Assembly: GCA_011773515.1 (NCBI GenBank)
Contig: WVXK01000062.1
Location: forward strand, 164,928-228,927
DNA from: Deltaproteobacteria bacterium
Lineage (GTDB): Bacteria > Desulfobacterota > Deferrimicrobia > J040
Direction: 5' to 3'
Length of the DNA stretch: 64,000 nt
Shown here: positions 1-64,000 of the stretch, one piece after another
Numbering within the stretch: position 1 is the first letter of the stretch
Layout of the letters: every line of letters begins with the position of its first letter
Made by a program: the position numbers and the translations under genes
The notes under the pieces: generated by a model
Told to the model about the DNA's origin: nothing
Seen by the model: only the letters and a program-made list of their open reading frames with translations
The model's database searches: none

Positions 1-2
1 AG

Positions 3-1355
3 ATGGGTTTAAGACTTTTTCTCCTTCTCATAATCGTGATGGCTATCGCTTTCACCCACGTATCAATTCTCAACTCCGACATTGTTCGTTTCCATCTCAC
101 TCCAGGGAGGACCGTTGAAATAGCCCTTGCCGAACTCACGTTGATCGCCTTCGCACTGGGAGCAGGGATAGTTCTCCTCGGGACTTTCGTCAAAGACGCG
201 ATGACATCCACGAAAATGTGGAGAGAAAAAAGGCTGCTGGCAAAAAAGGAAAGTGCGACCAAGAAGCTGAGTAAAGCATGGAACCTTCTCTACCAGGGCA
301 AGACGAGCGCTGCACTCGAGACGGTTGACAGCATCCTTGCCGTTATTCCCGAAAGCCGCTCTGCAATTCTTCTCAAAGCGATGATCTACAGAGAGCTCGG
401 AGACTACATAGAAGAGGTCAAAGCCCTAACGGAGATCAAAACCAACGATCCATCAAACGTAGATGCGTATTTCATGCTGGCTGAAGCCCTGGAGCGCAGC
501 GGTGACACAGACAGCGCAATAGAAGTCCTGACTCCCTTGAAGAAGCAGGAAGACTACAGGAAGATCATCGAGAAGCTAAGGGACCTTTATATCAAAAAGG
601 GCGATTACGAAAAAGCCCATGAACTTCAGAGGGCCATCATCAAGAAAAAGGGGGACGTAAAGAGCGAGGACAGAGATATCTCGGACGGTCTAAAATTCGA
701 ACTTGCGCGGTATGCTTTCGAAACGGGAAACATAGACGAGGCTGAAAAGAAACTCAAGGACCTCTTGAAAGAGAGTCCAACGTTCACTCCTTCCTACATT
801 CTTCTCCAAGACCTTTACCTGGAGAAAACTCAGGCGAACGCAGCGATGGACCTGCTCATATCGGGATACAGAAAAACAAAAAACCCCATCAACCTCATAA
901 AGCTGGAAGACATTGCCATCGAGCAAGAGATGCCGGGAAGGTTGCTCGAGATATACTCCAACGTGAAATCGGAGTTCGAAAACGATTTCACACTTATTCT
1001 TTTCTACGGGAAGTTTCTCCTCAGGCTCGAGATGGTAGACGAGGCGATGGAACAGTTCTTGAAAGCGCAAAACATCGAACCAGACAATGCTTCGATTCAC
1101 ATCTTCCTTGCCGAAACCTACCGGAGGAGGAACAGGTTCGAGGATGCTGTTAATGAATACAACAAAGCCTTCGCATACAAGCGGCGTTACCTCGTGCCAT
1201 TTGCATGCGATGGATGCGGCGACACGATCATCCGGTGGAAAAGTTACTGCTCCGCCTGCCAGAAATGGGATATTTTCAGAATCGATTACGGAGATACGAA
1301 AAAAATCGAAGAAATCAGGGAAGAGGCTATGCAGAAAGTTCCCCTGCCTGATTGA
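3..1355 (+). CDS. lapB: LapA-LapB-like fusion (lipopolysaccharide assembly protein B with an N-terminal LapA-like two-TM segment). The ORF starts at the window edge, so the 5' end may be partial.
   Basis: Two N-terminal TM helices in a LapA/YciS-like pattern, multiple TPR-like repeats, and a C-terminal rubredoxin-like zinc ribbon (FACDGCGDTIIRWKSYCSACQKWD) matching the LapB/YciM C-terminus. Confidence 0.6.
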   Translation: MGLRLFLLLIIVMAIAFTHVSILNSDIVRFHLTPGRTVEIALAELTLIAFALGAGIVLLGTFVKDAMTSTKMWREKRLLAKKESATKKLSKAWNLLYQGKTSAALETVDSILAVIPESRSAILLKAMIYRELGDYIEEVKALTEIKTNDPSNVDAYFMLAEALERSGDTDSAIEVLTPLKKQEDYRKIIEKLRDLYIKKGDYEKAHELQRAIIKKKGDVKSEDRDISDGLKFELARYAFETGNIDEAEKKLKDLLKESPTFTPSYILLQDLYLEKTQANAAMDLLISGYRKTKNPINLIKLEDIAIEQEMPGRLLEIYSNVKSEFENDFTLILFYGKFLLRLEMVDEAMEQFLKAQNIEPDNASIHIFLAETYRRRNRFEDAVNEYNKAFAYKRRYLVPFACDGCGDTIIRWKSYCSACQKWDIFRIDYGDTKKIEEIREEAMQKVPLPD

Positions 1356-1971
1356 CCTGCCAAGGGGGACAGAATGCGCTATCTGCTCACGGCTGATTCA
1401 TTTTTCCCCCGTTCGGCAGGGGATTTTCTGCTCTGAGTGCAGGGTTTCCCCTCCCCTTTTCACCTCTCTTTTTTCCCTTTCACATTACACGCCGAGGGCG
1501 AGAAGAATCATTCACCGGATGAAATATGGCAGGGATTCAAGGATTGCAAGGTGCATTGGCGCACAACTCGCAATTTACGTGACCCATGCAGCACCATTTA
1601 TCTTCGAGAAAGCCTACATTATCGTCCCGGTCCCCCTCTCCCTGGGGAAACTCTTTACGAGGGGATTCAACCAGAGCGAACTCATGGGGAAAGCCCTTTC
1701 CCGCTTAACGGGCATTCCTCTTGCTGCCTCGGCACTCCGGAGGGTGGCTGATTTTTCCTCCCTGGCCGGAAAGAGTGCAAAGGAGAGGAAGCTCCTTACC
1801 CGGGAGGCATTTCGAATTAATTCGTTGAACAGGCGTGCCCATGAAAATATAATTCTCCTTGATGATGTTGCCACAACCCTTGAAACGTTAAACGCCTGCA
1901 CGAGGGAGATCAAGTCTGCCTGGGGAAGCGGCGTTACCGTTTACGGGCTCACAGCATCAAGGAGCTTTTGA
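1210..1971 (+). CDS. comF: ComF-family protein (N-terminal CxxC zinc finger plus phosphoribosyltransferase domain). The start codon is uncertain.
   Basis: CAICSR...CSECR zinc finger followed by a PRTase-type motif (ILLDDVATT). No in-frame ATG/GTG/TTG lies between the lapB stop (1355) and the zinc finger (1372). The nearest in-frame ATG is at 1210, overlapping lapB by 146 nt. Confidence 0.55.
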   Translation: MDAATRSSGGKVTAPPARNGIFSESITEIRKKSKKSGKRLCRKFPCLIDLPRGTECAICSRLIHFSPVRQGIFCSECRVSPPLFTSLFSLSHYTPRARRIIHRMKYGRDSRIARCIGAQLAIYVTHAAPFIFEKAYIIVPVPLSLGKLFTRGFNQSELMGKALSRLTGIPLAASALRRVADFSSLAGKSAKERKLLTREAFRINSLNRRAHENIILLDDVATTLETLNACTREIKSAWGSGVTVYGLTASRSF

Positions 1972-2753
1972 TGGGAAAAAAGATCACCATATCGCTGCTG
2001 CAGATGAGAATTTTTCCGGGGAAAGTCGAAAAGAACGTGGAAAAAGCCCTGGCTCTCATCAACAGAGCAGCTGGTGAGGGGACAGATATCGCCATCCTTC
2101 CCGAGATGTTCTCTTCCGGCTTTTACTATCGAAACATGGGGGGAGTGGCCGAAAAATCCCCGGAAGTGATTCTCACGATTCAGAAGCTGTGTAAGGAAAA
2201 CAAGATCTCGGCCCTTTTCTCTGTCCCGAAAAAAGAGGGAAGCTCCATCTACAACACGGCATATCTCATAGGCAGAGACGGGATAACGAAGGGCACATAC
2301 AGAAAGGTGCATCTTTTCGGGCTCTTCATGGAGGACAGGTATTTCTCAAGAGGGGACGAATCTGCAGTCATGTCGATCCCGTCACTGAAAATCGGGCCGC
2401 TTATCTGCTACGACCTCAGGTTTCCCGAAATCTCGAGAAAAATGGCTATCGAGGGAGCGGAAATGCTGGTCTACTGCTCTCAGTGGCCAAAAGAGCGCCT
2501 GAGCCACTGGCAAGCACTGCTTCGCGCAAGGGCTATCGAAAACCAGCTCTTCGTCGCCGCAACCAACGGTTGCGGCAGATCGGGCAAGATTCAACTCGCC
2601 GGACACTCCATGATTGTCTCGCCATACGGAGATACGGTGATAGAAGGCGGGGAGGATGAAGGCTGTTTCACCATCGCAATCGACAAGGAAGAGATCACCC
2701 GGTTTCGGAGAATGATGCCATGCCTGAAAGACAGACATCCGGGAGCATACTGA
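1968..2753 (+). CDS. Carbon-nitrogen hydrolase (nitrilase superfamily amidohydrolase)
   Basis: Contains EMF...LICYDLRFPE and the Glu-Lys-Cys triad context typical of CN hydrolases. Its ATG overlaps the comF stop (ATGA). Confidence 0.7.
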   Translation: MMGKKITISLLQMRIFPGKVEKNVEKALALINRAAGEGTDIAILPEMFSSGFYYRNMGGVAEKSPEVILTIQKLCKENKISALFSVPKKEGSSIYNTAYLIGRDGITKGTYRKVHLFGLFMEDRYFSRGDESAVMSIPSLKIGPLICYDLRFPEISRKMAIEGAEMLVYCSQWPKERLSHWQALLRARAIENQLFVAATNGCGRSGKIQLAGHSMIVSPYGDTVIEGGEDEGCFTIAIDKEEITRFRRMMPCLKDRHPGAY

Positions 2754-2761
2754 ATCCGCGG

Positions 2762-3238
2762 ATGAAAGTAATTACGGGGGATCAAGCGGGTGAGTTATCC
2801 CGTACGTTGAAGCGTGAGGGGAAAAAAACGGTTTTTACAAACGGCTGCTTCGACCTGATCCATGCGGGCCATGCAACCTACCTTCTCTCGGCACGCCAGC
2901 TTGGAGATTTCCTCTTCGTGGGGGTAAATAGCGACAGCTCGGTGAAAAGAATCAAGGGAGAGAAGAGACCGGTTGTGCCGGAAAACGAAAGGATCCTCCT
3001 TCTGGCATCTTTTGTCTTCGTAGACAGGGTAATACTCTTTGACGAAGATACTCCCTACGAGCTCATCAAGGCCATCCGACCAGATATTCTGGTCAAGGGA
3101 GAGGACTGGAAAGTAGAGGAGATCGTGGGAAGGGACCTGGTCGTATCCTCCGGCGGCGAGGTAAAAACCGTTCCCCTGGTAGAAGGACTTTCCTCAACAA
3201 AGATAATTGAAAAGATCATCAAGAACCATTCTTCCTGA
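2762..3238 (+). CDS. rfaE2: D-glycero-beta-D-manno-heptose 1-phosphate adenylyltransferase (RfaE/HldE domain II-like cytidylyltransferase)
   Basis: VFTNGCFDLIHAGHATYL nucleotidyltransferase motif and overall match to HldE domain II. The start was chosen at MKVITGD, after the upstream stop at 2753. Confidence 0.7.
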   Translation: MKVITGDQAGELSRTLKREGKKTVFTNGCFDLIHAGHATYLLSARQLGDFLFVGVNSDSSVKRIKGEKRPVVPENERILLLASFVFVDRVILFDEDTPYELIKAIRPDILVKGEDWKVEEIVGRDLVVSSGGEVKTVPLVEGLSSTKIIEKIIKNHSS

Positions 3239-3289
3239 GGGGCCCCTGATACTTCCATCTTAACCTTACCTCGGGGAAGCTCGGCTGCA

Positions 3290-4453
3290 TCAATGTCTTT
3301 TACATATCTCCCGTATGGCTTTCACCGCCTTCTCCGCTTCCTCGAGAGTATTCAGCGCGCTGAAGCTGATCCTGGCTCCTCCCTCGGGAAACGTTCCGAT
3401 GGCCCTGTGCGCAAAAGGAGCGCAGTGCAGGCCTGACCGCACGAGGATCCCATAATCCTCGTCGAGCTGCATGGAAAGCTCACCGGGATCCTTCCCCTCG
3501 ACGTTGAAAAGAAGCACACCCAGTTGTTTTTCGGCTGCCGCGGATCCGTATACCCGGACCCTGTCTATGCCTTTCGCACCCTTCAGGAAAAGGTGGAGAA
3601 GCTCACTTTCGTGGGCCATGATTTTTTTTACACCCCTGTTCCGGACGTACTCTGCCCCTCTCCTCAGTCCAGCCAGACCCACAGAGTTGGGGGTTCCCGC
3701 TTCAAGCCTGTCGGGCAAAAAGTCAGGGTGCCTGTCGTTCTCGGAGCGCGAACCGGTCCCTCCTTCGAACAATGGCCTGACTTCGACGTTTTCGCCTGCG
3801 TAGAGGAAGCCCGTTCCCTGGGGCCCGAACAGCGCCTTGTGACCCGAGGCGGCCAGAAGGTCTATATTCATGGCCTTCACATCGAGCTCAACTGCCCCGG
3901 CCGTCTGGGATGCATCGACGAGAAAGGGCACTTCCCTCTTCCTGCACTCGGCCCCAACCTCCGCAATATCATACACGGTGCCGGTTACATTCGATGCATG
4001 AATCATTGCAACGAGCCTCGTGTTCTTTTTGAAAGACCGTTTGACATCGCGAGGGTCAATATTCCCCCGGGGATCGGCTTCAACATAGGTAATTTCAACA
4101 CCGCGAAGAGCCATGCTGGAAAGAGGCCGCAGAACGGAATTGTGCTCCATAACCGTTGTGATTACATGGTCCCGTTCCCTCAGGAGGCCCTTTATGGCCA
4201 GATTCAGTGCCAGCGTCGCGTTCGAGGTGAAAATAATCCTCTTGCTCTCACTGCACCCTATGAGCTCCGCGATGACTTCCCGGGTCTCGAATATATCTCT
4301 CATGGATTCGAAAGAGAGGGAATGGCCCGAGCGGCCGGGATTCCCCGCACGGAGAAGAGCCTCTGCAACGGCCTCCACCACTTCGGGCGGCTTCGGAAGA
4401 GAGGTTGCCGCGTTATCGAGATAGATTATATCTCTTCCGCGAAAGCTAATCAT
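3290..4453 (-). CDS. Class V aminotransferase, cysteine desulfurase family (SufS/CsdA-like)
   Basis: DNAATS N-terminal motif, SGHKALFGPQGTGFLY PLP-lysine region and ELHMQLDEDYGIL-type C-terminus. An AAGAGG RBS sits 9 nt before the second ATG (MISFRG). Confidence 0.75.
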   Translation of the reverse strand: MISFRGRDIIYLDNAATSLPKPPEVVEAVAEALLRAGNPGRSGHSLSFESMRDIFETREVIAELIGCSESKRIIFTSNATLALNLAIKGLLRERDHVITTVMEHNSVLRPLSSMALRGVEITYVEADPRGNIDPRDVKRSFKKNTRLVAMIHASNVTGTVYDIAEVGAECRKREVPFLVDASQTAGAVELDVKAMNIDLLAASGHKALFGPQGTGFLYAGENVEVRPLFEGGTGSRSENDRHPDFLPDRLEAGTPNSVGLAGLRRGAEYVRNRGVKKIMAHESELLHLFLKGAKGIDRVRVYGSAAAEKQLGVLLFNVEGKDPGELSMQLDEDYGILVRSGLHCAPFAHRAIGTFPEGGARISFSALNTLEEAEKAVKAIREICKRH

Positions 4454-4508
4454 GGGATACATCCTCTTGTTGATTTATTATTTTCAGGATAGATAGAAAT
4501 TATATCAT

Positions 4509-6362
4509 TCAACCCGTGTAACCGACCACGAGTTTCATTCCTGGCCGTATGACCTCGCTTTTCAGGCCGTTCATCTTCTTGAGCTCCGCGATTGAGATAC
4601 CGAAGGCCCTGGCTATTGAATAGAGGGAGTTACCCGATTTGACGGTGTAGACCTTTTTGCCGCTTTTGACCGCATAGGTATAGAGGTTCCTGCTTTTGCC
4701 TTGCGCAATTTCCGCCGGCTTCCCGTAGACCCTTATCGTCAGCTTCTGGCCGGGCCTGATTACATTTCCCTCGAGACCATTCAGCCTCTTCAAGGTCGCG
4801 ATGGGGACCCCGAACCGGCGTGAAATCTCATAGAGACTGTCCCCTCTCTTGACCAGGTAGATTTTCCTGTTGCCCTGCCGGTAGACGTAATAGTACCTCG
4901 CACTCCTCTCGAGATTTGAAACAACGTATTTCAGCGATTTTTGATCCGCCGGTTTCAGCGAAGCGGCAAATTCGTTTTCCGTCTCACCCACGATCGGTAT
5001 TATGAGCCTCTTTCTCCCCCCGATCAGGTTGCTTCTCAGTCCATTGACCTCTTTGATTCTGAAAACATCTGCAGAGTACTTTTTGGCTATCCTACCGATA
5101 TTGTCTTTCGACTTTATCCGGTGAAGCACGAGCTTGACCTTCCCCCTCCTGCTTATCTCCTCCCTGTTTTCCTCCACATGTTTCTTGCTCCCCCCGGGCA
5201 ACCTGATCGTGTAAGAGCTGAAATTAGGCGGGACCACCCCCCGCCTGATCCCGGGATTGAGGAGCGTGACCTCTTCATAATCAACGCCGATGATATCGGC
5301 AAGCGTTCTCAGGTCAATCCCGCCGGGGACCTCGACGGTATCAAACTCGAGAGGTTCATCCATTTCCAGGTTATCGAACCCGTAACTTTCCGGATCCTTT
5401 ACCACGGTCAGGGCCGCGAGCATCTTCGGAACGTAATTTTTTGTCTCCCGGGGAAGATATCTGTATTTAACCAGCTTCCAGTAATCATTGGTTCGATACC
5501 TTCGTATCGCACGGTCGATCTTGCCCTCACCCACATTGTACGCAGCGGCGGCAAGATACCACGACCCGAACATATCGTAGAGGCTCTTCAGGTACCGCGC
5601 TGCGGCCCGGGTGGAACGCTCGAAATCTCTCCTCTCATCGTCCCACCAGTTGATATCGAGACCGTACTTTTTCCCCGTCCAGTACATGAACTGCCAAATC
5701 CCGATTGCGCCGGCGCGTGACACCGCCCTCGGGGAAAAGCCACTCTCTATCATGGCAAGATACACAAAATCTCCCGGCACCCCTTCCGCCCTGAGAATCT
5801 TCCTCATGAGCATGTCATACCTCCCGAACCGCCTATACCACTCGGTGAAATGGGGACGGGCCCGTGTCTGAAAATATCTGATGGCATACTCAACCCTCTT
5901 GTTCAGGTCAACGGGGAGGGGTATGTCCTCTTCCTCCTCATATAAATCCTCTGGGGACTCCGCCACGATCTCCTCATCCATATTGCTCTCGATCTTTCCT
6001 TCTGCGCCGGGAGCATTGTCACCCTCCCGGGTCAGTGCGGGGAAACCGCAGGCACCTTTTTCACCCCGAAACGCAGGTCCGCCCCTTGAGGCTGCGATTC
6101 CGGAGACGAAAGACTCAGGTGGACTCGCGGGGGTGGAAAAAGCGTGCTCAACAGATATGCCGGCTTCCTTGAAAAGGAAAGAGCCCATCCCGCAGTAACT
6201 GGAATGTGCCCACCGGGGATTCAATAAAATGGCGAGGCCAAGGGCCAGGGATGCCGCTATGATCCTCTTTGCAAACGTTGCTCCCACAAACCCCCCGAAG
6301 ACGCTTTTATCATCAAATGCCTGCAACAAGGCGGATATTGCCGGGGAAAACAGGCCCGTCAA
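4509..6362 (-). CDS. mltD: Membrane-bound lytic murein transglycosylase D-like (SLT domain plus two C-terminal LysM repeats)
   Basis: SLT catalytic motif LAMIESGF...AIGIWQFM, two LysM repeats (YLVKRGDSLYEISRRFGV..., YTVKSGNSLYSIARAFGI...) and an N-terminal hydrophobic anchor. Confidence 0.8.
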   Translation of the reverse strand: MTGLFSPAISALLQAFDDKSVFGGFVGATFAKRIIAASLALGLAILLNPRWAHSSYCGMGSFLFKEAGISVEHAFSTPASPPESFVSGIAASRGGPAFRGEKGACGFPALTREGDNAPGAEGKIESNMDEEIVAESPEDLYEEEEDIPLPVDLNKRVEYAIRYFQTRARPHFTEWYRRFGRYDMLMRKILRAEGVPGDFVYLAMIESGFSPRAVSRAGAIGIWQFMYWTGKKYGLDINWWDDERRDFERSTRAAARYLKSLYDMFGSWYLAAAAYNVGEGKIDRAIRRYRTNDYWKLVKYRYLPRETKNYVPKMLAALTVVKDPESYGFDNLEMDEPLEFDTVEVPGGIDLRTLADIIGVDYEEVTLLNPGIRRGVVPPNFSSYTIRLPGGSKKHVEENREEISRRGKVKLVLHRIKSKDNIGRIAKKYSADVFRIKEVNGLRSNLIGGRKRLIIPIVGETENEFAASLKPADQKSLKYVVSNLERSARYYYVYRQGNRKIYLVKRGDSLYEISRRFGVPIATLKRLNGLEGNVIRPGQKLTIRVYGKPAEIAQGKSRNLYTYAVKSGKKVYTVKSGNSLYSIARAFGISIAELKKMNGLKSEVIRPGMKLVVGYTG

Positions 6363-6374
6363 GTTTTACTCGAT

Positions 6375-6620
6375 CTATAAATCCTTCTTTTTAAAGCTGT
6401 TATCTTCCCTCACATAATATTCTTTCGGATAATTTCCGGCTTTATTGAGGGCTCTCAATATTTTTTCCCTGTCCCGGTTGTCAAACCTGATCGCCAGGCC
6501 GCAATCTGAAGTCAGGGATCGGGGAACGGGGATGAGCTTCATGGGTATCCCCTCCCCCTTGATTGTCTTTTCTGCCGCCATGACCTGATGTGTACCCTCG
6601 AAGATGAAAACCCCCTCCAT
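6375..6620 (-). CDS. DUF3343 family small protein (putative S/Se carrier-like)
   Basis: 81 aa with FEGTHQVMAAEK...IPMKLIPVPRSLTSDCGLAIRF, matching the DUF3343 signature. Confidence 0.6.
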   Translation of the reverse strand: MEGVFIFEGTHQVMAAEKTIKGEGIPMKLIPVPRSLTSDCGLAIRFDNRDREKILRALNKAGNYPKEYYVREDNSFKKKDL

Positions 6621-6690
6621 CAGTCACCTCTTGGAAAAGAAGATAATCCGGTAAAAAAGATCACTACATTGTAGTATAATCTTCCCGAAC

Positions 6691-6963
6691 GTGGCTACCA
6701 ATAAGCCGCCGGGAGAACCGTCTGTGTCGATACTATCAATAGCGCTCATCTCTTGTGCCGTTAATTTACCGCTGGGATACTTGAGAAGCGGCGCACAAAA
6801 GTTTTCCATAGCATGGTTCACATTCATCCATCTATCGATACCGTTGATCCTATACCTGAGGATCAAGAACAAGGTTCATGCGGTTACCATACCGATCTTT
6901 ATCGCCTCGGCTGTGATCGGGCAGCTTTGCGGGGGAAAATTAAGAAAAAAGGAGCACTCCTGA
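6691..6963 (+). CDS. Small polytopic membrane protein (hypothetical)
   Basis: 90 aa with three hydrophobic helices. Its stop abuts the dciA start (TGAATG). A competing antisense ORF 6624-6872 was rejected. Confidence 0.35.
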   Translation: MATNKPPGEPSVSILSIALISCAVNLPLGYLRSGAQKFSIAWFTFIHLSIPLILYLRIKNKVHAVTIPIFIASAVIGQLCGGKLRKKEHS

Positions 6964-7260
6964 ATGAAAACGGAAAGGATCGGGGGAACGGTATTTAGCC
7001 TTCTTGACAGCCTCGGATTAAACGATGCAAAAAAATGCGCGATGATTATTTCGGCATGGGAGAACATCGCCGGCGAGAGACTTACAAATCTCGTCAGGCC
7101 CGAATCATTCAGGTACGGAACGCTCCACCTGTCAGTTTCAAATCACAGCTGGGCCCAGGAGCTCCAGCTGTTAAAGCCCCAGTTCCTGGAAAAGGTAAAC
7201 GGGGTCCTGGGCAAGGATGCGGTGAAGGATATCAGGTTCAGGGTGCGGGGAGAACGGTAG
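6964..7260 (+). CDS. dciA: DciA (DUF721) family protein, putative replicative helicase loader/operator
   Basis: 98 aa matching the DUF721 consensus: LG..........W..IVG......T.P......TL.V.V.SS.WAQEL..LKP.LLEK.N..LG...V.DIRFRV. Confidence 0.65.
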   Translation: MKTERIGGTVFSLLDSLGLNDAKKCAMIISAWENIAGERLTNLVRPESFRYGTLHLSVSNHSWAQELQLLKPQFLEKVNGVLGKDAVKDIRFRVRGER

Positions 7261-7344
7261 GTTTCTGCGAAGAAGAGACAGTTTTCATTCCCCTTGAGAA
7301 CGCTGACGCCTGCTGTGAAGGCAACTCCTGGCAAACAAAAAAAG

Positions 7345-8124
7345 TCACTTCCTGATCATTCCCCCGAAAATAGAAACGATCTCCGAAGAATAGACGTTTC
7401 GTTTGTCGTAGATAAGGAGGGGTGGCAGGAAGACTGTTTCCCTCTGGCCGCCTACAGCACCCTTGATGAGGGCCAGCTCGGCTTCCTTCCCCCTGAACGA
7501 GTGAACCAGGCGTACCTTCTCCACCTTTAGCCCCCCCCGATTCAGCTGGTCCACCACATCGAAAAGCCTTCTTGCCGGATATACGAGAAAAAATTTTCCC
7601 TTCTTCCTCAGCGCCGTGGAAATGGCAACTGAGAGGTCCTCCGGGTTGAGGGTATACTCGTGCCGGGCGATTCTCTTCTCCTCATCAGGGTTGACCCTTC
7701 CCGCCTTTACCTTTCTGAAAGGGGGATTGGATACAACCGTATCGAATCTTTTGCCACAACCTTTCACGAACTCCCTCACATCGGCATTGATCACCTCGAT
7801 CACGTTTTCAAGGGAGTTGCTCCTCACGTTTCTTCCCGCCACCTCGGCCAGAGCCTTCTGGATCTCCACGGCGATCATCCTTCCGATATCCGGCCGTTGG
7901 CGTGCAATGAGCATGGACAGAACGGCCGCGCCGGCTCCCACGTCGAGGACATCCCCGGCCAGGCCCCCGTCTATTGCAAAGCGGGCGAGAAGGATCGAAT
8001 CGAGGGAAAAACGGTATCCTTTTTTGCGCTGGAAGACTTTGAGATTCGCAAAGCCGATAACGTCTTCGGTGATTTCATCTTTTTCCTTGACCATGAAATT
8101 TCTATCCCACACGGTCATTTTCAC
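7345..8124 (-). CDS. tRNA1(Val) (adenine37-N6)-methyltransferase-like SAM-dependent methyltransferase (TrmN6/YfiC family)
   Basis: VLDVGAGAAVL SAM-binding motif and VVSNPPF N6-adenine/HemK-type catalytic motif. Confidence 0.65.
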   Translation of the reverse strand: MKMTVWDRNFMVKEKDEITEDVIGFANLKVFQRKKGYRFSLDSILLARFAIDGGLAGDVLDVGAGAAVLSMLIARQRPDIGRMIAVEIQKALAEVAGRNVRSNSLENVIEVINADVREFVKGCGKRFDTVVSNPPFRKVKAGRVNPDEEKRIARHEYTLNPEDLSVAISTALRKKGKFFLVYPARRLFDVVDQLNRGGLKVEKVRLVHSFRGKEAELALIKGAVGGQRETVFLPPLLIYDKRNVYSSEIVSIFGGMIRK

Positions 8125-9427
8125 TGACGGGGGACATAACGAGTCCCGTGAGGATCTTCGGGTAGAAATAGGTCGATTTCTGAGGCAGGATAACGCCGCT
8201 TTCAGAAACCTCGATAAACTGTTCCATCCTTATGGGGTTCAGGTAGAACAAGAGCTGGATAACCCCCCCTTTGAGGTCGCTCAACCCCCTCTTCAGGTCC
8301 TTGTAGAACCTTACCTTCTCTCCCGAAGATATCTCCTGCGGCGAGATGCCCAGCACCCTTTCCAAAATCAGTCCGTGAAGGAGGGAAACGTCGAGGTTCC
8401 TGACGGCGGGTGGCAGGGAGGGAAACCAGCCCGCATCCAGATCGTTTATGTCGTCGATCTTCAACAGGGAGCAATTCCCCGTTTTATCAACCATACCGAA
8501 GATGCGCTCCTCGGGCGTTGCAGAAGATACCTTTTCAACCATCTCATCGACTCCCCCGGAAAGATTCAAGAGCTTAAAGGGAACATCAGCCTGCCTGGTG
8601 AGCGTCTCAATTTTATCCCGGTCAAGCCCGTATACTCCCCTGTGGGTCGGCAGGATCACGAGGCCTCCATCCCCGGTTGCCGAGAGGAAGACGAGAACAT
8701 AGTTCCAGGCCGAAGAAGGATCGGCGTGGGCCCTTTCCCGCATCCAGTTCCTGTATTCAAGGGCCGTCTCATACCGGTGGTGGCCATCGGCAATGAATAC
8801 CCTCCTCCCCGAAAGGAGACTTTCCACTTCCCCTATCACCTTCTCGTCCGTTACCACCCACATGCGGTGACAGACACCGACATCGTCCAAAACTGACACG
8901 TCAGGCGCAGACGCCTGAATCGCCTGAAGAAAGAGGGAGGCGGCATGGTTTTCATCGTCATCGTATATCGCGAATATCGGGCTGGTCGCCGTGGCTGTGT
9001 GCTTCATGAGATTCAGCCGGTCCAACTTGGGGGTCAGAAGCGTCCTCTCATGGGGGAATACGCTTCCCTCTCCGAACTTTTCAAGCAACATCCCGCAGAT
9101 GAACCCTGTCCGCACCAGCCTTCCCATACCCTCCAGCTCGAACTCCTGCTCGTAATAGTAAAACGCGGGCTTTTCATCCCTGACCAGCACCTGCTCTGCA
9201 ACAGAGGCCTCGAGCATCTCATTTGCCCGCCTGTATTTCTCGTCCCTCTCCCCAACTCCGTCCAGTCCGTAGTCGATCCAGACGATATTATTCGGGTGTC
9301 TCGCATGAAGCTTTATCTGATCCTCTTTCGATATCACATCGTAGGGGGGAGCGACGACGAGGCCCTTGTCTTCGATCTGCTCTCCATAGCGCAATCCGCG
9401 TATCGGTCTTACCTTAGCCATTGTCAA
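8102..9427 (-). CDS. DUF1015 family protein
   Basis: 441 aa with the conserved ADGHHRYETA motif and the overall DUF1015 layout. Confidence 0.65.
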   Translation of the reverse strand: MTMAKVRPIRGLRYGEQIEDKGLVVAPPYDVISKEDQIKLHARHPNNIVWIDYGLDGVGERDEKYRRANEMLEASVAEQVLVRDEKPAFYYYEQEFELEGMGRLVRTGFICGMLLEKFGEGSVFPHERTLLTPKLDRLNLMKHTATATSPIFAIYDDDENHAASLFLQAIQASAPDVSVLDDVGVCHRMWVVTDEKVIGEVESLLSGRRVFIADGHHRYETALEYRNWMRERAHADPSSAWNYVLVFLSATGDGGLVILPTHRGVYGLDRDKIETLTRQADVPFKLLNLSGGVDEMVEKVSSATPEERIFGMVDKTGNCSLLKIDDINDLDAGWFPSLPPAVRNLDVSLLHGLILERVLGISPQEISSGEKVRFYKDLKRGLSDLKGGVIQLLFYLNPIRMEQFIEVSESGVILPQKSTYFYPKILTGLVMSPVSENDRVG

Positions 9428-10058
9428 ACTCCTCTGCGATTTTTAAAATCTCATTTGCTTTGACGTCGCCTTCCCGCAGGATCCTCAGAACGTTGCCATC
9501 GACCCGCACAACTGTCGAACCGGCAGATGGAGGAAGGTCTTTTCCATCGATAAACAGGACCTCGTCTCCTTCGAAATCCCCCATCACCTGACCGGTGGTC
9601 AGGGGGACCGCCCCTCTCGATTTGTTCGCCGATGTCCCCGTTGTGACCCCGCCGCACATGCCGGCAAGTGAGAGGGAAACCGCTGAATCGGGAAGCCTGA
9701 CCCCCACCGTTCCGTCCTCTGATCCCACGATGAGGGCAACGTGTCGACGGGCGCGTGTCACGATGGTCAACTTCCCCGGCCAGAAGACTTCCGACAGCTT
9801 TTTCCCGAGAGGGGACAGAGGGGCACAGATATCTTCGATCCCGACTGCACTGTCGATAAACAGAGGGACGGGCCTTCCACTTTCCCTCCCCTTCAGTCTC
9901 ATAAGGTTTTCGACGGCACCGGCCACCCTGATGTCCACACCCATACCGTAGAGGGTATCTGTCGGGTAAATTACCACCCCCCCTTGACGCAGATACCCCT
10001 CCACATCGTCTCTGACCCTATTTGAACTGAGAAATTCCTCGATTTTTACCCGCTTCAT
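9414..10058 (-). CDS. tsaC: L-threonylcarbamoyladenylate synthase (YrdC/TsaC/Sua5 family)
   Basis: VIYPTDTLYGMGVD YrdC signature, single-domain length. Confidence 0.75.
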   Translation of the reverse strand: MKRVKIEEFLSSNRVRDDVEGYLRQGGVVIYPTDTLYGMGVDIRVAGAVENLMRLKGRESGRPVPLFIDSAVGIEDICAPLSPLGKKLSEVFWPGKLTIVTRARRHVALIVGSEDGTVGVRLPDSAVSLSLAGMCGGVTTGTSANKSRGAVPLTTGQVMGDFEGDEVLFIDGKDLPPSAGSTVVRVDGNVLRILREGDVKANEILKIAEEFDNG

Positions 10059-10917
10059 CTGCCACCCTGTCTGCCATCAGCATGACGCTTCCGTAATCCG
10101 CACGCGTGATCTTCTCAACAACCGGGCACTTGCAAACGAAAAGAAAAAAGCAGTTCTCGAGGCTGCCATAGAGGGTTTCAAAGTTTGCCTGTCCCTTGCT
10201 TATGACGAGATCTGACTTGTGGAGCATATCCAGAAACTCGGCTGACACATCCCCGAGGTCGGTACCAACAGCCTGACTCCCATTTGATACGACCCGAATG
10301 TTCTCATCCAGGCCCAACTCAAGAGCATCAGAATAGGTTATGTCGTCTATTACCGGTCCTCCCTTGACGCCGAACCAGACTTCTATGCCCCCATCCATGA
10401 GCCGTTCCGCGAGCACCAGGTCAAAGGGGGCCTCCCCCGTGTTGTCCAGGAGCATTCCCACCACCTTTGCACGAGCAAGGGCGCCCATAAAGTGATCAAT
10501 TTCATATACGCCCCGTGTGAGGGCATCCATGTCCCCGAAGAAGCGCTCGGCCTCACCTTCCGATATGATTCCGAAATCGTACATGTTCCCCGCACCGGCG
10601 AGCAGCACGGCGGCCTCGACACCCTCTCCCCTCTCATCTACCTTTGCCCGAACCTTGGAGTAGGTTTCCCTGAATCTTTTTTTCTGCTCTCTCTTGACAT
10701 CATCGAAGGGGTCGGCAACTCCGCTTGCCTCTCTGACAATCGCGTGCAGCCGCGACGCAACCCGCGCGGGAACATCATCGGCACTGATGGATCCTATATA
10801 GCGGGCGGCCCTGCTCAAGCTTCGCAACGCGGCCGCCTCGGTCAGACCTCCCTGCCTGCAGGCTGTCTCTACCTGCCTGAGAAAACAGGCATAGCAATCA
10901 GGATTTACTCTTATCAT
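10018..10917 (-). CDS. DUF89 (ARMT1-like) damage-control phosphatase family protein
   Basis: N-terminal CYAC motif and ISKGQANFE signature of PF01937. Confidence 0.65.
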   Translation of the reverse strand: MIRVNPDCYACFLRQVETACRQGGLTEAAALRSLSRAARYIGSISADDVPARVASRLHAIVREASGVADPFDDVKREQKKRFRETYSKVRAKVDERGEGVEAAVLLAGAGNMYDFGIISEGEAERFFGDMDALTRGVYEIDHFMGALARAKVVGMLLDNTGEAPFDLVLAERLMDGGIEVWFGVKGGPVIDDITYSDALELGLDENIRVVSNGSQAVGTDLGDVSAEFLDMLHKSDLVISKGQANFETLYGSLENCFFLFVCKCPVVEKITRADYGSVMLMADRVADEAGKNRGISQFK

Positions 10918-11401
10918 TCAATGCCCTCGAGGACTCGATCACATCCCCCTCCATCTTTTTCCTGAAGGATTTGAGAGATTCCCGGATCCCCTCGTACTTT
11001 ATTGACAGTATGGACAGGGCAAGGTAGGCCGCGTTCTTGGAACCTGTCTTCCCCACTGTCACAGTCGCGACAGGAATCCCTGCCGGCATCATCACCGTGG
11101 ATAAAAGAGCGTCGAGGCCTCCGAGGGGCGACGCATCGAGAGGAATACCGATAACCGGAAGGGTCGTGTGAGACGCAACGACACCGGCGAGGTGAGCCGC
11201 GAAACCGGCGGCTGCAATGATCACCTCACAGCCCTCCCTCTCCGCCTCACTGATCAGCTTCTCCGTCCTCTCCGGAGACCTGTGGGCCGATGTGACCTCC
11301 ACCCTCACATCGACGCCAAAATCTTTCAAAATCTCCACCGTACTGTTAACCGTGCTGAAATCGGAACCCGATCCCATGAGGACGATCACTTTCGGAGTCA
11401 T
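10898..11401 (-). CDS. purE: N5-carboxyaminoimidazole ribonucleotide mutase
   Basis: VIVLMGSGSD...AAGFAAHLAG...PVIGIP motifs classic for PurE. Confidence 0.9.
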   Translation of the reverse strand: MTPKVIVLMGSGSDFSTVNSTVEILKDFGVDVRVEVTSAHRSPERTEKLISEAEREGCEVIIAAAGFAAHLAGVVASHTTLPVIGIPLDASPLGGLDALLSTVMMPAGIPVATVTVGKTGSKNAAYLALSILSIKYEGIRESLKSFRKKMEGDVIESSRALNDKSKS

Positions 11402-11494
11402 CTGAGCCTCCCTTTGACACTCCCTTTGCCCTGTATCCTTTCAAAAGCCGCGACGACGAGCGCTTTCATCATCTGCATCCGGCTTTTTTCCTTT

Positions 11495-13060
11495 TTAGTG
11501 TCTGAAATGTCTGATGCCCGTAAAAACCATTGCCATATCGTGTTCGTCTGCAGCCCTGATCACTTCCTCATCCCGGATCGATCCGCCGGGTTGGATTATG
11601 GCAGTGGCACCCGCCTCGGCAACCACGTCCACGCCATCTCTGAATGGAAAGAAAGCATCGGAAGCCACGACGCATCCCCTGGTGGATATTTGTGCTTTCA
11701 TTATGGCAATTCTTGCCGAGTCCACCCTGGACATCTGGCCAGCGCCGACTCCCACGCTTCTGTCTTTCCTGGCCAGAACAATCGCATTCGACTTTACATG
11801 TTTGCAGAGCTTCCAGGCAAAGAAAAGGGCCGACAGCTCATCCTCGGTGGGCTTTCTCTTCGTAACGGCTTTTAAAAGATCCGAGTTGAGCGTGGGCTCA
11901 TCAGCCGTCTGCACCAGCAACCCTCCTGAGACATTCTTCAGCTCCATTTTTTCCCTTGCTTCCCGGAAAGACCTCATGTCCACACGCATGACCCTGAGGT
12001 TCTTTTTTTTCGAGAGGACCTTCAGCGCCGCCCTGTCATAATCAGGAGCAACAATCGCCTCGAAAAAGATCTTCGCCATTCCTCTCGCGCAATCCTCGTT
12101 TACCTTTCTGTTCAACGCAACGATGCCGCCGTAGGCGGAAACGGGGTCGCACTCATTTGCCTTCTTGAAAGCATCGGAAAGTCTCCGCCTCGATATTCCC
12201 GCACCGCAGGGGTTGGTATGTTTTATGATTACTGCAGCCGGCTCGTCGAACTCCAGGGCGAGGGAGAAAGCCGCATCGATGTCCACGATATTATTGAAGG
12301 AGAGCTCCTTCCCCTGGAGTTGCTGCGCAAACCCCACCCCTGCAACGGGAAACCTGCCATCCCTGTAGAAAGCCGCCGTCTGGTGAGGGTTTTCTCCATA
12401 CCGAAGATCCTGCACCTTGTCCCACTGCCAGGTGAATACATCGGGGAATCCCTTCCTGTCACCTCCGTCTGCCAGGGAGTGGAGATAGTTGGAAATCGAC
12501 GCGTCATACCACGCCGTGTGAGAAAAGGCCTTTTTCGCCAGCCAGAACAGGAATTGCTCATCGAGGTTGCCGTTTTTCTTTTTCAGGGTATCGAGCACCT
12601 TTCTGTAGTCCTGCGGATCCACCACCACGCAGACGCTACGGAAATTTTTCGCCGCTCCGCGCAGGAGGGTCGGGCCTCCTATGTCGATATTTTCTATCGC
12701 CTCCTCTCTGCTGCAGGATGGGTTTTTTACCGTCTCCTCGAAAGGATAGAGATTGACGATGACCATGTCAAAGGGCCTTATATCGTGTTCCCTGAGAACT
12801 TTCATGTGTTCCCTTTTTTCTCTCATCGCAAGTATGCCAGCATGGATTCTGGGATGCAGGGTCTTAACCCGTCCGTCGAGCATCTCAGGGAATTCCGTGT
12901 AATCTTCGATCGCCCTGACAACGATCTTGTTTTTTTTCAGGAGACTGGCCGTTCCTCCTGACGCATAGATCTCGATCCCGAGCCTGTGAAGGCCCTTGGC
13001 AAAATCCACGATGCCACTTTTGTCCGACACGCTGATAATGGCCCTCCTGATCCTCGCCAT
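11495..13060 (-). CDS. purH: Bifunctional AICAR formyltransferase / IMP cyclohydrolase
   Basis: 521 aa with RALISVSDK-type N-terminus (IISVSDKSG), the MGS-like domain, and a C-terminal AICARFT domain. Confidence 0.9.
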   Translation of the reverse strand: MARIRRAIISVSDKSGIVDFAKGLHRLGIEIYASGGTASLLKKNKIVVRAIEDYTEFPEMLDGRVKTLHPRIHAGILAMREKREHMKVLREHDIRPFDMVIVNLYPFEETVKNPSCSREEAIENIDIGGPTLLRGAAKNFRSVCVVVDPQDYRKVLDTLKKKNGNLDEQFLFWLAKKAFSHTAWYDASISNYLHSLADGGDRKGFPDVFTWQWDKVQDLRYGENPHQTAAFYRDGRFPVAGVGFAQQLQGKELSFNNIVDIDAAFSLALEFDEPAAVIIKHTNPCGAGISRRRLSDAFKKANECDPVSAYGGIVALNRKVNEDCARGMAKIFFEAIVAPDYDRAALKVLSKKKNLRVMRVDMRSFREAREKMELKNVSGGLLVQTADEPTLNSDLLKAVTKRKPTEDELSALFFAWKLCKHVKSNAIVLARKDRSVGVGAGQMSRVDSARIAIMKAQISTRGCVVASDAFFPFRDGVDVVAEAGATAIIQPGGSIRDEEVIRAADEHDMAMVFTGIRHFRH

Positions 13061-13084
13061 CTAACCCCACCTCTCTTTTCTGTT

Positions 13085-14596
13085 TTATGGGCTCACAGGC
13101 GGAGTCGCCCTGAGCAGAGTCTTTAAGTCCTCGTCTCTCAACTCGATCCCGAAGCCGAAGAAAAACGTCCTCAAATCGCTATTATCATTGATGAAATCAT
13201 CGTATCCCGCAGTGAGAAAGAAGTTTCTAAAAATACTATAATTTCCGTAGAATTTCAAATGAGGATCGTTGTTGTCCCTGGTCAGGTCGAAGAAGTCAAG
13301 GTTTAAAACCAGCCTGTCGGAGAGGCTGAAGTAGGAAAGCCCGACACCGCCCGTGGACTCCATCAACCCCCCCCTGAAGGAGAAATCGCCAAACTGTTTC
13401 GATATTAAGGCGTTGAACTTGAGGTCATCGTCGAACTCAACCTTCTCCGTTTCCACGGTCGTGCCGGGAGGGGTCTGGGTTACTACGGTCCTGGTCGTCT
13501 CCACATTCCCGACAGGATCATCCACTATCCCGAAGAGGTAGTATTTATCCACCGTTGGCCGGATCTTCAGCGATGCGTACTGCTTGAACTCGGAAGACTG
13601 CTCCTGATACTCGAGCCGGTAGTCCAGGTAGGTTTGGAGGGCCTCGTACTTTTTTATCTGCCTGTTTATCCCGTCCATGGCGGAGCTGAAATCTTCGTAC
13701 GCTTTTTCATCGGTAACCAGTTTCCCGATTGTTCCCTCTCCGCTCTCTATCCTCTCCAGCGTGGAGTCGAGCCTGGCTGAGGCCGACTTGATGTTTTCTA
13801 TCGCCTCTTTTATGTCTTCCCGGTTCTCAGAGACGAATCCCCCGACCTCGTTCATCGTGCTTTCAATTTTGCTCGCAATCTCGGGCGTCCTTTCTTTCAG
13901 CGTGTCGGAGAATTCCCTGAGATTTGCAATCAGGATCTTTATGTCCTGCTTGCTCTCGCCCGATACCTCGCCCAGGTCGGCAGACAGCCTGTCGAGGTTG
14001 TCGAGGATCCTCCCGATCTTTTTCTCATTGGCATCCATCAGATCCCGGAACACCCTCGTTGAGTCTCTCAGGTTCACAACGATCTCTTTCAGGGACTCCC
14101 TTCCCTCCTCCTCCCCGAGCGCCTCTGCAAGCGACTCGGTAACTTTCTTGATGTCGTCGGCCATTATGGTTATTTTTCTCACGAACTCGTCGAAGTTGGC
14201 CCCGGGAGTCGACTTTGACAATACGCTCTCGGGTTGTATAAATTTCTCCTTTTCCTCACCGGGGATGATTTCGATGTATTTCTCCCCCAGGAGACCCTCG
14301 GAGGCAAGGGATATGGTTGAGTCCGCGGGAATCTCCACGCCCTCCTTTATGCTCATTCTGACCTTTGCCTTGCCATTCTCAAGCCGTATGCTGACCACAT
14401 TGCCGATAGGAACTCCTGCCATCTTCACCACGGATTTTTCATCGAGCCCTGAGACCGTATCAAAGATCGCGTATATTATGTACCCCCTCTCCGTAACCTC
14501 AATTTTGCCGACTTTGAGCGTAAAGTAGGCGAGTATGAGAATTCCGACAAGGACGAACATTCCGACCTTCGCCTCCTTGGAAATAAATGCCATCAT
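13085..14596 (-). CDS. mlaD: MlaD-like MCE-domain protein with long coiled-coil and C-terminal beta-rich extension (503 aa)
   Basis: N-terminal TM plus MCE domain (VKMAGVPIGNVVSI), followed by ~200 aa of heptad-like charged repeats and a ~150-aa aromatic-alternating C-terminal domain. Upstream are mlaF and mlaE. Confidence 0.75.
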   Translation of the reverse strand: MMAFISKEAKVGMFVLVGILILAYFTLKVGKIEVTERGYIIYAIFDTVSGLDEKSVVKMAGVPIGNVVSIRLENGKAKVRMSIKEGVEIPADSTISLASEGLLGEKYIEIIPGEEKEKFIQPESVLSKSTPGANFDEFVRKITIMADDIKKVTESLAEALGEEEGRESLKEIVVNLRDSTRVFRDLMDANEKKIGRILDNLDRLSADLGEVSGESKQDIKILIANLREFSDTLKERTPEIASKIESTMNEVGGFVSENREDIKEAIENIKSASARLDSTLERIESGEGTIGKLVTDEKAYEDFSSAMDGINRQIKKYEALQTYLDYRLEYQEQSSEFKQYASLKIRPTVDKYYLFGIVDDPVGNVETTRTVVTQTPPGTTVETEKVEFDDDLKFNALISKQFGDFSFRGGLMESTGGVGLSYFSLSDRLVLNLDFFDLTRDNNDPHLKFYGNYSIFRNFFLTAGYDDFINDNSDLRTFFFGFGIELRDEDLKTLLRATPPVSP

Positions 14597-15411
14597 TTCC
14601 TCCGGTCTAAAGGTTCTGCGGGCTTCGTGTCAAACTTCACAAACTCTTCACTTTCCTCTGTTATCGGACCCTCGGCACGGCCTTCTATAAACTGCCTCAC
14701 AATGGGGTTCTCCGAACTTCTCACCTCATCGGGGGTACCCACTTCAACGATTTTTCCATTATAAAGCATAGCAATTTTATCACCTATCTTATACGCAGAG
14801 GTCATATCGTGGGTTATGCTTATCGAGGTAACATTCAGGATACTCTTCATGCTGATAACCAGTTCATTGATTACATCGGCCATGATCGGGTCAAGACCCG
14901 TTGTGGGCTCGTCGTAGAGGAGTATCTCCGGTTCTGACGCAATAGCCCTGGCAAGGCCGACCCTTTTCTTCATCCCCCCCGAAAGTTCCGAAGGCATGAG
15001 ATGCTGGATGTTTCTCAAGCCCACCAGGGAAAGCTTCTCTTCGACGATCTGATAAAGCTTGCCCGCCGGAACCAGTTTCAGCCTCTTCAGCTCAAACGCC
15101 ACGTTCTCTCCCACGGTCAGGGAATCGAAAAGGGCCGCTCCCTGAAACAGCATCCCGAATTTTTTCCTGACCTCGACCATTTCCTCTTCAGTTATCTTCG
15201 TCACATCGACGCCGTCGACTGAAATACTTCCCGCATCCGGCTTCAGAAGACCTATGACGCATTTGATCAGGACACTTTTTCCCGATCCGCTCCCGCCTAT
15301 TACCACCATGTTCTCACCCTTGAAAATATCGAGATTGACCCCCTGAAGAACCCTGTTGATTCCGAATGACTTGTGCAGATCTCTTATTTTGATTATGGGT
15401 TTCATCATCAA
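14593..15411 (-). CDS. mlaF: Phospholipid ABC transporter ATP-binding protein MlaF
   Basis: Walker A GGSGSGKS, ABC signature LSGGMKKRV, Walker B ILLYDEP. Overlaps neighbours by 4 nt. Confidence 0.85.
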   Translation of the reverse strand: MMMKPIIKIRDLHKSFGINRVLQGVNLDIFKGENMVVIGGSGSGKSVLIKCVIGLLKPDAGSISVDGVDVTKITEEEMVEVRKKFGMLFQGAALFDSLTVGENVAFELKRLKLVPAGKLYQIVEEKLSLVGLRNIQHLMPSELSGGMKKRVGLARAIASEPEILLYDEPTTGLDPIMADVINELVISMKSILNVTSISITHDMTSAYKIGDKIAMLYNGKIVEVGTPDEVRSSENPIVRQFIEGRAEGPITEESEEFVKFDTKPAEPLDRRK

Positions 15412-16187
15412 AACAGGAGGGCGGTGAGGAAATAGTCCGAGATGAGGACAGACATCGCCGAAAATACCACAGCCCTGGTTGTGGATTTTCCCACCCCTTC
15501 TGCTCCCCCCTCGGTTTTGAACCCCTGGGAACAGCTGATCAGCGCAATCAGAAACCCGAAAACAGCAGCTTTCAGCAATCCGATGTATATGTCATCCAAT
15601 TCCAGGTATTGATAGGTTTTATTGATATACACGACAGGGTTTCCCCCGAGAATTTTCACGCTCACGAAATATCCACCCACGATACCGATGAGATCCCCGA
15701 AAATAACGAGAATCGGCATGACAATCGTCGTGGCAAGGATACGGGGGACGACGAGATACTTCACCGGGTTTGCCGCGAGGGTATACATGGCGTCAATCTG
15801 CTCCGTGACCTTCATCGTACCGAGCTCCGCCGCGATCGAGGCACCCACCCTGCCCGACACCATGAGCCCCGCAAAAACCGGCCCCAGCTCCCTTGTCATG
15901 GAGAGTGCGACAACGGTACCAACGAGGCTTTCCGCCTTGAATCTGGCAAAAGCCGACCACGATTGGAGGGCAAGCACCATCCCGGTGAACGCAGCGGTTA
16001 TCAAGACCACGGGAAGGGATTTTAAGCCTACCTCCTCTATCTGTTTGAGTATGTTATCTATTTCGGAAGGGGGCCGGAAAGCCCAGTATGTCGCATCCAT
16101 GAACATACGGCCATGATAACCGAGGCTCTCTACCAACCTGTATGCAACCTTTCCGATGGAGTTGATAAGCTCTGAAGCCATATTCAT
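15408..16187 (-). CDS. mlaE: Phospholipid ABC transporter permease MlaE
   Basis: 259-aa polytopic permease of the MlaE/YrbE family, in operon order with mlaF and mlaD. Confidence 0.85.
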   Translation of the reverse strand: MNMASELINSIGKVAYRLVESLGYHGRMFMDATYWAFRPPSEIDNILKQIEEVGLKSLPVVLITAAFTGMVLALQSWSAFARFKAESLVGTVVALSMTRELGPVFAGLMVSGRVGASIAAELGTMKVTEQIDAMYTLAANPVKYLVVPRILATTIVMPILVIFGDLIGIVGGYFVSVKILGGNPVVYINKTYQYLELDDIYIGLLKAAVFGFLIALISCSQGFKTEGGAEGVGKSTTRAVVFSAMSVLISDYFLTALLF

Positions 16188-16244
16188 AGAACGCTCCGCA
16201 CTGTACCTGACACGATAGTAACACCTGCCCCATTCGTATGCGGG

Positions 16245-17357
16245 CTACTCAACGAACACCCGCGGAACACGCTTTCCTATTCCCGTCAGGATCTCGTAGG
16301 GTATCGTGGATGCCCTCTCGGCAACCTCTTCAACGGGTATTGCCACGCCCCACTTCTCTCCGAAAATCATCACTTCCGAGCCGACTTTCGACTCAGGAAT
16401 ATCCGTAACGTCGATCATGATGTTATCCATGCAAATGGCCCCGAGAATTTTTGCAGGCTTCCCCTCCACACACACCTCGAATCCAGGAGACAGGACCTTT
16501 CGCAACCCGTCGGCGTAACCCACGGGCAGAACGGCTATTCTCTCCCTCCTCTTGGTGACATATTTTCTTCCATAACTGATGGGAAATCCTGCAGGAAATT
16601 CCTTCACATAGTAAATTCTCGTAGTGAGGTTCATCACCGGAGCAAGGCCGATATCCTCGATCCCGGCCCTCGGAAGAGACCCGTACAGGGTAATTCCGGG
16701 CCTCACCATATCGTGCTGGTCCCCGGTAAACCGTATTATTCCCGCGCTGTTTAAAACATGAAAATCGACACCGTTGGCGGGAAAGGTTCCCGCCACCTCT
16801 CTGAAGGCGCGCAGCTGCCTGTTCGTGTGTTTCAGGTCCTCCTCCTCATCCCCATCGGCAGACGAGAGGTGGGACATAACTCCCTTCAGCTCAACGTATT
16901 TTGCCTCATCTATGGATCGTGAGGCCCTTTCGGCCTCATCCGGAAATATTCCGAGACGGCCCATCTCGGTATCCACCTTGAGGTGAATGCCCACTATCTT
17001 CCGAACCCTGTTCGATTCCGAGATAATATCTTCCAGGTGACCGATCGAGCCGATGACCACGTCGAGCCCCAGGGATATCGCCTCATACAGCTGATCGGGC
17101 ATCACCCCTCCGAGTACGACAACATTCTCCGCCACACCCCCATCCCGCAGCTGGACCCCTTCCTCGACGGTAGCAACGCCCAGGTGCGAAACACCGCATT
17201 CGACCAGTCTCGAAGCTACAGGGACTGCTCCATGCCCGTACGCATCGGCTTTTACGACAGCGAGAATCTTCGTCCTGGATTTCAGGTATCCCTTTAAGCT
17301 TTCAAGGTTGCTCTCTAGATGAGACAGGTTAATTTCCGCTATGGTAGGCCTACCCAA
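16245..17357 (-). CDS. alr: Alanine racemase
   Basis: AVVKADAYGHG PLP-lysine motif, 370 aa. Appears to start with TTG, preceded by a GAGGTG RBS. Confidence 0.9.
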   Translation of the reverse strand: MGRPTIAEINLSHLESNLESLKGYLKSRTKILAVVKADAYGHGAVPVASRLVECGVSHLGVATVEEGVQLRDGGVAENVVVLGGVMPDQLYEAISLGLDVVIGSIGHLEDIISESNRVRKIVGIHLKVDTEMGRLGIFPDEAERASRSIDEAKYVELKGVMSHLSSADGDEEEDLKHTNRQLRAFREVAGTFPANGVDFHVLNSAGIIRFTGDQHDMVRPGITLYGSLPRAGIEDIGLAPVMNLTTRIYYVKEFPAGFPISYGRKYVTKRRERIAVLPVGYADGLRKVLSPGFEVCVEGKPAKILGAICMDNIMIDVTDIPESKVGSEVMIFGEKWGVAIPVEEVAERASTIPYEILTGIGKRVPRVFVE

Positions 17358-17395
17358 ATGCCTCTACCACCTCTATTTTTCTGGATTTCAAAGAA

Positions 17396-17424
17396 ATTAT
17401 AACCAAATCCGTGAAGCCTTTCAA
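17396..17424 (-). promoter_or_regulatory. Sigma70-type promoter for alr (-35 TTGAAA, 17-nt spacer, -10 TATAAT)
   Basis: On the minus strand TTGAAA occupies 17424-17419 and TATAAT 17401-17396, with a 17-nt spacer, about 40 nt upstream of the alr start. Confidence 0.5.
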
Positions 17425-17799
17425 AACATACCACCCTCCCGGCCCTTGTGACACGGGATATTAGATTTACTATATACTATTAAAAGCTAATTTTTTAAAC
17501 CGGTAATTTCGCGTCGAATATCGCACCCAAACACTTTCCCGGAAGAAAGAAACGCGGCCGAATCACCCGGCCGATGAGGACTTATCGTTAGTCACATGAA
17601 CCGTTTGCGAGGAGACGGGGAGGTGCATACAGACAGGTAATGCGATAGAAATATGCGGCGTGACACCCGCGAAGGCCAGACCAGCAGGGAGCCACTGATT
17701 GCCCGGAGGGTCGAGAATGCAAAATGCCCAGGTCGCCGGAAAAAAACGATCAACCTTGGAACTTACATGCGGGAGAGATAAAGTCCTTCAAGGGAACGC

Positions 17800-19212
17800 T
17801 CACTCCTTGACTTTTTCCAGAATGTACCCATCCTTTGAATCAATCACACTGTATCCGAGCGATTTTATTTCGGCGCGCAAAAGGTCAGCCTCATCATACC
17901 GCCTGTTCTTTCTCGCCCGGGCTCTTCTTTCGGCTATTTCCCGCGCTTTCAGGAAATCCTCGTCACGCTCCGACTCTTTCTCTTCGCTTTTCTCAAAGAG
18001 GTCGAGCCCCAGAACGACATCCCATTTCCTGAGAAGATAAACCTTTTCAGCCTCGCCGAGATCTGACCTGAACATTTTCCAGACCGTGGCGAGGGCCTTT
18101 GGAATATTCAAGTCGCTTTCCAGGGCACCCTGGAATTCCCCCTCGAACTCCCGCGCACGCGCGCCCGGCCGATCACACATGCCATGTTCCTCGAAAAGAG
18201 AAAGGGCCTGACTCTTCAATCGCGAGCGGGCCTTCCTCGCTCCCTCCTGAGCCTCCATGGTGAAATTCATCACCGTCTTGTAATGAGCGTTGAGACAGAG
18301 GTACCGGAAATCCATCGGCGAAAATCCGCGCTCCTCGAGATCGTCGAGGGTGTACTCATTACCGGCAGATTTGGACATTTTCTTTCCGTTGACCAGGAGA
18401 TGGCCTCCGTGAACCCAGTACCGGGCAAAATTCCCCCCCACTGCGCACCGCGCCTGCGCAATCTCATTCTCGTGGTGCGGAAAAACAAGGTCAATGCCGC
18501 CGAGGTGAACATCGAACTCCTTTCCGAGATACTTGATGGCCATCGCCGCACACTCGATATGCCATCCCGGGAAGCCCTCTCCCCAGGGGCTTTCCCACTT
18601 CAGCTCCCTCCCGGGCTCAGCCTGCTTCCAGAGGGTGAAATCCTCGGGATTTTTTTTGTGATGGTCCGCCTCGCTCCTGTAACCTTCGCGCAGTTGTTCC
18701 GGGAGGTTTCTCGAAAGCTTGCCGTAATCGCTGAACCTGCCCACATCGAAATATATGGTCCCTTCCCTTTCGTAGGTGAAACCCTTCAAAACGAGTTTCG
18801 AAACCAGTTCGATCATCTCTTCGATGTGGTCACTAGCCCGCGGGTAGAGGTCGGCAGGAGCAATTCCCATCCTCCCCTCATCCCGCAGAAAGGCTGCCGT
18901 AAAATAACCCGCTATTTCCTCCGGCGTTTTTCGTGCTGCACGGGCTGCGGCGATCACCTTGTCCTCACCGCGCTCGAGCATCTCCTGGCGCATATGTCCC
19001 ACATCGGTTATGTTTTTCACATGGTAAACCGTGTAGGAAAGATAGCGGAGCACACGCACCAGGATATCCGACATGAGGTAGGTCCTCAAATTACCGATGT
19101 GAGCGTACCGGTACACGGTGGGGCCACAGGTATAGATCTTCACGATGGAGGGATCAAGAGGGGTAAAAGGGACTACATTTCGTTCGGTAGTGCTGTAAAT
19201 ATGAAGGGCCAT
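17800..19212 (-). CDS. cysS: Cysteine--tRNA ligase
   Basis: HIGN and KMSKS class-I motifs, a CGPTVY zinc-binding region, 470 aa. Confidence 0.92.
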
Positions 19213-19242
19213 GGGTTTTACCCGACAAGCCCCCTATGCGGT

Positions 19243-19437
19243 TCAATACTCCCAGAGGGCACTGTCTATTTCATCCTGTATCATCTGGATGTGTTTTTTT
19301 TCTTCCTCGGCCAGGAAGCGGAAAAGCTCCTTTACGCTCTCGTCTTCAAACCTTTCGGCTGCTTCCCGGTACTTTTTGTATGCCCATTTCTCCCTCTCGA
19401 GTGCATCAAAGAGAACTGCTGATGGGTCGTAATCCAT
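19243..19437 (-). CDS. Small half-ferritin-like (rubrerythrin-family ExxH) protein
   Basis: 64 aa with a single E...EEEKKH diiron half-site. Paralogous to ORF 21086-21304. Confidence 0.5.
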   Translation of the reverse strand: MDYDPSAVLFDALEREKWAYKKYREAAERFEDESVKELFRFLAEEEKKHIQMIQDEIDSALWEY

Positions 19438-19461
19438 GATAACCTCCCCGTTTGATATCCG

Positions 19462-19842
19462 TCAGACCGCTTTTTTCCGGTAGTCTTCGATCGCAGCCTT
19501 CACCGCTTCTTCCGCCATGACAGAACAGTGAATCTTTGCAGGGGGGAGCCCGTCGAGCGCCTCTGCAACATTCTCGTTCGTGATGGTGAGCACTTCGTCG
19601 ACGGTTTTCCCCTTGATTATCTCGGTGAGCATGCTGCTCGACGCAATGGCAGCACCACACCCGAAAGTCATGAACTTGGCATCGGTAACGACATTGTCCT
19701 CAACCTTGATAAAGAGTCGCATCATGTCGCCACATGCCGGATTGCCAACCTCGCCAACACCGCTTGCATCATCGATTTCACCGACGTTTCTCGGGTTCAT
19801 GAAGTGATCCATCACCTTCTCGCTGTAGGGTCCAATAGACAT
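19462..19842 (-). CDS. nifU: Fe-S cluster assembly scaffold NifU/IscU-like
   Basis: NPACGDMM...FGCGAAIASSS...KIHCSV, the three conserved Cys of U-type scaffolds. Confidence 0.88.
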   Translation of the reverse strand: MSIGPYSEKVMDHFMNPRNVGEIDDASGVGEVGNPACGDMMRLFIKVEDNVVTDAKFMTFGCGAAIASSSMLTEIIKGKTVDEVLTITNENVAEALDGLPPAKIHCSVMAEEAVKAAIEDYRKKAV

Positions 19843-19846
19843 ACCG

Positions 19847-21058
19847 TTACCTCCTAACTCCCCCGCTTTTCAAGTAATCGGAATAGGATGGCGATATCTC
19901 CCAGAGTCTCTGCACTATTCCCGGCATAATTTCCAGCACGTAGTCAACCTCATCAGGACGATTCCACTTTCCCATACTGAAGGTTATGGAGCCGGTGCAG
20001 ATATCCGACGGAACACCGATGGCCTTCAGCACATGGGAGGCTACGAGGTCTTCCTCATCCTGGGCTTTCAGGTTCGAGCTGCACGCAGAGCCGCTCGCGG
20101 CCATTACGCCGTTGATGTTCAGGTATATGAGGAGCGATTCCCCCTCCGCAAACTCAATCCAGAAGCTCACGTGACCCGGAAGCCGGCTCACCTCGTGCCC
20201 GGTAAAGTGGATGTGGCTGATCCTGTTTTTGAGCCCCTCTCTCAGCTGCTGTTCGAGGTCTCTCAGCCGAAGGGCATCCTCCTCCATCTCATCCATGGCA
20301 ATTTCGGCAGCCTTTCCAAAACCGACTATTCCGGTAACGTTTTCGGTACCGGCCCTCAAACCACCCTCCTGGAAGCCCCCTTCTTGAAGGGGGGCGATAC
20401 GGGTACCCTTTCTCACGAACAGCGCGCCGGCTCCCTTCGGCCCGTAAAAGTTGTGAGCCGACAGGGTGAGAAGATCTGCTCCCATCCTCTCCACGTCCAC
20501 GGGTATGTGGCCGGCAGAAGCGGTTGCATCACAGTGGAAATAGACATCCTTCTCCCTCGCGACGGCTCCAACCTCTAAAACGGGCATAATGGTCCCGATT
20601 TCCGAATTTGCGTGCATGACCGAGATGAGGATCGTGTCATCCCTGACAGACTGTCTTAACTCCTCCGGATCTATGAGGCCGTGCCGGTCAACGGGAAGGT
20701 AGGTAATCTCGTACCCTTCATTTATCAGCGGAATGAGGGCATTGAGAACGGAGAAATGCTCCACCTCGGATACGATGATGTGCATCCCCTTTTTTTTCAT
20801 CGCCCCGGCAACACCCTTTACGGCAAGGTTGTTGGACTCGGTCGCCCCGGACGTGAAAACCACCTCTTCGGGAGTTGCGTGAATCAAACCGGCAACCTTC
20901 TCCCTTGCCCCCTCGATGGCTCTCAACGCCAGCTGTCCCTGCTCGTGAATATGCGAGCTCGGGTTACCGTACTGACCCACGAAGAAGGGCAGCAGCGCAT
21001 CGAGCACGTCCGGGTGAAGGGGCGTGGTGGAAATATGGTCGAAAAAAACTTTTTTCAT
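19847..21058 (-). CDS. nifS: Cysteine desulfurase NifS/IscS
   Basis: SGSACSS active-site loop and PLP-Lys region (SAHNFYGPKG-type). Sits 4 nt upstream of nifU. Confidence 0.88.
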   Translation of the reverse strand: MKKVFFDHISTTPLHPDVLDALLPFFVGQYGNPSSHIHEQGQLALRAIEGAREKVAGLIHATPEEVVFTSGATESNNLAVKGVAGAMKKKGMHIIVSEVEHFSVLNALIPLINEGYEITYLPVDRHGLIDPEELRQSVRDDTILISVMHANSEIGTIMPVLEVGAVAREKDVYFHCDATASAGHIPVDVERMGADLLTLSAHNFYGPKGAGALFVRKGTRIAPLQEGGFQEGGLRAGTENVTGIVGFGKAAEIAMDEMEEDALRLRDLEQQLREGLKNRISHIHFTGHEVSRLPGHVSFWIEFAEGESLLIYLNINGVMAASGSACSSNLKAQDEEDLVASHVLKAIGVPSDICTGSITFSMGKWNRPDEVDYVLEIMPGIVQRLWEISPSYSDYLKSGGVRR

Positions 21059-21085
21059 GATTCCTCAGGGGGCCGGTTTCTTTCT

Positions 21086-21304
21086 CTACTCATCCTCCGA
21101 GACCCCGAATTCCTCCATTTTTTTCTTGACCAGTGCAATGTGTTTTTCCTCCTCATCAGCCAGGAATTTGAACATTTTCTTTATGGATTGGAGTTCTGCT
21201 TCTTCCGAGGCTTTCAGGTAATCGTTGTAGTTTTTCTTCTCCAGCGAAAGAGCCATCCTCAACACCTTGGAGATCTCCTCTTTCGGCATGTGCCACCTCC
21301 CCAT
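21086..21304 (-). CDS. Small half-ferritin-like (rubrerythrin-family ExxH) protein, paralog of 19243-19437
   Basis: 72 aa, LADEEEKHI motif, aligns along its length with the 64-aa ORF downstream of nifU. Confidence 0.5.
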   Translation of the reverse strand: MGRWHMPKEEISKVLRMALSLEKKNYNDYLKASEEAELQSIKKMFKFLADEEEKHIALVKKKMEEFGVSEDE

Positions 21305-21409
21305 TCATATTTAATGATGTACCATTTAATTTTCAGTTTCAATCATAATAGCAGAATACGACAACACCCCGCATGGCACGATCATTTTCCATCCCCTCAC
21401 CTTCCGGCG

Positions 21410-21420
21410 TGCTACAATAT
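21410..21420 (+). promoter_or_regulatory. Extended -10 promoter element TGCTACAATAT upstream of the tlpA-like gene
   Basis: A TGnTACAAT extended -10 lies 37 nt upstream of the GTG start. The identical 11-mer recurs at 24069-24079. Confidence 0.35.
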
Positions 21421-21456
21421 AAAATTTAAGTCGATACCAAACCGTGTGAGGTCAGG

Positions 21457-21993
21457 GTGAGCCAGAAAACCACAGTTGTGATCGCCGCTCTTATCGTAGC
21501 AATCGCAGGCGGATACATTTTTCTCAAACAGCGGCCCTTGATGATAGGGTCTCCCGGTAAAGAGTCCCGTGGGGGGCATCCACCGGTACTTGCCCCCCGG
21601 TTCGAATTGGAGGATATATCCGGGGAAAAGATAAACCTCGCAGACTTCCAGGGGAAAGCGGTGGTGCTGAACTTTTTTGCCACCTGGTGCCCGCCCTGCC
21701 AGAGCGAGATACCGGGATTTGTGAACATATACAAAGAATACAAGAGCCAGGGGCTCGAAATAATCGGGATCTCCCTGGACAATGACCCGGAAACCGTTCT
21801 CCCCGAATTCATAAGCGAATACAAAATTCCCTACACCGTTGCGATAGGCTCACGGGACATGATCAGCATGTACGGGGGCTTGAAGTCATTACCCACAACC
21901 ATTTTCATCAATAGAAAAGGCGAGATAACAAACGTTCACATGGGATTTTTGGACGAAACGACCTTCGAGGAAGAGGCGAAAAAGATCCTCTGA
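21457..21993 (+). CDS. Thiol-disulfide oxidoreductase, TlpA/ResA-like redoxin (membrane-anchored)
   Basis: N-terminal TM segment plus WCPPC thioredoxin active site. Confidence 0.8.
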   Translation: MSQKTTVVIAALIVAIAGGYIFLKQRPLMIGSPGKESRGGHPPVLAPRFELEDISGEKINLADFQGKAVVLNFFATWCPPCQSEIPGFVNIYKEYKSQGLEIIGISLDNDPETVLPEFISEYKIPYTVAIGSRDMISMYGGLKSLPTTIFINRKGEITNVHMGFLDETTFEEEAKKIL

Positions 21994-22143
21994 TGACCGG
22001 TTACACAATAGCTCGAGGCTTTACAGGACCATTTCCCCGGAAATAGCGCGAAAACGCATTCCTTTTCCTTTCCATCTCGAAATCGCCACGGGAACCGGGT
22101 GCGTCCAGCGCCGCAGAGGGCAGGCAACTGCCGCAAATGTCGT

Positions 22144-22383
22144 TTATACCGATTCGACTCTTTCCACCGACGGGATCTCTTCCTTCAGCGCGACTTCGAT
22201 ACCATTTTTCAGGGTGAGCGATGCCATCGGACAGCCTCCACAGGCTCCTGTCAGCCGAAGTTTGACCACGCCCTCTTCTACATCGACCAGTTCGACATCA
22301 CCACCGTCTGCCTGAAGAGCCGGCCTTACCTTCTCGAGAACTCTTTCCACTGCCTCACGCATAGTATAATCCTCCTTTTTCAC
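22144..22383 (-). CDS. NifU C-terminal-domain (Nfu-type) Fe-S cluster carrier
   Basis: 79 aa with the GACGGCPMA CxxC motif of PF01106. Confidence 0.75.
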
Positions 22384-22463
22384 TATATTATATCATTTAC
22401 CGATGTCTGTTTTTCCGTGTCATTGTGAGCACGTACGTTTGATGTCTCTTTGAGATGGAAGAT

Positions 22464-23102
22464 TCAGTCCGCTGCAACGATCTCGATCCCTGCCTTTTTG
22501 AGCATGCTCTTCACCACTTTGTACCTGTTCGTTTCGATCCTCAGTACAAGGATTTTCATGTCAGGGTCATCGGCGGAAGCCGTTACGACCGAAACGATGT
22601 TGACATCAAACTCACTCAGAAGCTTCGCCACCTTGAACATCTGGCCCGACGTGTTCGGCAGTGCAACCTCGACCCTGTATCCCGGCCTGTTGATGCCCAT
22701 GGCATCAAGAAACGCGTCGAGAATATCAGTCTCGGTCAATATGCCGACCAGCTTTCCGTCCTCCACAACGGGCAGTGCGCCGATCTTTTTTTCCCTCATG
22801 ATCAGCGCCGCCTCCTCAACGGAAGTTCCCGGTGAAACCGTGTAGGGTTTCTTGGTCATGATCTGTTTGATCTTGATCTTGTCAAGAAGATAGTATATCT
22901 CCCGTATCTCCAGAGACGTTGCCGGGGAAGGCGATGCTGCCTTTATATCCCTGTCGGAAACTATCCCGACGAGATTTTCTCCCTTCCTGAGGACAGGAAG
23001 GTGTCGTATCCCCTTTTCCTTGAGAAGGTCAATCCCCTTTTTCATTGAGTCCTCTTCATCGACCCATACGGGGTTTTTCCGCATTCTTCTGGCTACTATC
23101 AT
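22464..23102 (-). CDS. CBS-pair plus ACT domain protein (AcuB-like)
   Basis: Two CBS motifs (HLPVL..GENLVGIVSDRD and IGALPVVEDGKLVGILTETD) followed by a C-terminal ACT-like region. Confidence 0.7.
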   Translation of the reverse strand: MIVARRMRKNPVWVDEEDSMKKGIDLLKEKGIRHLPVLRKGENLVGIVSDRDIKAASPSPATSLEIREIYYLLDKIKIKQIMTKKPYTVSPGTSVEEAALIMREKKIGALPVVEDGKLVGILTETDILDAFLDAMGINRPGYRVEVALPNTSGQMFKVAKLLSEFDVNIVSVVTASADDPDMKILVLRIETNRYKVVKSMLKKAGIEIVAAD

Positions 23103-23178
23103 CTGATACCTCCGGAATTGTTTTGCCGCAAGCCATTTGGAAGTTTACTGCCATGCCAATTACCAGGCAAGCGCAAGT

Positions 23179-23721
23179 TCATCGCTCCATGAAATAATTT
23201 CTGGTCAGGAGGAAAAGATCCTCTTTTGACACAGCGGACATGAGCGACACCTTCAGGTTTTCCCCCGTTTCGAACACCACGAATGAAACCTCCTCTTTCA
23301 TGCCGGACAGAAGTGTTGCGGCATCGAGAAAGTCTTTCCTGGCCGAGGCACTCTTACCTCCCAGAGAATAGACACAGAGGAGATAGAGATTCCTCTGGTA
23401 ATAGAAGGGGACAAATGCACCCTTTACACTCCTTGTTTTGACCCGATGGAGAGAGAGGTATGTAAAACCTTCCTCCGGCAAAGCGAAAGAGGAGCCGAGG
23501 AGAGAAAGGATCTCTCTCTCGAGCTCTTTTTTTTCACGAGTCGCCGGATTTTTCTGCGACTTGTACGTGAGTTTTTCAAAATACCTGAACTGCTCATCCA
23601 GGACCTTTTCTCCCCGAACCTCATTGGACTTCATCATCATTCTCGCAGTAATCAGCCCGATGAGGGCAGTGAGAAAGAGAAAAACAACTACCCTCGGTAT
23701 CCTTTCTCTCTTGCGATTCAT
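23179..23721 (-). CDS. Hypothetical membrane-anchored protein
   Basis: 180 aa with an N-terminal TM helix and no recognisable domain. Confidence 0.45.
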   Translation of the reverse strand: MNRKRERIPRVVVFLFLTALIGLITARMMMKSNEVRGEKVLDEQFRYFEKLTYKSQKNPATREKKELEREILSLLGSSFALPEEGFTYLSLHRVKTRSVKGAFVPFYYQRNLYLLCVYSLGGKSASARKDFLDAATLLSGMKEEVSFVVFETGENLKVSLMSAVSKEDLFLLTRNYFMER

Positions 23722-24068
23722 TCGACACGCACCTGCATCACAAACCCGTCAACGCTATTGCTCGAGAATATGTATTCTATTATCTTCCAATCGCTCAAAC
23801 AACTCTACCCCATTCAAACCTGAAGGATAACACAGTGGGGAGCTCACATTTCCTGAAACGGGCAGCGATCATGCCGAGCTCTGAGATTTCTGCGCCCAAT
23901 GCACACCGTGCTGGGGGATCAAACAGTGGATACGTTACCGGGATGGTGGGGCATAAAACACTGAGCACAAACCTTTTCTCCCCTGCCGAGGGAAGGGACT
24001 GTGCCTGGAACCTTTGCCGGATGCTCCTGCAAAAAGCCGAAATAATTCCCTCCTCCCGTTTGATTCGA

Positions 24069-24079
24069 TGCTACAATAT
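24069..24079 (+). promoter_or_regulatory. Extended -10 promoter element TGCTACAATAT upstream of the GAF/PAS-like ORF
   Basis: Same 11-mer as at 21410-21420, located 45 nt upstream of the GTG start at 24124. Confidence 0.3.
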
Positions 24080-24123
24080 CCTTTAATACGGGGGGAATTC
24101 AGCGCTTTCCGGAAAACTAACAC

Positions 24124-25218
24124 GTGACCGATAAACAGACAATAGAGGACCTTAAGACCGAACTCATCGAATGCTTCGACTCAGGCGAATCCTTCCTCCA
24201 TCTCGGGATGAGCCTGAAACGTCTCCTCCGGTTCCAGCTCGCCATCTTTTTCGAAATCGACTGGAAGACAACAAGCCTCGTTCCTCTAAACTTTTTTCCC
24301 TCGGCCACGCGGAAAGTTCTGAAGCTCCAGAACCTCTCGATTCCATTTGACAGCTCAATTATAGATATCTTTTCCAAAAGCTGGATTCCGCTCAGGAAAG
24401 CAGGTGAGCGGTCAGGTCTCATGAGCAGAGCGATCGATGAACTTCCCGAACCCTTCGTGCTTTTTCCCTTGAAAGTGAAACAGCGGGTTCTCTGCGCAAT
24501 CGGCCTGTCCGGGCTCAAATACAAGAAGGAAAAAGACCTGGATGATCTCTCGGAGCTCTTCCGGCAACTTTCCCCGGTGCTCGAAAAAAACATGGTAATC
24601 GACAAATCGGTGAGGCGAAACCAGCGACTCGAGACGATCATCGGGCAGGGGCCCACCACATATTTCATCGTGAACAGGACAGGCCATATAAATGATTTTC
24701 TCCCCTGCAATAAAAATTTTCTCGGATACACCCCGGAAAATGTGGTCAGAGAACCCCTGTCATTGCTCTTTCCCATGGGAAAACCGATACTGAAAGCCAT
24801 CTGGAAACAGGTAAGAAGCAACAACAACCGGGTTTGGGGGCTGGTGAACCTTTCAAATGGCAGGAAAAACCTTGCTTCCCTCACCGTGGAAAAAGTGCTG
24901 CTCAAGTACACCCTTCAGAAAGAGTATTACCTCGTGGGCATCGAATCGGTGGAAAGTGAACTCCTGGGAAGTACTTCCTCTGAAAAGACCCCCCTGGCAA
25001 AACAAAAGGACGGTTGTTCTGTCATTCGGGTGCATATCTGCCCCGAAAACTTGCGCTGTGTAAGAAGGTGCGGAAAAATGGCAGAATACTCGGGGGAAGG
25101 GGCGTTTATCGTCGACATCGCCACATTCAAGGATGAGCGGTGCGCCCCCGAGAACAACTGCCTCATCGAATATCTCTCAGTAGGTAATCACCCTCATACC
25201 GAAGTCGCGATAGAGTAA
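24124..25218 (+). CDS. Hypothetical sensor-like protein (GAF-like N-domain, PAS-like middle, Cys-rich C-terminus)
   Basis: Protein-like composition. The C-terminal ~80 aa carry six Cys (CSVIRVHICPENLRCVRRCG...ERCAPENNC). The antisense ORF 24117-24911 has a non-protein-like composition. Confidence 0.5.
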   Translation: MTDKQTIEDLKTELIECFDSGESFLHLGMSLKRLLRFQLAIFFEIDWKTTSLVPLNFFPSATRKVLKLQNLSIPFDSSIIDIFSKSWIPLRKAGERSGLMSRAIDELPEPFVLFPLKVKQRVLCAIGLSGLKYKKEKDLDDLSELFRQLSPVLEKNMVIDKSVRRNQRLETIIGQGPTTYFIVNRTGHINDFLPCNKNFLGYTPENVVREPLSLLFPMGKPILKAIWKQVRSNNNRVWGLVNLSNGRKNLASLTVEKVLLKYTLQKEYYLVGIESVESELLGSTSSEKTPLAKQKDGCSVIRVHICPENLRCVRRCGKMAEYSGEGAFIVDIATFKDERCAPENNCLIEYLSVGNHPHTEVAIE

Positions 25219-27195
25219 ACCCCTCAAACCCAGGTCAACCTCTCCATCAACGAACAGGATATCCCGCTCACCCCCCGTGGACTCCTTCTTCAGAGCAAAA
25301 CCCGAGGCTCTCAAGGTGTAACCCTTATCTTTCCCGCCGCTGATAATCTCATTCTCGTAGAGTGAATACTCTACCCCGGCAAGCTTTAACAACCGGGGAA
25401 TAATGGTGGCGTACGAGCTGTTTGCCTCGACATGTATGATCCTGTACCCCTCTTTTACCAGCAGATCGGTAATCGGCTCGGCAAACCTCTCGGGATCGAG
25501 AATATACGGCTGTTTTTTCGCCCAGAAAACGAGATCTGGCTTTATGGTCAGGGTAAATGCGCCTTCCTTTCCCTTTATCGAAATCTTGTGTGACCTGCTG
25601 GAGCGAACACCAGCAGCATCGAGGATATACTTTGCTCCATCAGGGAGCATTTCCGGCACTTTTTCCCTGTCATAGTTATCCTCGGTCGCCTCTGCGTAGT
25701 AGGAGACGACATAGCCCTCTCCTATGGACCTGTCCACGTAATAGGGAATCACCAGTACCCCCGTTTTGAGGCAGTAGGCGTAAATGCTCGATTGAATCGG
25801 GGACAGCGAGGGCAGGTGAAGTCTCTTGATTGCATTCACTTCTCCCTTCAGTAAACTGTCATTCTCCCGGAGCGCGATCAGGTCGGCGTTGATGGAGACG
25901 GACACTTTATCGCCTATGACCAGCTGGGTCGTTCTCCCATCCTTTACCGAATAGTATCCCCCGGCTTTCAACAGGTTTTCCAGGAAGGCATCGATACCTT
26001 TCTCGCTGTCGTGCCTCAGGACGGCGTATCCCATCCACTTATCCCGAAGAACCCTTTCAACTTCCCGGGGGATGGAGCCCCAGAGGTCCAGTATTACATT
26101 TCTTCCATTCGAGAATCTTGCAATGGGATACTTTTCCATGTTGAGCACGAGTTCTCCCCCCCCGTCGAGGGGAACATACATTTCGCCCGAAAGTATCAGC
26201 TTTTCACCGAGCGCCGAGAGCAGGTCGCTGAAGAGGCCCCTTTGCTTTGGAAGGGACATCTGAAAATCGGGGCGCTGCGACCCGTGCGGTCGGGTGGATG
26301 TAATCGTGCCGGCATCGACATCCCCCTTCGTTGCCATTTCTTTCTCAAATACCTTCTCGGGATATGCCCGTTCGACCTCCAGGGTCCCCTTATCTCCCTC
26401 TGCGGGCCGATCGAGCACCGGCTTTTCCGGGGACAGATCTTCCGTCTCAGACTCACCCCTTACCTTTTCATCTCCGACAACGGCGGCATCGAGACTGCCC
26501 GCAATCTCCTTCTCGTCGTCACGTAAATCAGCCTGAGCCTCTCCCGCCACCTCTTCCATGCGGGCAAAAGTGGGTTCCCGCTCACTCCCGTCTTCCAGAA
26601 AATAGCTGTAGTTCGGAAGATAGAATTTCTGCCCGGGATAAATCCAGTCGGGATTTTTCAAAAAGGGGTTTAATTCCCTGACCTCTTCGATATATTTCAG
26701 CATCTCCCTGGTGCTTCTGAACTCGCCGGGCGCAGTCCTCCACAAAATATCGCCTGAAGTCACCGTGTATTCAAATATCTTCCCCTGCCGGACCATACTT
26801 TCCAAAAGATTTTTTTTCCCCAGGGTTCCAACATTCATGGGGAGTTTTACGCGGCTCTCTCTCTTGATCAGAGAGGGATTCGCAATGCCGGGGTTTGCCT
26901 TCTCGAACGCTTCGACGAACAGGGAAAACTCACTCTTTCTGCCACCGAGCTTATCGGTAAATATTTTCCACAAAGAATCTCCCTTTTCCATCCTGTACAC
27001 TTCGAAAAACTTTATCTGCTTTCCTGCTTTTTCGGCAATCACCCGTTTTTCAAGATATATTTTCGGTCTTCCTGCGCTTTCCTTTGCCGCCAGCGCAAGG
27101 CTGTGGCTTCCTGACAGAACGGCGAGGATCAAGAGAAGGGCAATATGACGGTTCACATGATTCTCCTTCAAAAACTGTAGTCGGGAAAGGTACAT
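25177..27195 (-). CDS. Large secreted protein with N-terminal LysM-like repeats, an acidic linker and an unknown C-terminal domain
   Basis: Signal peptide; two LysM-like segments (YRMEKGDSLWKIF, YTVTSGDILWRTA); D/E-rich linker; 672 aa. Confidence 0.6.
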   Translation of the reverse strand: MYLSRLQFLKENHVNRHIALLLILAVLSGSHSLALAAKESAGRPKIYLEKRVIAEKAGKQIKFFEVYRMEKGDSLWKIFTDKLGGRKSEFSLFVEAFEKANPGIANPSLIKRESRVKLPMNVGTLGKKNLLESMVRQGKIFEYTVTSGDILWRTAPGEFRSTREMLKYIEEVRELNPFLKNPDWIYPGQKFYLPNYSYFLEDGSEREPTFARMEEVAGEAQADLRDDEKEIAGSLDAAVVGDEKVRGESETEDLSPEKPVLDRPAEGDKGTLEVERAYPEKVFEKEMATKGDVDAGTITSTRPHGSQRPDFQMSLPKQRGLFSDLLSALGEKLILSGEMYVPLDGGGELVLNMEKYPIARFSNGRNVILDLWGSIPREVERVLRDKWMGYAVLRHDSEKGIDAFLENLLKAGGYYSVKDGRTTQLVIGDKVSVSINADLIALRENDSLLKGEVNAIKRLHLPSLSPIQSSIYAYCLKTGVLVIPYYVDRSIGEGYVVSYYAEATEDNYDREKVPEMLPDGAKYILDAAGVRSSRSHKISIKGKEGAFTLTIKPDLVFWAKKQPYILDPERFAEPITDLLVKEGYRIIHVEANSSYATIIPRLLKLAGVEYSLYENEIISGGKDKGYTLRASGFALKKESTGGERDILFVDGEVDLGLRGLLYRDFGMRVITY

Positions 27196-27953
27196 TCTCC
27201 GGCATGCACACCGATGGTCTTGTACATTTTGGGGCTCACCCAGGGATCTTCGAGAATGCCGTCATGTATCGACCAGGATCTTCCCCTCACGGTTTTCTCC
27301 ATCCCCTTTTTTCTGAAAGGCGTGGACCCGTCAAGTCTTTCGAAAAGAGTCCCCCCGGGTTGAAACTCCCGGTGAATGTACTTCATTCTCTCTTTCCCTT
27401 TTATGTGCGCAAATCCGTATTTTTCGTATATTATAGCGCTGTAGTATCCGAGGGGCTCCAGAAAAAAATAGCGGTGGCCCATCTTCGAAAAGAAGTCATC
27501 CCATATCGAAACGAGCTGTCTCATGAGCCTGAGCCCCTTCCTGACCTGTCCCGGGGCGAGGCCGGCCTCCATCGCCCTTATCTCCTCGGGAACGTTTCGC
27601 CGGACCGTTCCGAAATACGTTTCCCTCCCCGCATCATCCACATCGATGTTGTAGCGTTCAGATTCGGGGTCGTTAACAACGATGAAAGATATTTCCATCT
27701 GGCCGAAGGATGTGGTTGAAATGTCCAGAAACATCACCGGGTCTCTGTCGTCGGGATCCCTCCACAACTCTACCTGGAAAAAGGGCATCTTCCGCGGGTT
27801 TGTAAATTTCACGCACTCTTTGCCGTGAGGGTTTTTAAAGGTCCTCCTGTCGATAGAATAGGTACCGAAAAGTATATCGGGAATAAGGGGCAGCAAAAAG
27901 TCCCTTCTCTCTATTTCCGGCATACTGTTGATGTCGAAGGCTGTCTGCGGCAT
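27168..27953 (-). CDS. Hypothetical protein with C-terminal GNAT-like acetyltransferase fold
   Basis: VRKGLRLMRQLV...YYSAIIYEKYGF resembles GNAT motif A/B. Overlaps the downstream LysM gene by 28 nt. Confidence 0.45.
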   Translation of the reverse strand: MPQTAFDINSMPEIERRDFLLPLIPDILFGTYSIDRRTFKNPHGKECVKFTNPRKMPFFQVELWRDPDDRDPVMFLDISTTSFGQMEISFIVVNDPESERYNIDVDDAGRETYFGTVRRNVPEEIRAMEAGLAPGQVRKGLRLMRQLVSIWDDFFSKMGHRYFFLEPLGYYSAIIYEKYGFAHIKGKERMKYIHREFQPGGTLFERLDGSTPFRKKGMEKTVRGRSWSIHDGILEDPWVSPKMYKTIGVHAGECTFPDYSF

Positions 27954-27963
27954 TGAACCCGGT

Positions 27964-28392
27964 TTAAAACTTCTTGGTCTTCAAGCCATCGAGGGAATCG
28001 AACAGGCTGTGGCGTATATCCAGGACAGGCGAGCCATCCACGGCGTCGAGATGGACTACGTGCAGGATATTCTTTTCGATACCCACTACCTCTACCGGGC
28101 AGATGCCGACCGGGTTTGGCCTGTCGGGACCCCTCGTTCCAAAAACTCCCTTTTTCCTGTTCCTGTTCCAGAGGGTTGTCCTTTTTGCCCGGCCCATCCA
28201 GTAGAGGATATCAAGAATGTCCCCGATACGTATTCCCTCAACACCCTTTTCGTATTCCTGAAATAGCTCCACGCGTGATGCTTCGCTGCTGAGAAAACCC
28301 TGCTTTGGAGCTTCTTTTCTCGATGGAAAAGGAGACCTGATGATCCCGATAGGCCTGATGTAAATTTCTCTCTTGTCACCACCCATATTCAA
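27964..28392 (-). CDS. trmO: tRNA (t6A37-N6)-methyltransferase TrmO/TsaA family (YaeB-like)
   Basis: IGIIRSPF...DRPNPVG signature of the TsaA/YaeB fold. Confidence 0.7.
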   Translation of the reverse strand: MNMGGDKREIYIRPIGIIRSPFPSRKEAPKQGFLSSEASRVELFQEYEKGVEGIRIGDILDILYWMGRAKRTTLWNRNRKKGVFGTRGPDRPNPVGICPVEVVGIEKNILHVVHLDAVDGSPVLDIRHSLFDSLDGLKTKKF

Positions 28393-30200
28393 TCTTCGTA
28401 GAGACTGTCGAGCAGGCGGCCGTATTTTTCCACGACAACTTTTCTCTTCACCTTGAGCGTTGGAGTAAGCTCGCCTGTTTCCTGGGAAAAGTCGTCGGGG
28501 AGGATAAGGAACCTCTTTACCGTCTCGAAGGATGCAAGCTTCGCGTTCACTTTGTCGACGCTTTTTTGAATCAAGTCGTTAACCTCCCTCCCGGTGGCGA
28601 GATCCTCATAGCTGTCGTATTGAATGCCCTGCTCCCTCGCCCAGGCCTCGATCTCTTCCCTGTTGAGGGTCATGAGCGCAACAAGGAACTTCTTTCTGTC
28701 TCCGTAAATGAAGGACTGGGAAACGAAGTTATCCATCTTGAGGAGATTTTCTATGTTTGCAGGAGGTATGTTCTTTCCCGATGCCGTTACGAGAATATCC
28801 TTCTTTCTGTCCGTAATCGTAAGAAAACCATCCTCATCTATCTCGCCGATATCACCCGTCTTCAGCCACCCATCTTCGGTTTTCGCATTTCTCGTGCCCC
28901 CGGGGTCATTCAGGTACTCTTTGAAGATGTTCTTTCCCCCGATCAGAATCTCACCATCTTCTACAATCTTGATCTGCACATCCGGGAGCGGCAGACCTAC
29001 CGTCCCGAATTTAAAATTGTCGAGTCTGTTGACAGAAGCCACCGTCGAGCACTCTGTGAGGCCATATCCCTCCAGGATCAACACATCCATTGCATGAAAA
29101 AACTCGGCAATCTCCTTTGCAAGGGGGGCTCCGCCGGAAATGAAAAACCTCAGTCTCCCGCCGATCCTCTCTTTGATCTTGTCGAAAACCAGCTTTTTTG
29201 CTACGGCAAACCTGACACCCAGCAGAAAGGGAATGGACTTCTTCTGCTGCCGCAAACGGGACACTTCTATGCCGGTTTCCAGGGCAAATCGGAAGATCTT
29301 TTTTTTCAGGGGAGACCCCTTCTCGACCATCTCCATCACCCTGTCATAAAACTTCTCATAGAGCCTCGGGACGCTGACCATGATATGAGGCTTGACCTCG
29401 GCCATGTTATCTCCCACGGCCTCCATACTTTCGGCGTAGGCGGAGACCAGATTGGCATCGAAGGAGATGAACTGTTCGATCCTGCCAAGGGTGTGGGCAA
29501 AAGGGAGAAAATGGAGCATTATCTCACCCTCCCTTATCTCTGTTGCCCTGATGGAGCAATTGACCATGAACCAAAAATTTTCCTGGGTGGTCACCACACC
29601 TTTTGGCGGCCCCGTCGTGCCGGAAGTGTAGATAACGGTTAAATCATCTTCCGGTTTTATCTCCCCGGCGACACGGTCGATAAAATCGGGGTCACGGTTT
29701 TGCGCTTCCTCTCCCATCTTCTGAAGCTCATTGAAGGAAATCACATCGGAGGGCTTCATGAGATCTGCTTCAATGGGTGTCATGGAGACGATCCACTTCA
29801 GGTCGGGAACGCTCTCCCGTATTGCGTTCACCTTCATCATCTGCTTTGCATCTTCAACGAAGATGGCCTTGGCTTTGCAATCTCCGAGTATGTATTCAAC
29901 CGTATCGGGGAGGAGTGAGTGATAGATGGGAACGGTGACAAACCCCCCCACGATACAGGCTGCATCGGCGAGAGTCCATTCAACCCTCGTGTAGGACAGA
30001 ATGCTCACCTTGTCCCCTTTTTCCAGACCGAGCGAATAGAGGCCGGCTGAAAGCAACCTGATAATTTTTCCCGCCTGCGCGCAGGTCATGTCCACCCAGG
30101 AATTGTCCCTCTTGTATCGAAACTTCACCTCATTCTTTCTGCTTTCAAGCCTGTCCAAGAACATGCGGGACAGGGTTTCATACCCCATCTGAACCTCCAT
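28389..30200 (-). CDS. Long-chain fatty acid--CoA ligase (AMP-binding enzyme)
   Basis: YTSGTTGPPKGV AMP-binding motif, 603 aa, GEIDEDGFLTITDRKKD C-terminal domain. Confidence 0.85.
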   Translation of the reverse strand: MEVQMGYETLSRMFLDRLESRKNEVKFRYKRDNSWVDMTCAQAGKIIRLLSAGLYSLGLEKGDKVSILSYTRVEWTLADAACIVGGFVTVPIYHSLLPDTVEYILGDCKAKAIFVEDAKQMMKVNAIRESVPDLKWIVSMTPIEADLMKPSDVISFNELQKMGEEAQNRDPDFIDRVAGEIKPEDDLTVIYTSGTTGPPKGVVTTQENFWFMVNCSIRATEIREGEIMLHFLPFAHTLGRIEQFISFDANLVSAYAESMEAVGDNMAEVKPHIMVSVPRLYEKFYDRVMEMVEKGSPLKKKIFRFALETGIEVSRLRQQKKSIPFLLGVRFAVAKKLVFDKIKERIGGRLRFFISGGAPLAKEIAEFFHAMDVLILEGYGLTECSTVASVNRLDNFKFGTVGLPLPDVQIKIVEDGEILIGGKNIFKEYLNDPGGTRNAKTEDGWLKTGDIGEIDEDGFLTITDRKKDILVTASGKNIPPANIENLLKMDNFVSQSFIYGDRKKFLVALMTLNREEIEAWAREQGIQYDSYEDLATGREVNDLIQKSVDKVNAKLASFETVKRFLILPDDFSQETGELTPTLKVKRKVVVEKYGRLLDSLYED

Positions 30201-30207
30201 CCTCCAG

Positions 30208-30975
30208 TTATTCGCCGTATTCGATTGCCAGGGTCACCGTATTGCTCCGTTTGTTCTTGCTGTTGAGAATCCAGCCGGTATATACCAGCCGCCTTACCTT
30301 TTTATCCATATGGGCAGTTTCGGTGAGCGTGAATATGGAATCCCCTTTCATTCTGTCACCGTGGGTCCCGTCATCATACAGGATATCGGTCCCGAATGTT
30401 ATGTTCCCCGTGTCGATATCCTTTGCATAATAGTAGAGGAGCACCGTCTCACCGACATATTCCTTATTCGAACTGAGATTGAACTCGACGACTTTTATCT
30501 CGAGCCTTCCCTGTTCTCCTTTCTCGAGGCGCGTCGGGTACCATATTATCTGGGCAAATATTTCGGAATCGACGTGACAGCTCAGGCAGAGCTTTTTTCC
30601 CGTGATTGTTTTCCTCTTGTGGACGGGTATTCTCTCGATAACATCGTGGCAGCTCGTGCATATGATCTTCCCGTCCCTGTCGAGGGGAAGCAGCTTCGTT
30701 CCCTCTGACGTCGGTGAAACAACCAGCGTCACCGGATGCTCGTGCTCGTAGTCCTCGTGACACTGGCCGCATATTTTGTCTATTTCCCCTTGAAAAAGCA
30801 GGTTTGCCTCCTGCCGGGACACGCCTTCCTCTTCGGGAACCCGGGTGTGACACTTGATGCAGTTTTCCCTTTCGCTGCTATCGTGAAAACCTTTGGGCCC
30901 CGATGCGGAAGTTGCGCCGGGGAGAGAAAACAGGCACAGCACTAACAAGAGCAAAAAGGTATTTCTCTCCATCAC
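30208..30975 (-). CDS. Secreted tetraheme c-type cytochrome with an extra C-terminal domain
   Basis: Signal peptide; four CxxCH motifs (CIKCH, CGQCH, CTSCH, CLSCH); ~100-aa non-heme C-terminal region. Confidence 0.75.
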   Translation of the reverse strand: MMERNTFLLLLVLCLFSLPGATSASGPKGFHDSSERENCIKCHTRVPEEEGVSRQEANLLFQGEIDKICGQCHEDYEHEHPVTLVVSPTSEGTKLLPLDRDGKIICTSCHDVIERIPVHKRKTITGKKLCLSCHVDSEIFAQIIWYPTRLEKGEQGRLEIKVVEFNLSSNKEYVGETVLLYYYAKDIDTGNITFGTDILYDDGTHGDRMKGDSIFTLTETAHMDKKVRRLVYTGWILNSKNKRSNTVTLAIEYGE

Positions 30976-32676
30976 CTACCCTTTCTCGCCTCTTCTCAAG
31001 AGAGACTTTATAAATGGTATCGCATCCTCGAAAGTCACTCTCCCATCCATCAGCAGATTGACCACAGAATCTTCAGGTCCCAGCCTGACATGGGACAGAA
31101 TTTTCTCCCGCTTCTCCTCCTCGGACTTATCCATCAACAGCTCCATCCGCACAGAAGGAGAAAATACAATGAGGTCAAAGAGGGCTGTTTTTCCCGTATA
31201 CCCTGTGCCGTCGCAGACTGCACATCCCGTTGGTATGAAGTATTTCAGCTTTCCCAGGAACTGTCCCTTGTCCGATTCTATCATCGCCCGGGAGAGATAC
31301 ATAGATGGGATGGTGGGAAGTTCCTTCTTGCAGACGTCACAGAGAATCCTCACCAGCTTTTGAAACACCAGCGCCTTCATCGACGAGGCAAGCACATAGG
31401 GGGAAATCTCCGAATTCACGATTCCCTTCAGGGCATCTTCCAGCGACTGGCTCTGAATCCCTGCGAAAACGCTCATCCTGCTCGAATCGATGCGACCCAT
31501 TTCACTCATGAGTCTTTCGACGGGAATGTTGTCGTACATCAGAATATCGGGTGAAAGAGTCCTGATAATTTTTTCAATCGACAGGTCCTCTTCCATCATC
31601 TTCTTCTCAATCTGTATGAACCCTTCGTTTTTATATCTTATGTCTTCCTCCATCGCCACGATCCGGAAAAATGGGTCCAGGGCGTGCCGGACCATTGAAT
31701 ACAGAGTCGTGGATACGCCATCGTACAGGGGTGAGGCAATCACGTATACCCCTTTTTCCCTGCGTATCATCCCGGTTATCGATTCAAGCTGATCCCCGTC
31801 GAATCCAAGATTTTCTAACGAGAGCTTTCCCAGGGCGTTCGGTATCACCTTCACCACCGCCTTTTTTGCACCGGCTCCTGAAATCAGAGCCACCTTGTAC
31901 ATGCCGAATCTCTTTCCTTTCCCCGTCTCGAGAATTCTCTCCTCGATCGTCGCGCTCCCCTTATGGAAGCCGCACAGCTTCTTGAGCCCAGAAAAGACAA
32001 ACTCCCCTACTTTTTCCTGTGTCTCGAGAAGGATAACGCTCCGGGAATCTTCGCGGCCCTCGATGATGAACTTTCCCAGCACATAGTGGAAGGTCATCAC
32101 CTCAATGCCCTCGATCCTCGCCATATAAAGTATTTCCGATACGAGGCCGATGCTGTCTCTCGTGCCCAGGAACTTGGCCACGTTGATCTCCTTCGAAAGC
32201 TCTCCCGATATGCTCCTCTCGGTTATAAAAACAGGTGGTGGATAGAGTCGCATGAGCGTTTTCTGGAGTGAATCCTTACCCACGAGCGCTACCCTGACCT
32301 TTTTTCCCGTCAACCCCTCGATCCGCCGGAACACTCTCGGGCGGAGAGGATTGTGAACACCGACCGTGACGAATTGATCATTCACCGAAAGGGGAATTAC
32401 CTCTTCCCCCCAAGCGATTTCCGAGGGTATGACTGGAGCCAAGGATACATCCACGTCTCCTTCCTTGAGCACCGCGAAGGGGATGTCAAAGTTTTGAGAA
32501 AAGATAAAGGGCAGGGCATCGGCAGAAACAAGCCCCGTCACCATGGCCTCCTCGAGGACATCCCTGCCGCTTCGGAGCGAGGCCTCCACGAGTTGGGAAA
32601 TGCTTTTTACGTCCAGAAGCTTGAGGGAAACGAGCTTTTCTACTATTTCCTTGCTCTTTTTCATAAACCCGTCCAC
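30976..32676 (-). CDS. GspE/PilB-like pseudo-ATPase: MshEN/T2SSE_N-like N-domain, degenerate secretion-ATPase core, intact C-terminal tetracysteine zinc finger
   Basis: N-terminal domain resembles the GspE N1 domain. Walker A is replaced by ASPLYDGVSTTLY and Walker B/Asp box by ILMYDNIPV. The His box is lost. The C-terminus retains LVFQKLVRILCDVC...CAVCDGTGYTGKTALFDL. Confidence 0.6.
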   Translation of the reverse strand: MDGFMKKSKEIVEKLVSLKLLDVKSISQLVEASLRSGRDVLEEAMVTGLVSADALPFIFSQNFDIPFAVLKEGDVDVSLAPVIPSEIAWGEEVIPLSVNDQFVTVGVHNPLRPRVFRRIEGLTGKKVRVALVGKDSLQKTLMRLYPPPVFITERSISGELSKEINVAKFLGTRDSIGLVSEILYMARIEGIEVMTFHYVLGKFIIEGREDSRSVILLETQEKVGEFVFSGLKKLCGFHKGSATIEERILETGKGKRFGMYKVALISGAGAKKAVVKVIPNALGKLSLENLGFDGDQLESITGMIRREKGVYVIASPLYDGVSTTLYSMVRHALDPFFRIVAMEEDIRYKNEGFIQIEKKMMEEDLSIEKIIRTLSPDILMYDNIPVERLMSEMGRIDSSRMSVFAGIQSQSLEDALKGIVNSEISPYVLASSMKALVFQKLVRILCDVCKKELPTIPSMYLSRAMIESDKGQFLGKLKYFIPTGCAVCDGTGYTGKTALFDLIVFSPSVRMELLMDKSEEEKREKILSHVRLGPEDSVVNLLMDGRVTFEDAIPFIKSLLRRGEKG

Positions 32677-32775
32677 GCCTCGCTTGCTTTCATACTTAAA
32701 AAACTTTATATAAAATTACTAAGGTTGTAAAATCTATTTAATTTCTTGAGCCGAATGACATTTGCTGCGGGATAA

Positions 32776-33774
32776 ATGGCAATGAAAAAGTTTTACCCTC
32801 TTGCATTTCCGGTTACCTTTGCCCTGCTCCTCCAGGGTTGTTTCGTAACTACTACGAAATACGATTCAAAAACCAAAGAAGCCGATATGTTGAGAAGCGC
32901 CCTCTCAGAGAGCAAGAAAAAAAACAATGCCCTCATTATTGAAATCGAGGAGATCAGCAAAACCGTCGATGCCCTCTCGAGTGAGCTGAACATTACCAAG
33001 AGCGAACTTTCAGCGCGGGGAGAAGAGGTCGAAAGGCTGCAGGGAACGGTCGAGGAACTTCAGAAAAGATACGATACCACGAAAATATCGAGGGAAACAC
33101 TGATAAGCGAACTTCTCGAAAAGGAGAAAAAATACTCTATTCAGATCAAGGAGCTTACGGTGGAAAACTCGAAGCTCGAAAATACGGTGGAAGCGCTGAA
33201 CGGGGAGGTTGGCGACCTAAAAACCCGTCTTGCATCGGCCGAAGTAAGGAGCAGCGACCTGGAAGAGCTCTCTTCGAAGGTCCACCTCCTCGAAGGGAGA
33301 ATCGCACGCCTGAAAGAGGAGATCGCTGATTTTCTCCCACTCTCCGGTGTCAGGCAGAAAGGGGCTGCTGCCCTCTCAGAGACTTACTCATCGCGATTCA
33401 TGGCCAGGGACATCTCCTTTCTCTTCGCCTCCGTACCTTTTGAAGCGGCGCTGGACAGTGACGGGAAAAAACTTTCAGAGGATTTTCACGACTTCCTTTC
33501 CACCCTCGTAGAACTCTGTGAGAGCGAAAAAGATTGCAAGATAGACATAATCGCAGCGGGAAGAACCCACGATGGAAGCCTGAAGTTTCTCAACGCCCTG
33601 AAGGACAAAGAGCTCGTCCTTATCAAGGCCCTGGAAAGTTTCACTTCATCGCTGGACAAAAAAGCAGATCTCATCAGGCGCAAGGGGCGTGTCACCGTGA
33701 TCGACAAAATGGGGGAAAAAGAAACGGACCGGGTGGACGTAAACATCTATCTCGTCCGGGAGCAGGCCGGGTAA
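32776..33774 (+). CDS. Coiled-coil lipoprotein (hypothetical)
   Basis: Signal peptide with an LLQGC lipobox-like site and ~180 aa of coiled-coil heptads, then a C-terminal alpha/beta region. Confidence 0.55.
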   Translation: MAMKKFYPLAFPVTFALLLQGCFVTTTKYDSKTKEADMLRSALSESKKKNNALIIEIEEISKTVDALSSELNITKSELSARGEEVERLQGTVEELQKRYDTTKISRETLISELLEKEKKYSIQIKELTVENSKLENTVEALNGEVGDLKTRLASAEVRSSDLEELSSKVHLLEGRIARLKEEIADFLPLSGVRQKGAAALSETYSSRFMARDISFLFASVPFEAALDSDGKKLSEDFHDFLSTLVELCESEKDCKIDIIAAGRTHDGSLKFLNALKDKELVLIKALESFTSSLDKKADLIRRKGRVTVIDKMGEKETDRVDVNIYLVREQAG

Positions 33775-33790
33775 CCCGTCAGCAGGCAGT

Positions 33791-35521
33791 TCACGCCCAG
33801 ATCGGAACCTTTCTGAATGCACGCACGTCGATAAAACCTTTATCCGTGATTCTGCCCTCCGGTATCACGGGAAGGGCGATAAAAGAAAGGATATTGACGA
33901 GGTCGATGCCGAGGGGGGAGATTTGTTCACATACCCCTTTCACCCTCTTCGTTTCCGAAACAACCCTCTCATACCTCGCGGTAGAAACGATTCCCCCCAC
34001 TTTCAGGGGAAGACGGGCACTTTCCCCCCGGCCGCTCAGGGCAGCTATCCCCCCTCCCATGCGGGCGACAAGCCCCGCCGCTGCAAACATCTCATCGTCC
34101 GACGCACCGGCCACCACCAGGTTGTGGGCATCGTGGGCAAATGTGAGCGCAATGGCGCCAGCGCGAAGATTCAGCCCCCTGACAAACCCTTTACCAATCC
34201 TCCCGGTACCCCCGTGGCGCTCGATGACGCACACTTTCACCAGGTCCCATGCCAGCACACTCGAGGCATACCTGCCCTGAAAAACATCCCCGGGAAGGGT
34301 AACGATCTCGTTTTTCAGCTGGCCGGGAATCACCTCTATTGCCTTTACGCTCTTTTTCCTCTTCTTTACCCTGAAGGTTTCTGGAGAGAATGCGGGAGGA
34401 AGGTGAACAGTCCTCCCTGTCCCCATGATCGACGGAGCATCTGCCTCCGCTACCGGTTCGCCAGACAGGTACCGAACCCTTCCCCCCACCAGCACCCTGT
34501 GCGGGACAAACTCAAAAAGGTCCTCGTAGATAACCAGGTCCGCGCGGTACCCGGGCGCAACCGCACCAAGGCTCGTGAGATTGAACCTCATGGCCGTGTT
34601 CAGGGTAACCATGCACAGAAGATTGATCGGGTCGATCCCCATCCTCGCTCCCTGGGCGAGAACCCTGCCCAGGTAGTTTCCATCTGCCATATCGAGAACA
34701 TTGAGGTCGTCAGATACAATCGAGATACGGCTGTTTCCCTGGTACTCTTCGATGAAGGGATAGAGGGCCTTCAGGTTCTGCGCAATCGACCCTTCCCGAA
34801 CCATCACGTGAAAACCCTTCGAAAGCTTTTCCTCGGCCTCCTCCGGGTCCTCCGTCTCGTGGTCCGAAGACACGCCGGTTACCCTGTATGCCGACAGGGC
34901 CTTTCCCCTCAGTCCCGGGGCATGACCCTCGAGGGGAAGCCCCTGGAAGAGTCTCACCTTCTCTATGAGATCTCTCTTTCCGAGCGTCAGCCCCTGATAG
35001 TCCATGACCTCGCCGAGGGCGATTACTTCACTGTACCCCCTGAGTATCGCCATGTCCTTCAGCCCAATCTTTCCTCCCGGTGACTCCAGGGGGGATGAGG
35101 GAACACAGGAAGGGCAGGAGTAATAAATCCTCACCGGTGATTGACGCGCCATATCGATCATCCACAAAACTCCCGGAAGGCCAAAAACATTTGCGATCTC
35201 GTGGGGGTCGGCTACAACGCACGTAACCCCGGAAGTAAGGCACAGGCGCCCAAACTCCTGGGGCGAGAGGAAGGTGCTCTCTATATGGGTGTGTCCATCG
35301 ATCAACCCGGGAGCCACGTACATGCCCGCTGCATCTATGACCTCCCGCGCACGGTAGTCTCCGAGACCGACGATATAACCATCCTTGACCGCAACGCTGG
35401 ATTTGCACAGTTTTCTCCTGAACACGTCGACTACGGTCCCATTTTCAATGACCAGGTCCGCCTCCCGGTCACCCCGCGCCGTCTCGACCAGCGTTGCGAT
35501 ATCCGGTTTCTTTCGGACCAT
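33791..35521 (-). CDS. ade: Adenine deaminase
   Basis: GLIDGHTHIE metal-binding motif, 576 aa. Sits directly downstream of a purine permease. Confidence 0.85.
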   Translation of the reverse strand: MVRKKPDIATLVETARGDREADLVIENGTVVDVFRRKLCKSSVAVKDGYIVGLGDYRAREVIDAAGMYVAPGLIDGHTHIESTFLSPQEFGRLCLTSGVTCVVADPHEIANVFGLPGVLWMIDMARQSPVRIYYSCPSCVPSSPLESPGGKIGLKDMAILRGYSEVIALGEVMDYQGLTLGKRDLIEKVRLFQGLPLEGHAPGLRGKALSAYRVTGVSSDHETEDPEEAEEKLSKGFHVMVREGSIAQNLKALYPFIEEYQGNSRISIVSDDLNVLDMADGNYLGRVLAQGARMGIDPINLLCMVTLNTAMRFNLTSLGAVAPGYRADLVIYEDLFEFVPHRVLVGGRVRYLSGEPVAEADAPSIMGTGRTVHLPPAFSPETFRVKKRKKSVKAIEVIPGQLKNEIVTLPGDVFQGRYASSVLAWDLVKVCVIERHGGTGRIGKGFVRGLNLRAGAIALTFAHDAHNLVVAGASDDEMFAAAGLVARMGGGIAALSGRGESARLPLKVGGIVSTARYERVVSETKRVKGVCEQISPLGIDLVNILSFIALPVIPEGRITDKGFIDVRAFRKVPIWA

Positions 35522-36859
35522 TTATGCTCCCGGGGAGATCAGGAAAAAGATTACAAAGAAAAGTGATGCAACAGCCATCACCGGGTGTACCTCCTTCACC
35601 TTTCCCCTGAAAAGCTTGATGAGGCTGTAGCTGATGAACCCGAAGCCGATGCCGTAGGATATGTTGTACGTCAGGGGCATGATGATTATCGTCAGGAATG
35701 CGGGAATGCCCGTATCGAAATCGCTGAAATCAATCTCGGAGACCAGGGAGACCATGAAGAATCCCACGAGGATCAGGGCCGGCGCCGTGACGGGATACCG
35801 GTAGACTCCCTCGGAAACCTGGACCCCCTTTCCTATAACCGAGATAAGAGGGGTCAGAAAGAGGGAGAGGAAAAAGAGAGATGCGGTGACGATCACCGAT
35901 AATCCGCTCCTCCCGCCCTCCGTCACTCCCGAGGCGCTCTCGATGTAACAGGTTATCGAGCTGCATCCGAAAAGTCCCCCGGCTACGGCCCCGATCGAAT
36001 CGACGACGAGGAGTTCCTTCAGGCGGGGTATCATTCCTTCATCGTCGAGGAAGCCGGCTTTCTCGCCGATGCCGATGGCCGTCCCCATGGTATCGAAGAA
36101 GTCCGTCATGAACAGGGAAAAGATCAGCGGCGCAAGGGCCAGGCTGAGAGCACCCCTGACATCCAGCGCAAGAAAAGTCGAAAAGTCCCGGGGAAGGCTG
36201 AAAAACCTGCCGGGCAGGGGGATGAGCTCGAAGATCGGCGTCATCCCGAGCAGCGCGGTCGTCAGAATGCCGATGAGAATCGCCCCCCTCACCCTCCTCG
36301 TTATCAGGATGGTGGTGATCAGCAATCCGGCGACCGTCAGGATGCTCTCTTTCGCGGTAACGTTTCCCAGTGCGACGATCGTGGCAGGGTGTTTTACGAC
36401 GATCCCTCCCTGCACGAGGCCGATAAAAGCTATGAGAACACCGATCGCCACGCCGATGGCATGCTTGAGAGGAAGGGGAATCGCCTCCATCACCATCCCC
36501 CTTAGCTTCGACAGCGAAAGCGCGAGAACGATAACTCCTTCGATAAAGACGACCCCCATAGCAACCTGCCAGGAATAACCCATCGCACCCACGATGGTAA
36601 ATGCGACGATGGCGTTTATCCCCATCCCCGGCGCAAGGGCGAGCGGGTAGTTCGTCATGGCCCCCATCAAAAACGTGACGAGCCCCGCGCCGATACAGGT
36701 AGCCACTGCCGCTCCCGTGAACGGGACGCCGGCAGCCGACAAAATTGCCGGATTCACGAAAATTATGTAAGCCATGGTCATGAATATCGTGACTCCCGCG
36801 GTAATTTCCGTCTTTACATTTGTCCCCAGTTCCTCGAGGTGGAAAAGGTCATTCCCCAT
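35522..36859 (-). CDS. NCS2-family purine (adenine/guanine/hypoxanthine) permease, AzgA-like
   Basis: Polytopic; N-terminus ...GTNVKTEITAGVTIFMTMAYIIFVNP is typical of AzgA/PbuG. The start was chosen at the internal Met (MGNDLF). Confidence 0.8.
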   Translation of the reverse strand: MGNDLFHLEELGTNVKTEITAGVTIFMTMAYIIFVNPAILSAAGVPFTGAAVATCIGAGLVTFLMGAMTNYPLALAPGMGINAIVAFTIVGAMGYSWQVAMGVVFIEGVIVLALSLSKLRGMVMEAIPLPLKHAIGVAIGVLIAFIGLVQGGIVVKHPATIVALGNVTAKESILTVAGLLITTILITRRVRGAILIGILTTALLGMTPIFELIPLPGRFFSLPRDFSTFLALDVRGALSLALAPLIFSLFMTDFFDTMGTAIGIGEKAGFLDDEGMIPRLKELLVVDSIGAVAGGLFGCSSITCYIESASGVTEGGRSGLSVIVTASLFFLSLFLTPLISVIGKGVQVSEGVYRYPVTAPALILVGFFMVSLVSEIDFSDFDTGIPAFLTIIIMPLTYNISYGIGFGFISYSLIKLFRGKVKEVHPVMAVASLFFVIFFLISPGA

Positions 36860-37165
36860 ACCCCGGACCTTCACGTGAACATCCTCCTCGCCAATCACCA
36901 AAACAAAAAAACCTCGATTTCCGAGAGCGATAGAGGTGGTGATTTGCCATTATCTACATAATAACGCCAAAATACGATAAAGTGAAAAGGAGACAGGCGA
37001 CAAACCTGGAGCGTATGCGCCAGAACGCCTGAATCCCGAAGACTTTTATAAATCATAATCTCCGGGCCGGGGAAAAGATACCCGTGGATCCGAAATCGAG
37101 AGAGTTCTGAAACCCCACCGGACAGCTTCGATTCCCAAACTCCTGTATCTCTCGGACTTTCTGAT

Positions 37166-38197
37166 ATGTTACAATCCCTTATCTTTCGACTCTTCTTACG
37201 GGTGAATGTTTTGAGCGAAAAAATCGCATTCGTAACCCATCCCGATTACACGAAACACTACCCTGCCTGCGACCACCCCGAATGTCCCGACAGAGTCAGA
37301 GTCATCGGCAATCTGATTGAAAATTCTCCCCTTGCAGCGTATGTTGACAAGATTCACCCTGAGCCTGCCCCCATCGAGCAGGTGACCCTCGTGCACTCTC
37401 CTGCATACCTTGAAAAACTCAAAACCGCCTGCAAAAATGGGAACTCCTGGTTTGACTACGAGGATACCTACATAAACGCATTCTCCTACGAGATTGCCCT
37501 TCTTTCGGCGGGGGGGTGTATCGGAGGGGCCAGGTCTGTCCTGGAAGGGTCCCATGAGCGAGCATTCTGCGCCGTCCGCCCTCCAGGGCATCACGCAGCG
37601 GAAGGCCTGGGAATGGGCTTTTGTCTCCTGAACAACATCGCCATCACCGCAAGAGTCGCGCAAAGGGAATGGGGTCTGGAGAAAATCATGATCTTGGACT
37701 GGGACGTCCATCACGGAAATGGAACGCAAGAGATCTTCGAAAAGGACCCTTCCGTTTTCTACGTATCTATTCACGAGCACCCCACCTTCATATTCCCCGG
37801 AACGGGGAGGAGGTGGGAAAGGGGCAGCGGGCCGGGCAGCGGATACTCGATGAACATCCCCCTCCCCCCCGGGGCAGGCGACAGCGAGTACATCCACTCC
37901 ATGGAATCTCTCGTCATACCCGCCATTAAAGAATTCGCACCCGACCTGATCCTCATATCGGCGGGATTCGACGCTCACAACAAGGATCCCCTCAGCGATA
38001 TGACAGTGACCGAAGAGGGCTTCAGAAAGTTAACCGCCCTGACACTCAAGGCATCAAGAGACTACTCGAGCGGAAAAGTCGTATCGATTCTTGAAGGGGG
38101 ATACCATCTGGAAGCATTGAGAGCATCAGTCCGCATGCACCTCGAGGAACTGGTTTTTTTTGGAAAGGAGGAGAAATGTTTGTCCGGCGAAGAATGA
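37166..38197 (+). CDS. Histone deacetylase-family enzyme (AcuC/acetoin utilisation-like)
   Basis: RPPGHHA...DWDVHHGNGTQ and GFCLLNNIAI motifs. The true start may be GTG 37202 or TTG 37211, the latter preceded by GGTGA. Confidence 0.8.
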   Translation: MLQSLIFRLFLRVNVLSEKIAFVTHPDYTKHYPACDHPECPDRVRVIGNLIENSPLAAYVDKIHPEPAPIEQVTLVHSPAYLEKLKTACKNGNSWFDYEDTYINAFSYEIALLSAGGCIGGARSVLEGSHERAFCAVRPPGHHAAEGLGMGFCLLNNIAITARVAQREWGLEKIMILDWDVHHGNGTQEIFEKDPSVFYVSIHEHPTFIFPGTGRRWERGSGPGSGYSMNIPLPPGAGDSEYIHSMESLVIPAIKEFAPDLILISAGFDAHNKDPLSDMTVTEEGFRKLTALTLKASRDYSSGKVVSILEGGYHLEALRASVRMHLEELVFFGKEEKCLSGEE

Positions 38198-38832
38198 AAA
38201 AAAGCGTCGTCACCGTGAACAAGGACAATAGCCTCATCGAGGCGAAGGGCAAGATGGTGAGGCACGGGGTAAACCAGCTGCCGGTAATGGACGGAGATAC
38301 AATCGTTGGCATCATATCCAAGAGAGACATTGACTCCGCTACGATGCCCCTTATCCTCCTCGGAGAAATGGAGGAGGGAAAAATCAGGGAAATCCTCGAG
38401 ACAACGAAGGTAACGAAGCTGATGACGAAAAATCCCATCGTGGCGAACGTGAACGATACCCTCGAGGACGCCGTCATCCTCATCCACGACCACAGGATAG
38501 GCTCACTCCCCGTCCTGACCGACGAGGGGAAGCTCGCCGGTATCATATCGAAAACGGACGTTCTCGACGCCTTCATCGAGGCTCTCGGGGTAAACGAGGT
38601 AAGCCAGCGCCTGGAAGTTGTGGTCGATGACAAAGCGGGAACGCTGGCTGAAGTGATAAACATCATAAAACGATTCAAAACAAACCTGATAAGCCTCATC
38701 ACAACACCTCACCCTCTGCGCGGAAAGAGAATAGTCTACCTGAGGGTGGCGAGTTTGAACGTACTGCCCATAAAGAAAGCCCTCGAGGAAAAAGGTATCG
38801 AAATTCTCGATCCCAGGAATCCTCCCGGATGA
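38176..38832 (+). CDS. CBS-pair plus ACT domain protein (AcuB-like)
   Basis: Two CBS motifs plus a C-terminal ACT-like region. Paralog of 22464-23102. Overlaps the HDAC gene. Confidence 0.7.
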   Translation: MFVRRRMKKSVVTVNKDNSLIEAKGKMVRHGVNQLPVMDGDTIVGIISKRDIDSATMPLILLGEMEEGKIREILETTKVTKLMTKNPIVANVNDTLEDAVILIHDHRIGSLPVLTDEGKLAGIISKTDVLDAFIEALGVNEVSQRLEVVVDDKAGTLAEVINIIKRFKTNLISLITTPHPLRGKRIVYLRVASLNVLPIKKALEEKGIEILDPRNPPG

Positions 38833-39593
38833 TGATGGACCTTGCTCTGTTCTTTGCCGGTTTCGTCGCAGGTACCTTCGGCGCCCTCCTGGGTATTGGC
38901 GGCGGTGTGATCGTCGTGCCGGTCCTGGTCCTTTTCGCCAAGGTACCGATAAGAATTGCCATCGGCACGAGCTTCATAGCCGTGCTGGCAACATCCCTCT
39001 CTGCAGCATCGTCTTACCTGAAAAAGGGGTTGTGCGACATCGAAACGGGGATACGGCTCGAAACGGCAACAGTCACGGGGGCGGCAATAGGCGCTTATCT
39101 TGCCGGTACCGTAAACCCCCGGGTCCTCCAGACCGCATTCGCCGTAATACTCGTGTATGTTTCCTTTACCATGCTGAGAAAAAAAGGGGCGGTGGGAAAG
39201 CAGTCAGCATTTAAAAGCGGCCTTTCCCGGAACCGGGGCCGTGTGGCAGACGCGGTCTCGTTCTTTGCAGGGATACTTTCCGGATCGCTGGGTGTCGGCG
39301 GCGGCCTCATCAAGGTCCCCCTTCTTCACCGTCTCCTCAATTTCCCCATGGCAGAGGCAATCGCGACGAGCAGTTACATGATCGGGATAACCGTGGCAAC
39401 GAGCACCCTTGTATTCACCTTCAGGGGCGATGTCGACCCCTATATCGCAGCCCCCCTCGTGGTGGGAATATTTCTGGGGGCAAGCCAGGGGGCACGTATC
39501 ATGCAGAAAATTCCGGAAAAAGTGCTGAGAGTGTCATTTTCACTGCTTCTCCTCTATTTTTCCGCCAGGTTCCTGATCATGGGAGTGGGGTGA
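38829..39593 (+). CDS. TauE/SafE-family sulfite/anion exporter (DUF81)
   Basis: Internal duplication with GGGxxxVP motifs in both halves; 254-aa polytopic protein. Confidence 0.75.
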   Translation: MMMDLALFFAGFVAGTFGALLGIGGGVIVVPVLVLFAKVPIRIAIGTSFIAVLATSLSAASSYLKKGLCDIETGIRLETATVTGAAIGAYLAGTVNPRVLQTAFAVILVYVSFTMLRKKGAVGKQSAFKSGLSRNRGRVADAVSFFAGILSGSLGVGGGLIKVPLLHRLLNFPMAEAIATSSYMIGITVATSTLVFTFRGDVDPYIAAPLVVGIFLGASQGARIMQKIPEKVLRVSFSLLLLYFSARFLIMGVG

Positions 39594-39594
39594 C

Positions 39595-39885
39595 ATGGAA
39601 GAGAAAATAGGCAGGAAGCTTGCTTTTTTATTCAGAGTTGCCCTCTACCTTTCCATCGCTGCGATGATTGCCGGAAAGATCATCCACAGGTTCCAGTCCC
39701 GGTTCGGGGATGTGGCCGTCAATGCGGGAGTCTACCTGATCATACTCTGCCCGCTCATCGGCCTGCTCACCGTCATGTTCGACAGCTACCGGTCAGGGAA
39801 GCGTAAACTGTTCCTTCTCAGCCTCGCCGTTTCATCCCTGATCCTTCTCCTCATGACGGTCTTCCTCGCGGCGGGGAGAACCTAA
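39595..39885 (+). CDS. Small membrane protein (hypothetical)
   Basis: 96 aa with three hydrophobic helices. Starts 2 nt after the TauE stop. Confidence 0.4.
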   Translation: MEEKIGRKLAFLFRVALYLSIAAMIAGKIIHRFQSRFGDVAVNAGVYLIILCPLIGLLTVMFDSYRSGKRKLFLLSLAVSSLILLLMTVFLAAGRT

Positions 39886-41246
39886 CCCCGGGATGCCAGG
39901 ATTCCCCTCGCGGCGAGTATGCCGTTTAGCGCAGCGCCGACAATTCCCCTCGACTTACCCACACCGTCTCCGGCAACGTAAAGTCCCTCAACCGAGGTCT
40001 GCATGTCCCTCCCCGTCACATACTTCGTGTCATAATACTTTATCTCGGGGACATAGATGAGCGCCGAGGGATGGAGCACTCCGGGGAGGACTTTGCCGAG
40101 GAGGCCCAGGCTCTCCCTCAGGTTGTCGACGATGCGTCCCGGGTAGGCAAAAGAAACATCACCGGGGGTGACATATCTGCCCGGGGGCAGTGTGGGCTCC
40201 AGTTTGTCATACCCCTTGTCCCGGGAGTAAAATGTCTCCTTCTTCGAGCGGGAGCCGCCGAGCAGGTCACCCAGCCTCTGTACGATTGCGCTCCTCGAGC
40301 CCCCCCAGAAATTGGCAAACTCGGCAATTTTGATACCCATGAGCTTCGTGTCCTGCACCGGCTCGGTCATGGTGACCGTATTGAGGATCGCAAAGTTCGT
40401 GTTCTTGGTCTTCTTTTTCTTCAAGGCGTCCCCGTTGACGAGGACGTAGTCCTGATTTTTCTCGATCCTTACCCTCCCGAAGGGATTGGTGCAGAAGGTT
40501 CTCGTCATGTCCCGGTGCGTGGGTGTAACGAAGTGAAATTTGGGGTCGTAGAGAACCGACGTTATCTCCTCCATCACCGAAGCCGATACCTCGATACGGC
40601 ACCCGATATCGATAGGGCCAAACTGCATTTCCGTTCCCAGAGCTCTGGCCACCTCCCTGAACCAGTAGGCACCCTCCCTGCCGGGTGCCGCCACCACCAT
40701 GGGCGAGTAGTATCTCTCTCCCTCCGTTTCTACAACGAAGCTCGCATCCCGGCGCACCGACCTGACCATCTCCCCCATCGCAAACACAACCCCGCCAGCC
40801 ATGATTTTTTTCACCAGGTTCTCTATCACGAGACAGGTCATATCGGTACCCATGTGCCTCTGGCGGGCCGGCACGAGGCTGACATCGAACCTGCCATCCT
40901 CGTATTGGTGCTGCACCCAGGAGACCTTCTCGAGCCACCACTCGATCTTCATCTCATCGACGCCATAGAGCGTGGGGTCTGCACCGCAATCGAGAAATAC
41001 CGAATCGATGTAATCGATTATCTCCTGCGCCCCGGAATGGTCGAGTGTGAGCTCATCGAGGTCCATGCCGATCAAGGGGGTCAAGTTGAGCTTACCGTCT
41101 GTGAGCGTCCCCGCACCCCCTGCCCTTTTCTTCCCGTCCAGAACGAGAACGTTCAGCTTCCCCGACAGTTCGAGGGCAGCAAAGAGACCGGCAGGACCGG
41201 CACCAATAATGATCACATCATAGAGGTTCGACTCTTTTTCCGCCAA
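39882..41246 (-). CDS. Uncharacterised FAD-dependent dehydrogenase (COG2509-like)
   Basis: DVIIIGAGPAGLFAA dinucleotide-binding motif, 454 aa, C-terminal GDGVG...GIVGA FAD ribityl motif. Confidence 0.7.
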   Translation of the reverse strand: MAEKESNLYDVIIIGAGPAGLFAALELSGKLNVLVLDGKKRAGGAGTLTDGKLNLTPLIGMDLDELTLDHSGAQEIIDYIDSVFLDCGADPTLYGVDEMKIEWWLEKVSWVQHQYEDGRFDVSLVPARQRHMGTDMTCLVIENLVKKIMAGGVVFAMGEMVRSVRRDASFVVETEGERYYSPMVVAAPGREGAYWFREVARALGTEMQFGPIDIGCRIEVSASVMEEITSVLYDPKFHFVTPTHRDMTRTFCTNPFGRVRIEKNQDYVLVNGDALKKKKTKNTNFAILNTVTMTEPVQDTKLMGIKIAEFANFWGGSRSAIVQRLGDLLGGSRSKKETFYSRDKGYDKLEPTLPPGRYVTPGDVSFAYPGRIVDNLRESLGLLGKVLPGVLHPSALIYVPEIKYYDTKYVTGRDMQTSVEGLYVAGDGVGKSRGIVGAALNGILAARGILASRG

Positions 41247-42258
41247 CCCTGACCTCCAGTCCGCCGGAAATGGAAAAAGGAATGGGGATGAATCCGGCTT
41301 TTTCTGCGAGCTCTGATGCCCTCCGGCGATAGCCGGGGCTTTTGAGGATTCCGAACATGGTTCCTCCCCCGCCCGCTCCGCAGAGCCTCGCCGAGAAGAT
41401 CACTTTTTTCACCTCTCTACTGCGCGTAAATTTTTCGAAAACCCCAACGGTTACATTCGGCGAAAGGCTTTTCCGCACCTGCCATTCATCGTCGATTATC
41501 TTGCCAAGCCTCGCAGGGTCCCTGTCGGCGATGGCAACCGAGGCATACTCCGCAAGTGAAAGAAGCCGTACAAACTTTTCCTCTCCCCCCCTTCCCCCAT
41601 CGAGCAGTTTTTTCACAAGAAGCCAGTTTTCATTGGCACTCACGTGGGAAACGCCCGTGAAGGCCAAAAACCCGTATTCCTCCAGGAACCGGCATTCCGC
41701 CTTGTCTTTCTTGATATTTACCAGCTGGGTCTTTCCCGGGGAAAATCTGATTACGTTCAGCCCGCCGTAAACTGCCGGCACATAATCCTGTTTTCCCGTC
41801 ATCATTTTTATCAGAGAAGACTCTATCTCAGATGCCACGAGAAACAGGTTCTTCAGTGGGACGAGATTGTTCGAAAAAAACCCGGTCGCGGTGAGAAGCG
41901 CAACGATAAGAGATGACGAAGCGCCAAGCCCCGATCCCAGGGGAGCCTCCGAATCGAAGGTAAGGACAAAGTTTCCAAACGGGGGAAAATACTCGAATAC
42001 ATGTTTGATAACCGAGAGGCGCCCCTTGTTTTCGAGGGAATGGGTATTCTCGAACTCCCGTTTTTCTCCCTTGCCGAAGTTGATCTGGATCCCCTCCTCC
42101 ACCCTTTTTTTCAAGGTTACCCGGGAAAACATATTGATCGCGAAGTTCACCGTGAGGGATGACCCGATTACGTTATAGATCGGATATACGTCGAGGGTTC
42201 CCCCCGCGATGTCAACCCTGACGGGGGCCTTGACCGTAATAGTGGAGGCGCCTGCCAT
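41218..42258 (-). CDS. GHMP-family sugar kinase
   Basis: GHMP motif APLGSGLGASSSL and C-terminal GAGGGG. Overlaps the downstream FAD dehydrogenase by 29 nt. Confidence 0.7.
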   Translation of the reverse strand: MAGASTITVKAPVRVDIAGGTLDVYPIYNVIGSSLTVNFAINMFSRVTLKKRVEEGIQINFGKGEKREFENTHSLENKGRLSVIKHVFEYFPPFGNFVLTFDSEAPLGSGLGASSSLIVALLTATGFFSNNLVPLKNLFLVASEIESSLIKMMTGKQDYVPAVYGGLNVIRFSPGKTQLVNIKKDKAECRFLEEYGFLAFTGVSHVSANENWLLVKKLLDGGRGGEEKFVRLLSLAEYASVAIADRDPARLGKIIDDEWQVRKSLSPNVTVGVFEKFTRSREVKKVIFSARLCGAGGGGTMFGILKSPGYRRRASELAEKAGFIPIPFSISGGLEVRVGGKRVEPL

Positions 42259-42413
42259 AGTATCCTTTTACCACTGAAGCGATGTGCCTTGCAATTCCAA
42301 CTCTTCAGGTTCAAAGAGGTTTTCTGCATGGAAAGAGATAAGTCCTTGCGAAAGAAAAGGGGGATACATACAATCGATATAAGACGTAAAAAAACGGGAA
42401 AGGAGGGGATGAG

Positions 42414-43118
42414 ATGGCAAAGGCAAAAGTAAAGTGGCTCGGTCATTCCGGATTTAAGATAACCTCTCCAAAAGGCAAGGTGATATTCATCGACCCCTGG
42501 TTCGAGGGAAACCCCCAGGCGAAAGAAGACAAAACGGCTCTCGGGAGGGGGGATTTTTTGCTCGTCACCCACGACCACTTCGACCACGCAGGTGACGCCC
42601 TCTCAGTGGCAAAAGGCACGGGGGCCCTCGTGATAAGCATTTTCGAAATAGCCGTCGACCTGAAACAGAAGGGCGTTCCCGAATCCCAGATCCTGCACGG
42701 CGGAAACGGCATGAACATTGGTGGGACCGTGAGCATTGACGGCATTTCATTCACGATGGTTCAGGCCTTCCATTCCAGCACCCTCGGGGCACCCGTCGGC
42801 TTCGTGATAAAGCTCGAAGATGGGTTCACCATATATCACGCCGGCGACACGGGCCTGTTCTCGGAGATGGGGCTAATCGGGGAGCTGTATGGCGTGGACC
42901 TCGCCATCCTGCCCGTGGGTTCCGTATTCACCATGGACGGGCTGCAGGCAGCAAAAGCACTGAGCCTGATCAAGCCCAGGATTGCGATACCGATGCACTT
43001 CGGCACATTCCCCATTCTGGATCAGACGGCGGAGAGCTTCGTGGAAAAGGCCGCCCTCATGTCTCCCGACGTGAAAATAGAAGTCCTCGCTCCCGGGGAA
43101 GAAAAAGAGTTCTCATAG
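42414..43118 (+). CDS. Metal-dependent hydrolase, metallo-beta-lactamase fold (UPF0173-like)
   Basis: THDHFDHAGD motif (HxHxDH) and AAGGAGG RBS. Confidence 0.8.
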   Translation: MAKAKVKWLGHSGFKITSPKGKVIFIDPWFEGNPQAKEDKTALGRGDFLLVTHDHFDHAGDALSVAKGTGALVISIFEIAVDLKQKGVPESQILHGGNGMNIGGTVSIDGISFTMVQAFHSSTLGAPVGFVIKLEDGFTIYHAGDTGLFSEMGLIGELYGVDLAILPVGSVFTMDGLQAAKALSLIKPRIAIPMHFGTFPILDQTAESFVEKAALMSPDVKIEVLAPGEEKEFS

Positions 43119-43248
43119 ATGTGCAGGGACTTTTCGTTTTGGCATAAGGCACAGCCAGCGACACCGCGCCTCTGCCTTCAATTCCCTATTATGAGCAAGC
43201 TCGCCGGCAACGGGCGTGACTGCTTAAAAACCGGGAATGGAAAACGAT

Positions 43249-43500
43249 TCACTGGATTACCCTGTTGAAGGCCCCCTTTATCGCCCGTCTGAAGCGAGGC
43301 AGGTATACCAGGTCGAAAACGTAACCTTTTCCGGGAAAGAGATTTTCAGATATTTCTCTCAGACGGGTGATCATTCTCTGGGCGTCCTCCAGAGAGACAT
43401 CTCCCGACATGATCAGCCAGAGATTGAGGTCGACGAGAATCCGCAAATAGCGTATCTTCCTGTTTTCCTCCCTGACTTTCATCTCATCATGCTTGGTCAT
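43249..43500 (-). CDS. Small hypothetical protein (83 aa)
   Basis: Charged, protein-like composition with no recognised domain. Confidence 0.35.
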   Translation of the reverse strand: MTKHDEMKVREENRKIRYLRILVDLNLWLIMSGDVSLEDAQRMITRLREISENLFPGKGYVFDLVYLPRFRRAIKGAFNRVIQ

Positions 43501-43546
43501 AGAGAAAACCTTTTGACCCGTTTCTCCTTATTTCGGGACACCTGCG

Positions 43547-44329
43547 TTACCCGGAGAAAGCGAAGGTGAAGAGGGTGAGCGCGAGAAGGTAATACCCGAA
43601 AAAGTGCATCTTCATTCTCATGACCACTTTTTTCAGTATAGCAAGAGACAGGTAGCTCGAAAAGAAAGCTGCCGCAAAACCAAGGAACATGGCCGGAACG
43701 GGAAAAGTCGTAAAAAACTTTCCCTGGGCAACGTGCAGACCCACCGCGCTTGCAATCGCCGGGATCGACAGGATAAAGGAAAATGTGAAGGATGATCGTT
43801 GATTTACCCCCAATATAATGCCCGTCATGATCGTCGACCCCGAGCGGGAAAGGCCGGGAATGACCGAGAGTCCCTGCATCGTCCCGATTAGGAGGGCTCT
43901 CAGGCCCGTAACCTCCCCTGCCGGGTTGTGAGGGAGAAAAGATGGCACGACGAGGATGAGTGCGGTGGCAAAGAAGCCAGCCCTGACCACGTTCAAGGAG
44001 GCAAAGATAGATTCGTAATTGTGGGCCGTGGCAAACCCGATCAGGAGGGTGGGAATCGTAGCTACGAGTATGTAGGACAGATAGGTCAATCCGCTCTTTT
44101 CCCTCCTCGCTCCCGACCCGATTATTTCAGAAAGCTCATTCCTGAAGAAGCAGACCGTGGCTGCCATGGTTGCGAGGTGAAGTAGGACATCGAAAAAGAG
44201 CTCCGGCTCCTTTAGCCCTAAGAGTCGCTGGAAAAGGACGAGGTGCCCCGAGCTGGAAACGGGCAGAAACTCGGTCACCCCCTGCAGTAAGCCGAGGAAT
44301 ATGGCGTATAAAATTTTCTGGGAGAGCAA
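43547..44329 (-). CDS. uppP: Undecaprenyl-diphosphate phosphatase
   Basis: GLLQGVTEFLPVSSSGHL N-terminal motif and GLSRSGSTI second motif; 8-TM protein. Confidence 0.9.
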   Translation of the reverse strand: MLSQKILYAIFLGLLQGVTEFLPVSSSGHLVLFQRLLGLKEPELFFDVLLHLATMAATVCFFRNELSEIIGSGARREKSGLTYLSYILVATIPTLLIGFATAHNYESIFASLNVVRAGFFATALILVVPSFLPHNPAGEVTGLRALLIGTMQGLSVIPGLSRSGSTIMTGIILGVNQRSSFTFSFILSIPAIASAVGLHVAQGKFFTTFPVPAMFLGFAAAFFSSYLSLAILKKVVMRMKMHFFGYYLLALTLFTFAFSG

Positions 44330-44335
44330 AGCTTT

Positions 44336-45703
44336 CTAGTCCCGAGCCTTTCTTGCTTCCATGGCCGCCTTCACCGCCTTCAAAACAGTGGACCTTATTT
44401 TCTCAACCTCCGCCTCACTTACCCCCTCGTATCTCAGCACCAGCACGGGTTGTGTATTCGAGGCCCGAACAAGTCCCCAGCCGCCGTCAAACAGCGCCCG
44501 CACTCCGTCTATGGTGATCACTTCCTTCGCTTCGGGCGAGAGCAGCTTCCTTACCTCGTCAACCACGGCAAACTTATCCTCATCGGGACACTCCATCCTT
44601 ATCTCGGGAGTTGAGAAGAGATCGGGGAGATCTGAGAGGAGATATGAAAGGGGGTCTTTTGCCTTCGACAATATTTCGAAGAGCCGCGCCGAAGCGTAGA
44701 TCGCATCATCGAACCCGTAATACCGGTCCTTGAAAAATATGTGCCCGCTCATCTCCCCTGCCAGTTCAGCCCCCACATCTTTCATCTTGTTCTTTATCAG
44801 GGAATGGCCGGTCTTGAACATCACGGGATTCCCGCCATGTTTGCGGATGTCGTCGAAGAGGTTCTGGGATGCCTTGACCTCGGAAATAATCGTTGCGCCC
44901 GGTTTTCTCGTGAGCAGCTCACGGGAGAATATGACGAGGAGATAATCCCCGAATATGACATTCCCCCTCTCATCCACCACGCCGATCCGGTCTGCATCCC
45001 CGTCGTAACCGACGCCTACGTCGGCTCCCGTCTCTTTGACCTTTTCGATGAGCTTTTCCAGATTCTCCGGCACCGTGGGATCGGGAAAGTGATTGGGGAA
45101 GTTTCCGTCAGGTTCCTCGAAAAGAGGAATGACGTCGACGCCGATCTCCCTGAAAAGGGAGGGGGCCACGAGGCCTGCAGTTCCATTCCCGCAGTCGACA
45201 ACGGCCCTCACCTTCCCCTCGATCTTCACGTTATCCTTTATTTTCTCGATATAGAGGGGAATCACGTCCTCATTCCTGAGGGACCCCTCGCCATCCATGA
45301 ACTCGGCCCGTTCTATTACCTCCCTCACTTCCTGAATCATCTCCCCGTAGATCGCCGTGGTCCCGACGCATAGTTTGAAACCGTTGTACTCGGGGGGGTT
45401 GTGGCTGCCGGTAATCATGACGCCACCGTCGGTCTGAAGCTCTACTATCGAAAAGTACAAAAGAGGGGTCGGCACCACCCCGATATCCACGACATCCAGG
45501 CCCGAGGAGGTAAGACCCCGTATCATCGCTTCGCGAAAATCAGGGGATGACAGGCGCACATCCCTTCCAAGGGAGAGTTTTTTCACCCCTTTCCGCGAAC
45601 AGTACGCGGCAAAACCCCTGGCTATCTTAAAGACGCTTTCTGCCTCGAGGTCCTTTCCAACGACTCCCCGGATGTCATATTCCCTAAAAATTGTTCTCTC
45701 CAT
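44336..45703 (-). CDS. Phosphomannomutase/phosphoglucomutase-family enzyme
   Basis: IFREYDIRG N-terminus and GSHNPPEYNGFK active-site Ser loop; 455 aa. Confidence 0.85.
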   Translation of the reverse strand: MERTIFREYDIRGVVGKDLEAESVFKIARGFAAYCSRKGVKKLSLGRDVRLSSPDFREAMIRGLTSSGLDVVDIGVVPTPLLYFSIVELQTDGGVMITGSHNPPEYNGFKLCVGTTAIYGEMIQEVREVIERAEFMDGEGSLRNEDVIPLYIEKIKDNVKIEGKVRAVVDCGNGTAGLVAPSLFREIGVDVIPLFEEPDGNFPNHFPDPTVPENLEKLIEKVKETGADVGVGYDGDADRIGVVDERGNVIFGDYLLVIFSRELLTRKPGATIISEVKASQNLFDDIRKHGGNPVMFKTGHSLIKNKMKDVGAELAGEMSGHIFFKDRYYGFDDAIYASARLFEILSKAKDPLSYLLSDLPDLFSTPEIRMECPDEDKFAVVDEVRKLLSPEAKEVITIDGVRALFDGGWGLVRASNTQPVLVLRYEGVSEAEVEKIRSTVLKAVKAAMEARKARD

Positions 45704-46151
45704 GTTCCCAGCCCTCAGACTCCCTGGATAAAGGTTCGTTTCCCCGCAGGTCTTCGGCTATCTCCCGGCAACTTTTGTCCGGTGTGCACCTTCTGCAGCC
45801 TCACTGGCCGCTACCGTCACAACTTTTTTGTTGAACACGCTCGATATAATGCAGTCTCCAGACAGTTCCGAATCAGGCACACACAAAGTTCCCGCCTCTG
45901 CCGCGGCGGTCTCCATCTTCCCTCTGATCAACGGGCCCTTGCATCAAGAGCCCTCTGAAAAAATCCTTGTCTTCGACGATATCGGTGATAACGGACCCTG
46001 TCGACGCCGACACTCTTTTTCGCTCCCCCACTCGTCGGGCATTCTCGCAATTGTAAACTCTTATGCCTTTTATTTGCAATACCCTAACGGGTAATTTTTA
46101 CTTTTTACGCTGCAGAATTGTGAATATTTTTTCTCGCCCTGAAATATATGG

Positions 46152-46160
46152 TGCTATAAT
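46152..46160 (+). promoter_or_regulatory. Extended -10 element TGCTATAAT within an AT-rich island upstream of the XRE-cupin regulator
   Basis: TGCTATAAT at 46152-46160 sits inside an ~180-bp AT-rich tract. The gene start at 46315 follows an AAGGAGG RBS. Confidence 0.3.
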
Positions 46161-46314
46161 AAAGTTAATCTGAATATTTTTCATTTTTATAAATAAATTT
46201 TTTTAGGCAACCGTTCTAACAGTTGGAGTAAACGACATAACGAGCAAACTTTTTACCTCATATAAGATCGGGTAAGTCCGCCGACAGCCTCAATAAAAAA
46301 GGAGGTCAGGAAGT

Positions 46315-46863
46315 ATGAGCATCCAATCCATCGATGTAGGAAAAAGAATCAAGAGCATAAGAAAGCGCAAGGGATTAACCCTACAGGAACTATCGGATAA
46401 GAGTGGTATGAGCGCAACGGCAATAAGCGCAATCGAAAGAAACGTATCTTCCCCGACAGTTTCAACCCTCGTGAACATCGCACGGGCCCTGGGTGAATCG
46501 CTGAGTTCTCTTCTCGGTGAGGAAGAAAAGGAATATATATTCACAAAGAGTGAAAACCGCGAAACGATCGCGACGGAAATCAGGAACGTTGAGTTCAAGA
46601 GCCTCGGAAGTGGGCTGCCGAACCAGAAATTTCATCCCATGATTAGCATATTGCAACCCGGGGCAGGTAGTGGCGCCGATTATGCAAATCACGGCGGGGA
46701 GGATTTCTTCCTCGTTCTTCGGGGGGCAATCGAGATCGATATGGACGGGAAAATCTTCCGCCTCGAAGAGGGGGACAGCATCTACTTCAGGAGTACCATG
46801 CCCCACAGGTGGAAAAATCCAACCGAAGGGGAGACACACCTGCTGATCGTTTCTTCAAGGTAA
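46315..46863 (+). CDS. XRE-family HTH transcriptional regulator with C-terminal cupin domain
   Basis: HTH_3 segment (LTLQELSDKSGMSATAISAIERN) and a cupin-type C-terminus (GEDFFLVLRGAIEI...GDSIYF). Confidence 0.8.
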   Translation: MSIQSIDVGKRIKSIRKRKGLTLQELSDKSGMSATAISAIERNVSSPTVSTLVNIARALGESLSSLLGEEEKEYIFTKSENRETIATEIRNVEFKSLGSGLPNQKFHPMISILQPGAGSGADYANHGGEDFFLVLRGAIEIDMDGKIFRLEEGDSIYFRSTMPHRWKNPTEGETHLLIVSSR

Positions 46864-46869
46864 GTGGAA

Positions 46870-46898
46870 AGAGCCGCAGAATTCTGCGGCTCTTTTCT
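46870..46898 (+). terminator. Rho-independent terminator (10-bp perfect stem around a GAATTC loop, then a T-run)
   Basis: AGAGCCGCAG-aatt-CTGCGGCTCT followed by TTTCT immediately after the XRE-cupin stop. Also lies 3' of the convergent ligase gene. Confidence 0.6.
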
Positions 46899-46913
46899 AC
46901 GGGTTCTATCAGG

Positions 46914-48527
46914 TCACTGAGCTTTAGAAGGATCAGCTGACGCAATGGCTGCCGCGTCGCCAGTTGACTTGTCGTGTAAGAAACCACGCCCTTTCATATC
47001 TTCCTTGATTCTCGCTTTGAGAATTTTCCCCTGGCTGTTTCTCGGCAGACTCTCGGTGTACTCGATGGAAGCGGGGACCTTGAAAGGCGCCATATTGCTC
47101 CTGGCATATGCGAGAATCTCGCTCTTTTCGATGGTAGCCCCCTCTTTGAGCACGACTATCGCCACCGGCACCTCACCACATTCGTAATCGGGTTTTGAGA
47201 TGACCGAAACATCATCGACGGCTCCGTGTTCTAAGAGTATCTCCTCGACTTCAGCGGGATCAACGGGGACTCCTCCCCTGATTATGATATCCCGCAGCCT
47301 GTCGATGACGTAAATATAGCCACCCTCATCAATCGAAGCTATGTGACCGGTGTAAAGCCAGCCATTTTTAACTTTCTCCGCGGTAAGATAGGGGTCATTG
47401 TAATAACCTTTCATAACGGTGGGTCCCCTGACTGCAAGCTCTCCCACCATGTTCGGCACGATTTCCACCCCCGAAGAATCGATGACCTTTACGCGAATCC
47501 CGACCGCCTCCTTGCCGATCGAGGAAAGCCTCCTCAAACCAACAGCGTCGTCCCTCCCCATTTCTTCGTTTACGTTGAGGAAACTTATGTTCCCCGACGA
47601 TTCAACCTGTGCAAAGGACTGGACGAAGCCACAATGAAATATCGACATCGCTTCTTTGAGAAGTAAGGGGTCTACCGGGATGATACCGCTGTAGGAAATC
47701 TTTTTCAGAGAAGAGATGTCGTGTTTACCTTTTCTCGCCTCGGAGGCGAGTTGTGCCATCATCTGCGGAACGAGGAGCAGCTGCGTAACGCGATGCTTCT
47801 CAATGAGCTTCAGTGCCAGTTCCGGCTCAAAAATCCTCATGATTACCACTTTTGCGCCGGGGAGGAAAAACTTCATCATCCTCCCCGCACCGGCAAGGAA
47901 GGGGAGCGAAGCCGTTGACAGGTACACATCACTGCGTGAGATGTTCAGTTCCAGTGCGGAGAAGTAAGAGGCGCACATAAGATTTCTGTGGGTGAGCTGC
48001 GCCCCTTTGGGGTTTTTCCCGATTGACCCTGCATAAGAGATAAACGCCACATCGCTTTCATCCAAAAAATCTCCTGCGGCGCCGCTTCGGTACCCCCTCC
48101 CCATGAGGGCAGCCAGGGGAGGATAGCCGGACACATCCCCGTCTATACAAACCAATTTCTCCAGGTAAGGGCAATATTCCTTTATTGCATCTACCGAGTC
48201 CACGAACTTTTTTTCAAAGAAAAGGAACCTCGGTTCAAGGTCCTGCAAGATCCGGATCAGTTCCGGGGGCAAGAGGAAAAAGTTGAGCGGGGAAGTGATC
48301 GCCCCCATTCCCGCAAGCGCAAACAGTATCTCCACGTACCGGGGGGAATTCCGGGTGAGAACCGCCACGGGTTCGCCTCTCCGGACCCCCATCTCACGGA
48401 AGAGAGCGGTTAAATAATCCACCCTCTTTTTCAGCTGCCTGTATGTCAGCACCTCATCGTCGCAGACGACCGCCTCTTTTTCGGGAAAAACACGGGCATT
48501 GTGTTCGAGGATATCTCCTACTAGCAC
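46914..48527 (-). CDS. AMP-dependent synthetase/ligase (acyl-CoA synthetase family)
   Basis: 537 aa with AMP-binding core motifs (YSGSIGKNPKG-like region, GELAVRGPTVMKGY, GWLYTGHIASIDEGGYIYVIDR). Confidence 0.85.
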   Translation of the reverse strand: MLVGDILEHNARVFPEKEAVVCDDEVLTYRQLKKRVDYLTALFREMGVRRGEPVAVLTRNSPRYVEILFALAGMGAITSPLNFFLLPPELIRILQDLEPRFLFFEKKFVDSVDAIKEYCPYLEKLVCIDGDVSGYPPLAALMGRGYRSGAAGDFLDESDVAFISYAGSIGKNPKGAQLTHRNLMCASYFSALELNISRSDVYLSTASLPFLAGAGRMMKFFLPGAKVVIMRIFEPELALKLIEKHRVTQLLLVPQMMAQLASEARKGKHDISSLKKISYSGIIPVDPLLLKEAMSIFHCGFVQSFAQVESSGNISFLNVNEEMGRDDAVGLRRLSSIGKEAVGIRVKVIDSSGVEIVPNMVGELAVRGPTVMKGYYNDPYLTAEKVKNGWLYTGHIASIDEGGYIYVIDRLRDIIIRGGVPVDPAEVEEILLEHGAVDDVSVISKPDYECGEVPVAIVVLKEGATIEKSEILAYARSNMAPFKVPASIEYTESLPRNSQGKILKARIKEDMKGRGFLHDKSTGDAAAIASADPSKAQ

Positions 48528-48606
48528 TGCTGGTTCCTTTTTCTCCCCCCTATTGAAAAAATTATACTACGATAAAAAAATAAGCAAGGCGTTTGGAGAC
48601 AGCCCG

Positions 48607-48888
48607 ATGGATGATGCATATGACGTCTACCCCATTCTCCACAGGGAAAAAATCTATAACCTCATTACCGCCATCGACCTGACCTTCGTTGAAGTAAGAT
48701 CCCTGATCGACTATCTGGAAGAGCAGGAGGCGTTCGGAACAGGTGAGCACGAAGAGGCTATGGAATCGGGCAGACTCTATTCCGTTGAACTTGATGATGT
48801 CGTATACGAGGTTGACGTCCTCGGATACGAAATTGCCATTTACTCGAGAGTCGAGCGCCACGACGGCCCCGCCGAGGAAAACAGCTGA
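48607..48888 (+). CDS. Small acidic hypothetical protein (93 aa)
   Basis: GGAGA RBS 8 nt upstream of the ATG; protein-like composition. Confidence 0.35.
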   Translation: MDDAYDVYPILHREKIYNLITAIDLTFVEVRSLIDYLEEQEAFGTGEHEEAMESGRLYSVELDDVVYEVDVLGYEIAIYSRVERHDGPAEENS

Positions 48889-48955
48889 CGGTGAAGAGCA
48901 TAACCTTCACCCGACATCTCCCGCCGGCTACGCACCCCTTGAGCAAGACGGGGAA

Positions 48956-51091
48956 TCAACCCCTCGAAGAGAGAAGGAAAGACATTGCAAGGACGAAGAG
49001 CGACAAGGCACCGATTACGAGGGAACCCACCGCCACGCCGCAGAGGGGAAGAAGGAATGAAGCGCCGGTGAAGGCGGCCGATGCCGAACCGGCAAGGTCA
49101 AGGGCATAGGCGCGGCTGTAGGAACCCAGGCGGTGACCCGATCCGGCAAAAAGCCCCCCTCCGCCCGATCCCGTGACAAAAAGGGCAAAGTAAAAGAGCG
49201 GGGACGGGGGAACACCGTTTTGCCCTCCGAAGACCCACAATACGAGTATGGCCGAAAGCACCGTCCCCGCGAGCATGGCGAAAGAAGCTTTCTTTACGCT
49301 TCCGAGGACCCCGGAAGACCCCGCTGCGAGCCCCACCATGTAGGAGCAGAAAAGAAGACCGATGTGGGTGTACACGCTGCCGAAAGCCATCTGAAAGGCA
49401 AATATGAGGGATACCTCAACGAGTATCCCCAGGGCTCCGGAGAAAAAGAGTATCGCCTGGGCAAAGCCTCTTCCCAGCAGGGCCGTGGTGCCGAAAAAAA
49501 AGAGGGCGTAAAACATAAGAAAGGAAAGCAAAATCATGGCAGGGGAAATCTTGAAAAGCCTGACGATCGCCCTGTCGGCAATGTCTGGGTGCTGGGAAAA
49601 AACCGAGGAGAGCCCGTGGATTACCGGGAGTTGGTCGAAGATTCCCCCGCCACCCCTTCCGGTCAGAAGTGACCGAGCCCATGCCTCCCGTTTGCCATCC
49701 ATCCGGAATGGGACTATCTCCGGGACGAAGTAGACGTTTTTCAAATGCCTTGACCGTAACCGGCCCGCCACCACGTCGAAATCTGCCTTATCGACCGGAA
49801 GGGAGGGTGAAGCGATAAAAGAAAACTCATCACCGGGGATAATGCGAAGGGCGCCGAAAGACCCGAGCATGGCGGAATGAAGAAAATCCAGGATATGGAC
49901 GTAATCATCGCCGAGGTAGTCCCCGCCGAAGGGAAGTCTTACGAACAAGATGCCCGTCTTTGCGAGAGCTCCGGAAAGGTTCCTGTAAAAGGATGCCCGC
50001 AATGTCCGGAGCGAAGAGAGGGTTACAGGCAACCCCGGCGCCTGGATGATGACGTCGTACTCTCTTCCCCCCCCGTTGAAAAAGCGCACCGGATCCTCGG
50101 GAACATACACTTCTGCGAGACCCTTGCCACCGATCTGGGCAATGACACTCTCGGCGTGCAGGAAGTCAGCGTCGATTACGGACACGCTCACGTCCCCATA
50201 TTTTTCACACTCCCGGACAAGTGGCAGAAGGCTGGCGCCTATCAGGAGAAAGCGGCGAGGCGTCTTTCCAAACGATGCCGGGAAGTGGACCATCTCCTCG
50301 GAAAAAACAGGGTCCCCGGAAACGAACTCCCTCTTTAAATTGGCATAGAATGTTTTCTGTTCCCCATCAGTGGTCACGTCAAACCTTCCCGTCAGAGTCT
50401 GTCTGTAATGGGTGTGTTCGAACCCGCGAAAAGACCAGGCAGAGGTGAGGGAATCGATATAGCGCGAACAAAGAAGCAAAGCAAGTGACGCAAGCAGCAG
50501 CAGAAAAGGGGAGACAAGGGAGAGCTCCACCCCATTCAGAACGCGGCGGACGAGGATAATTGCCGCTGCGCTCGAGAGAAGACAGACGGAAAGAAAAAAA
50601 TAGGGGCCCGCCTCGATGCAATATGGAATGAGGGAGAGCACACCCGCAATCGATGCGCCGATGGCCTCATAGAAAAAGACGCTGCTCTTCCCGGCCCGGG
50701 GGTCGTCAGTGAGCGAGAGTTGCCGAAAGAGCATGCCACCGGCAAGGGAGGGAAGGAGGAGGGGAACGGAGGTGACGAGGAGAACGAGGTCAAACGGTGG
50801 CGCCTCACCCGGCAAGATTCCCACGATGACACGCGCCCCGCGGGTAAACAAAACGCCCAGCAGCGCGAGAAGGGGAATGGCGAAGGCGAGAGCTTCGATC
50901 AGCCTCCATGAAGGCCTCACGCCCTCCCGGAAGGAAAGGGCGCCGGCACCGCCGGAGAGCAGCCACAGGCCCAGCCCCATACCGTAGACCACCTCGTTCC
51001 CACCGCACTGGGAAAAAACTTCTCTCAGGATAACGACCTGCGACAGGAGCGTTGAAAAGCCCAGGAGAATGGAAAACAGGGCAGTTTTCAT
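48956..51091 (-). CDS. Polytopic membrane protein with a central spermidine/spermine synthase-like domain flanked by N- and C-terminal multi-TM regions
   Basis: About 7 TM helices, then an aminopropyltransferase-like fold (FLLIGASLLPLVRE...VIDADF...DVIIQAPGLP) with a degenerate GGGDGG motif, then ~6 more TM helices. Its ATG overlaps the rSAM stop. Confidence 0.6.
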   Translation of the reverse strand: MKTALFSILLGFSTLLSQVVILREVFSQCGGNEVVYGMGLGLWLLSGGAGALSFREGVRPSWRLIEALAFAIPLLALLGVLFTRGARVIVGILPGEAPPFDLVLLVTSVPLLLPSLAGGMLFRQLSLTDDPRAGKSSVFFYEAIGASIAGVLSLIPYCIEAGPYFFLSVCLLSSAAAIILVRRVLNGVELSLVSPFLLLLASLALLLCSRYIDSLTSAWSFRGFEHTHYRQTLTGRFDVTTDGEQKTFYANLKREFVSGDPVFSEEMVHFPASFGKTPRRFLLIGASLLPLVRECEKYGDVSVSVIDADFLHAESVIAQIGGKGLAEVYVPEDPVRFFNGGGREYDVIIQAPGLPVTLSSLRTLRASFYRNLSGALAKTGILFVRLPFGGDYLGDDYVHILDFLHSAMLGSFGALRIIPGDEFSFIASPSLPVDKADFDVVAGRLRSRHLKNVYFVPEIVPFRMDGKREAWARSLLTGRGGGGIFDQLPVIHGLSSVFSQHPDIADRAIVRLFKISPAMILLSFLMFYALFFFGTTALLGRGFAQAILFFSGALGILVEVSLIFAFQMAFGSVYTHIGLLFCSYMVGLAAGSSGVLGSVKKASFAMLAGTVLSAILVLWVFGGQNGVPPSPLFYFALFVTGSGGGGLFAGSGHRLGSYSRAYALDLAGSASAAFTGASFLLPLCGVAVGSLVIGALSLFVLAMSFLLSSRG

Positions 51092-52245
51092 GCCTTCTTT
51101 TCGAATATACCCTCGATTTTTTCACCACAGTGGGCGCACTTTCCATTCTGAACGTGATTTTCACCAATGAAATAGACCAGACGGGAAATTACCCTTTTCC
51201 CGCACCGGGGGCAGTAGGTGTGCTCTCCCGGATCTCCCGGGACATTCCCCACGTAAACATACTTGAGGCCCGCATCGATGCATACCTCCCTCAACCTTCT
51301 CAGGGTAGACACGGGCGTGGGTGGTAGGTCTCTCAAAAGGTACTGGGGATAGAAGCGTGAAAGGTGGAGAGGCACATGTGCCCCCAGCTCTTTTTCTATC
51401 CAGACCGCCATTTTTTTTAACAGATCGGGGTCATCGTTGAGGGTGGGAACCACGAGATAGACGATCTCCAGCCATGTGCCCGAGGAGGCAATGCTTACGA
51501 GCCCATCGAGAACGGGCTTCAACTCGCCACGGACTATCTTTTTGTAATACTCCTCTTCGAAGGCCTTCAGATCAACCTTTACCGCGAGGACCTTTGACAA
51601 GAGCTCCTTCAGCGGTTTTTCCTGAATGTATCCGGCCGTTACGACAATGCTGTCCACTCCCGCCTCGTTGCCGGCAACGGCACAGTCGTACATGTACTCG
51701 TAAAACACGACGGGTTCGCTGTAGGTATACGCTATGGTCATACAGCCGGATTCCTTCGCCCTCCTTACGATATCTTCCGGAGAGAGACGATAGTTTCGCG
51801 TCTGTTCGGGCCTTGACTGGGAAATCTCCCAGTTCTGGCAAAACTTGCAGTTGACGTTGCACCCGGCTGTGGCCATTGAAAAGGCCCTGCTTGCCGGGTA
51901 GACGTGAAAGAAGGGCTTTTTCTCGATGGGGTCGACATGGACGGTACAGGGCCGGGAATGGATGAGGGTCATATATTTCCCCGCCCTGTTTTCCCGCACC
52001 CCGCAGTAACCCCTTTCCCTGTCGCCGACGAGACACTTCCGGGGACAGAGAAGGCACTCGATTTCGAGCCCCTGTTTCCTTTCGTAATATTTCGCCTCTC
52101 TATCCGATAGATCAGAAGACAGGGAAAAGGCAATGGCGTCGCCCGTTGCTGCCGCCATCCTCCTTAAGGACTCCGGGCGGGGGACGATCAGAGAGGCGGC
52201 ACAGGTCCCGCATGCGGTGAAAAACTGTCTCCTCGATATTTTCAC
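51088..52245 (-). CDS. AmmeMemoRadiSam-system radical SAM enzyme with an N-terminal twin-arginine-like leader
   Basis: CNVNCKFC CxxxCxxC motif, family-typical ECLLCPRKC N-region and C-terminal CPRCG...CAHCG. N-terminus MKISRRQFFTACGTCAASL matches the Tat S-R-R-x-F-F pattern. An alternative start at Met-30 is possible. Confidence 0.7.
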   Translation of the reverse strand: MKISRRQFFTACGTCAASLIVPRPESLRRMAAATGDAIAFSLSSDLSDREAKYYERKQGLEIECLLCPRKCLVGDRERGYCGVRENRAGKYMTLIHSRPCTVHVDPIEKKPFFHVYPASRAFSMATAGCNVNCKFCQNWEISQSRPEQTRNYRLSPEDIVRRAKESGCMTIAYTYSEPVVFYEYMYDCAVAGNEAGVDSIVVTAGYIQEKPLKELLSKVLAVKVDLKAFEEEYYKKIVRGELKPVLDGLVSIASSGTWLEIVYLVVPTLNDDPDLLKKMAVWIEKELGAHVPLHLSRFYPQYLLRDLPPTPVSTLRRLREVCIDAGLKYVYVGNVPGDPGEHTYCPRCGKRVISRLVYFIGENHVQNGKCAHCGEKIEGIFEKKA

Positions 52246-53147
52246 AATCCCACCACCTCCCTCACGGTTTCCACACCTTCACCGGCCACTCCGAGTTCAT
52301 ACGGCGGAAGGGCGGCATCGAATATGTACTGGGGAAACCGTTTCTCTTCCCGCAGGGAGGGAAGCCCTCTCGACCTGCGGAGCTCTTCGAGTTTCTCGTA
52401 GCCGGCTTGGTCGAGCGAAACGGGATCCTCGGCTACATACAGAACACGGCCCTCCTCCCTCCACCTGGCGTTGAAGGAGGGACCGCCGTTGCACTGGACG
52501 AAAGTTCCATCCAGGATTGAGAGGACAACCCTGTTTTTGACCACCGGGGCACTGAAGAGGTCCAGTATGTAGGGGGTGCAGCCGTTCATATGATACTTGT
52601 TCGGGTTGTGGATCGCCCCGAAAAAGTTTTTCATCGTCCCCGTGTAACCGCAGAGAATGTGATCCTTGAGAACGGGAACGCTTATGACGAAATCGCTCAT
52701 CCTGGTGAGGATCCTGGAGAGGAGGCTTCCCACCTCGCCGTTGACCGTGAGTTTACTTTCATAGCCAACGCCGTAGGTGTCCGTCCCAAAACACCTGATC
52801 CCGGAGGAGCTGTAATTCAATCTGAACCCGGCCCGGACCAGCTCATCATTCTGCCTGTCCCATACGGTAACGTTGCTTTCGGAGAGCCCCGCCTGCACCA
52901 GCAGATCGGCGATTCCGTACGCCACTGCCATCCTCGTCTGTATACCGGGCACTCCGAGACAATTTACCTTGATGGAAACTCTCGCCCTCTTTCCGAAGCG
53001 GGATGCCAGATACTTTTTCCACCCCATTCCGGAGAGCATTTCCAGCCCTCTTTTCAAAGCAACCGACATGTCCCGGGGATCATAGGAAGCTGCCTTTTTG
53101 GGGCTCTTGACGCTGATTTCCGCAACTCTGGATCCCATGTCATTCAC
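52242..53147 (-). CDS. DUF362 domain protein
   Basis: KVNCLG and LKDHILCGYTGTMKNFFGAIHNP match the PF04015 core (KPN...KtH...G.T...KN.FG). Overlaps both neighbours by 4 nt. Confidence 0.65.
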   Translation of the reverse strand: MNDMGSRVAEISVKSPKKAASYDPRDMSVALKRGLEMLSGMGWKKYLASRFGKRARVSIKVNCLGVPGIQTRMAVAYGIADLLVQAGLSESNVTVWDRQNDELVRAGFRLNYSSSGIRCFGTDTYGVGYESKLTVNGEVGSLLSRILTRMSDFVISVPVLKDHILCGYTGTMKNFFGAIHNPNKYHMNGCTPYILDLFSAPVVKNRVVLSILDGTFVQCNGGPSFNARWREEGRVLYVAEDPVSLDQAGYEKLEELRRSRGLPSLREEKRFPQYIFDAALPPYELGVAGEGVETVREVVGL

Positions 53148-54658
53148 CGGTTCTCATCATCACCGAATACTTCCGCCTCGAAGGAATAAATGTCAACTTC
53201 CTTTTTCCAGGCAAGGGAGGGAAGCCCCGCCTTGACACAGGTCTGGGAGAGAAACGTTTCGACGTCCCATCCGTTTTTTACTGCCACCTGCGGAAGAAGC
53301 AGACCCCTTTTGTGCCCTCTCGAGACCATGAGGCCGTGCCTGCCCACCTCAATGCCCGATATATCCTCAACCTTTTCAAGCGGAGTGAGCACGGATATCT
53401 CGACACGTATGCTCGCAAGTTCCGGGGGTGTGAGCGGCGGAAACCGTGGATCCTCAGTAGCGGATGAGACGGCGCACTCCATGATCGTCCGGTAGAGGGG
53501 ATAGTGAGCCTTCGTGTACCCTATGCAACCCCGGAGTTTTCCCCCTTTCTCTATCGTGACGAATGCCGCGCCGGGGGCTTTCAATTTCTCGCTCGAAACC
53601 TCGACATCGGGAATATTCCCCATTTGAACGAACTCGTTGATGGTTTTCCTGGCTATTGCGAGGAGTTCCCTTTTCTCGCCTTCGCTCAGGTAACCGGTGC
53701 CGCCAAGTTCCCCTTCCTTCATCGTTCCCCTCCTTTGGGAAGTCTTCTCACCACTTTTCAGTGCGATCGCCGATACATAGCCAACCACCGATGCGGTATC
53801 TCCCGTTGCATCCCCGGAATCTGCGTACCCCGTGATGTATACCGACGCGGCTCCCAGCCTTTTCCACAGCATGAGTGCCAGCACCGACGCGGCGCCTCCG
53901 CATGCCTCACACTTCCCTTCCTTGAGATCACGGATGAGCCCGCCGTCGTCTAGATCCTGCACCCTTTTCCTGAACACGCCATCGAGGACTTCCCCCGCGC
54001 TCCGGCTCTTGTAATGTGAGAGGTCAGTGCTCGCCACGACGAGGACCCTTCTCCCCCGTACCGCGCTGAAAATAGCGTCGGCTACCTTTTCCAGCAGGCT
54101 CCTCTCGATCGCGTTCACTTCGATGGGAACGAAGGAAAAGTCACCGAGAGCTACCTGAAGAAAGGGAAGCTGCACTTCGAGGGAGTGCTCCCTCACAAAG
54201 AGCGCGGGGGAACTTTCAAACAGGCCGGGAGAGCGGGATTGGATATCGCGAGCAGCGCGGCTGTCGATGTTCACCAGCCCGAGGGGGGTCCTGAATGCTC
54301 CCTCGAGCATGATCGCGGCCCTTTGCACGCGAAGGAAGTGGCTGGGCCCCAGTAAAACGACGAGGTCATAGCGGTTTCCCCTTATCTCCCTGTAGGCCCT
54401 CGCGGCAGTCCTCCCGGAGTAGACGTATCCCGCATGGGGAGCGATAATACCGGCAATCCTCTTGCTCTGCAGGGGAACCTCTTTACCCTCCTCCATGAGG
54501 CCCTGTATCATACCGTTCAGTTCTTGCGCATCGGAGGGATAAAAAGAGCCGGCCCAGGCGGGCTCCCTCACGGAAGCACCTTCCGCAGGAAGGGGGTAAT
54601 GGAGGGTTACACAAAACGACAGGACAAAAACTGCGGCCAATGTCCCCGCCCTCGCCAT
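53144..54658 (-). CDS. Memo-like (AmmeMemoRadiSam protein B) - AMMECR1 (protein A) fusion with N-terminal Sec signal peptide
   Basis: Signal peptide MARAGTLAAVFVLSFCVTL...AEGA, Memo motifs IIAPHAGYVYSG and DLSHY, C-terminal AMMECR1 GAAFVTIEKGGKLRGCIG...LLLPQVA. AGGAGG RBS before the ATG at 54658. Confidence 0.7.
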   Translation of the reverse strand: MARAGTLAAVFVLSFCVTLHYPLPAEGASVREPAWAGSFYPSDAQELNGMIQGLMEEGKEVPLQSKRIAGIIAPHAGYVYSGRTAARAYREIRGNRYDLVVLLGPSHFLRVQRAAIMLEGAFRTPLGLVNIDSRAARDIQSRSPGLFESSPALFVREHSLEVQLPFLQVALGDFSFVPIEVNAIERSLLEKVADAIFSAVRGRRVLVVASTDLSHYKSRSAGEVLDGVFRKRVQDLDDGGLIRDLKEGKCEACGGAASVLALMLWKRLGAASVYITGYADSGDATGDTASVVGYVSAIALKSGEKTSQRRGTMKEGELGGTGYLSEGEKRELLAIARKTINEFVQMGNIPDVEVSSEKLKAPGAAFVTIEKGGKLRGCIGYTKAHYPLYRTIMECAVSSATEDPRFPPLTPPELASIRVEISVLTPLEKVEDISGIEVGRHGLMVSRGHKRGLLLPQVAVKNGWDVETFLSQTCVKAGLPSLAWKKEVDIYSFEAEVFGDDENR

Positions 54659-54816
54659 GGCAACTCCTCCTATGAGGAAATTCCCCATTGGTTCAAGCAT
54701 CAGTATATTATATATTGCCAACAGGGCCATGGATACCTCGCTGGACTCTTTAACGGGATCGCCCACGGACTGGGGGAAGGTCACCTTGCTTCATCCCGTC
54801 AAAGGGGGAGGAGATA

Positions 54817-55428
54817 ATGAGAGCAAAAGCCTCTTTCACCCTCGCTTTTATCTTTTTAACGGCAACTTTCTGCGTCGGAAATTCCACCGCCTCGTCGAAC
54901 AGGTTTTTTGACTTCTCTTCGGGGAGAAACACCGCCGGCTTCTTCACCTCTTTCGCAGACGATTTTTCCTACTATTTCGGCCAGGTGAGAACAAAGCCGG
55001 CCGGCACCTTTGAGGTGGGACTCAAAGGAGGGGCAGTGGAGATAAAAAAAGGCAGGAACGAGGGGACCGGCGCATATCTGGGGGTGGACGGAAATGTGCG
55101 GATCTTCGGTTTCGAGGGCTCTTTCCCCTTCGACCTCTACCTGGCAACCGGCTTTTCGAGCATACTGAAGTCGCGGCGGGCCCTGAACGAGTTCTTCATA
55201 GGGCCCGTAGGCGAGAAGACTCTCACCTCTGCCACCGCTCTGGTTATTCGGGGAACCCTCGGCATGGAGGTGGCCGCGCGAGGGGGTTCTCTCACTGACG
55301 ACGATGACCTGGATCTCTTTATCACCCCGGGTCTCGTTTTCAATATCGGGGATTCAGCAAACATATTCCTGGAGCTGAAAGCCGGAACGGACACTGCTGC
55401 TGGCATAGGGATAAACTTTTCCTTCTGA
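54817..55428 (+). CDS. Small outer-membrane beta-barrel protein (OmpW/OmpA-like, hypothetical)
   Basis: Signal peptide, alternating hydrophobic beta-strands, C-terminal aromatic residue (…GINFSF). Confidence 0.55.
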   Translation: MRAKASFTLAFIFLTATFCVGNSTASSNRFFDFSSGRNTAGFFTSFADDFSYYFGQVRTKPAGTFEVGLKGGAVEIKKGRNEGTGAYLGVDGNVRIFGFEGSFPFDLYLATGFSSILKSRRALNEFFIGPVGEKTLTSATALVIRGTLGMEVAARGGSLTDDDDLDLFITPGLVFNIGDSANIFLELKAGTDTAAGIGINFSF

Positions 55429-55487
55429 TTTCAAAGTCAACATGATGCCGGCCAAACCCACCCAGGGGAGGAGGGAGAAAAGGAGAG

Positions 55488-56402
55488 TTGCAAACCCATC
55501 TCGGAGCTATTTTCCCAAAAATCGTGGCGGTGGTGGTACCCGTTTTCTCGGTTATCGGGGGAGGCTATCTCTTCGCCAGATGGAGGAAGAGCCGGGATCT
55601 TCATTTCGTCACCGATTTCATAACCTACGTGGCCGCCCCGCTCCTCGTGTTCTACTCTCTCACCGACAGGACCCTTCCTTTTGAAAATTTTTCCCTTATC
55701 TTTGGCAGCTCCCTGTTTATCGCCATCCTGGGCTCTGCCCTCTCCTTTTTCTCCTCGAAGAAGATAGCAGGCGGCTCTCCAGCGGCAACCCTCACCATGG
55801 CATTCATGAACTCGGGGAATATGGGCCTGCCGGTCTGCTACTTTGCCTTCGGCAGGGATGGTCTTGCCGTCGCCACCATCTTCTTCGTCACCATGTCGAT
55901 AGTCCACTACACGTTGGGCACAGCCCTGGCGAGCGGAAGGGGAAAAGTCGGAGATGCGCTGCTTTTGCCGCTTGCCCCTGCAGCTATCCTCGGCATCGCC
56001 ATCAACCGGCTGAACATTACCCTCCCGGTCCTGATAGAGCGACCCGTAAAGCTGCTTGCCGACTCGGCGATACCCCTCATGCTCTTTTCTCTTGGAGTCC
56101 GCCTCTGGAACATCGAGAAGACTGACCTGAAGCTCTCCTACACCCTGGCCACCATGCGTCTTTCGATCGGCATCCTGTCCGGCTTCTGCGCAATTATGCT
56201 GTTTGGTCTCAGCGGCACCTCTGCCTTCGCCGTTCTCCTCCAGGCGAGCATGCCACCGGCTGTTTTCAATTTCATCCTCTGTGAAAAATTCAACAAAAAT
56301 CCGGGGCTTGCCGCATCAACGATACTTGCGGGGACGCTCATGTCCCTCGCAACCATTCCACTGCTCCTTTCCCTGATCTACCTGTACTTCCCGATACGGT
56401 AG
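55488..56402 (+). CDS. AEC-family (auxin efflux carrier-like) transporter
   Basis: 304 aa, ~10 TM helices, typical AEC/MdcF architecture. Confidence 0.7.
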   Translation: MQTHLGAIFPKIVAVVVPVFSVIGGGYLFARWRKSRDLHFVTDFITYVAAPLLVFYSLTDRTLPFENFSLIFGSSLFIAILGSALSFFSSKKIAGGSPAATLTMAFMNSGNMGLPVCYFAFGRDGLAVATIFFVTMSIVHYTLGTALASGRGKVGDALLLPLAPAAILGIAINRLNITLPVLIERPVKLLADSAIPLMLFSLGVRLWNIEKTDLKLSYTLATMRLSIGILSGFCAIMLFGLSGTSAFAVLLQASMPPAVFNFILCEKFNKNPGLAASTILAGTLMSLATIPLLLSLIYLYFPIR

Positions 56403-57008
56403 ATCACTGGGGAAGAGAGATGCGGGGGGGGGAAGCTCCAGGCGGGGATGGATATCAATAAATACCCTGACAAGGTCAGGGTCAAACTGGGAGCCGCTGC
56501 AATTGCTTTTCTCCGCAAGAGCCCTTTCCGGCAAAAGAGCGCTCCGGTATGCCCTGCTCGAGGTCGTTGCATCGCAGGTATCGGCGATGGCGAGCACTCT
56601 TGCTTCCAGGGGAATCGTCCCTCCCCTCAGGCCGGAAGGATATCCCTTCCCGTCATACCTTTCATGATGATGCATTATGATGGGGAACACGTTTTTCAGG
56701 GATTCGATGGTGTGCATGAGGATCCTGAAATTTACCGGTTTGAAAATATAATCCGAGGCGCCCAGTTTCATCGCATCGACAGCAGTTTCAATGTCACCCT
56801 TGCCGGACATGATCACCGTGGCGAGGTTACGGTTTTCCCTGGCCTTTCCGAGGAGCTGGGGACCGTTCAGGGCAGGCATGTTCAGATCGGTCAGAAGGAG
56901 ATCGAAGGTGCCGGAACTGAGCATCGTAAGAGCCCTCTCACCGTTTTCCGCCTCCTCCACCGTATATCCCTCGATTCTTAGCCTCTCGCTTACAAGCTCC
57001 CTTATCAC
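56316..57008 (-). CDS. Response-regulator receiver domain fused to a partial HD-GYP domain. The start is non-canonical or truncated.
   Basis: Receiver with phospho-acceptor in LLLTDLNMP, then HHERYDGKGYP and DTCDATTSSRAYR (the C-terminal half of HD-GYP). The upstream HD dyad is absent. Receiver beta-1 (ILVADDEK) follows an in-frame stop directly, with no ATG. Confidence 0.55.
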   Translation of the reverse strand: MIRELVSERLRIEGYTVEEAENGERALTMLSSGTFDLLLTDLNMPALNGPQLLGKARENRNLATVIMSGKGDIETAVDAMKLGASDYIFKPVNFRILMHTIESLKNVFPIIMHHHERYDGKGYPSGLRGGTIPLEARVLAIADTCDATTSSRAYRSALLPERALAEKSNCSGSQFDPDLVRVFIDIHPRLELPPPASLFPSDLPYREVQVDQGKEQWNGCEGHERPRKYR

Positions 57009-57171
57009 CTTCTCGTCATCTGCGACGAGAATTCAAAAAGCGGAGGGATCGATATCGAGTCCCGCGTGGCCCTTTGCGTCCTTTCGACCAAACGTTCCCT
57101 GTGGCAATTTTCTGAAAGCGAGCACATTCTCTCCTTTCAGGCTTTCGTAAACTCTCAAAAAATTTCGGAAG

Positions 57172-58218
57172 TTATACGTTGAACCTTACCGTGACGATAT
57201 CGCCATCCTCCACGATATAGTCCTTCCCCTCGACCCGAACCCTGCCGGCTGCCTTTGCCCGGGCCATATCGTTAAACTGAACGAATTCCTTAAAAGGTAT
57301 CACCTCGGCCCTGATGAATCCACGCTCCATATCGCTGTGGATCCTGCCCGCGGCCTCACGCGCAGAAGCCCCCCTCACAATACTCCATGACCTCACTTCG
57401 TTGGGGTTTACCGTCAGGAAGGTTATCAGGTTGAGAAGGCGGTAGGCGCTTTTTACGATGCCGTGCCCCATGACCCCCTCGATACCGACTTCACGCATGA
57501 ACATCTCCCTGTCATCGGGATCCAGGCACATAATCTCCTCCTCGAGCTTCGCGCAGACAAGGACGGCGTCGACTCCACGCCTCTCTATTTTTTCCACTTC
57601 TCTTTTCAAAGATTCATTCTCCAGGTCATCTTCGCCCGCGTTGACAACGGCTATGATTGGAATTTCACTCAATAAACTGAAGCCCGAGACCATCTTTTTT
57701 TCATCCTCCCTGAGTTCCATATCCCTCACTGGCCTGCCCGATTCGAGGTTTGCGGCAAGGTCCTGCATGAGCTCCCGTTCGCGGCTTTTTTTGCCCTCTT
57801 TCAGGAGGCGCTCGAGCCTCTTCTGGATCACCAGGTAATCTGCAAGACATAGGTCCGTTTCTATCTCACGACAAGATTCGAGGACACCTTCAGAAGGGGA
57901 TAGCTCATCGGGGGTCTTGGAGAGAAAAAGAGGTATGAGGAGAAGCAAAACATCACAACCGCGAAGGGAAGAAACGTTCTGGCCGTCTATCAGGGACTCG
58001 CTTCCCGGTTGGATCTCCAGGAGCGTCACTGTCTGGTAAACTTTTTTTTTGGGTTTGCATATTTTCTCGAGATAGTCGACCCGCTCATCGGGAACGCTTA
58101 CCACGAAAGGGCTCTTTCTCGCCCTCGTGTCGTCCATCTCATAGCCGAACCCGGCAACGAGGGCACCAAGGAGCGTGCTCTTCCCCGACAGGGGTCCACC
58201 GAAAATCCCGATCTTCAC
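57172..58218 (-). CDS. ychF: YchF/Ola1-like ribosome-associated ATPase with divergent G-domain
   Basis: Walker A GGPLSGKST. The C-terminal TGS/YchF region matches strongly (AGRIHSDMERGFIRAEVI...EGKDYIVEDGDIVTVRFNV). Confidence 0.65.
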   Translation of the reverse strand: MKIGIFGGPLSGKSTLLGALVAGFGYEMDDTRARKSPFVVSVPDERVDYLEKICKPKKKVYQTVTLLEIQPGSESLIDGQNVSSLRGCDVLLLLIPLFLSKTPDELSPSEGVLESCREIETDLCLADYLVIQKRLERLLKEGKKSRERELMQDLAANLESGRPVRDMELREDEKKMVSGFSLLSEIPIIAVVNAGEDDLENESLKREVEKIERRGVDAVLVCAKLEEEIMCLDPDDREMFMREVGIEGVMGHGIVKSAYRLLNLITFLTVNPNEVRSWSIVRGASAREAAGRIHSDMERGFIRAEVIPFKEFVQFNDMARAKAAGRVRVEGKDYIVEDGDIVTVRFNV

Positions 58219-58247
58219 CCAGCCCCCCGACGTTTCGCCATGGAAAT

Positions 58248-59075
58248 CTATTCGCTTACATCTATGCCCTGGAAGAGGTCGCTTTCGGGAAACGATGGCG
58301 TTTCAACACCCGCCACGTCAGCCAGGATGTAATACTCCCTCTTCGTAAACTCCCGGTAATTGGGCCTCGAGAGGATCCTCTCGATATCCTTGATCTGGGT
58401 CTTGTGGCAGTGAAAAGCCTTGATCTTTTTGTCCACGTAATCCGAGGTATCGATAACCGTGGTGATATCCTCCATGGGGACCCCGCTCAGGTCGATGTTG
58501 CGCTCCTTCAAAAATCTCTCCGGAATCTCGAAATGGTAGAGCTTCCTCGCCTGCCAGGGAGGAAGGTTCCCATTCTGGCGGTGTTCCGGGCAATAATCGC
58601 TCTCTGCCGATTTCCTGAAGCAAAGCCGCGATACTTCCGACATCATGATATGATCCGGGTGGCCCGAAACTCCGGTGGGCCCGAAGCTTATGATAACATG
58701 AGGCCTGTACTTCCTTACTGCATATACGGCCCTCTCGATGATCGATGCCACGGGGGTTTCCTCCAGCTTTCCATCTATGAAACCCATAAAGAATATCTCC
58801 TTGATGCCCAGTGTCCTGGCAGCACACGCAAGTTCCAGGGCCCTGACCTCCCCCACGTTGTCCCGGGTGGCAACGGGAGGGTCACCGAGCATTCCCGCTT
58901 CCCCCTTTGTAGCCGTGGCGAGAAACATCTCATACCCGAGATCAGCGTACTTTGCGATGGTCCCTCCCGGCCCGAATGTCTCATCGTCAGGGTGTGCGAG
59001 CATACACAGAACTCTCCCCCCGGGGGTTTTTATCCTCCCCGCCGAATTAATGCCGGAATTTCTAAAATAGTTCAT
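58248..59075 (-). CDS. PIG-L/LmbE-family N-acetylglucosaminyl deacetylase
   Basis: LAHPDDE zinc-binding motif and downstream HPDH motif. Confidence 0.75.
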   Translation of the reverse strand: MNYFRNSGINSAGRIKTPGGRVLCMLAHPDDETFGPGGTIAKYADLGYEMFLATATKGEAGMLGDPPVATRDNVGEVRALELACAARTLGIKEIFFMGFIDGKLEETPVASIIERAVYAVRKYRPHVIISFGPTGVSGHPDHIMMSEVSRLCFRKSAESDYCPEHRQNGNLPPWQARKLYHFEIPERFLKERNIDLSGVPMEDITTVIDTSDYVDKKIKAFHCHKTQIKDIERILSRPNYREFTKREYYILADVAGVETPSFPESDLFQGIDVSE

Positions 59076-59167
59076 TTTGTTTACCTCTTCGTATTATATT
59101 CGCAATCAGAGAAGGCATGAAGATAAATATAGATGTACCTGCATCCGATAACTCCTATACTGGTTAG

Positions 59168-60340
59168 ATGACGGATCGGGCAAAAAGGGTCATGAAAAAA
59201 ACAGCCTTAATACTCAGCGGCGGGGGGATAACCGGGGGCATCTACGAGCTCGGGGCCATGTCGGCATTCAACGATATCATCACGGGCGGAAAGAGACCCA
59301 CGGATTTTGACATCTTCATCGGCATATCGGCCGGCTCAATCCTTGCCGCGATGCTCGCAAACGGCATAACGCCAAAACTCATGTACCGTTCCATCCTGGG
59401 CCCGAAGACGAGCCCTTTTTTCATGAAACAGGAGGATATCTATTCATTCCCCCTCCGTGAATATCTCAGTGGTTTCGGCAAGTTTCTTTTCTCATTCCCC
59501 CAGATATTTCGTTCCATGAAGCGTGACCAGAGAAAGGTAAACGCCGTGAGTTTTCTGTCGGCACTCGAATCGTGCTTGCCCCCGGGGGTCTTCTCGAACA
59601 AAAACCTGGAATCGTATATGGAGAGGATCCTGACCCTCCCCGGAAATACCAGCGATTTCAGCAATCTGGAAAAGGAGCTCTACATAGTGGCTGTCGAGCT
59701 CGACAGGGGGGAGCGCTGGGTCTTCGGCGAGGAAGGAAAGAAGAAAATCCCCATTCCGGCTGCGATCCGCGCCTCCACGGCCATTCCGGGGTACTTCTCA
59801 CCCGTTGAGATCAACGGCCACTTCTTCATCGACGGCGCTGCGGAAAGATCGGGCCATATCGACATCGCGATCAACCGCGGTGCTGACCTCATCGTTATCA
59901 TCAACCCCGTGGTCCCCGTTTACAATGACAAGACAGTCGTCTCGATTCCCACCTTCACCGGTTGCTGCAGATCAATAGCGGAATCGGGGATTTCAAATGT
60001 TACGGAACAGTCATTTAGAATCAACAGCAGGGTCAAGCTCGACCTGGGACTCTCCCTCCTTGCCAGGGCACACCCCGACGTGGACATCATCCTCATAGAG
60101 CCGGGACAGCTTGAATCTGCCCTCTTCCTCTACGGAAGCATGAACTATTCCGAGAGGATACAGATTCTCAACTACGGGTACAACTCCGCATCGGTATTTT
60201 TCCTGGAGCATTTCGACAAACTCGCGCCCTGTTTCAGCAAACATGGCTTCGAGGTTTCCCTTGACAGCCTGAAGATGGACAAGTTTCTCTACTACGCCAC
60301 AAAAATGAAAACGAGAAAAAGGTTTTCACTCAACTTGTAA
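59168..60340 (+). CDS. Patatin-like phospholipase
   Basis: Oxyanion-hole SGGGITGG, nucleophile elbow GISAGS, catalytic DGA region (IDGAAE). Confidence 0.8.
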   Translation: MTDRAKRVMKKTALILSGGGITGGIYELGAMSAFNDIITGGKRPTDFDIFIGISAGSILAAMLANGITPKLMYRSILGPKTSPFFMKQEDIYSFPLREYLSGFGKFLFSFPQIFRSMKRDQRKVNAVSFLSALESCLPPGVFSNKNLESYMERILTLPGNTSDFSNLEKELYIVAVELDRGERWVFGEEGKKKIPIPAAIRASTAIPGYFSPVEINGHFFIDGAAERSGHIDIAINRGADLIVIINPVVPVYNDKTVVSIPTFTGCCRSIAESGISNVTEQSFRINSRVKLDLGLSLLARAHPDVDIILIEPGQLESALFLYGSMNYSERIQILNYGYNSASVFFLEHFDKLAPCFSKHGFEVSLDSLKMDKFLYYATKMKTRKRFSLNL

Positions 60341-60465
60341 TATGCCCAAATTTTGTGCATATTGAATAAAGTATCCCCTCAGTGCTATTTTTGAGCGGGA
60401 ATGCACAGCTTTATTCACAGAATTTTCCACACATTCTGTGGAATCATCACCGGGGGGGGGGAGAA

Positions 60466-61167
60466 ATGAACGGCAGGACAAGCTTCCTGAAATTCCTCGA
60501 GGTGCTCGTCAATGAAGACGAGAGAACGAGGGTTTTCAAGGAATATATCGAACATAAAACAGATTACTCAGTCTACATTGAAAAAATCGGAATCCCCGGG
60601 ATATCTGACTCCTTTGAGTTTCACAACGTCAAGCTGACCTCCCCCGATAAAAAAGTCAGAATCAACTCGGAAATAATCAAGTTGAATTCAACCCAGCTGT
60701 CATCCCTTCTCGCAGCCGGCAAAATGATACTGAATTCGACAAGCGATATCCCCGTGGAGGTCGTGGAAGGTTACGGGGTATTCATATCCGTCGGGCCCGA
60801 AGACAAACCCACCCTCGAGATCTTCTCGCGGAGAGCGCTATTTCGCGGTATCGAGTTCAAGATAAAATATGATAGCACCACCAAGGAGCCGGAATTTACC
60901 GGAACGCTTTCCTCAACAGACATGGACGCTGAAATTTCCCTCAACTACGGGGGCATCGAGATACCAACCGCTGCGGGCACCGCAGACCTGACATTCAACC
61001 TGAAAACACTCACGGGGAAGGCAGACATACGCATTTCCGGAAAAAAGGAGACCAAAAACGCGGAGGACAGGAAACCCAAGAAAGAGAAGAAGAAGGAAAA
61101 CGTTACCCTCGAAGATCTTTCTCTCAATCTGAGTTTCGATTTTACCCTCTTCCCCTATTCCCTTTAG
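60466..61167 (+). CDS. Hypothetical protein with lysine-rich C-terminal tail
   Basis: ATG preceded by a G10 tract plus GAGA. The C-terminus KKETKNAEDRKPKKEKKKEN is lysine-rich. Confidence 0.45.
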   Translation: MNGRTSFLKFLEVLVNEDERTRVFKEYIEHKTDYSVYIEKIGIPGISDSFEFHNVKLTSPDKKVRINSEIIKLNSTQLSSLLAAGKMILNSTSDIPVEVVEGYGVFISVGPEDKPTLEIFSRRALFRGIEFKIKYDSTTKEPEFTGTLSSTDMDAEISLNYGGIEIPTAAGTADLTFNLKTLTGKADIRISGKKETKNAEDRKPKKEKKKENVTLEDLSLNLSFDFTLFPYSL

Positions 61168-61282
61168 AGCGGCCTGACATCATAATAGAGCGAAGGAATA
61201 TTTTGCGCTTGCGGCTTTATTATTTTGACACCGGAAAAATAATGGGGTACAAATCTTGTAAACAAACCCGCACAGTTCAGAG

Positions 61283-62140
61283 ATGAAAAGGATTTCGACA
61301 CTCATTCTTTTTGCGGCCTTGCTTTTCCTGGGCATTTCCAGGCAGCCCTTCGCTGCCGATCAGGAGGAGATATCCATCCTCGTGGACGGGCTGCCGCTTG
61401 ATGCCAGGGGGCTCAAAGTAAACAGGGAGCCCTACGTGCCGGCATGGATCCTGGAAAACTACGGTAACACGAGGATCATGTGGAAACCGGGAGACTCCAT
61501 ACTCGAGATCAATACCTTCGAACCGGAAAGTGCCATTTCCAAGATGGAAGGAACCATGCGCATAAGAATCGGATTTTACTCAAAGGAAGAAGGGTTCATC
61601 GCCGGGAAGAACACACCGGTGCACATACTCAACATCAACCCTGCCAGTCTCGAGTTTGAAAGCGGAGCCAGCCTTCACCAGAGGGCGCACCAGTCCACCA
61701 TTTCCCGCCTTCAAATTGCAGATGAAAAGGTCCTGAAATATCTGGACCTCTCACCCCCGGAGCGATACCACCATGAAGGACTGGAAATAATCTCCCAGAT
61801 GGAAAGGAACTCTATCCTCGGCCTCGACAGTATCATCGCGCGGTATGAAAGCCTCTACGGGGAATTTTACTACGACCTTCTTTCGACGCTCGTGTTCGAA
61901 AAGGAAAAAGAGATCAGCGAGTCACCGACCATATCTGTCGAGCTGAAGGAATTATCAATCACAAAGGTGGATACAGATGATGCGGGACACGGGTCTATAA
62001 CGCTGCGAAACGGGACTCACTTCGTGTTCTGCAGGATGCACCACAAGGGGAAACTCATCATCTGGAACCTCCCCGTGACGATAACGGGCAGCGACATATC
62101 TCTCGAACTCACCAACAGGAACGTAACCTTCGTGAAATAA
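61283..62140 (+). CDS. Secreted hypothetical protein
   Basis: Signal peptide MKRISTLILFAALLFLGISRQPFAA; 285 aa; no recognised domain. Confidence 0.5.
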   Translation: MKRISTLILFAALLFLGISRQPFAADQEEISILVDGLPLDARGLKVNREPYVPAWILENYGNTRIMWKPGDSILEINTFEPESAISKMEGTMRIRIGFYSKEEGFIAGKNTPVHILNINPASLEFESGASLHQRAHQSTISRLQIADEKVLKYLDLSPPERYHHEGLEIISQMERNSILGLDSIIARYESLYGEFYYDLLSTLVFEKEKEISESPTISVELKELSITKVDTDDAGHGSITLRNGTHFVFCRMHHKGKLIIWNLPVTITGSDISLELTNRNVTFVK

Positions 62141-62376
62141 CCATACTTTTGTTATCTCTGCCATTTTTTGTTCTCCCTGTCCGTGCGGCGAAACATCCCC
62201 GAGGAGGAAACACCGAGCATCAGAAGCTTCAACGGTGGACCTGAAACTGTTAACTTCCTTCATCGTAACGCGGAAAACTCAGAGTTCAATGAGAGCATTG
62301 AAGCAGATACGAAACCCTGAAGCTTTCGACTTTCGGGTTTCAAAGCATGATCTGGAAACGGTGAACTCTCTTCGTC

Positions 62377-63807
62377 TTACTTCATCACCCTCTGCCTGGC
62401 AAAGTGATACAATCTCAACCATTCAGCATAATAAGCTTCTGCATCGACGGGGCCCTTTCCCTTCACAGGATGGAAATTGCCCTTTCTGGCCGGGACCATC
62501 TCACCTGCGGCGAGGAACCGCCCGGAAAGAGCGGCACCGATCCCGGTCATTTCCGGTATCCTGGGCTGGTACACGCGCTTCCCGAGCAGATCTTTGAGAA
62601 AACTCGACACGCCGTCTATCGAGGTGATGCCCCCGGATACCACATACTCCCCTGCATCCCATCCACCACGGGCCATCGCCTCGTCTATCAAACGAAAGTA
62701 ACAGAGGGAGCCGAGAAGGGAGGAAGCGAGGATTTTCTTCCTGTGGGCACCGCTACCTATCCCCGATACCGCCGCATGGAAAGGCGGGTCCCAGAGTGGC
62801 GCGCCGGTACCCCTTCCCCCGAACACCACGGCGGGGTAAACACCCCTTTTGATCTCCTTTTCCCTGAACCGTGTTCCCATCAGCTCTTCAAAGAAACCGA
62901 GGGTATCGGAAACGGCGTTGACGGTTCCCTCGAGTAGATAAAAGGATTTCCCGCCGATGCTGTGGCTCAGGGTTACGATCAGGCCGCCTGGCATTTTCGG
63001 TAATTCCCCGACTGGAACGAGGAGAAACCCCCCCGTCCCGAGGTTTATGAGCCCCCTCCCCGTTCTCCAACCCGTCGAACCGCATAAGGCCGCCTGCTGG
63101 TCCCCCGTCGAGGAGAGGATGGGGATGCTCGACCCTTTCACCGAAATGTGGCCGAAATCGCTCACCGTATCTTTGATCTCGGGGAGCCTGACATTGCCGG
63201 GAACGGAAAAGCAGCGCAGAAGCTCCTCAGAATAGTCCAGGCCGTGTATATCGAAAAGAAGTGTCCGCTGGGCATTTGCCGGGTCCGTCGCGAAAACCTT
63301 CCCTCCCGTCAGGGCAAATATCAGGAAGGTGTTCACCGTCCCGAAGCGCACGGTTCCGCGACCAGGCGGGGCATGCTGTTCAAGTTTCAGGGCACTGTAA
63401 TAGGGCGTGAGGGGCAGGCCCGATATCTGCCTTATTTTTTCCTCCCGAGAGAGCAACGCAGGGATTCTCTCTGCACCCGAGGTATCTCTCCAGGATATTA
63501 TGGGGGTAAGGGGTTGCGCGCTCTCGTCGAAAAAGAGAAAGGAGCTGCGCTGCGTGGCGATGCCCGCGCCGCGGACGGTTATATCACCCTTGCGTGCAAA
63601 GGAAACCGCCTCGGATATGGCAGACCTGACGGACCGAAGGAGCGCCTTCGGGTCCTGGTGGACCGCGCTTCCCGAAACCTTCGTCTTTACCATCTTTCGC
63701 GAGGAAAAAAGCAGCTCTCCTTTTGCGGAAACCAGGAGAGCCTTCGTGGCCGTGCTGCCCTGGTCGATCCCCAGGTATGCAACTTTTTTCCCCGGCGTCT
63801 TCTCCAT
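62377..63807 (-). CDS. FGGY-family carbohydrate kinase (glycerol/xylulose kinase-like)
   Basis: LGIDQGSTATKALL N-terminal ATPase motif, 476 aa, FGGY C-domain GIGAALSG. Confidence 0.75.
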   Translation of the reverse strand: MEKTPGKKVAYLGIDQGSTATKALLVSAKGELLFSSRKMVKTKVSGSAVHQDPKALLRSVRSAISEAVSFARKGDITVRGAGIATQRSSFLFFDESAQPLTPIISWRDTSGAERIPALLSREEKIRQISGLPLTPYYSALKLEQHAPPGRGTVRFGTVNTFLIFALTGGKVFATDPANAQRTLLFDIHGLDYSEELLRCFSVPGNVRLPEIKDTVSDFGHISVKGSSIPILSSTGDQQAALCGSTGWRTGRGLINLGTGGFLLVPVGELPKMPGGLIVTLSHSIGGKSFYLLEGTVNAVSDTLGFFEELMGTRFREKEIKRGVYPAVVFGGRGTGAPLWDPPFHAAVSGIGSGAHRKKILASSLLGSLCYFRLIDEAMARGGWDAGEYVVSGGITSIDGVSSFLKDLLGKRVYQPRIPEMTGIGAALSGRFLAAGEMVPARKGNFHPVKGKGPVDAEAYYAEWLRLYHFARQRVMK

Positions 63808-63825
63808 TCATAAGGATTATACAAC

Positions 63826-63854
63826 TTGAAAATGTACACGAAAAATATTACGAT
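63826..63854 (+). promoter_or_regulatory. Putative promoter for tRNA-Leu (-35 TTGAAA, 17-nt spacer, -10 TACGAT)
   Basis: TTGAAA at 63826-63831 and TACGAT at 63849-63854, about 28 nt upstream of the tRNA 5' end. Confidence 0.35.
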
Positions 63855-63882
63855 GAAATCCTCACGATCTTTTACACATAAC

Positions 63883-63970
63883 GCCGAAGTGGTGGAATTT
63901 GGTAGACACGCCATCTTGAGGGGGTGGTGGGCTAAAACCCGTGCGGGTTCGAATCCCGCCTTCGGCACCA
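63883..63970 (+). tRNA. tRNA-Leu (anticodon GAG), type II with long variable arm, CCA encoded
   Basis: Acceptor stem GCCGAAG/CTTCGGC; anticodon stem CCATC/GGTGG with loop TTGAGGG; long variable arm; T-arm GCGGG-TTCGAAT-CCCGC; then ACCA. Confidence 0.85.
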
Positions 63971-64000
63971 GAAAAACAATTCAAGCCGGCTGTCGCCGGC

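Follow-up and report, generated by a model that had tools for sequence, protein, structure and literature searches.

The motor ATPases of secretion systems and pili are customarily regarded as obligate enzymes. Signalling by PilB has been shown to be independent of ATP hydrolysis, and in M. xanthus it is the nucleotide-free conformer of PilB that signals to EPS production (PMC5544727). [quoted passage not shown] A literature search for naturally dead PilB/GspE paralogues, including PilB-like proteins that lack the Walker A lysine, found no description of such proteins.

In this study, a 64,000-nucleotide stretch of Deferrimicrobia DNA (hereafter the window) was analysed around a gene for a PilB/GspE-family protein with a degenerate active site, here called the pseudo-ATPase, and the tetrahaem cytochrome gene that follows it. 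The most likely role of the pseudo-ATPase is that of a non-catalytic regulatory or scaffold paralogue.

Identity and fold of the pseudo-ATPase

Both open reading frames of the initial annotation were found where it had placed them (Table 1). Translation of the pseudo-ATPase probably begins at the ATG at 32664; the resulting protein of 562 aa is identical to GenBank NIO16875.1, annotated as "hypothetical protein". In Pfam, the 566-aa form matched T2SSE (PF00437; E = 7.7e-20, 71.3 bits, cut-off 24.9 bits) over residues 270–525 and MshEN (PF05157; E = 4.9e-11, 42.9 bits, cut-off 23.1 bits) over residues 63–147, in agreement with the assignment first made. Scores in NCBIfam were 114 bits to PilB (TIGR02538) and 103 bits to GspE (TIGR02533), far under the respective equivalog cut-offs of 676 and 630. 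M. xanthus PilB (3jc8) aligned over the full length of the protein (E = 1.4e-27). An AlphaFold (AF2) model had a mean pLDDT of 81, and its best Foldseek matches were GspE 4pht (E = 2.7e-30), PilF 5oiu and PilB 5tsh (both between 1e-27 and 1e-29), bearing out the proposed GspE/PilB-like fold. The three-part architecture is thus kept, comprising an MshEN-type N-domain, N2, and a RecA-like C-domain that carries the zinc tetracysteine motif. The zinc finger had been described as intact; indeed, C446, C449, C485 and C488 are all present and are invariant across the pseudo-ATPase family.

Table 1. Features of the pseudo-ATPase locus, with positions in the 64,000-nt window
Feature	Position	Strand	Basis or remarks
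LysM protein gene	25177-27195	-	Pfam
Conserved 261-aa protein, no family match	27168-27953	-	ORF and synteny
TrmO gene	27964-28392	-	Pfam; absent in some lineages
AMP-binding, acyl-CoA-synthetase-like gene	28389-30200	-	Pfam
Tetrahaem c-type cytochrome, predicted to be exported, 255 aa (254 aa from ATG at 30972)	30208..30975	-	Pfam, motifs, model
PilB/GspE-family pseudo-ATPase gene	30976..32676	-	566 aa from GTG at 32676
Tetracysteine zinc motif, C446-x2-C449 ... C485-x2-C488	31213..31341	-	Alignment
Degenerate His box, aa 402-413, SVFAGIQSQSLE vs LVLSTLHTNDA	31438..31473	-	Alignments
Degenerate Walker B, aa 375-387, SPDILMYDNIPVE vs DPDIIMVGEIRD	31516..31554	-	Alignments
Degenerate Asp box and family-specific GFIQ motif, aa 342-357, MEEDIRYKNEGFIQIE vs xEDPxEY..G.NQ	31606..31653	-	Alignments
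Degenerate Walker A, aa 314-327, ASPLYDGVSTTLYS vs GPTGSGK[TS]TTLYS	31696..31737	-	Alignments
N-terminal four-helix bundle, aa 10-62, where the 53-residue MshEN c-di-GMP site falls	32491..32649	-	PilB alignment, motif scoring, model
Sigma-70-like promoter match TTTACA-17-TAAAGT	32703..32731	-	100-nt divergent intergenic region 5' of pseudo-ATPase; weak
Coiled-coil protein, N-terminal hydrophobic/lipoprotein-like leader	32776..33774	+	Divergently transcribed

Loss of the catalytic motifs

When aligned with M. xanthus PilB (3jc8), ASPLYDGVSTTLYS of the window protein faces GPTGSGKTTTLYS, MEEDIRY faces AEDPVEF, SPDILMYDNIPV faces DPDIIMIGEIRD, and VFAGIQSQS faces VLSTLHTND. The Walker A lysine is replaced by valine (ASPLYDGVST vs G-x-x-G-x-G-K-[ST]), the Asp box EDPhE reads EEDIRY, the catalytic glutamate of Walker B is replaced by asparagine (PDILMYDNIPV vs DPDhhhhGEhRD), and both signature residues of the His box are gone (VFAGIQSQS vs hhhSTLHTN). 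The earlier reading of a dead active site held, and all four motifs are degenerate. Realignment against the PDB, 19 homologues and 168 profile matches revealed no hidden intact P-loop in the window protein, nor in any family member with a readable region. Without these residues, the protein is predicted to be unable to hydrolyse ATP by the mechanism of the family.

Within the family, conservation peaked at residues 314–330, 341–357, 480–500 and 541–555; the zinc module and what was once the nucleotide pocket are better conserved than the rest of the protein. The former P-loop (SP..xG.sTTL) is conserved with both threonines retained, and an acidic residue lies one position ahead of the lost Walker B glutamate; these features leave room for residual binding of a nucleotide or another ligand. 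Accordingly, one alternative is a ligand-gated switch, in which the remodelled site, made up of an S-P-x-x-x-G-x-[ST]-T-T loop, the EE of the former Asp box and the acidic residue shifted by one in the former Walker B, would still bind, or slowly turn over, a nucleotide or phosphorylated ligand. No stretch of the family is more conserved than the segments of the former Walker A and Asp box, T323/T324, E343/E344 and D377 are invariant, and one member (P0021) has arginine where the lysine was lost, all of which would fit a switch. However, the lysine position varies among members (Val, Gly or Arg), GxxGxGK has lost its second glycine, nothing of the His box remains, and the R-x-R-x-R segment of N2 keeps only 1 of its 3 arginines. 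We consider such a switch unlikely.

Distribution and selection

A profile search run exhaustively over 1.84 billion representatives returned only about 12 clusters belonging to the pseudo-ATPase family. The Walker A lysine was missing in all of them, with arginine in its place in P0021 alone, and GPTGSGK[ST] was present in most of the non-family matches among those listed. The family forms two deep subclades, and all four catalytic motifs were degenerate in every member in which the region could be read, down to 25% identity. Genome matches were all to metagenome-assembled genomes labelled Deferrimicrobia or "Deltaproteobacteria", and all relatives found belong to the candidate phylum MBNT15/Deferrimicrobiota, within which the gene appears to be inherited vertically. 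This phylum is uncultured and iron-reducing. The locus census covered 23 loci from about 14 lineages gathered by several routes; a metagenome scan anchored on the 261-aa neighbour returned only 4 loci, all of them close.

The dN/dS ratio was 0.14 for the pseudo-ATPase and 0.13 for the adjacent acyl-CoA synthetase. The pseudo-ATPase is under purifying selection, and the ratio indicates a maintained gene rather than a decaying one. A functionless relic might be suspected from the loss of every catalytic motif and from an identity of about 25%, against 54–67% for most neighbours in the same lineages, which denotes faster divergence. But the reading frame is intact and full-length in 14 of the 15 aligned family sequences, across a phylum, and the cysteines and many more residues are invariant; together with the dN/dS ratio, these make a relic the least probable of the explanations considered.

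N-terminal domain and c-di-GMP

The model that follows from the initial annotation is one of a c-di-GMP-sensing pseudo-ATPase that is coupled, translationally and functionally, to a periplasmic tetrahaem cytochrome and that might, for example, control the production, export or placement of the cytochrome. An HD-GYP response regulator is encoded within the window, indicating that the organism uses c-di-GMP. The MshEN motif tested consists of two tandem copies of RLGxx(L/V/I)(L/V/I)xxG(L/V/I)(L/V/I)xxxxLxxxLxxQ, each of 24 residues and separated by 5 residues; a relaxed form, after Wang et al. 2016 (PMC5013675), has 11 constrained positions. Neither the strict nor the relaxed form was matched, by regular expression or by position scoring, in any of 10 pseudo-ATPase family members, while 47 of 139 active homologues matched the relaxed motif at least once. 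In the model, the N-terminal helices are predicted at residues 2–13, 21–32, 36–43 and 50–59. The two aligned 24-residue repeats fit the relaxed motif at 8 and 9 of the 11 positions and retain the hydrophobic scaffold, but both R-h-G triads are replaced, by EIV (aa 10–12) and DVL (aa 39–41). The stretch that had been singled out as following the motif (KLVSLKLL...RSG) fits just 5 of the 11 constrained positions, in a register that disagrees with the structural alignment.

Like the MshEN receptor of V. cholerae MshE (PMC5013675), the pseudo-ATPase has a four-helix bundle, predicted in its case, ahead of the PF05157 subdomain. It differs in lacking the arginine and the helix-start glycine in both repeats, and in having serine and asparagine in place of the glutamines. 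In this respect it is similar to GSPII-A of T. thermophilus PilF, a domain that does not bind c-di-GMP and in which small deviations are known to abolish binding (PMC12002112). On these residues, the proposed response to c-di-GMP is not supported.

The downstream cytochrome and its pairing with the pseudo-ATPase

The downstream gene encodes a tetrahaem cytochrome as first described, with CXXCH motifs at residues 39, 69, 106 and 130, a hydrophobic signal-like N-terminus and a separate C-terminal domain; from its N-terminus, the protein is predicted to be exported by the Sec route. Pfam matches to Cytochrome_C7 (33.1 bits) and Paired_CXXCH_1 (32.1 bits) were both over the cut-off, and a search of NCBIfam gave no match up to any cut-off. 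The cytochrome family comprises 42 clusters with 47–89% identity, and the four CXXCH motifs together with H30, H77 and H79 are invariant among 22 homologues. In the AlphaFold model, the haem domain had a confidence below 50 and was unusable; the confident part covers only the C-terminal region (aa ~138–254), a seven-strand beta-sandwich with generic Ig-like matches in Foldseek. Short, weak matches were obtained to OmcE 7tfs (E = 6e-4 with the single sequence and 9e-3 with a profile; 33–55 residues around the last two haem motifs), ActA 8k9e (E = 6e-4) and 9yuq (E = 2e-3). The likeness to OmcE nanowire subunits is not specific, being equalled by ActA and NrfB. With small multihaem cytochromes (c7-type, NrfB, ActA of alternative complex III and OmcE) the protein shares four CXXCH motifs, the paired-CXXCH spacing and a signal peptide; unlike them, it ends in a conserved Ig-like beta-sandwich that contains a DDGTHGDR..D motif.

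The two genes had been described as abutting, start to stop. This is correct for the GTG at 30975 only; an ATG follows 3 nt on, and the gap across relatives ranges from a 4-nt overlap, seen in lineage L023, to about 58 nt. Adjacency of the pseudo-ATPase gene and the cytochrome gene was found in at least eight lineages from both deep subclades (the window clade, L007, L023, L025, L026, L032, L033 and a 4520-nt contig that, judged by its length alone, apparently carries both P0020 and P0184), and the pairing looks ancestral. This adjacency, the gene overlap in L023 and the precedent of T2SS-dependent display in Shewanella (PMC3279761) speak for the coupling proposed initially. On the other hand, the cytochrome gene is missing from L005, L006/L009/L028, L010/L011, L022 and L030; the scattered positions of these lineages in the tree imply at least four losses with retention of the pseudo-ATPase. 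Conversely, L031 has the cytochrome without the pseudo-ATPase. Cytochromes share about 50% identity and pseudo-ATPases about 25–27% across the same lineages, so that the cytochrome is evolving much slower and there is no sign of co-evolution. In addition, all cytochrome contexts examined were in Deferrimicrobiota-type syntenic loci, and the pairing is not specific because the wider gene order is also conserved.

Thus, of the suggested functional pair, the old and frequent adjacency stands, but the repeated loss, the variable spacing and the synteny of the wider region argue against a dedicated unit. Functional pairing is only weakly supported, and the cytochrome gene is an old operon neighbour rather than an obligatory partner of the pseudo-ATPase. 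A c-di-GMP-sensing, cytochrome-coupled pseudo-ATPase is accordingly given a low probability. Slightly less probable still is that the two genes form a Deferrimicrobiota-specific device for cytochrome export or surface placement through recruited or gated machinery of the pilus/T2SS type. If this were true, the Ig-like domain would serve as an anchor and the cytochrome would act in extracellular electron transfer, and lineages without the cytochrome would have re-used the pseudo-ATPase adaptor for a different cargo. A link of the pseudo-ATPase to electron transfer is not supported by the present data.

Genomic context

Downstream of the cytochrome gene, the block 25177..30200 (minus strand) is tightly packed and co-directional and, TrmO excepted, is syntenic with the pseudo-ATPase wherever the latter occurs. 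On the other side, the divergent coiled-coil gene adjoins the locus in all lineages, even in L031. Synteny across the phylum extends over the whole region, about 20 kb in length. Scanning for promoters and terminators gave counts equal to the shuffled expectation, with none in excess. The 261-aa neighbour had no match in PDB, Pfam or NCBIfam. Pilus and T2SS genes were sought by Pfam on 47 ORFs across the window and none was found; likewise, no platform, pilin or secretin genes were detected in the 5–10 kb flanks of the fetched relative loci. Since the apparent operon holds functionally unrelated genes, the context offers no positive functional clue.

The gene order also raises the possibility that the partners of the pseudo-ATPase are the cytoplasmic AMP-binding acyl-activating enzyme and the 261-aa protein encoded downstream, rather than pili or the cytochrome. 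These three genes co-occur in all lineages that have the pseudo-ATPase, and a 10.8-kb locus of L031 lacks all three while retaining the cytochrome, LysM and coiled-coil genes; as the cytochrome gene normally lies in between, this pattern requires either that two separate deletions occurred or that the genes moved together. Such evidence comes from a single genome and 10.8 kb of sequence, however, and the same string includes the unrelated tRNA methyltransferase TrmO, so that operon membership is barely informative. Moreover, no PilB-like protein is known to act together with an acyl-CoA synthetase. We attach little probability to this arrangement.

Proposed role and comparison with known systems

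We favour, with a probability of roughly 55%, a pseudoenzyme, namely a non-catalytic paralogue from the PilB/GspE/MshE family of secretion ATPases, that acts through binding instead of catalysis. As a regulatory or scaffold subunit, it would dock on the same partners as active PilB or GspE, namely the platform proteins of a type IV pilus or type II secretion system, or the active ATPase. It may instead be a conformational signalling protein, like nucleotide-free M. xanthus PilB in EPS regulation. The type IV pilus genes reported in a Deferrimicrobium genome (PMC9386147), the hydrolysis-independent signalling of PilB (PMC5544727) and an independently degenerate PilB-like gene beside PilT-like genes in an Eremiobacterota-type lineage speak for such a role. 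The pilus or T2SS partners are conjectural because such genes are absent from the window and from the fetched relative loci.

From a naturally dead, phylum-wide and selected paralogue it would follow that the PilB/GspE scaffold serves a conserved purpose other than catalysis, be it regulation, scaffolding or signalling. Such a protein would be a natural counterpart of the ATPase-independent signalling observed in M. xanthus PilB mutants. For annotation, a match to a "PilB/GspE" or "MshEN" domain proves neither an ATPase nor a c-di-GMP receptor.

Lysine-less PilB-like proteins were also detected outside the family, at least nine among the best 150 profile matches. They come from other uncultured lineages and suggest that this is a recurrent, as yet undescribed evolutionary outcome. 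Several of them (HPZ09714.1/P0009 from Eremiobacterota, P0042, P0017 and P0067) are full-length MshEN+T2SSE proteins without the Walker A lysine, and P0009 has an EGFIQIE motif in common with the pseudo-ATPase family; grouping of these proteins with the family in neighbour-joining trees may reflect long-branch attraction. In the Eremiobacterota-type lineage, the degenerate gene (P0009/P0173) lies directly 5' of two PilT-like genes, and the P0042 gene is an orphan.

Among described proteins, PilB (M. xanthus 3jc8 and Geobacter 5tsh) and GspE/EpsE (4pht and 1p9r) come closest to the pseudo-ATPase in sequence and fold; they are of the same length class and have the same three domains and tetracysteine zinc module. 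The pseudo-ATPase differs from them in that all four catalytic motifs are replaced and its gene has no pilus or T2SS genes in its vicinity. ATPase-deficient M. xanthus PilB (PMC5544727) provides a precedent for output from the PilB scaffold without ATP hydrolysis. There, an active motor has been engineered or mutated, whereas the family of the window protein is a separate paralogue in which the loss arose naturally, long ago, and became fixed.

Sequence and structure of the pseudo-ATPase

Pfam searches of the pseudo-ATPase, the PilB/GspE-like protein of the window, detected T2SSE at residues 270–525 (E = 7.7e-20, 71.3 bits) and MshEN at residues 63–147 (E = 4.9e-11, 42.9 bits). Against the NCBIfam equivalogs for PilB and GspE it scored 114 and 103 bits, far short of the respective cut-offs of 676 and 630 bits. 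The closest solved structure was full-length M. xanthus PilB (E = 1.4e-27), and an AlphaFold model built from a 17-sequence alignment (mean pLDDT 81) gave GspE (4pht, E = 2.7e-30), PilF, and PilB as top Foldseek matches. The initial annotation as a PilB/GspE-like ORF with an MshEN-type N-domain was thus confirmed. The ATG at 32664 is the likely start of translation and gives a 562-aa version that is identical to GenBank NIO16875.1, annotated there only as "hypothetical protein".

Features of the window
Feature	Position	Strand	Remarks
LysM protein	25177–27195	-	
261-aa protein	27168–27953	-	
TrmO	27964–28392		
AMP-binding acyl-CoA-synthetase-like enzyme	28389–30200		
Tetrahaem cytochrome ORF	30208–30975	-	255 aa; downstream of pseudo-ATPase
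Cytochrome C-terminal beta-sandwich	30208–30630	-	predicted
Pseudo-ATPase ORF	30976–32676	-	566 aa; adjoins cytochrome ORF
Coiled-coil protein	32776–33774	+	
711-aa ORF	48956–51091	-	no Pfam match
Radical-SAM/DUF362/Memo-AMMECR1 string	51088–54784		
Receiver/HD-GYP-type (HD_5) fusion	56316–57008	-	probable c-di-GMP phosphodiesterase

Alignment to M. xanthus PilB, then to 19, and then to 168 homologues showed that all four catalytic motifs were replaced, as had been read from the sequence. The zinc motif CxxC...CxxC, initially also described as intact, retained C446, C449, C485, and C488.

Catalytic motifs of the window protein and of active homologues
Motif	Window protein	Active homologues
Walker A	ASPLYDGVSTTLYS	GPTGSGK[TS]TTLYS
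Asp box	EEDIRY	EDP[VI]EY
Walker B	PDILMYDNIPV	PDIIMVGEIRD
His box	VFAGIQSQS	LSTLHTND

Distribution and conservation of the family

Only five close relatives were found by word-indexed search of 5.8 billion proteins; when an HMM was run exhaustively against 1.84 billion cluster representatives, about a dozen family clusters emerged. All clusters carried the consensus [SAG]SPxx[DES]G[VRG][STA]TTL, EE..[FY][KR]..GFIQ, and PD[IV]L, without a His box; canonical GPTGSGK[ST] was present in most of the non-family matches listed in the profile search. The genomes were all [quoted passage not shown] or unclassified "Deltaproteobacteria" MAGs. The host group is the candidate phylum MBNT15/Deferrimicrobiota, which is reported to encode type IV pili and abundant multihaem cytochromes, 13–55 per genome (PMC9386147).

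The family formed two deep subclades with a mutual identity of only about 25%. Conservation peaked at the former Walker A (aa 314–330), the former Asp box and GFIQ (aa 341–357), the second CxxC region (aa 480–500), and a C-terminal motif (aa 541–555). Between the window protein and a 92%-identical relative, dN/dS was 0.14, the adjacent acyl-CoA-synthetase-like gene having 0.13. The ratio, the conserved stretches, and the deep subclades indicate an ancient pseudo-ATPase kept by selection rather than a recent pseudogene.

The N-domain and c-di-GMP

A 24-residue stretch (KLVSLKLL...RSG) had been noted as loosely following the c-di-GMP-binding motif. It agreed at 5 of 11 motif positions, and none of 10 family members matched the strict or the relaxed MshEN pattern of Wang et al. 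(PMC5013675). Among active homologues in the profile match set, 47 of 139 had at least one relaxed match and 18 had two. The structurally aligned registers of the pseudo-ATPase (E10 and D39) kept the hydrophobic positions (8/11 and 9/11, respectively), and their guanine-contacting R-h-G triads were replaced by EIV and DVL. Since slight motif deviations suffice to abolish binding in the PilF GSPII-A domain (PMC12002112), the missing motif and altered triads make canonical c-di-GMP binding unlikely. Four helices are still predicted in the AlphaFold model though the motif is lost, and the bundle is therefore probably a structural or interaction module. The HD-GYP-type protein, encoded 24 kb from the pseudo-ATPase/cytochrome pair, indicates that c-di-GMP signalling exists in the source organism.

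The cytochrome and its pairing with the pseudo-ATPase

The cytochrome, described initially as a secreted tetrahaem protein with an extra C-terminal domain, indeed had a signal-like hydrophobic N-terminus and four CXXCH motifs (aa 39, 69, 106, and 130), and exceeded the Pfam thresholds for Cytochrome_C7 and Paired_CXXCH_1. Homologues fell into 42 clusters (47–89% identity); every haem motif was invariant, as were three additional histidines. Similarities to ActA (alternative complex III), NrfB, and OmcE were weak and confined to haem-motif spacing. AlphaFold gave no usable model of the haem part; residues ~138–254 were predicted as a 7-strand beta-sandwich (pLDDT about 75) with only generic Ig-like structural neighbours. 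This domain had an invariant motif, ITFGT..L.DDG..GDR..D...T, and scored near the threshold of NCBIfam "choice-of-anchor X" (24.2 vs 25 bits), a hint that it may be an Ig-like module for surface anchoring or for metal/calcium binding.

In the window, the pseudo-ATPase stop TAG (30978–30976) is directly followed by GTG ATG, with a gap of at most 3 nt. The reported start/stop abutment applies in the window to the GTG at 30975; among family loci the two genes overlapped by 4 nt at one extreme and lay about 58 nt apart at the other. A census of 23 loci of the family, which represent about 14 lineages, gave the order coiled-coil (divergent), pseudo-ATPase, [cytochrome], AMP-binding enzyme, [TrmO], 261-aa protein, and LysM protein, bracketed genes being variably present; flanking deacetylase, CBS-ACT, NifU, AhpC, and rubrerythrin genes were also largely conserved in order. 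The cytochrome adjoined the pseudo-ATPase in the window clade and in loci L007, L023/24, L025, L026, L032, and L033, and probably also on a contig to which P0020 and P0184 were both assigned by matching length only. It was missing from L006/L009/L028, L005, L010/L011, L022, and L030. Because every cytochrome-less lineage was sister to cytochrome-bearing ones in the pseudo-ATPase tree, the simplest history would be an ancestral pair from which the cytochrome was lost at least four times independently.

Locus L031 (JGI Ga0453684_0000385, 3864–7746) retained the coiled-coil, cytochrome, and LysM genes and lacked those of the pseudo-ATPase, AMP-binding enzyme, and 261-aa protein. In other genomes the cytochrome lies among these three, so that either two deletions or a joint relocation of the three cytoplasmic genes must be assumed. 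Their co-loss would fit a functional tie of the pseudo-ATPase to the other two proteins, which we consider quite unlikely. Across the same lineages, identity was about 50% for the cytochrome and down to about 25% for the pseudo-ATPase. Given the scattered losses, L031, the variable gap, the unequal rates, and the wider synteny, the adjacency noted initially is old and common, yet non-specific, non-obligatory, and without co-evolution. A reading in which c-di-GMP gates a pseudo-motor that is coupled to an electron carrier was unsupported, the motif being absent and the adjacency non-obligatory.

Gene neighbourhood

Pfam analysis of 47 ORFs detected no pilus or secretion components in the 64-kb window. 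The content was housekeeping (purine synthesis, Mla transporter, CysS, NifS/NifU, and adenine deaminase), with the HD-GYP response regulator and a radical-SAM/AMMECR1 cluster; the 711-aa ORF is co-directional with and directly 3′ of the latter string. The 261-aa protein, 60–79% identical phylum-wide, far above its neighbours, gave no sequence match in Pfam, NCBIfam, or the PDB; its gene, always located after that of the AMP-binding enzyme or of TrmO, overlaps the start of the LysM gene. In the distant subclade, identity falls to 27–37% for the LysM and coiled-coil proteins, a divergence similar to that of the pseudo-ATPase, and stays at 54–67% for the enzymes encoded between them.

Possible role and comparison with known systems

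Because gene context was uninformative, a mechanism was read from the anatomy of the protein. The pseudo-ATPase keeps its partner-binding modules (N-domain, N2 domain, and zinc module) and a conserved non-catalytic pocket; residual ligand binding at this remodelled pocket is unlikely. The most economical reading is a binding-only paralogue that may regulate or scaffold the PilB/GspE-type machinery of the source organism, or that may signal by conformation, like nucleotide-free M. xanthus PilB (PMC5544727).

Among the best 150 profile matches, at least nine further PilB/GspE-like proteins lacked the lysine, one of them encoded by an orphan gene. Another of them, the Eremiobacterota-type protein P0173/P0009 (Walker A SSPSKIDLSRT), is encoded directly upstream of two PilT-like genes (L034, ENA ERZ27257494 k141_218634, 8001–11902 and 13219–15499), with another two T2SSE-domain genes 3.5 kb further along. 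Proteins of about 1000 aa with two complete tandem PilB-like cores (P0025, P0027–P0030, P0032, P0033, P0036–P0038, P0040, P0076, and P0107), the second core often variant (GPTSxGKT; NPN for DPD), outscored ordinary single-core PilBs against the pseudo-ATPase profile. No account of a naturally dead PilB/GspE paralogue turned up in full-text literature searches. The pseudo-ATPase is best classed as a non-catalytic, apparently undescribed form of the known PilB/GspE family; P0173/P0009 has the EGFIQIE motif in common with the window family and is independently degenerate.

Follow-up and report, generated by a model that had tools for sequence, protein, structure and literature searches.

What do a Memo–AMMECR1 fusion, a DUF362 protein, a radical SAM (rSAM) enzyme and a polytopic membrane protein do together, and on which side of the membrane? 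Conservation of AMMECR1 and Memo extends from archaea to humans, and both have links to human disease, yet no biochemical function has been assigned to them. The question was raised by positions 48956-54658, as first described, of a 64,000-nucleotide stretch of Desulfobacterota DNA (hereafter the window), where four closely packed, co-directional open reading frames lie on the minus strand. These are the genes for the Memo–AMMECR1 fusion (53144-54658), DUF362 (52242-53147, 301 aa), an AmmeMemoRadiSam-type rSAM (51088-52245, 385 aa) and the membrane protein (48956-51091, 711 aa). The longest frame of the first gene extends to 54784; the ATG at 54658 is preceded by GGAGGAG and gives a product of 504 aa, compared with 507 aa for the orthologue of a syntenic relative, L087. 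The initial annotation had read ATGA at every junction. Three 4-nt overlaps of start and stop codons are present exactly at the coordinates claimed, but only the one between rSAM and the membrane protein (51088-51091) reads ATGA, while those between DUF362 and rSAM (52242-52245) and between Memo–AMMECR1 and DUF362 (53144-53147) read GTGA, providing GTG start codons for rSAM and DUF362. The rSAM GTG is preceded by GGGAGGTGGTGGG / GGGAGGTGG and followed immediately by the Tat motif, and an identical GTGA overlap is found at the DUF362/rSAM junction of L087. For DUF362, an alternative in-frame ATG is located at 53138, 5 nt past the stop of the upstream gene, and the packing is tight with either start. 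As 4-nt overlaps are the commonest type in bacterial operons, those of this locus are ordinary in themselves.

Profile searches upheld the families previously assigned to the first three products, all of which scored above the curated cut-offs. The Memo domain (residues 31-298, nt 53765-54568) was matched by PF01875 (188.5 bits) and TIGR04336 (251.2 bits, cut-off 26), and the AMMECR1 domain (residues 331-498, nt 53165-53668) by PF01871 (192 bits) and TIGR04335 (190 bits, cut-off 99); 1zq7, 1vaj and MEMO1 (3bcz) are PDB relatives of the fusion. The translation includes the Memo motifs PHAGY, PSH, DLSHY and ACG and the AMMECR1 motifs RGCIG (in LRGCIGY) and DPRF (in DPRFPP), the latter two corresponding to RGChG and DxRa as defined previously (PMC2034487). 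The rSAM product, with the cluster motif CNVNCKFCQNW (CX3CX2C), scored 61 bits with PF04055 and 369.3 bits with TIGR04337 (cut-off 220), its match beginning at residue 51 with model position 1. For DUF362, PF04015 gave 70.9 bits against a gathering threshold of 24, spanning 1-199 of the 200 model positions.

The locus therefore shares with known AmmeMemoRadiSam systems the three components, a Memo–AMMECR1 fusion of a kind already known, and the RGCxG and DxRF motifs of AMMECR1, the His/Asp/Cys site of Memo and the CX3CX2C of rSAM. Components A, B and rSAM are encoded together on the same strand as overlapping or adjacent genes, an arrangement kept in L087. It differs in that each component appears to bear, or to ride on, an export signal outside the family models (the Memo match begins only at residue 31 and that of rSAM at residue 51), and in the addition of DUF362 and a 14-helix SpeE-fold protein, which no curated Pfam or NCBIfam model ties to the system. 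Burroughs et al. 2019 (JBC) reportedly extended the AmmeMemoRadiSam neighbourhood link. It was Balaji & Aravind 2007 (PMC2034487) who originally pointed out that AMMECR1, Memo and rSAM genes are neighbours.

The AF2 model of DUF362 (pLDDT 93.6) was compared with the PDB, and the significant matches were exclusively LarA-family nickel-pincer-nucleotide racemases (E 1.5e-6 to 5e-4), with weak superposition (TM only 0.44-0.51, rmsd 5-10 Å). Pfam clan CL0471 unites DUF362 and DUF2088/LarA (PMC11770544). A possible likeness to these racemases lies in a two-domain fold with conserved Lys/His-rich motifs, KDH and HNPNKYH, in which K161-D162-H163 and N181-P182-(N)-K184-(Y)-H186 are conserved; unlike the racemases, of about 420 aa, DUF362 is about 300 aa long, and no gene for the cofactor-synthesis proteins LarB, LarC or LarE was noticed in its vicinity. 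The predicted LarA-like cofactor-binding fold would fit export by Tat, and inspection of the N-terminus of DUF362 at this locus revealed no signal peptide of its own.

For the 711-aa protein, the AF2 model (pLDDT 84.8, pTM 0.86) consists of TM1-7 (residues 1-221, nt 50429-51091), a soluble SpeE-fold domain (residues 222-516, nt 49544-50428) and TM8-14 (residues 517-711, nt 48959-49543), in agreement with the initial proposal of a SpeE fold sandwiched between two membrane domains. By Foldseek, the soluble domain resembles the aminopropyltransferases 1uir, 3o4f and 1inl (E 1e-9 to 1e-7, TM(target) about 0.64-0.71). The designation as aminopropyltransferase-like thus holds for the fold, but not for the profiles or the active site. 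No Pfam family was matched in the profile search, PF01564 being absent at E<=0.01, and the scores with NF002956 (23.7 bits vs 472) and NF002010 (19.9 vs 260) fell below the NCBIfam cut-offs. In the alignment the glycine-rich (dc)SAM-binding loop GGGxGG is absent, LIGASLLPL being found where relatives show GGGxxG. The catalytic Asp of D-(S/T)-x-D-P is also absent, QAPGLP being found where most relatives show LPDP or LPEP, a position that we take, from the alignment and general knowledge of SpeE, to be that of DSTDP. Because the canonical SAM-binding and catalytic residues are lost, we speculate that in this Desulfobacterota lineage the domain serves as a scaffold rather than, as is less likely, a transferase. 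Most of the distant relatives retain both GGGxxG and the D/E-P motif. Membrane-anchored spermidine synthases (NF002956 / PRK03612; 'fused MFS/spermidine synthase') likewise have an N-terminal multi-helix bundle followed by a SpeE-fold Rossmann domain, and distant relatives of the 711-aa protein match PF01564 and some of them PF07690; the 711-aa protein differs, apart from the lost residues and the low score, in its second 7-helix bundle behind the soluble domain and in the predicted outward orientation of that domain.

Unlike the overlaps, the repeated occurrence of this gene set is far more than chance would give. In 80 genome loci that encode the nearest relatives of this rSAM and represent more than 15 phyla, the SpeE-like membrane protein was present in 46, DUF362 in 37, nearly always directly upstream of rSAM, and Memo–AMMECR1 in 37, and only these four families were strongly recurrent. 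Restricting the count to loci flanked on each side by 5 kb or more left 43, of which 36 encoded DUF362, the membrane protein or both, and 12 the full set of four. L087 retains the same operon (34-68% identity), and all five membrane-protein relatives traced to contigs, four of them 24-28% identical, adjoin an AmmeMemoRadiSam-type rSAM. The adjacency is thus not unique to this genome, and the larger conserved machine suspected at first gains support, since DUF362 and the SpeE-like protein recur beside this rSAM clade in many phyla. The system has a wide distribution that takes in Acidobacteriota, Aminicenantes, Zixibacteria, Omnitrophota, Desulfobacterota and further phyla.

A lineage-specific accident joining four functionally unrelated genes is extremely improbable, and was rejected: the families adjoin one another in over 15 phyla, in gene orders that vary, and the membrane-protein family, although it comprises over 11,000 clusters (50% identity), accounts for a fraction of only about 6e-6 of protein clusters, yet occurs in 46 of the 80 loci.

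In Aminicenantes-type loci, no Memo–AMMECR1 gene was present within 10 kb. The most persistent partnership is the pair of rSAM and membrane protein, which in a second clade of the membrane protein is found with neither Memo–AMMECR1 nor DUF362 close by, and with two to three tandem rSAM paralogues. For this clade, rSAM was nearby in 21 of 80 loci and Memo–AMMECR1 or DUF362 in none of the 80, indicating that the partnership is frequent but not obligatory. Such persistence, including the tandem paralogues, would also be expected if the membrane protein were a client, its SpeE-fold domain being modified or activated by a PflA-like rSAM in the manner of glycyl-radical-enzyme activases, with Memo–AMMECR1 and DUF362 as maturation factors. 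Indeed, the closest characterised relatives of the rSAM, namely PflA, NrdG and other GRE activases, are protein-activating enzymes. Against this, an unsystematic look at the protein revealed no obvious glycyl-radical-type motif or other target site, and the trio is widespread without the membrane protein, for instance in archaea (TIGRFAM description; PMC2034487), implying some other ancestral substrate for the rSAM. We consider that the membrane protein is quite unlikely to be a client.

As for the side of the membrane, the evidence is computational throughout, signals and topology being called from motifs and the positive-inside rule. The Memo–AMMECR1 fusion begins with a predicted signal peptide (residues about 1-28, nt 54575-54658), its N-terminus MARAGTLAAVFVLSFCVTLHYPLPAEGA lying before model position 1. 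The predicted twin-arginine signal peptide of rSAM (residues 1-33, nt 52147-52245), MKISRRQFFTACGTCAASLIVPRPESLRRMAAA followed by T, contains an SRRxFF motif (SRRQFF), a moderately hydrophobic h-region and an AxA site. Among the 80 rSAM relatives, at least 56 have an RR Tat motif with h-region, about 13-20, mostly from Omnitrophota, have Sec-like rather than Tat-like N-termini, and only two lack any N-terminal extension. Practically every Memo–AMMECR1 fusion showed a Sec or lipobox (lipoprotein) signal, and the DUF362 proteins of many lineages showed a Tat signal. Loop K/R counts of the membrane protein were 17.3 on the N-terminal side vs 3.4 on the soluble-domain side, placing the SpeE-like domain outside, in the periplasm, in all 38 relatives, with both membrane halves agreeing independently. 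Near rSAM, DsbD_2 was found in 11 loci and DUF6599 in 15, while about 9 loci had a NapH-like Fer4_5 polyferredoxin, which also occurs as a fusion on P0007; the 64-kb window itself contains no DsbD-like or NapH-like gene. Three independent lines, that is, the Tat signal of rSAM, the signals of Memo–AMMECR1 and DUF362, and the topology of the SpeE domain, suggest an extracytoplasmic location. Of the membrane-associated machine initially proposed, the conserved machine stands, but the rSAM Tat signal, the Memo–AMMECR1 signal and the outward SpeE domain had been overlooked, and on account of these the machine, instead of being cytoplasmic and membrane-associated, is probably extracytoplasmic.

The same observations make it distinctly improbable that the AmmeMemoRadiSam enzymes and DUF362 work at the inner membrane face with an active membrane aminopropyltransferase, making or attaching a polyamine-like group. 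The SpeE fold is clear, its motifs survive in most of the distant relatives, DUF362 here is without a signal peptide, and one locus (L003) adjoins genes for Orn/Arg decarboxylase, deoxyhypusine-synthase-like and agmatine-deiminase proteins, all of which would agree with such a role. However, polyamine genes were found in no other surveyed locus, the 711-aa protein has neither the glycine loop nor either acidic residue of D-S-x-D-P and fails PF01564 and NF002956, the side poor in K/R is the one bearing the SpeE-fold domain in all 38 sequences, and the Sec/lipoprotein signals of Memo–AMMECR1 are incompatible with a cytoplasmic location.

Alternatively, the N-termini might be membrane anchors or vestigial, chaperone-binding Tat motifs, with the enzymes at the cytoplasmic face and the topology wrongly assigned. 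Vestigial Tat motifs on cytoplasmic proteins have precedent, as in NarG, and the signals were called by motif rather than by a dedicated predictor; moreover, the problem of supplying SAM and reductant would disappear. We nevertheless hold this to be unlikely, since the signals show full n-h-c architecture with AxA sites, the Sec and lipobox signals of Memo–AMMECR1 independently agree on export, each half of the membrane protein gives the identical orientation, and the DsbD/CcdA-type and NapH-type proteins encoded nearby are well known for passing electrons outward.

Our leaning, a slight one, is therefore towards a conserved, envelope-located and membrane-docked variant of the AmmeMemoRadiSam system. 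As judged from its sequence signals, rSAM would be folded and loaded with its Fe-S clusters in the cytoplasm and then exported by Tat. The LarA-like DUF362, which has its own Tat signal in many lineages, would be exported together with it, and the signal-less DUF362 of this locus probably hitch-hikes on rSAM, whose gene overlaps its own. Memo–AMMECR1 would leave via Sec, to be lipid-anchored in many relatives. All three may then converge on the periplasm-facing SpeE-fold domain of the 14-helix protein, which would serve as a docking platform and probably also as a conduit through which a molecule from the cytoplasm or from within the membrane reaches the outer face; its cargo may be the substrate itself or, in relatives keeping the GGGxxG loop, SAM or a nucleoside related to it. 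In other lineages, electrons might come from the neighbouring DsbD/CcdA-like or NapH-like membrane redox proteins. The product, more speculatively, would be a radical-SAM-dependent modification of a cell-envelope component.

Parts of this envelope model have parallels. Tat-exported redox enzymes served by NapH/NosR-type CX3CP polyferredoxins or DsbD/CcdA also have a Tat signal on an Fe-S protein, with DsbD_2 and Fer4_5 recurring nearby in the present case; here, however, the cargo is a radical SAM enzyme, a class with no precedent of export known to us, and the window has no conduit gene. A signal-less partner from an overlapping gene recalls the Tat hitch-hiker pairs, such as hydrogenase small and large subunits and DmsAB, and heterodimer export by Tat with a single signal is established (PMC10924467). 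Transmembrane acyltransferases (AT3/TmAT; PMC12423673) are similar in concept, a membrane domain giving an extracytoplasmic catalytic domain access to a cytoplasmic donor, although fold and chemistry are unrelated and the analogy is one of function only.

Several points speak against the envelope model. The Sec-like N-termini of about 13-20 relatives are hard to reconcile with Fe-S cluster insertion, and some hosts (Acidobacteriaceae) are aerobes, in which a periplasmic Fe-S/rSAM enzyme would meet oxygen. At this locus, DUF362 has no signal and no conduit gene is present in the 64-kb window. In addition, we know of no radical SAM enzyme that works outside the cytoplasm, and neither SAM nor low-potential reductants are known to be available there. 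That this is the first rSAM system to operate outside the cytoplasm, with the outward SAM-binding-fold domain of the 14-helix protein delivering SAM or substrate, electrons passing through DsbD-like or NapH-like proteins and the target lying in the envelope, is put forward as a tentative suggestion, and one that we rather doubt.

If rSAM is exported, radical SAM chemistry could no longer be assumed, as it generally is, to be restricted to the cytoplasm, and one would have to ask how SAM and electrons of low potential reach the enzyme. The additional, tightly linked partners, that is, the LarA-like protein, the SAM-fold membrane protein and the electron conduits, narrow the search for the substrate of AMMECR1 and Memo, and the predicted site at the outer face of the cytoplasmic membrane directs it to envelope lipids or proteins. 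The membrane-protein family, despite its more than 11,000 clusters, is wholly uncharacterised. As cultivable Acidobacteriaceae carry the system, it should be genetically testable.

Four co-directional ORFs on the minus strand were found in the window sequence, encoding a Memo–AMMECR1 fusion (53144-54658; 504 aa from an ATG preceded by GGAGGAG), a DUF362 protein (52242-53147; 301 aa), an AmmeMemoRadiSam radical SAM enzyme, hereafter rSAM (51088-52245; 385 aa), and a membrane protein (48956-51091; 711 aa). Start and stop codons overlap by 4 nt at all three junctions, exactly where the initial annotation had placed them. It had read ATGA at each; this sequence is present only at the last junction (rSAM/membrane protein) and the other two are GTGA, so that the observation was essentially correct, with one error of detail. 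The GTG start of rSAM is preceded by a strong Shine-Dalgarno sequence, and its GTGA overlap is also found in a 68%-identical relative. For DUF362, an alternative ATG start lies 5 nt past the upstream stop codon. A promoter and terminator scan gave the same counts as shuffled sequence and was thus uninformative on the operon boundaries.

The downstream gene for an AMP-binding enzyme (46914-48527) was rejected as an operon member, since in L087, a relative's locus (GCA_964429585.1), three opposite-strand genes intervene. Just downstream of the operon and on the opposite strand lies a gene for about 92 aa (48607-48888, plus strand, within the ORF 48499-48888), the product of which begins MDDAYDVYPILHREKIYNLITAIDL... 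and matches no Pfam family; it takes the same position in L087 and in a second relative's locus, L001, with 58-60% identity. Divergent from the operon, 54817-55428 (plus strand) encodes 203 aa; the product begins with a stretch resembling a signal peptide and matches no Pfam family, and its L087 counterpart (54% identity) occupies the same place, beside an AEC-family transporter gene (55488-56402 in the window). A response-regulator/HD-GYP-like ORF at 56316-57008 (minus strand) encodes 230 aa, whereas its syntenic counterpart in L087 encodes 381 aa; an internal deletion may have occurred, or the ORF may be a shorter form. One tRNA gene (63883-63967, plus strand) was the sole Rfam match across the 64-kb window.

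By profile searches, the family memberships proposed for the first three genes were established. The fusion protein matched PF01875 (188 bits), PF01871 (192), TIGR04336 (251) and TIGR04335 (190), and the AMMECR1 motifs RGCxG and DxRF (PMC2034487) are intact. DUF362 matched PF04015 at 70.9 bits, and rSAM matched TIGR04337 at 369 bits (cut-off 220). Searching PDB sequences with DUF362 gave no matches. When its predicted model (pLDDT 93.6) was used for a fold search, the only significant matches were nickel-pincer-nucleotide racemases of the LarA family, in agreement with the common Pfam clan CL0471 of DUF362 and LarA (PMC11770544). This predicted cofactor-binding fold would fit with export by the Tat pathway.

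The membrane protein matched no Pfam family, and its match to the membrane spermidine-synthase model NF002956 was weak (23.7 bits against a cut-off of 472). An AlphaFold2 model built from 23 homologues (pLDDT 84.8, pTM 0.86) consists of seven TM helices, a soluble domain (residues 222-516) and seven further TM helices. By Foldseek, the soluble domain matched aminopropyltransferases with E-values of 1e-9 to 1e-7 and a TM(target) of about 0.7. The SpeE-like fold sandwiched between two multi-helix bundles, as described in the initial annotation, is therefore borne out. The aminopropyltransferase label attached to it is not, because the window lineage has LIGASLLPL in place of the GGGxxG SAM loop of relatives and QAPGLP in place of the LPDP found in most of them; the protein should not be so named. 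A cytoplasmic machine whose aminopropyltransferase is active would accord with the fold, and given these replacements and the targeting signals described below we regard it as very improbable. The loss of SAM-binding residues from a protein that is nevertheless conserved suggests a scaffold role in the window lineage. Invariant polar residues are located in the bundle (Q18, R23, E24, N32, E33, W43, R84, Q567, Y574, D665). Three homologues are close (59-89% identity), and many are distant (24-28% identical, 700-940 aa). At E<=1e-30, the family comprises 11,258 cluster representatives (50% identity), and the top 150 of these all span the full length, about 750 aa.

Conservation of the neighbourhood was then examined with the membrane protein and with rSAM as starting points. 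When five homologues of the membrane protein, four of them distant, were traced to their contigs, an AmmeMemoRadiSam-type rSAM gene adjoined every one. The Memo–AMMECR1 fusion was also present in three of these relatives' loci (L003, L005 and L006), and a further locus, L002, has DUF362, rSAM and membrane protein in the order of the window. The rSAM gene of the metagenome contig L002 (8757-10043) is split by two compensating frameshifts that place its middle third in another frame (ORF 9080-9970) and caused it to be missed by gene calls; they probably represent an assembly error. As alignments of the membrane protein contained no stretch conserved enough to seed genome scans, rSAM was used as the anchor. 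Scanning one genome per species with the rSAM alignment gave at least 593 relatives, the best 80 of which (44-60% identical) were kept, and the ORFs of these loci were searched with the window proteins and a membrane-protein profile. Their hosts belong to Acidobacteriota, Aminicenantes, Zixibacteria, Calditrichota, Latescibacterota, KSB1, Eisenbacteria, Omnitrophota, Thermodesulfobacteriota, Planctomycetota, Elusimicrobia, Nitrospirota and other groups. Among these best 80 of at least 593, the membrane protein was present in 46 loci, DUF362 in 37 (nearly always directly upstream of rSAM) and Memo–AMMECR1 in 37. Where both flanks extend for at least 5 kb (43 loci), DUF362 or the membrane protein is present in 36, all four genes in 12 and none in 4. 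By unsupervised clustering of all neighbours, only the four operon families were strongly recurrent. L087 carries the identical operon, at 54, 59, 68 and 34% identity, within the same flanking genes. The adjacency is thus strongly conserved and not unique to the window genome; the four families are linked, and chance adjacency is refuted.

A second scan, anchored on the membrane protein and covering another clade of it, detected an adjacent rSAM gene in 21 of 80 loci, frequently as a tandem of two or three paralogues, and neither Memo–AMMECR1 nor DUF362 alongside it in those 80. In the metagenome loci L134, L137, L140, L147 and L151, two or three tandem AmmeMemoRadiSam-type paralogues adjoin the membrane protein, most of them with Tat motifs. 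From this second scan, the pair of rSAM and membrane protein is the most persistent link, the partnership being frequent and not obligatory. The nearest characterised relatives of rSAM are PflA-type activases, and the membrane protein might accordingly be the client of a PflA-like activase. Such a relation would be in keeping with the persistent pair; we judge it quite improbable.

Several independent signals, unnoticed in the initial annotation, point to an extracytoplasmic location. The N-terminus of rSAM (MKISRRQFFTACGTCAASLIVPRPESLRRMAAA followed by T) is a textbook twin-arginine signal, wholly upstream of TIGR04337 model position 1. Among the best 80 of at least 593 rSAM relatives, an RR motif with a hydrophobic stretch is present on 56, a KR or RK variant on 7 and a Sec-like hydrophobic N-terminus on 13; only 2 have no N-terminal extension. 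The Memo–AMMECR1 fusion has a signal peptide ahead of TIGR04336 model position 1, and Sec signals or lipoboxes (such as LGGC, AAGC, PLGC and LIGC) are found on practically every orthologous fusion. DUF362 carries Tat motifs of the SRRDFLKK type in Acidobacteriaceae and several other groups; such motifs are missing from the window lineage, from Aminicenantes and from L002. In the loops of the membrane protein, Lys+Arg averages 17.3 on the N-terminal side against 3.4 on the soluble-domain side; the bias was seen in 38 of 38 sequences, and each of the two bundles, N- and C-terminal, gives this orientation independently of the other. The positive-inside rule predicts a periplasm-facing SpeE-fold domain, which would share its compartment with the exported partners. 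The N-termini could instead be anchors or vestigial Tat motifs that leave the enzymes at the cytoplasmic face; with the predicted orientation of the SpeE-fold domain and the lipoboxes of the fusions, we consider it unlikely.

Putative membrane electron conduits recur near the system. DsbD_2/CcdA-like proteins were found in 11 loci, the usual arrangement being rSAM–DsbD_2–membrane protein, in Omnitrophota, and NapH-like Fer4_5 polyferredoxins in about 9. In L006, the 942-aa orthologue P0007 (800-3628) is extended at its C-terminus by a segment with CX3CP motifs (Pfam Fer4_5, NapH/NosR-type), a putative electron conduit fused straight onto the SpeE-fold membrane protein. The secreted DUF6599 (PF20244) is encoded just upstream of DUF362 in 15 loci, including L014, L019, L020, L028, L031, L002 and those of Acidobacteriaceae; the L002 copy is a fusion with an AI-2E-type transporter. 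No homologue of DsbD_2, NapH-like proteins or DUF6599 was found in the whole window. In the distant loci L003 (10410-10664) and L005 (10310-10579), a protein of 84-89 aa with two or three TM helices, conserved His residues and no Pfam match is encoded between membrane protein and rSAM, and might serve as an additional subunit for redox chemistry or anchoring at the membrane. Beside the system in L003 (13038-18130) lie genes for a PLP decarboxylase, an Orn/DAP/Arg decarboxylase, a deoxyhypusine-synthase-like and an agmatine-deiminase-like protein; a recurrent polyamine-gene link was rejected, as none of these genes was seen in another locus.

The AMMECR1/Memo/rSAM trio itself is already described. 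Pfam and NCBIfam link neither DUF362 nor the membrane protein to it, and the full-text literature searched contained no description of the extended system or its export signals; outside that search lies Burroughs et al. 2019 (JBC 294:10211), said to report 'extended contextual associations' for Memo–AMMECR1. Part of the extended system may therefore have been published already, which is the main uncertainty as to novelty.

Because all evidence on location is motif-based, we lean only slightly towards an envelope-located, membrane-docked variant of AmmeMemoRadiSam. Against such export stand the supply of SAM and reductant outside the cell, the clash of Sec-like signals on some rSAMs with Fe-S biogenesis, the aerobic life of some carrier organisms and the absence of a conduit gene from the window; we know of no exported radical SAM enzyme. 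If the export model holds, rSAM would be exported by Tat after cluster insertion, and DUF362 by its own signal or, in lineages without one such as that of the window, by hitch-hiking on rSAM, whose gene its own gene overlaps. Memo–AMMECR1 would be secreted or lipid-anchored, and all three would dock on the outward-facing SpeE-fold domain. Speculatively, the substrate, or else SAM or a related nucleoside, might reach the outer face through the 14-helix bundle, and the reaction could yield a modified component of the envelope.

Follow-up and report, generated by a model that had tools for sequence, protein, structure and literature searches.

The window, a 64,000-nt stretch of contig WVXK01000062.1 (assembly GCA_011773515.1, forward-strand positions 164,928 to 228,927) from a Deltaproteobacteria bacterium (GTDB lineage Bacteria; Desulfobacterota; Deferrimicrobia; J040), carries a four-gene operon for what is probably a variant of the poorly understood AmmeMemoRadiSam system with its seat in the cell envelope. 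The operon lies on the minus strand (54658..48956) and runs from a Memo-AMMECR1 fusion through a DUF362 gene and a radical SAM enzyme (rSAM) to a polytopic membrane protein. The AmmeMemoRadiSam components are encoded on one strand with 4-bp gene overlaps, DUF362 being the single gene between them, and the gene order is kept in the loci L086 and L087. The leaders of the fusion and the rSAM, on which a first-pass annotation had based its proposal of export, are indeed present in the sequence where it had placed them. Comparative evidence favours export of the system over an untranslated leader: the leaders, the topology of the membrane protein, the twin-arginine leaders of DUF362 proteins and the existence of one-chain fusions all agree on which side of the membrane the system would lie. 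DUF362 and the polytopic membrane protein had not figured in the first-pass annotation.

Memo-AMMECR1 fusion and its Sec-type signal

The fusion gene (53144..54658, minus strand) encodes a single 504-aa polypeptide, counted from the ATG at 54658, that combines AmmeMemoRadiSam proteins B and A. The product matched TIGR04336 (Memo-type B) over residues 31-298 with 251.2 bits (cut-off 26) and TIGR04335 (AMMECR1-type A) over residues 331-498 with 190 bits (cut-off 99), as well as the Pfam Memo and AMMECR1 domains. Counted from this start, residue 31 is the first of the Memo domain, and upstream of it lies a predicted Sec-type signal peptide or signal anchor (residues 1-28; 54575..54658, minus strand; MARAGTLAAVFVLSFCVTLHYPLPAEGA). 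Its N-terminus reads MAR followed by GTLAAVFVLSFCVTL, with R3 in the n-region and a strongly hydrophobic h-region, whose 15-residue core scores 2.73 in the best 10-residue Kyte-Doolittle window. Both the longest ORF and the public gene call begin further upstream, at GTG 54784 (546 aa), which masks the signal. The 504-aa start is shared by a 90% identical fusion (P0121). It is preceded by AGGAGG (54666..54671, minus strand) with a 7-nt spacer to the ATG (54658..54656), which supports this start and bears out the ribosome-binding site proposed earlier, and GGAGG stands at the equivalent place in L086 and L087.

The signal had been described as a textbook one. The charged n-region, the hydrophobic h-region and retention in orthologues agree with this description, but the -3/-1 positions depart from the canonical cleavage site (AEGA↓S, with Glu at -3). 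The LSFC sequence has Phe at -1 and hence is not a lipobox. The signal peptide may be an uncleaved anchor. A signal or lipobox was found in most homologues of the fusion, and almost always in the fusions of the 80 closest loci (L001-L080).

Radical SAM enzyme and its twin-arginine leader

The rSAM gene (51088..52245, minus strand) encodes 385 aa and matched TIGR04337 over residues 51-384 with 369.3 bits (cut-off 220). The radical SAM [4Fe-4S] motif CNVNCKFC (51838..51861, minus strand; C129, C133 and C136) is invariant in alignments A1 and A4, as are C64, C67, C71 and C81; C345, C348, C370 and C373 are invariant in A4 and nearly so in A1. The AF2 model has a pLDDT of 87.8, with residues 1-45 modeled at low confidence and apart from the fold. 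The nearest solved fold is that of the PFL-activating enzyme (3cb8; TM 0.80, 18% identity), which was also the sole sequence match in PDB. The two share CxxxCxxC with an aromatic residue, but the window rSAM differs from glycyl-radical activases in its additional N-terminal CxxCxxxC...C and C-terminal CxxC...CxxC motifs and in its predicted export. Assignment as a glycyl-radical enzyme activase was rejected: the rSAM scored far under the cut-offs of the NCBIfam activase models (56.5 vs 231.75 for TIGR02493), no glycyl-radical enzyme gene was found within 10 kb of it, and the resemblance is one of fold alone.

Translation of the rSAM starts at GTG 52245, not at an ATG. This codon overlaps the DUF362 stop (GTGA), downstream of a GGGAGGTGG purine tract, and the N-terminus reads (M)KISRRQFFTACGTCAASLIVPRPESLRRMAAATGDAIAF. 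The predicted twin-arginine signal peptide comprises residues 1-39 (52129..52245, minus strand), with the motif S4-R5-R6-Q7-F8-F9 (52219..52236, minus strand), a weakly hydrophobic core, a basic c-region containing R23, R28 and R29, and a predicted cleavage site AIA↓F, in which AIA represents residues 37-39. The SRRxFF motif with a mildly hydrophobic core noted in the first-pass annotation is thus confirmed as SRRQFF. Among 47 aligned relatives (53-85% identity), R5 and R6 are invariant and F8 is nearly so (consensus RRxFLK), and of the 120 closest homologues, 109 have the RR motif, which exceeds what chance would give. Cleavage had been placed after TGDA; a site after residue 39 is likelier, and A-x-A was found in 87 of 109 relatives, mostly 11 residues upstream of the mature EA[KR]YY motif.

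In the best 10-residue Kyte-Doolittle window, the hydrophobic core of this leader scores 1.92, and the means are 1.74 for rSAM leaders and 3.14 for Memo-AMMECR1 fusion signals; this difference is the one that transport by Tat and Sec, respectively, would predict. The window leader scored 14.5 bits against TIGR01409, about 2 bits short of the cut-off (16.7), and had no Pfam match; the shortfall counts against the envelope model. The leader of the L003 orthologue exceeded the TIGR01409 cut-off (18.0) and scored 20.3 against PF10518 (cut-off 22.7), and a precomputed PF10518 match exists for P0118. The leader diverges faster than the mature part, yet KISRRQFF and AIAF are retained at 85% overall identity. 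Since these elements, the GTG start and the SD-like tract are conserved in orthologues, the leader appears to be translated.

DUF362 protein and 14-helix membrane protein

The DUF362 gene (52242..53147, minus strand) overlaps the fusion stop with its start and the rSAM start with its stop, and its translation is coupled to that of the rSAM. The 301-aa product matched PF04015 with 70.9 bits (cut-off 24) and has no leader. RRxFLK leaders were found on DUF362 orthologues in at least 11 loci and are missing in the window, L003, L007 and L011. The family has conserved Lys, His and Asp residues and no conserved cysteines. DUF362 (PF04015) and the N-terminal domain of LarA belong to one Pfam clan (PMC11770544).

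The polytopic membrane protein (48956..51091, minus strand; 711 aa), whose ATG overlaps the rSAM stop (ATGA), consists of seven transmembrane helices, a soluble domain and seven more helices (AF2 model: pLDDT 84.9, pTM 0.86). Foldseek matched the soluble domain (residues 225-513; 49553..50419, minus strand) to the spermidine synthases 1uir, 3o4f and 2zsu (E=1e-9, target TM 0.68-0.74). Loops on the N-terminal side contain 14 Lys/Arg residues vs 1 on the opposite side, and the means for 23 homologues are 19.3 vs 3.3; the confident model and the positive-inside rule place the domain, by prediction, in the periplasm. Membrane-bound spermidine-synthase-like proteins (PRK03612; "fused MFS/spermidine synthase") likewise combine a polytopic region with a spermidine-synthase fold, but in the window protein the domain is flanked by 7+7 helices and is predicted to face outward. 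Homologues matched PF01564, some of them PF07690 too; for the window protein no Pfam match was found, and its PRK03612 score was 23.7 (cut-off 472). In contrast to spermidine synthases, the whole family has LPxPxT where the catalytic D-S-S-D-P would stand. The nucleotide-binding motifs GGGxxG and ELD are retained in the wider family, and GASLLP stands in place of GGGxxG in the window clade. This degenerate glycine loop counts against an envelope model.

Leaders and neighbours in other genomes

The 80 genome loci closest to the window rSAM represent more than 20 phyla and include two archaeal MAGs. A Tat or Sec-type leader was found on 74 of the 80 rSAMs, about 49 being Tat-RR, 12 Tat-KR and 13 Sec-like, in a tally of regex classes corrected by hand and including the frameshifted L063. 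In 55 of these loci, no more than 7 kb separates the membrane protein gene from the rSAM. Leader-bearing rSAMs are accompanied by Memo-AMMECR1 fusions with a signal, DUF362 proteins with a Tat leader and the 14-helix membrane protein; leaderless rSAMs are as a rule without such partners. Across 155 loci, the membrane protein adjoins 46 of 91 leader-bearing vs 3 of 64 leaderless rSAMs (Fisher p=2e-10) and DUF362 adjoins 24 of 91 vs none of 64 (Fisher p=1e-6), both tests being uncorrected for phylogeny and contig truncation.

The pairing is not uniform. A leaderless rSAM stands beside a signal-bearing fusion in five loci (L037, L064, L078, L139 and L146), and a Tat-type rSAM beside a leaderless separate AMMECR1 in three (L017, L022 and L069); therefore, the components are not always predicted on one side, which counts against the envelope model. 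Plain Sec signals or lipoboxes replace the Tat leader of the rSAM in other lineages, and Sec-type leaders on this Fe-S enzyme were found in Omnitrophota and others. Such leaders would imply extracellular insertion of Fe-S clusters, for which no precedent is known and which counts against the envelope model. A search of the 64-kb window found neither tat genes nor a TatA-like motif, a result that is uninformative for a window covering a part of the genome.

Natural fusions and electron-transfer modules

Several homologues combine the components in single polypeptides. P0279 consists of a signal peptide, Memo, AMMECR1 and rSAM, and P0256 of a transmembrane segment, rSAM, Memo and AMMECR1; in P0244 and P0250, the rSAM is joined to a beta-propeller or CBM domain. 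FMN-binding/NapH-like or DsbD-type modules are fused to rSAM homologues in P0245, P0247, P0277, P0249 and P0261. The first three contain FMN_bind, a NapH-like region, one extra helix and the rSAM, and since the extra helix follows the cytoplasmic CX3CP loop, the rSAM would lie on the FMN (outer) side. A DsbD_2 gene adjoins Sec-type rSAMs. FMN-binding/NapH-like modules have been described as extracytosolic electron-transfer devices in a survey (Meheust et al. 2021, PMC8238504) in which radical SAM, Memo and AMMECR1 go unmentioned. Unlike these homologues fused to NosR- or PceC-type or DsbD-type systems, the window operon has no such module.

Proposed model and alternative explanations

The leader of the rSAM and its conservation suggest that the enzyme would fold and gain its Fe-S clusters in the cytoplasm and then be carried by Tat to the outer face of the membrane, with cleavage after AIA39. 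The fusion, with its own conserved leader, would be exported unfolded by Sec and remain soluble or N-terminally tethered. DUF362, whose RR leader was lost in the window clade, probably exits bound to the rSAM (Tat "hitchhiking"). The membrane protein would present its spermidine-synthase-fold domain on the outer side, where all four proteins could cooperate on an envelope substrate. In relatives, electrons could reach the rSAM through the fused or adjacent transmembrane modules, FMN-binding/NapH-like or DsbD/CcdA-like. SAM might be carried out bound to the folded rSAM, for catalytic or single use, or be supplied via the membrane partner; to our knowledge, SAM is not available outside the cytoplasm, and this counts against the envelope model.

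It is unlikely that the leader is real and translated while the rSAM acts in the cytoplasm, for example on DUF362 or on itself, and is exported as a structural or inert partner. This would solve the problem of SAM and reductant without new biology, and it fits the coupled translation of a DUF362 protein devoid of its own leader, the protein-modifying activases as the nearest folds, and pre-assembled complexes as Tat cargo (PMC10924467). However, the FMN_bind/NapH-like and DsbD_2 fusions of relatives would be pointless unless reduction of the cluster took place outside, the Sec-type leaders of 13 loci would send the rSAM out unfolded before it could act, and Memo-AMMECR1, the defining partner, leaves separately. 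We consider it improbable that the leader is an uncleaved anchor or a vestigial chaperone-binding peptide that leaves the rSAM at the cytoplasmic face with the polytopic protein, and Memo-AMMECR1 alone outside. Vestigial Tat motifs are known in cytoplasmic-facing enzymes such as NarG, SAM and electrons are on hand inside, and in L037, L078, L139 and L146 the rSAM next to a signal-bearing fusion has no leader. Against this stand the complete n-h-c architecture with its conserved A-x-A, the exchange of the leader for Sec signals or lipoboxes, the single-chain fusions that set rSAM, Memo and AMMECR1 behind one signal peptide, the extra helix of the NapH-like fusions, which places the rSAM outside, and the large domain of the membrane partner, predicted on the same side.

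A wrong start call, with an ordinary cytoplasmic AmmeMemoRadiSam enzyme beginning at Met-30 or later, is highly improbable. Codon 30, which had been offered as an alternative start, is an in-frame ATG just after AGGAGG, and the upstream start is a GTG. But this AGGAGG abuts the ATG without a spacer and its letters are the codons of R28 and R29; Met-30 is absent from orthologues of 85% and 81% identity, in which residues 1-9 and A-x-A are kept, and P0002 and P0003 have K-L and K-V at this position. Across phyla the RR motif does not vary, the GTG shares letters with the stop of the preceding gene as at the other junctions of the operon, and orthologues carry leaders and do not begin at the equivalent of Met-30. 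Export of the rSAM to the envelope is the preferred reading.

Relation to known systems

The window shares with the canonical AmmeMemoRadiSam system the co-located genes, scores above the curated cut-offs of TIGR04335, TIGR04336 and TIGR04337, and the rSAM cysteine motifs common to leaderless members. Canonical rSAMs, about half of 150 cluster representatives, are about 335 aa long, have no leader and have AMMECR1 and Memo, if at all, as separate neighbouring genes devoid of signals, whereas in the window no part of the system is without a signal for export or membrane insertion, its own or an inherited one. The Memo-AMMECR1-rSAM association has been discussed by Burroughs et al. 2019 (JBC 294:10211), as cited in PMC7159879. 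Our literature search found no published account of an envelope-located AmmeMemoRadiSam variant and no radical SAM enzyme with a twin-arginine (Tat) signal or a periplasmic location. As in Tat hitchhiker complexes (hydrogenase small and large subunits, DmsAB), the RR leader is on the cofactor subunit and a leaderless partner is encoded alongside; some lineages retain the leader of this partner, others have lost it. We know of no radical SAM enzyme among Tat substrates.

An exported rSAM is unexpected because radical SAM enzymes require SAM and low-potential electrons. We tentatively suggest, as a possibility rather than the expected outcome, that radical SAM chemistry could take place outside the cytoplasmic membrane in a system that is widespread in bacteria and archaea and has its own supply lines. 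FMN-binding/NapH-like or DsbD/CcdA-like modules might provide electrons across the membrane, the outward SAM-fold domain of the 14-helix partner might deliver or hold SAM or a SAM-derived group, and lineages with Sec leaders may insert Fe-S clusters outside.

Operon organization

The operon consists of four minus-strand ORFs linked by 4-bp start/stop overlaps (GTGA, GTGA, and ATGA). They encode the Memo-AMMECR1 fusion (54658..53144, 504 aa; TIGR04336, 251 bits, and TIGR04335, 190 bits), a DUF362 protein (53147..52242, 301 aa; PF04015, 70.9 bits), the AmmeMemoRadiSam radical SAM enzyme, hereafter rSAM (52245..51088, 385 aa; TIGR04337, 369 bits against a cut-off of 220), and a polytopic membrane protein (51091..48956, 711 aa) with no Pfam match and weak similarity to PRK03612. 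All criteria tested place the operon within the AmmeMemoRadiSam system, and its sequence identifies it as a variant with predicted export or membrane signals on all parts and two extra proteins apparently recruited. The same gene order was present in two related loci, L086 and L087, with rSAM enzymes 85% and 68% identical to that of the window, respectively. Scanning the operon for promoters and terminators gave results no better than chance.

Divergent from the operon lies a 203-aa ORF (54817-55428, plus strand) that looks like a small outer-membrane beta-barrel: its product begins with a signal peptide and ends in ...GINFSF. It occupies the same position in L085 and L086 and had no match in Pfam or NCBIfam. 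On the 3' side, the window contains an AMP-binding (acyl-CoA synthetase-like) gene (46914-48527, minus strand), also found in L087 (7438-8973), followed in both by HTH-cupin and phosphoglucomutase genes; this is an observation of synteny only.

Leader peptide of the radical SAM enzyme

The rSAM gene starts at GTG 52245, which overlaps the DUF362 stop codon and is preceded by a GGGAGGTGG tract; this GTG and the Shine-Dalgarno-like tract were kept in three loci. Residues 1-39 have a complete Tat layout, comprising SRRQFF, a 12-residue mildly hydrophobic core TACGTCAASLIV, and a c-region with Arg23, Arg28, and Arg29, then AIA/F. The TIGR04337 alignment begins only at residue 51. In the AF2 model, high confidence sets in at about residue 48, and the leader is a detached low-confidence helix plus coil. 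TIGR01409 scored 14.5 bits on this leader (cut-off 16.7) and 18.0 bits on an orthologous one.

The RR motif was found in 109 of the 120 closest rSAM homologues (53-100% identity), from Zixibacteria, Acidobacteria, Aminicenantes, KSB1, Armatimonadetes, and others. Among these 109 sequences, 87 contained A-x-A, usually 11 residues ahead of the mature EA[KR]YY motif. R5 and R6 were invariant and F8 nearly so in an alignment of 47 sequences. One homologue, P0092, was dropped as a close relative without a leader since its sequence is cut by the contig end. Comparison with L086 revealed 13 non-synonymous changes in the 39 leader codons and 42 in the remaining 346, while KISRRQFF, the hydrophobic core, and AIAF were preserved; the faster change of the leader corresponds to ordinary signal-peptide drift.

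The first-pass annotation had proposed that both AmmeMemoRadiSam components are exported, the fusion via Sec and rSAM via Tat, or else that Met-30 is the true rSAM start. The twin-arginine leader was borne out by its conservation. Met-30 was ruled out as the start: it is not conserved, and its apparent ribosome-binding site has no spacer. The AGGAGG directly abutting Met-30 (52156-52164, minus strand) is formed by the codons of Arg28 and Arg29 in the leader c-region, which is the likely reason why Met-30 resembled an alternative start. Because relatives carry the leader and Met-30 is not conserved, the comparison did not return the leaderless orthologues beginning at this methionine that would argue against export.

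Signal peptide of the Memo-AMMECR1 fusion

The fusion starts at ATG 54658, 7 nt after an AGGAGG (54671..54666). Its N-terminus from this codon is MARAGTLAAVFVLSFCVTLHYPLPAEGA, and the Memo domain follows from residue 31. In the public record, as in the longest ORF, the gene begins at GTG 54784, 42 codons upstream (54659-54784, minus strand), giving a protein of 546 aa; the signal is therefore buried and invisible to annotation-based predictors. The ATG start is backed by the homologue P0121 (90% identical) and by L086 and L087, all of which have equivalent signals. The signal peptide behind AGGAGG noted in the first pass stands. Its cleavage site is non-canonical (Glu at -3), and the peptide may serve as an anchor. 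Many orthologues are lipoproteins; this was ruled out for the window's fusion because LSFC is not a lipobox.

Nearly all Memo-AMMECR1 fusions in the 80 closest rSAM loci had a signal or lipobox. Fusions that seemed signal-less were discarded as a control group, as in P0131 and P0170 an in-frame signal peptide that gene calling overlooked lies upstream of the annotated start (at 7930-8001 in L081, and upstream of the fusion gene in L082 and L083). These fusions also contain, precisely where the mature protein begins, an internal Met with a GGAGG-like site of its own, and they have no adjoining rSAM; the start may have been mis-called, or initiation may be dual and yield exported and cytoplasmic forms. 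Public start calls mask the signal on many Memo-AMMECR1 genes.

Distribution of leaders among relatives

The relatives compared were all MAG or metagenome sequences, with start sites picked by rule. Of 150 family representatives at 50% identity, 76 had no leader, 31 a clear RR leader, about 10 a hydrophobic or degenerate leader, and 13 an N-terminal fusion. The 80 species-level loci nearest to the window's rSAM were analyzed with purpose-built HMMs, and regex leader calls were corrected by hand. About 49 loci encoded a Tat-RR leader, 12 (mostly Bacteroidales) a KR variant (KREF[LIV]K), and 13 (mostly Omnitrophota, Elusimicrobia, and Planctomycetes) a plain Sec signal or lipobox, and 6 had no leader. 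These counts include L063, rejected as leaderless because a frameshift at about 5130-5430 separates a hydrophobic transmembrane leader and the EAKYY motif from the remainder of the gene; the break may reflect misassembly or a pseudogene.

Five loci (L033, 3457-4515; L036, 5270-6322; L045, 2933-4096; L066, 10059-11261; and L107) contain a second radical SAM gene, unrelated and activase-like, which carries an RR leader of its own and lies divergently beside rSAM. The adjoining rSAM had a KR leader, except for an RR leader in L066. No NCBIfam model matched this second gene above cut-off.

Genes associated with leader-bearing enzymes

Unbiased ORF clustering within 7 kb of rSAM in the 80 loci identified the membrane protein as the commonest neighbour (55/80), followed by the fusion (42) and DUF362 (20). 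A control metagenome scan seeded with leaderless rSAMs yielded 58 leaderless genes, and neither DUF362 nor the membrane protein was found near any of them; AMMECR1 or Memo genes, where adjacent, were separate and lacked a signal. Across 155 loci, the membrane protein neighboured 46/91 leader-bearing versus 3/64 leaderless enzymes (Fisher p=2e-10) and DUF362 24/91 versus 0/64 (p=1e-6), these tests being descriptive because phylogeny and contig truncation were ignored.

Among the 80 loci, DUF362 mostly had its own RRxFLK leader, which was missing in the window, L003, L007, and L011. Conserved positions in the protein include Lys, His, and Asp but no cysteines, so a role as Fe-S electron donor was rejected. 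No sequence relative was found in the PDB. DUF362 and the LarA N-terminal domain belong to the same Pfam clan (PMC11770544). A DUF6599 lipoprotein-like gene was located upstream of DUF362 in six loci, mostly of Acidobacteriota (L001, L007, L011, L012, L015, and L016).

A DsbD_2/CcdA-like membrane protein (PF13386) was encoded just downstream of rSAM or the fusion in eight loci (L026, L030, L035, L040, L042, L044, L060, and L080). It was almost exclusive to Sec-type rSAM leaders (7/13 versus 1/60, p=8e-6), although these loci are phylogenetically clustered, and suggests a possible source of thiols or electrons for an enzyme that crosses the membrane unfolded.

Predicted membrane topology and domain fusions

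The membrane protein gave a confident AF2 model (pLDDT 84.9, pTM 0.86) in which a soluble alpha/beta domain (residues 225-513) separates two sets of seven helices. Its alternating loops contain 14 versus 1 Lys/Arg residues in the window, with means of 19.3 versus 3.3 in 23 homologues, which predicts an external soluble domain and two cytoplasmic termini. This domain has a spermidine-synthase fold (49553-50419, minus strand). The GGGxxG of the wider family is replaced by GASLLP in the window's clade (with P0391-P0393), where nucleotide binding may have been lost; loss of the glycine loop weakens the case for SAM binding by the domain in this organism.

Several homologues combine rSAM with other modules in one chain. 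P0279 consists of a signal peptide, Memo, AMMECR1, and rSAM, and P0256 of an N-terminal hydrophobic helix, rSAM, Memo, and AMMECR1. In P0244 and P0250, a signal precedes a beta-propeller or carbohydrate-binding-like domain and rSAM. In P0245, P0247, and P0277, rSAM follows an FMN-binding domain, a NapH/NosR-like CX3CP membrane module, and one extra helix. Lys/Arg-rich loops of P0245 (6, 3, 7, and 6) alternate with poor ones (0 and 2); these charges place the CX3CP loops on the inner side and predict that rSAM is outside, together with the FMN-binding domain. A DsbD_2/CcdA-like protein was fused to rSAM in P0249, P0261, and P0277. FMN-binding/NapH-like modules deliver electrons to extracytosolic enzymes, and the flavinylation survey describing this does not include fusions of rSAM to these and/or DsbD_2 modules (PMC8238504).

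Proposed mechanism and significance

From leader anatomy and conservation, co-variation with partner genes, fusion architectures, and the topology predicted for the membrane protein, the following model can be proposed. The rSAM enzyme would receive its clusters in the cytoplasm and be exported folded by Tat, while the fusion would be exported via Sec. DUF362 would be a passenger exported with rSAM, being leaderless only in the clade with translational coupling between the two. All four proteins would come together on the external side of the membrane. Fused electron-transfer modules are a plausible source of reductant in relatives; the window's operon contains no such module. SAM could be carried out bound to folded rSAM and used as a regenerated cofactor, could support a single turnover, or could be delivered via the 14-helix partner, whose family keeps nucleotide-binding motifs, the glycine loop being absent from the window's clade.

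Some observations are harder to reconcile with the model. Leaderless rSAM accompanies a signal-bearing fusion in L037, L064, L078, L139, and L146, with stop-interrupted remnants upstream in L037 and L078, and a Tat-type rSAM accompanies a separate leaderless AMMECR1 in L017, L022, and L069. If the enzyme, with its roughly 15 conserved cysteines, leaves through a Sec-type leader, its clusters would be assembled extracellularly, something without known precedent. A TatA search within the 64-kb window found nothing and is uninformative.

The closest solved fold to rSAM is the PFL-activating enzyme (TM 0.80), but the window's enzyme fails activase family models. In the HXS system it is the substrate of radical SAM enzymes that is exported by Tat or Sec, and its authors could not place those enzymes; it is a different case. 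The AmmeMemoRadiSam literature found mentions the system only in passing, and neither an exported radical SAM enzyme nor this variant is described in the literature searched. An earlier mention is possible in Burroughs et al. 2019, reportedly an in-depth analysis of Memo-AMMECR1-rSAM contexts. The leader of the homologue P0118 is already detectable by a TAT-signal model scan and hence open to anyone scanning these proteins.

Radical SAM enzymes are taken to be confined to the cytoplasm, given their dependence on SAM, a low-potential reductant, and oxygen-sensitive Fe-S clusters. If true, the existence of a conserved clade that spans several phyla and bears Tat or Sec leaders would overturn this view, and the case is strengthened by the predicted co-export of partners and by the transmembrane modules for electron transfer that are fused to some of the enzymes. 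It would also imply a new SAM route into the cell envelope or a SAM-sparing mechanism there. Memo and AMMECR1 both have human disease-linked homologues; for the function of these families, the variant points towards a substrate in the membrane or envelope.
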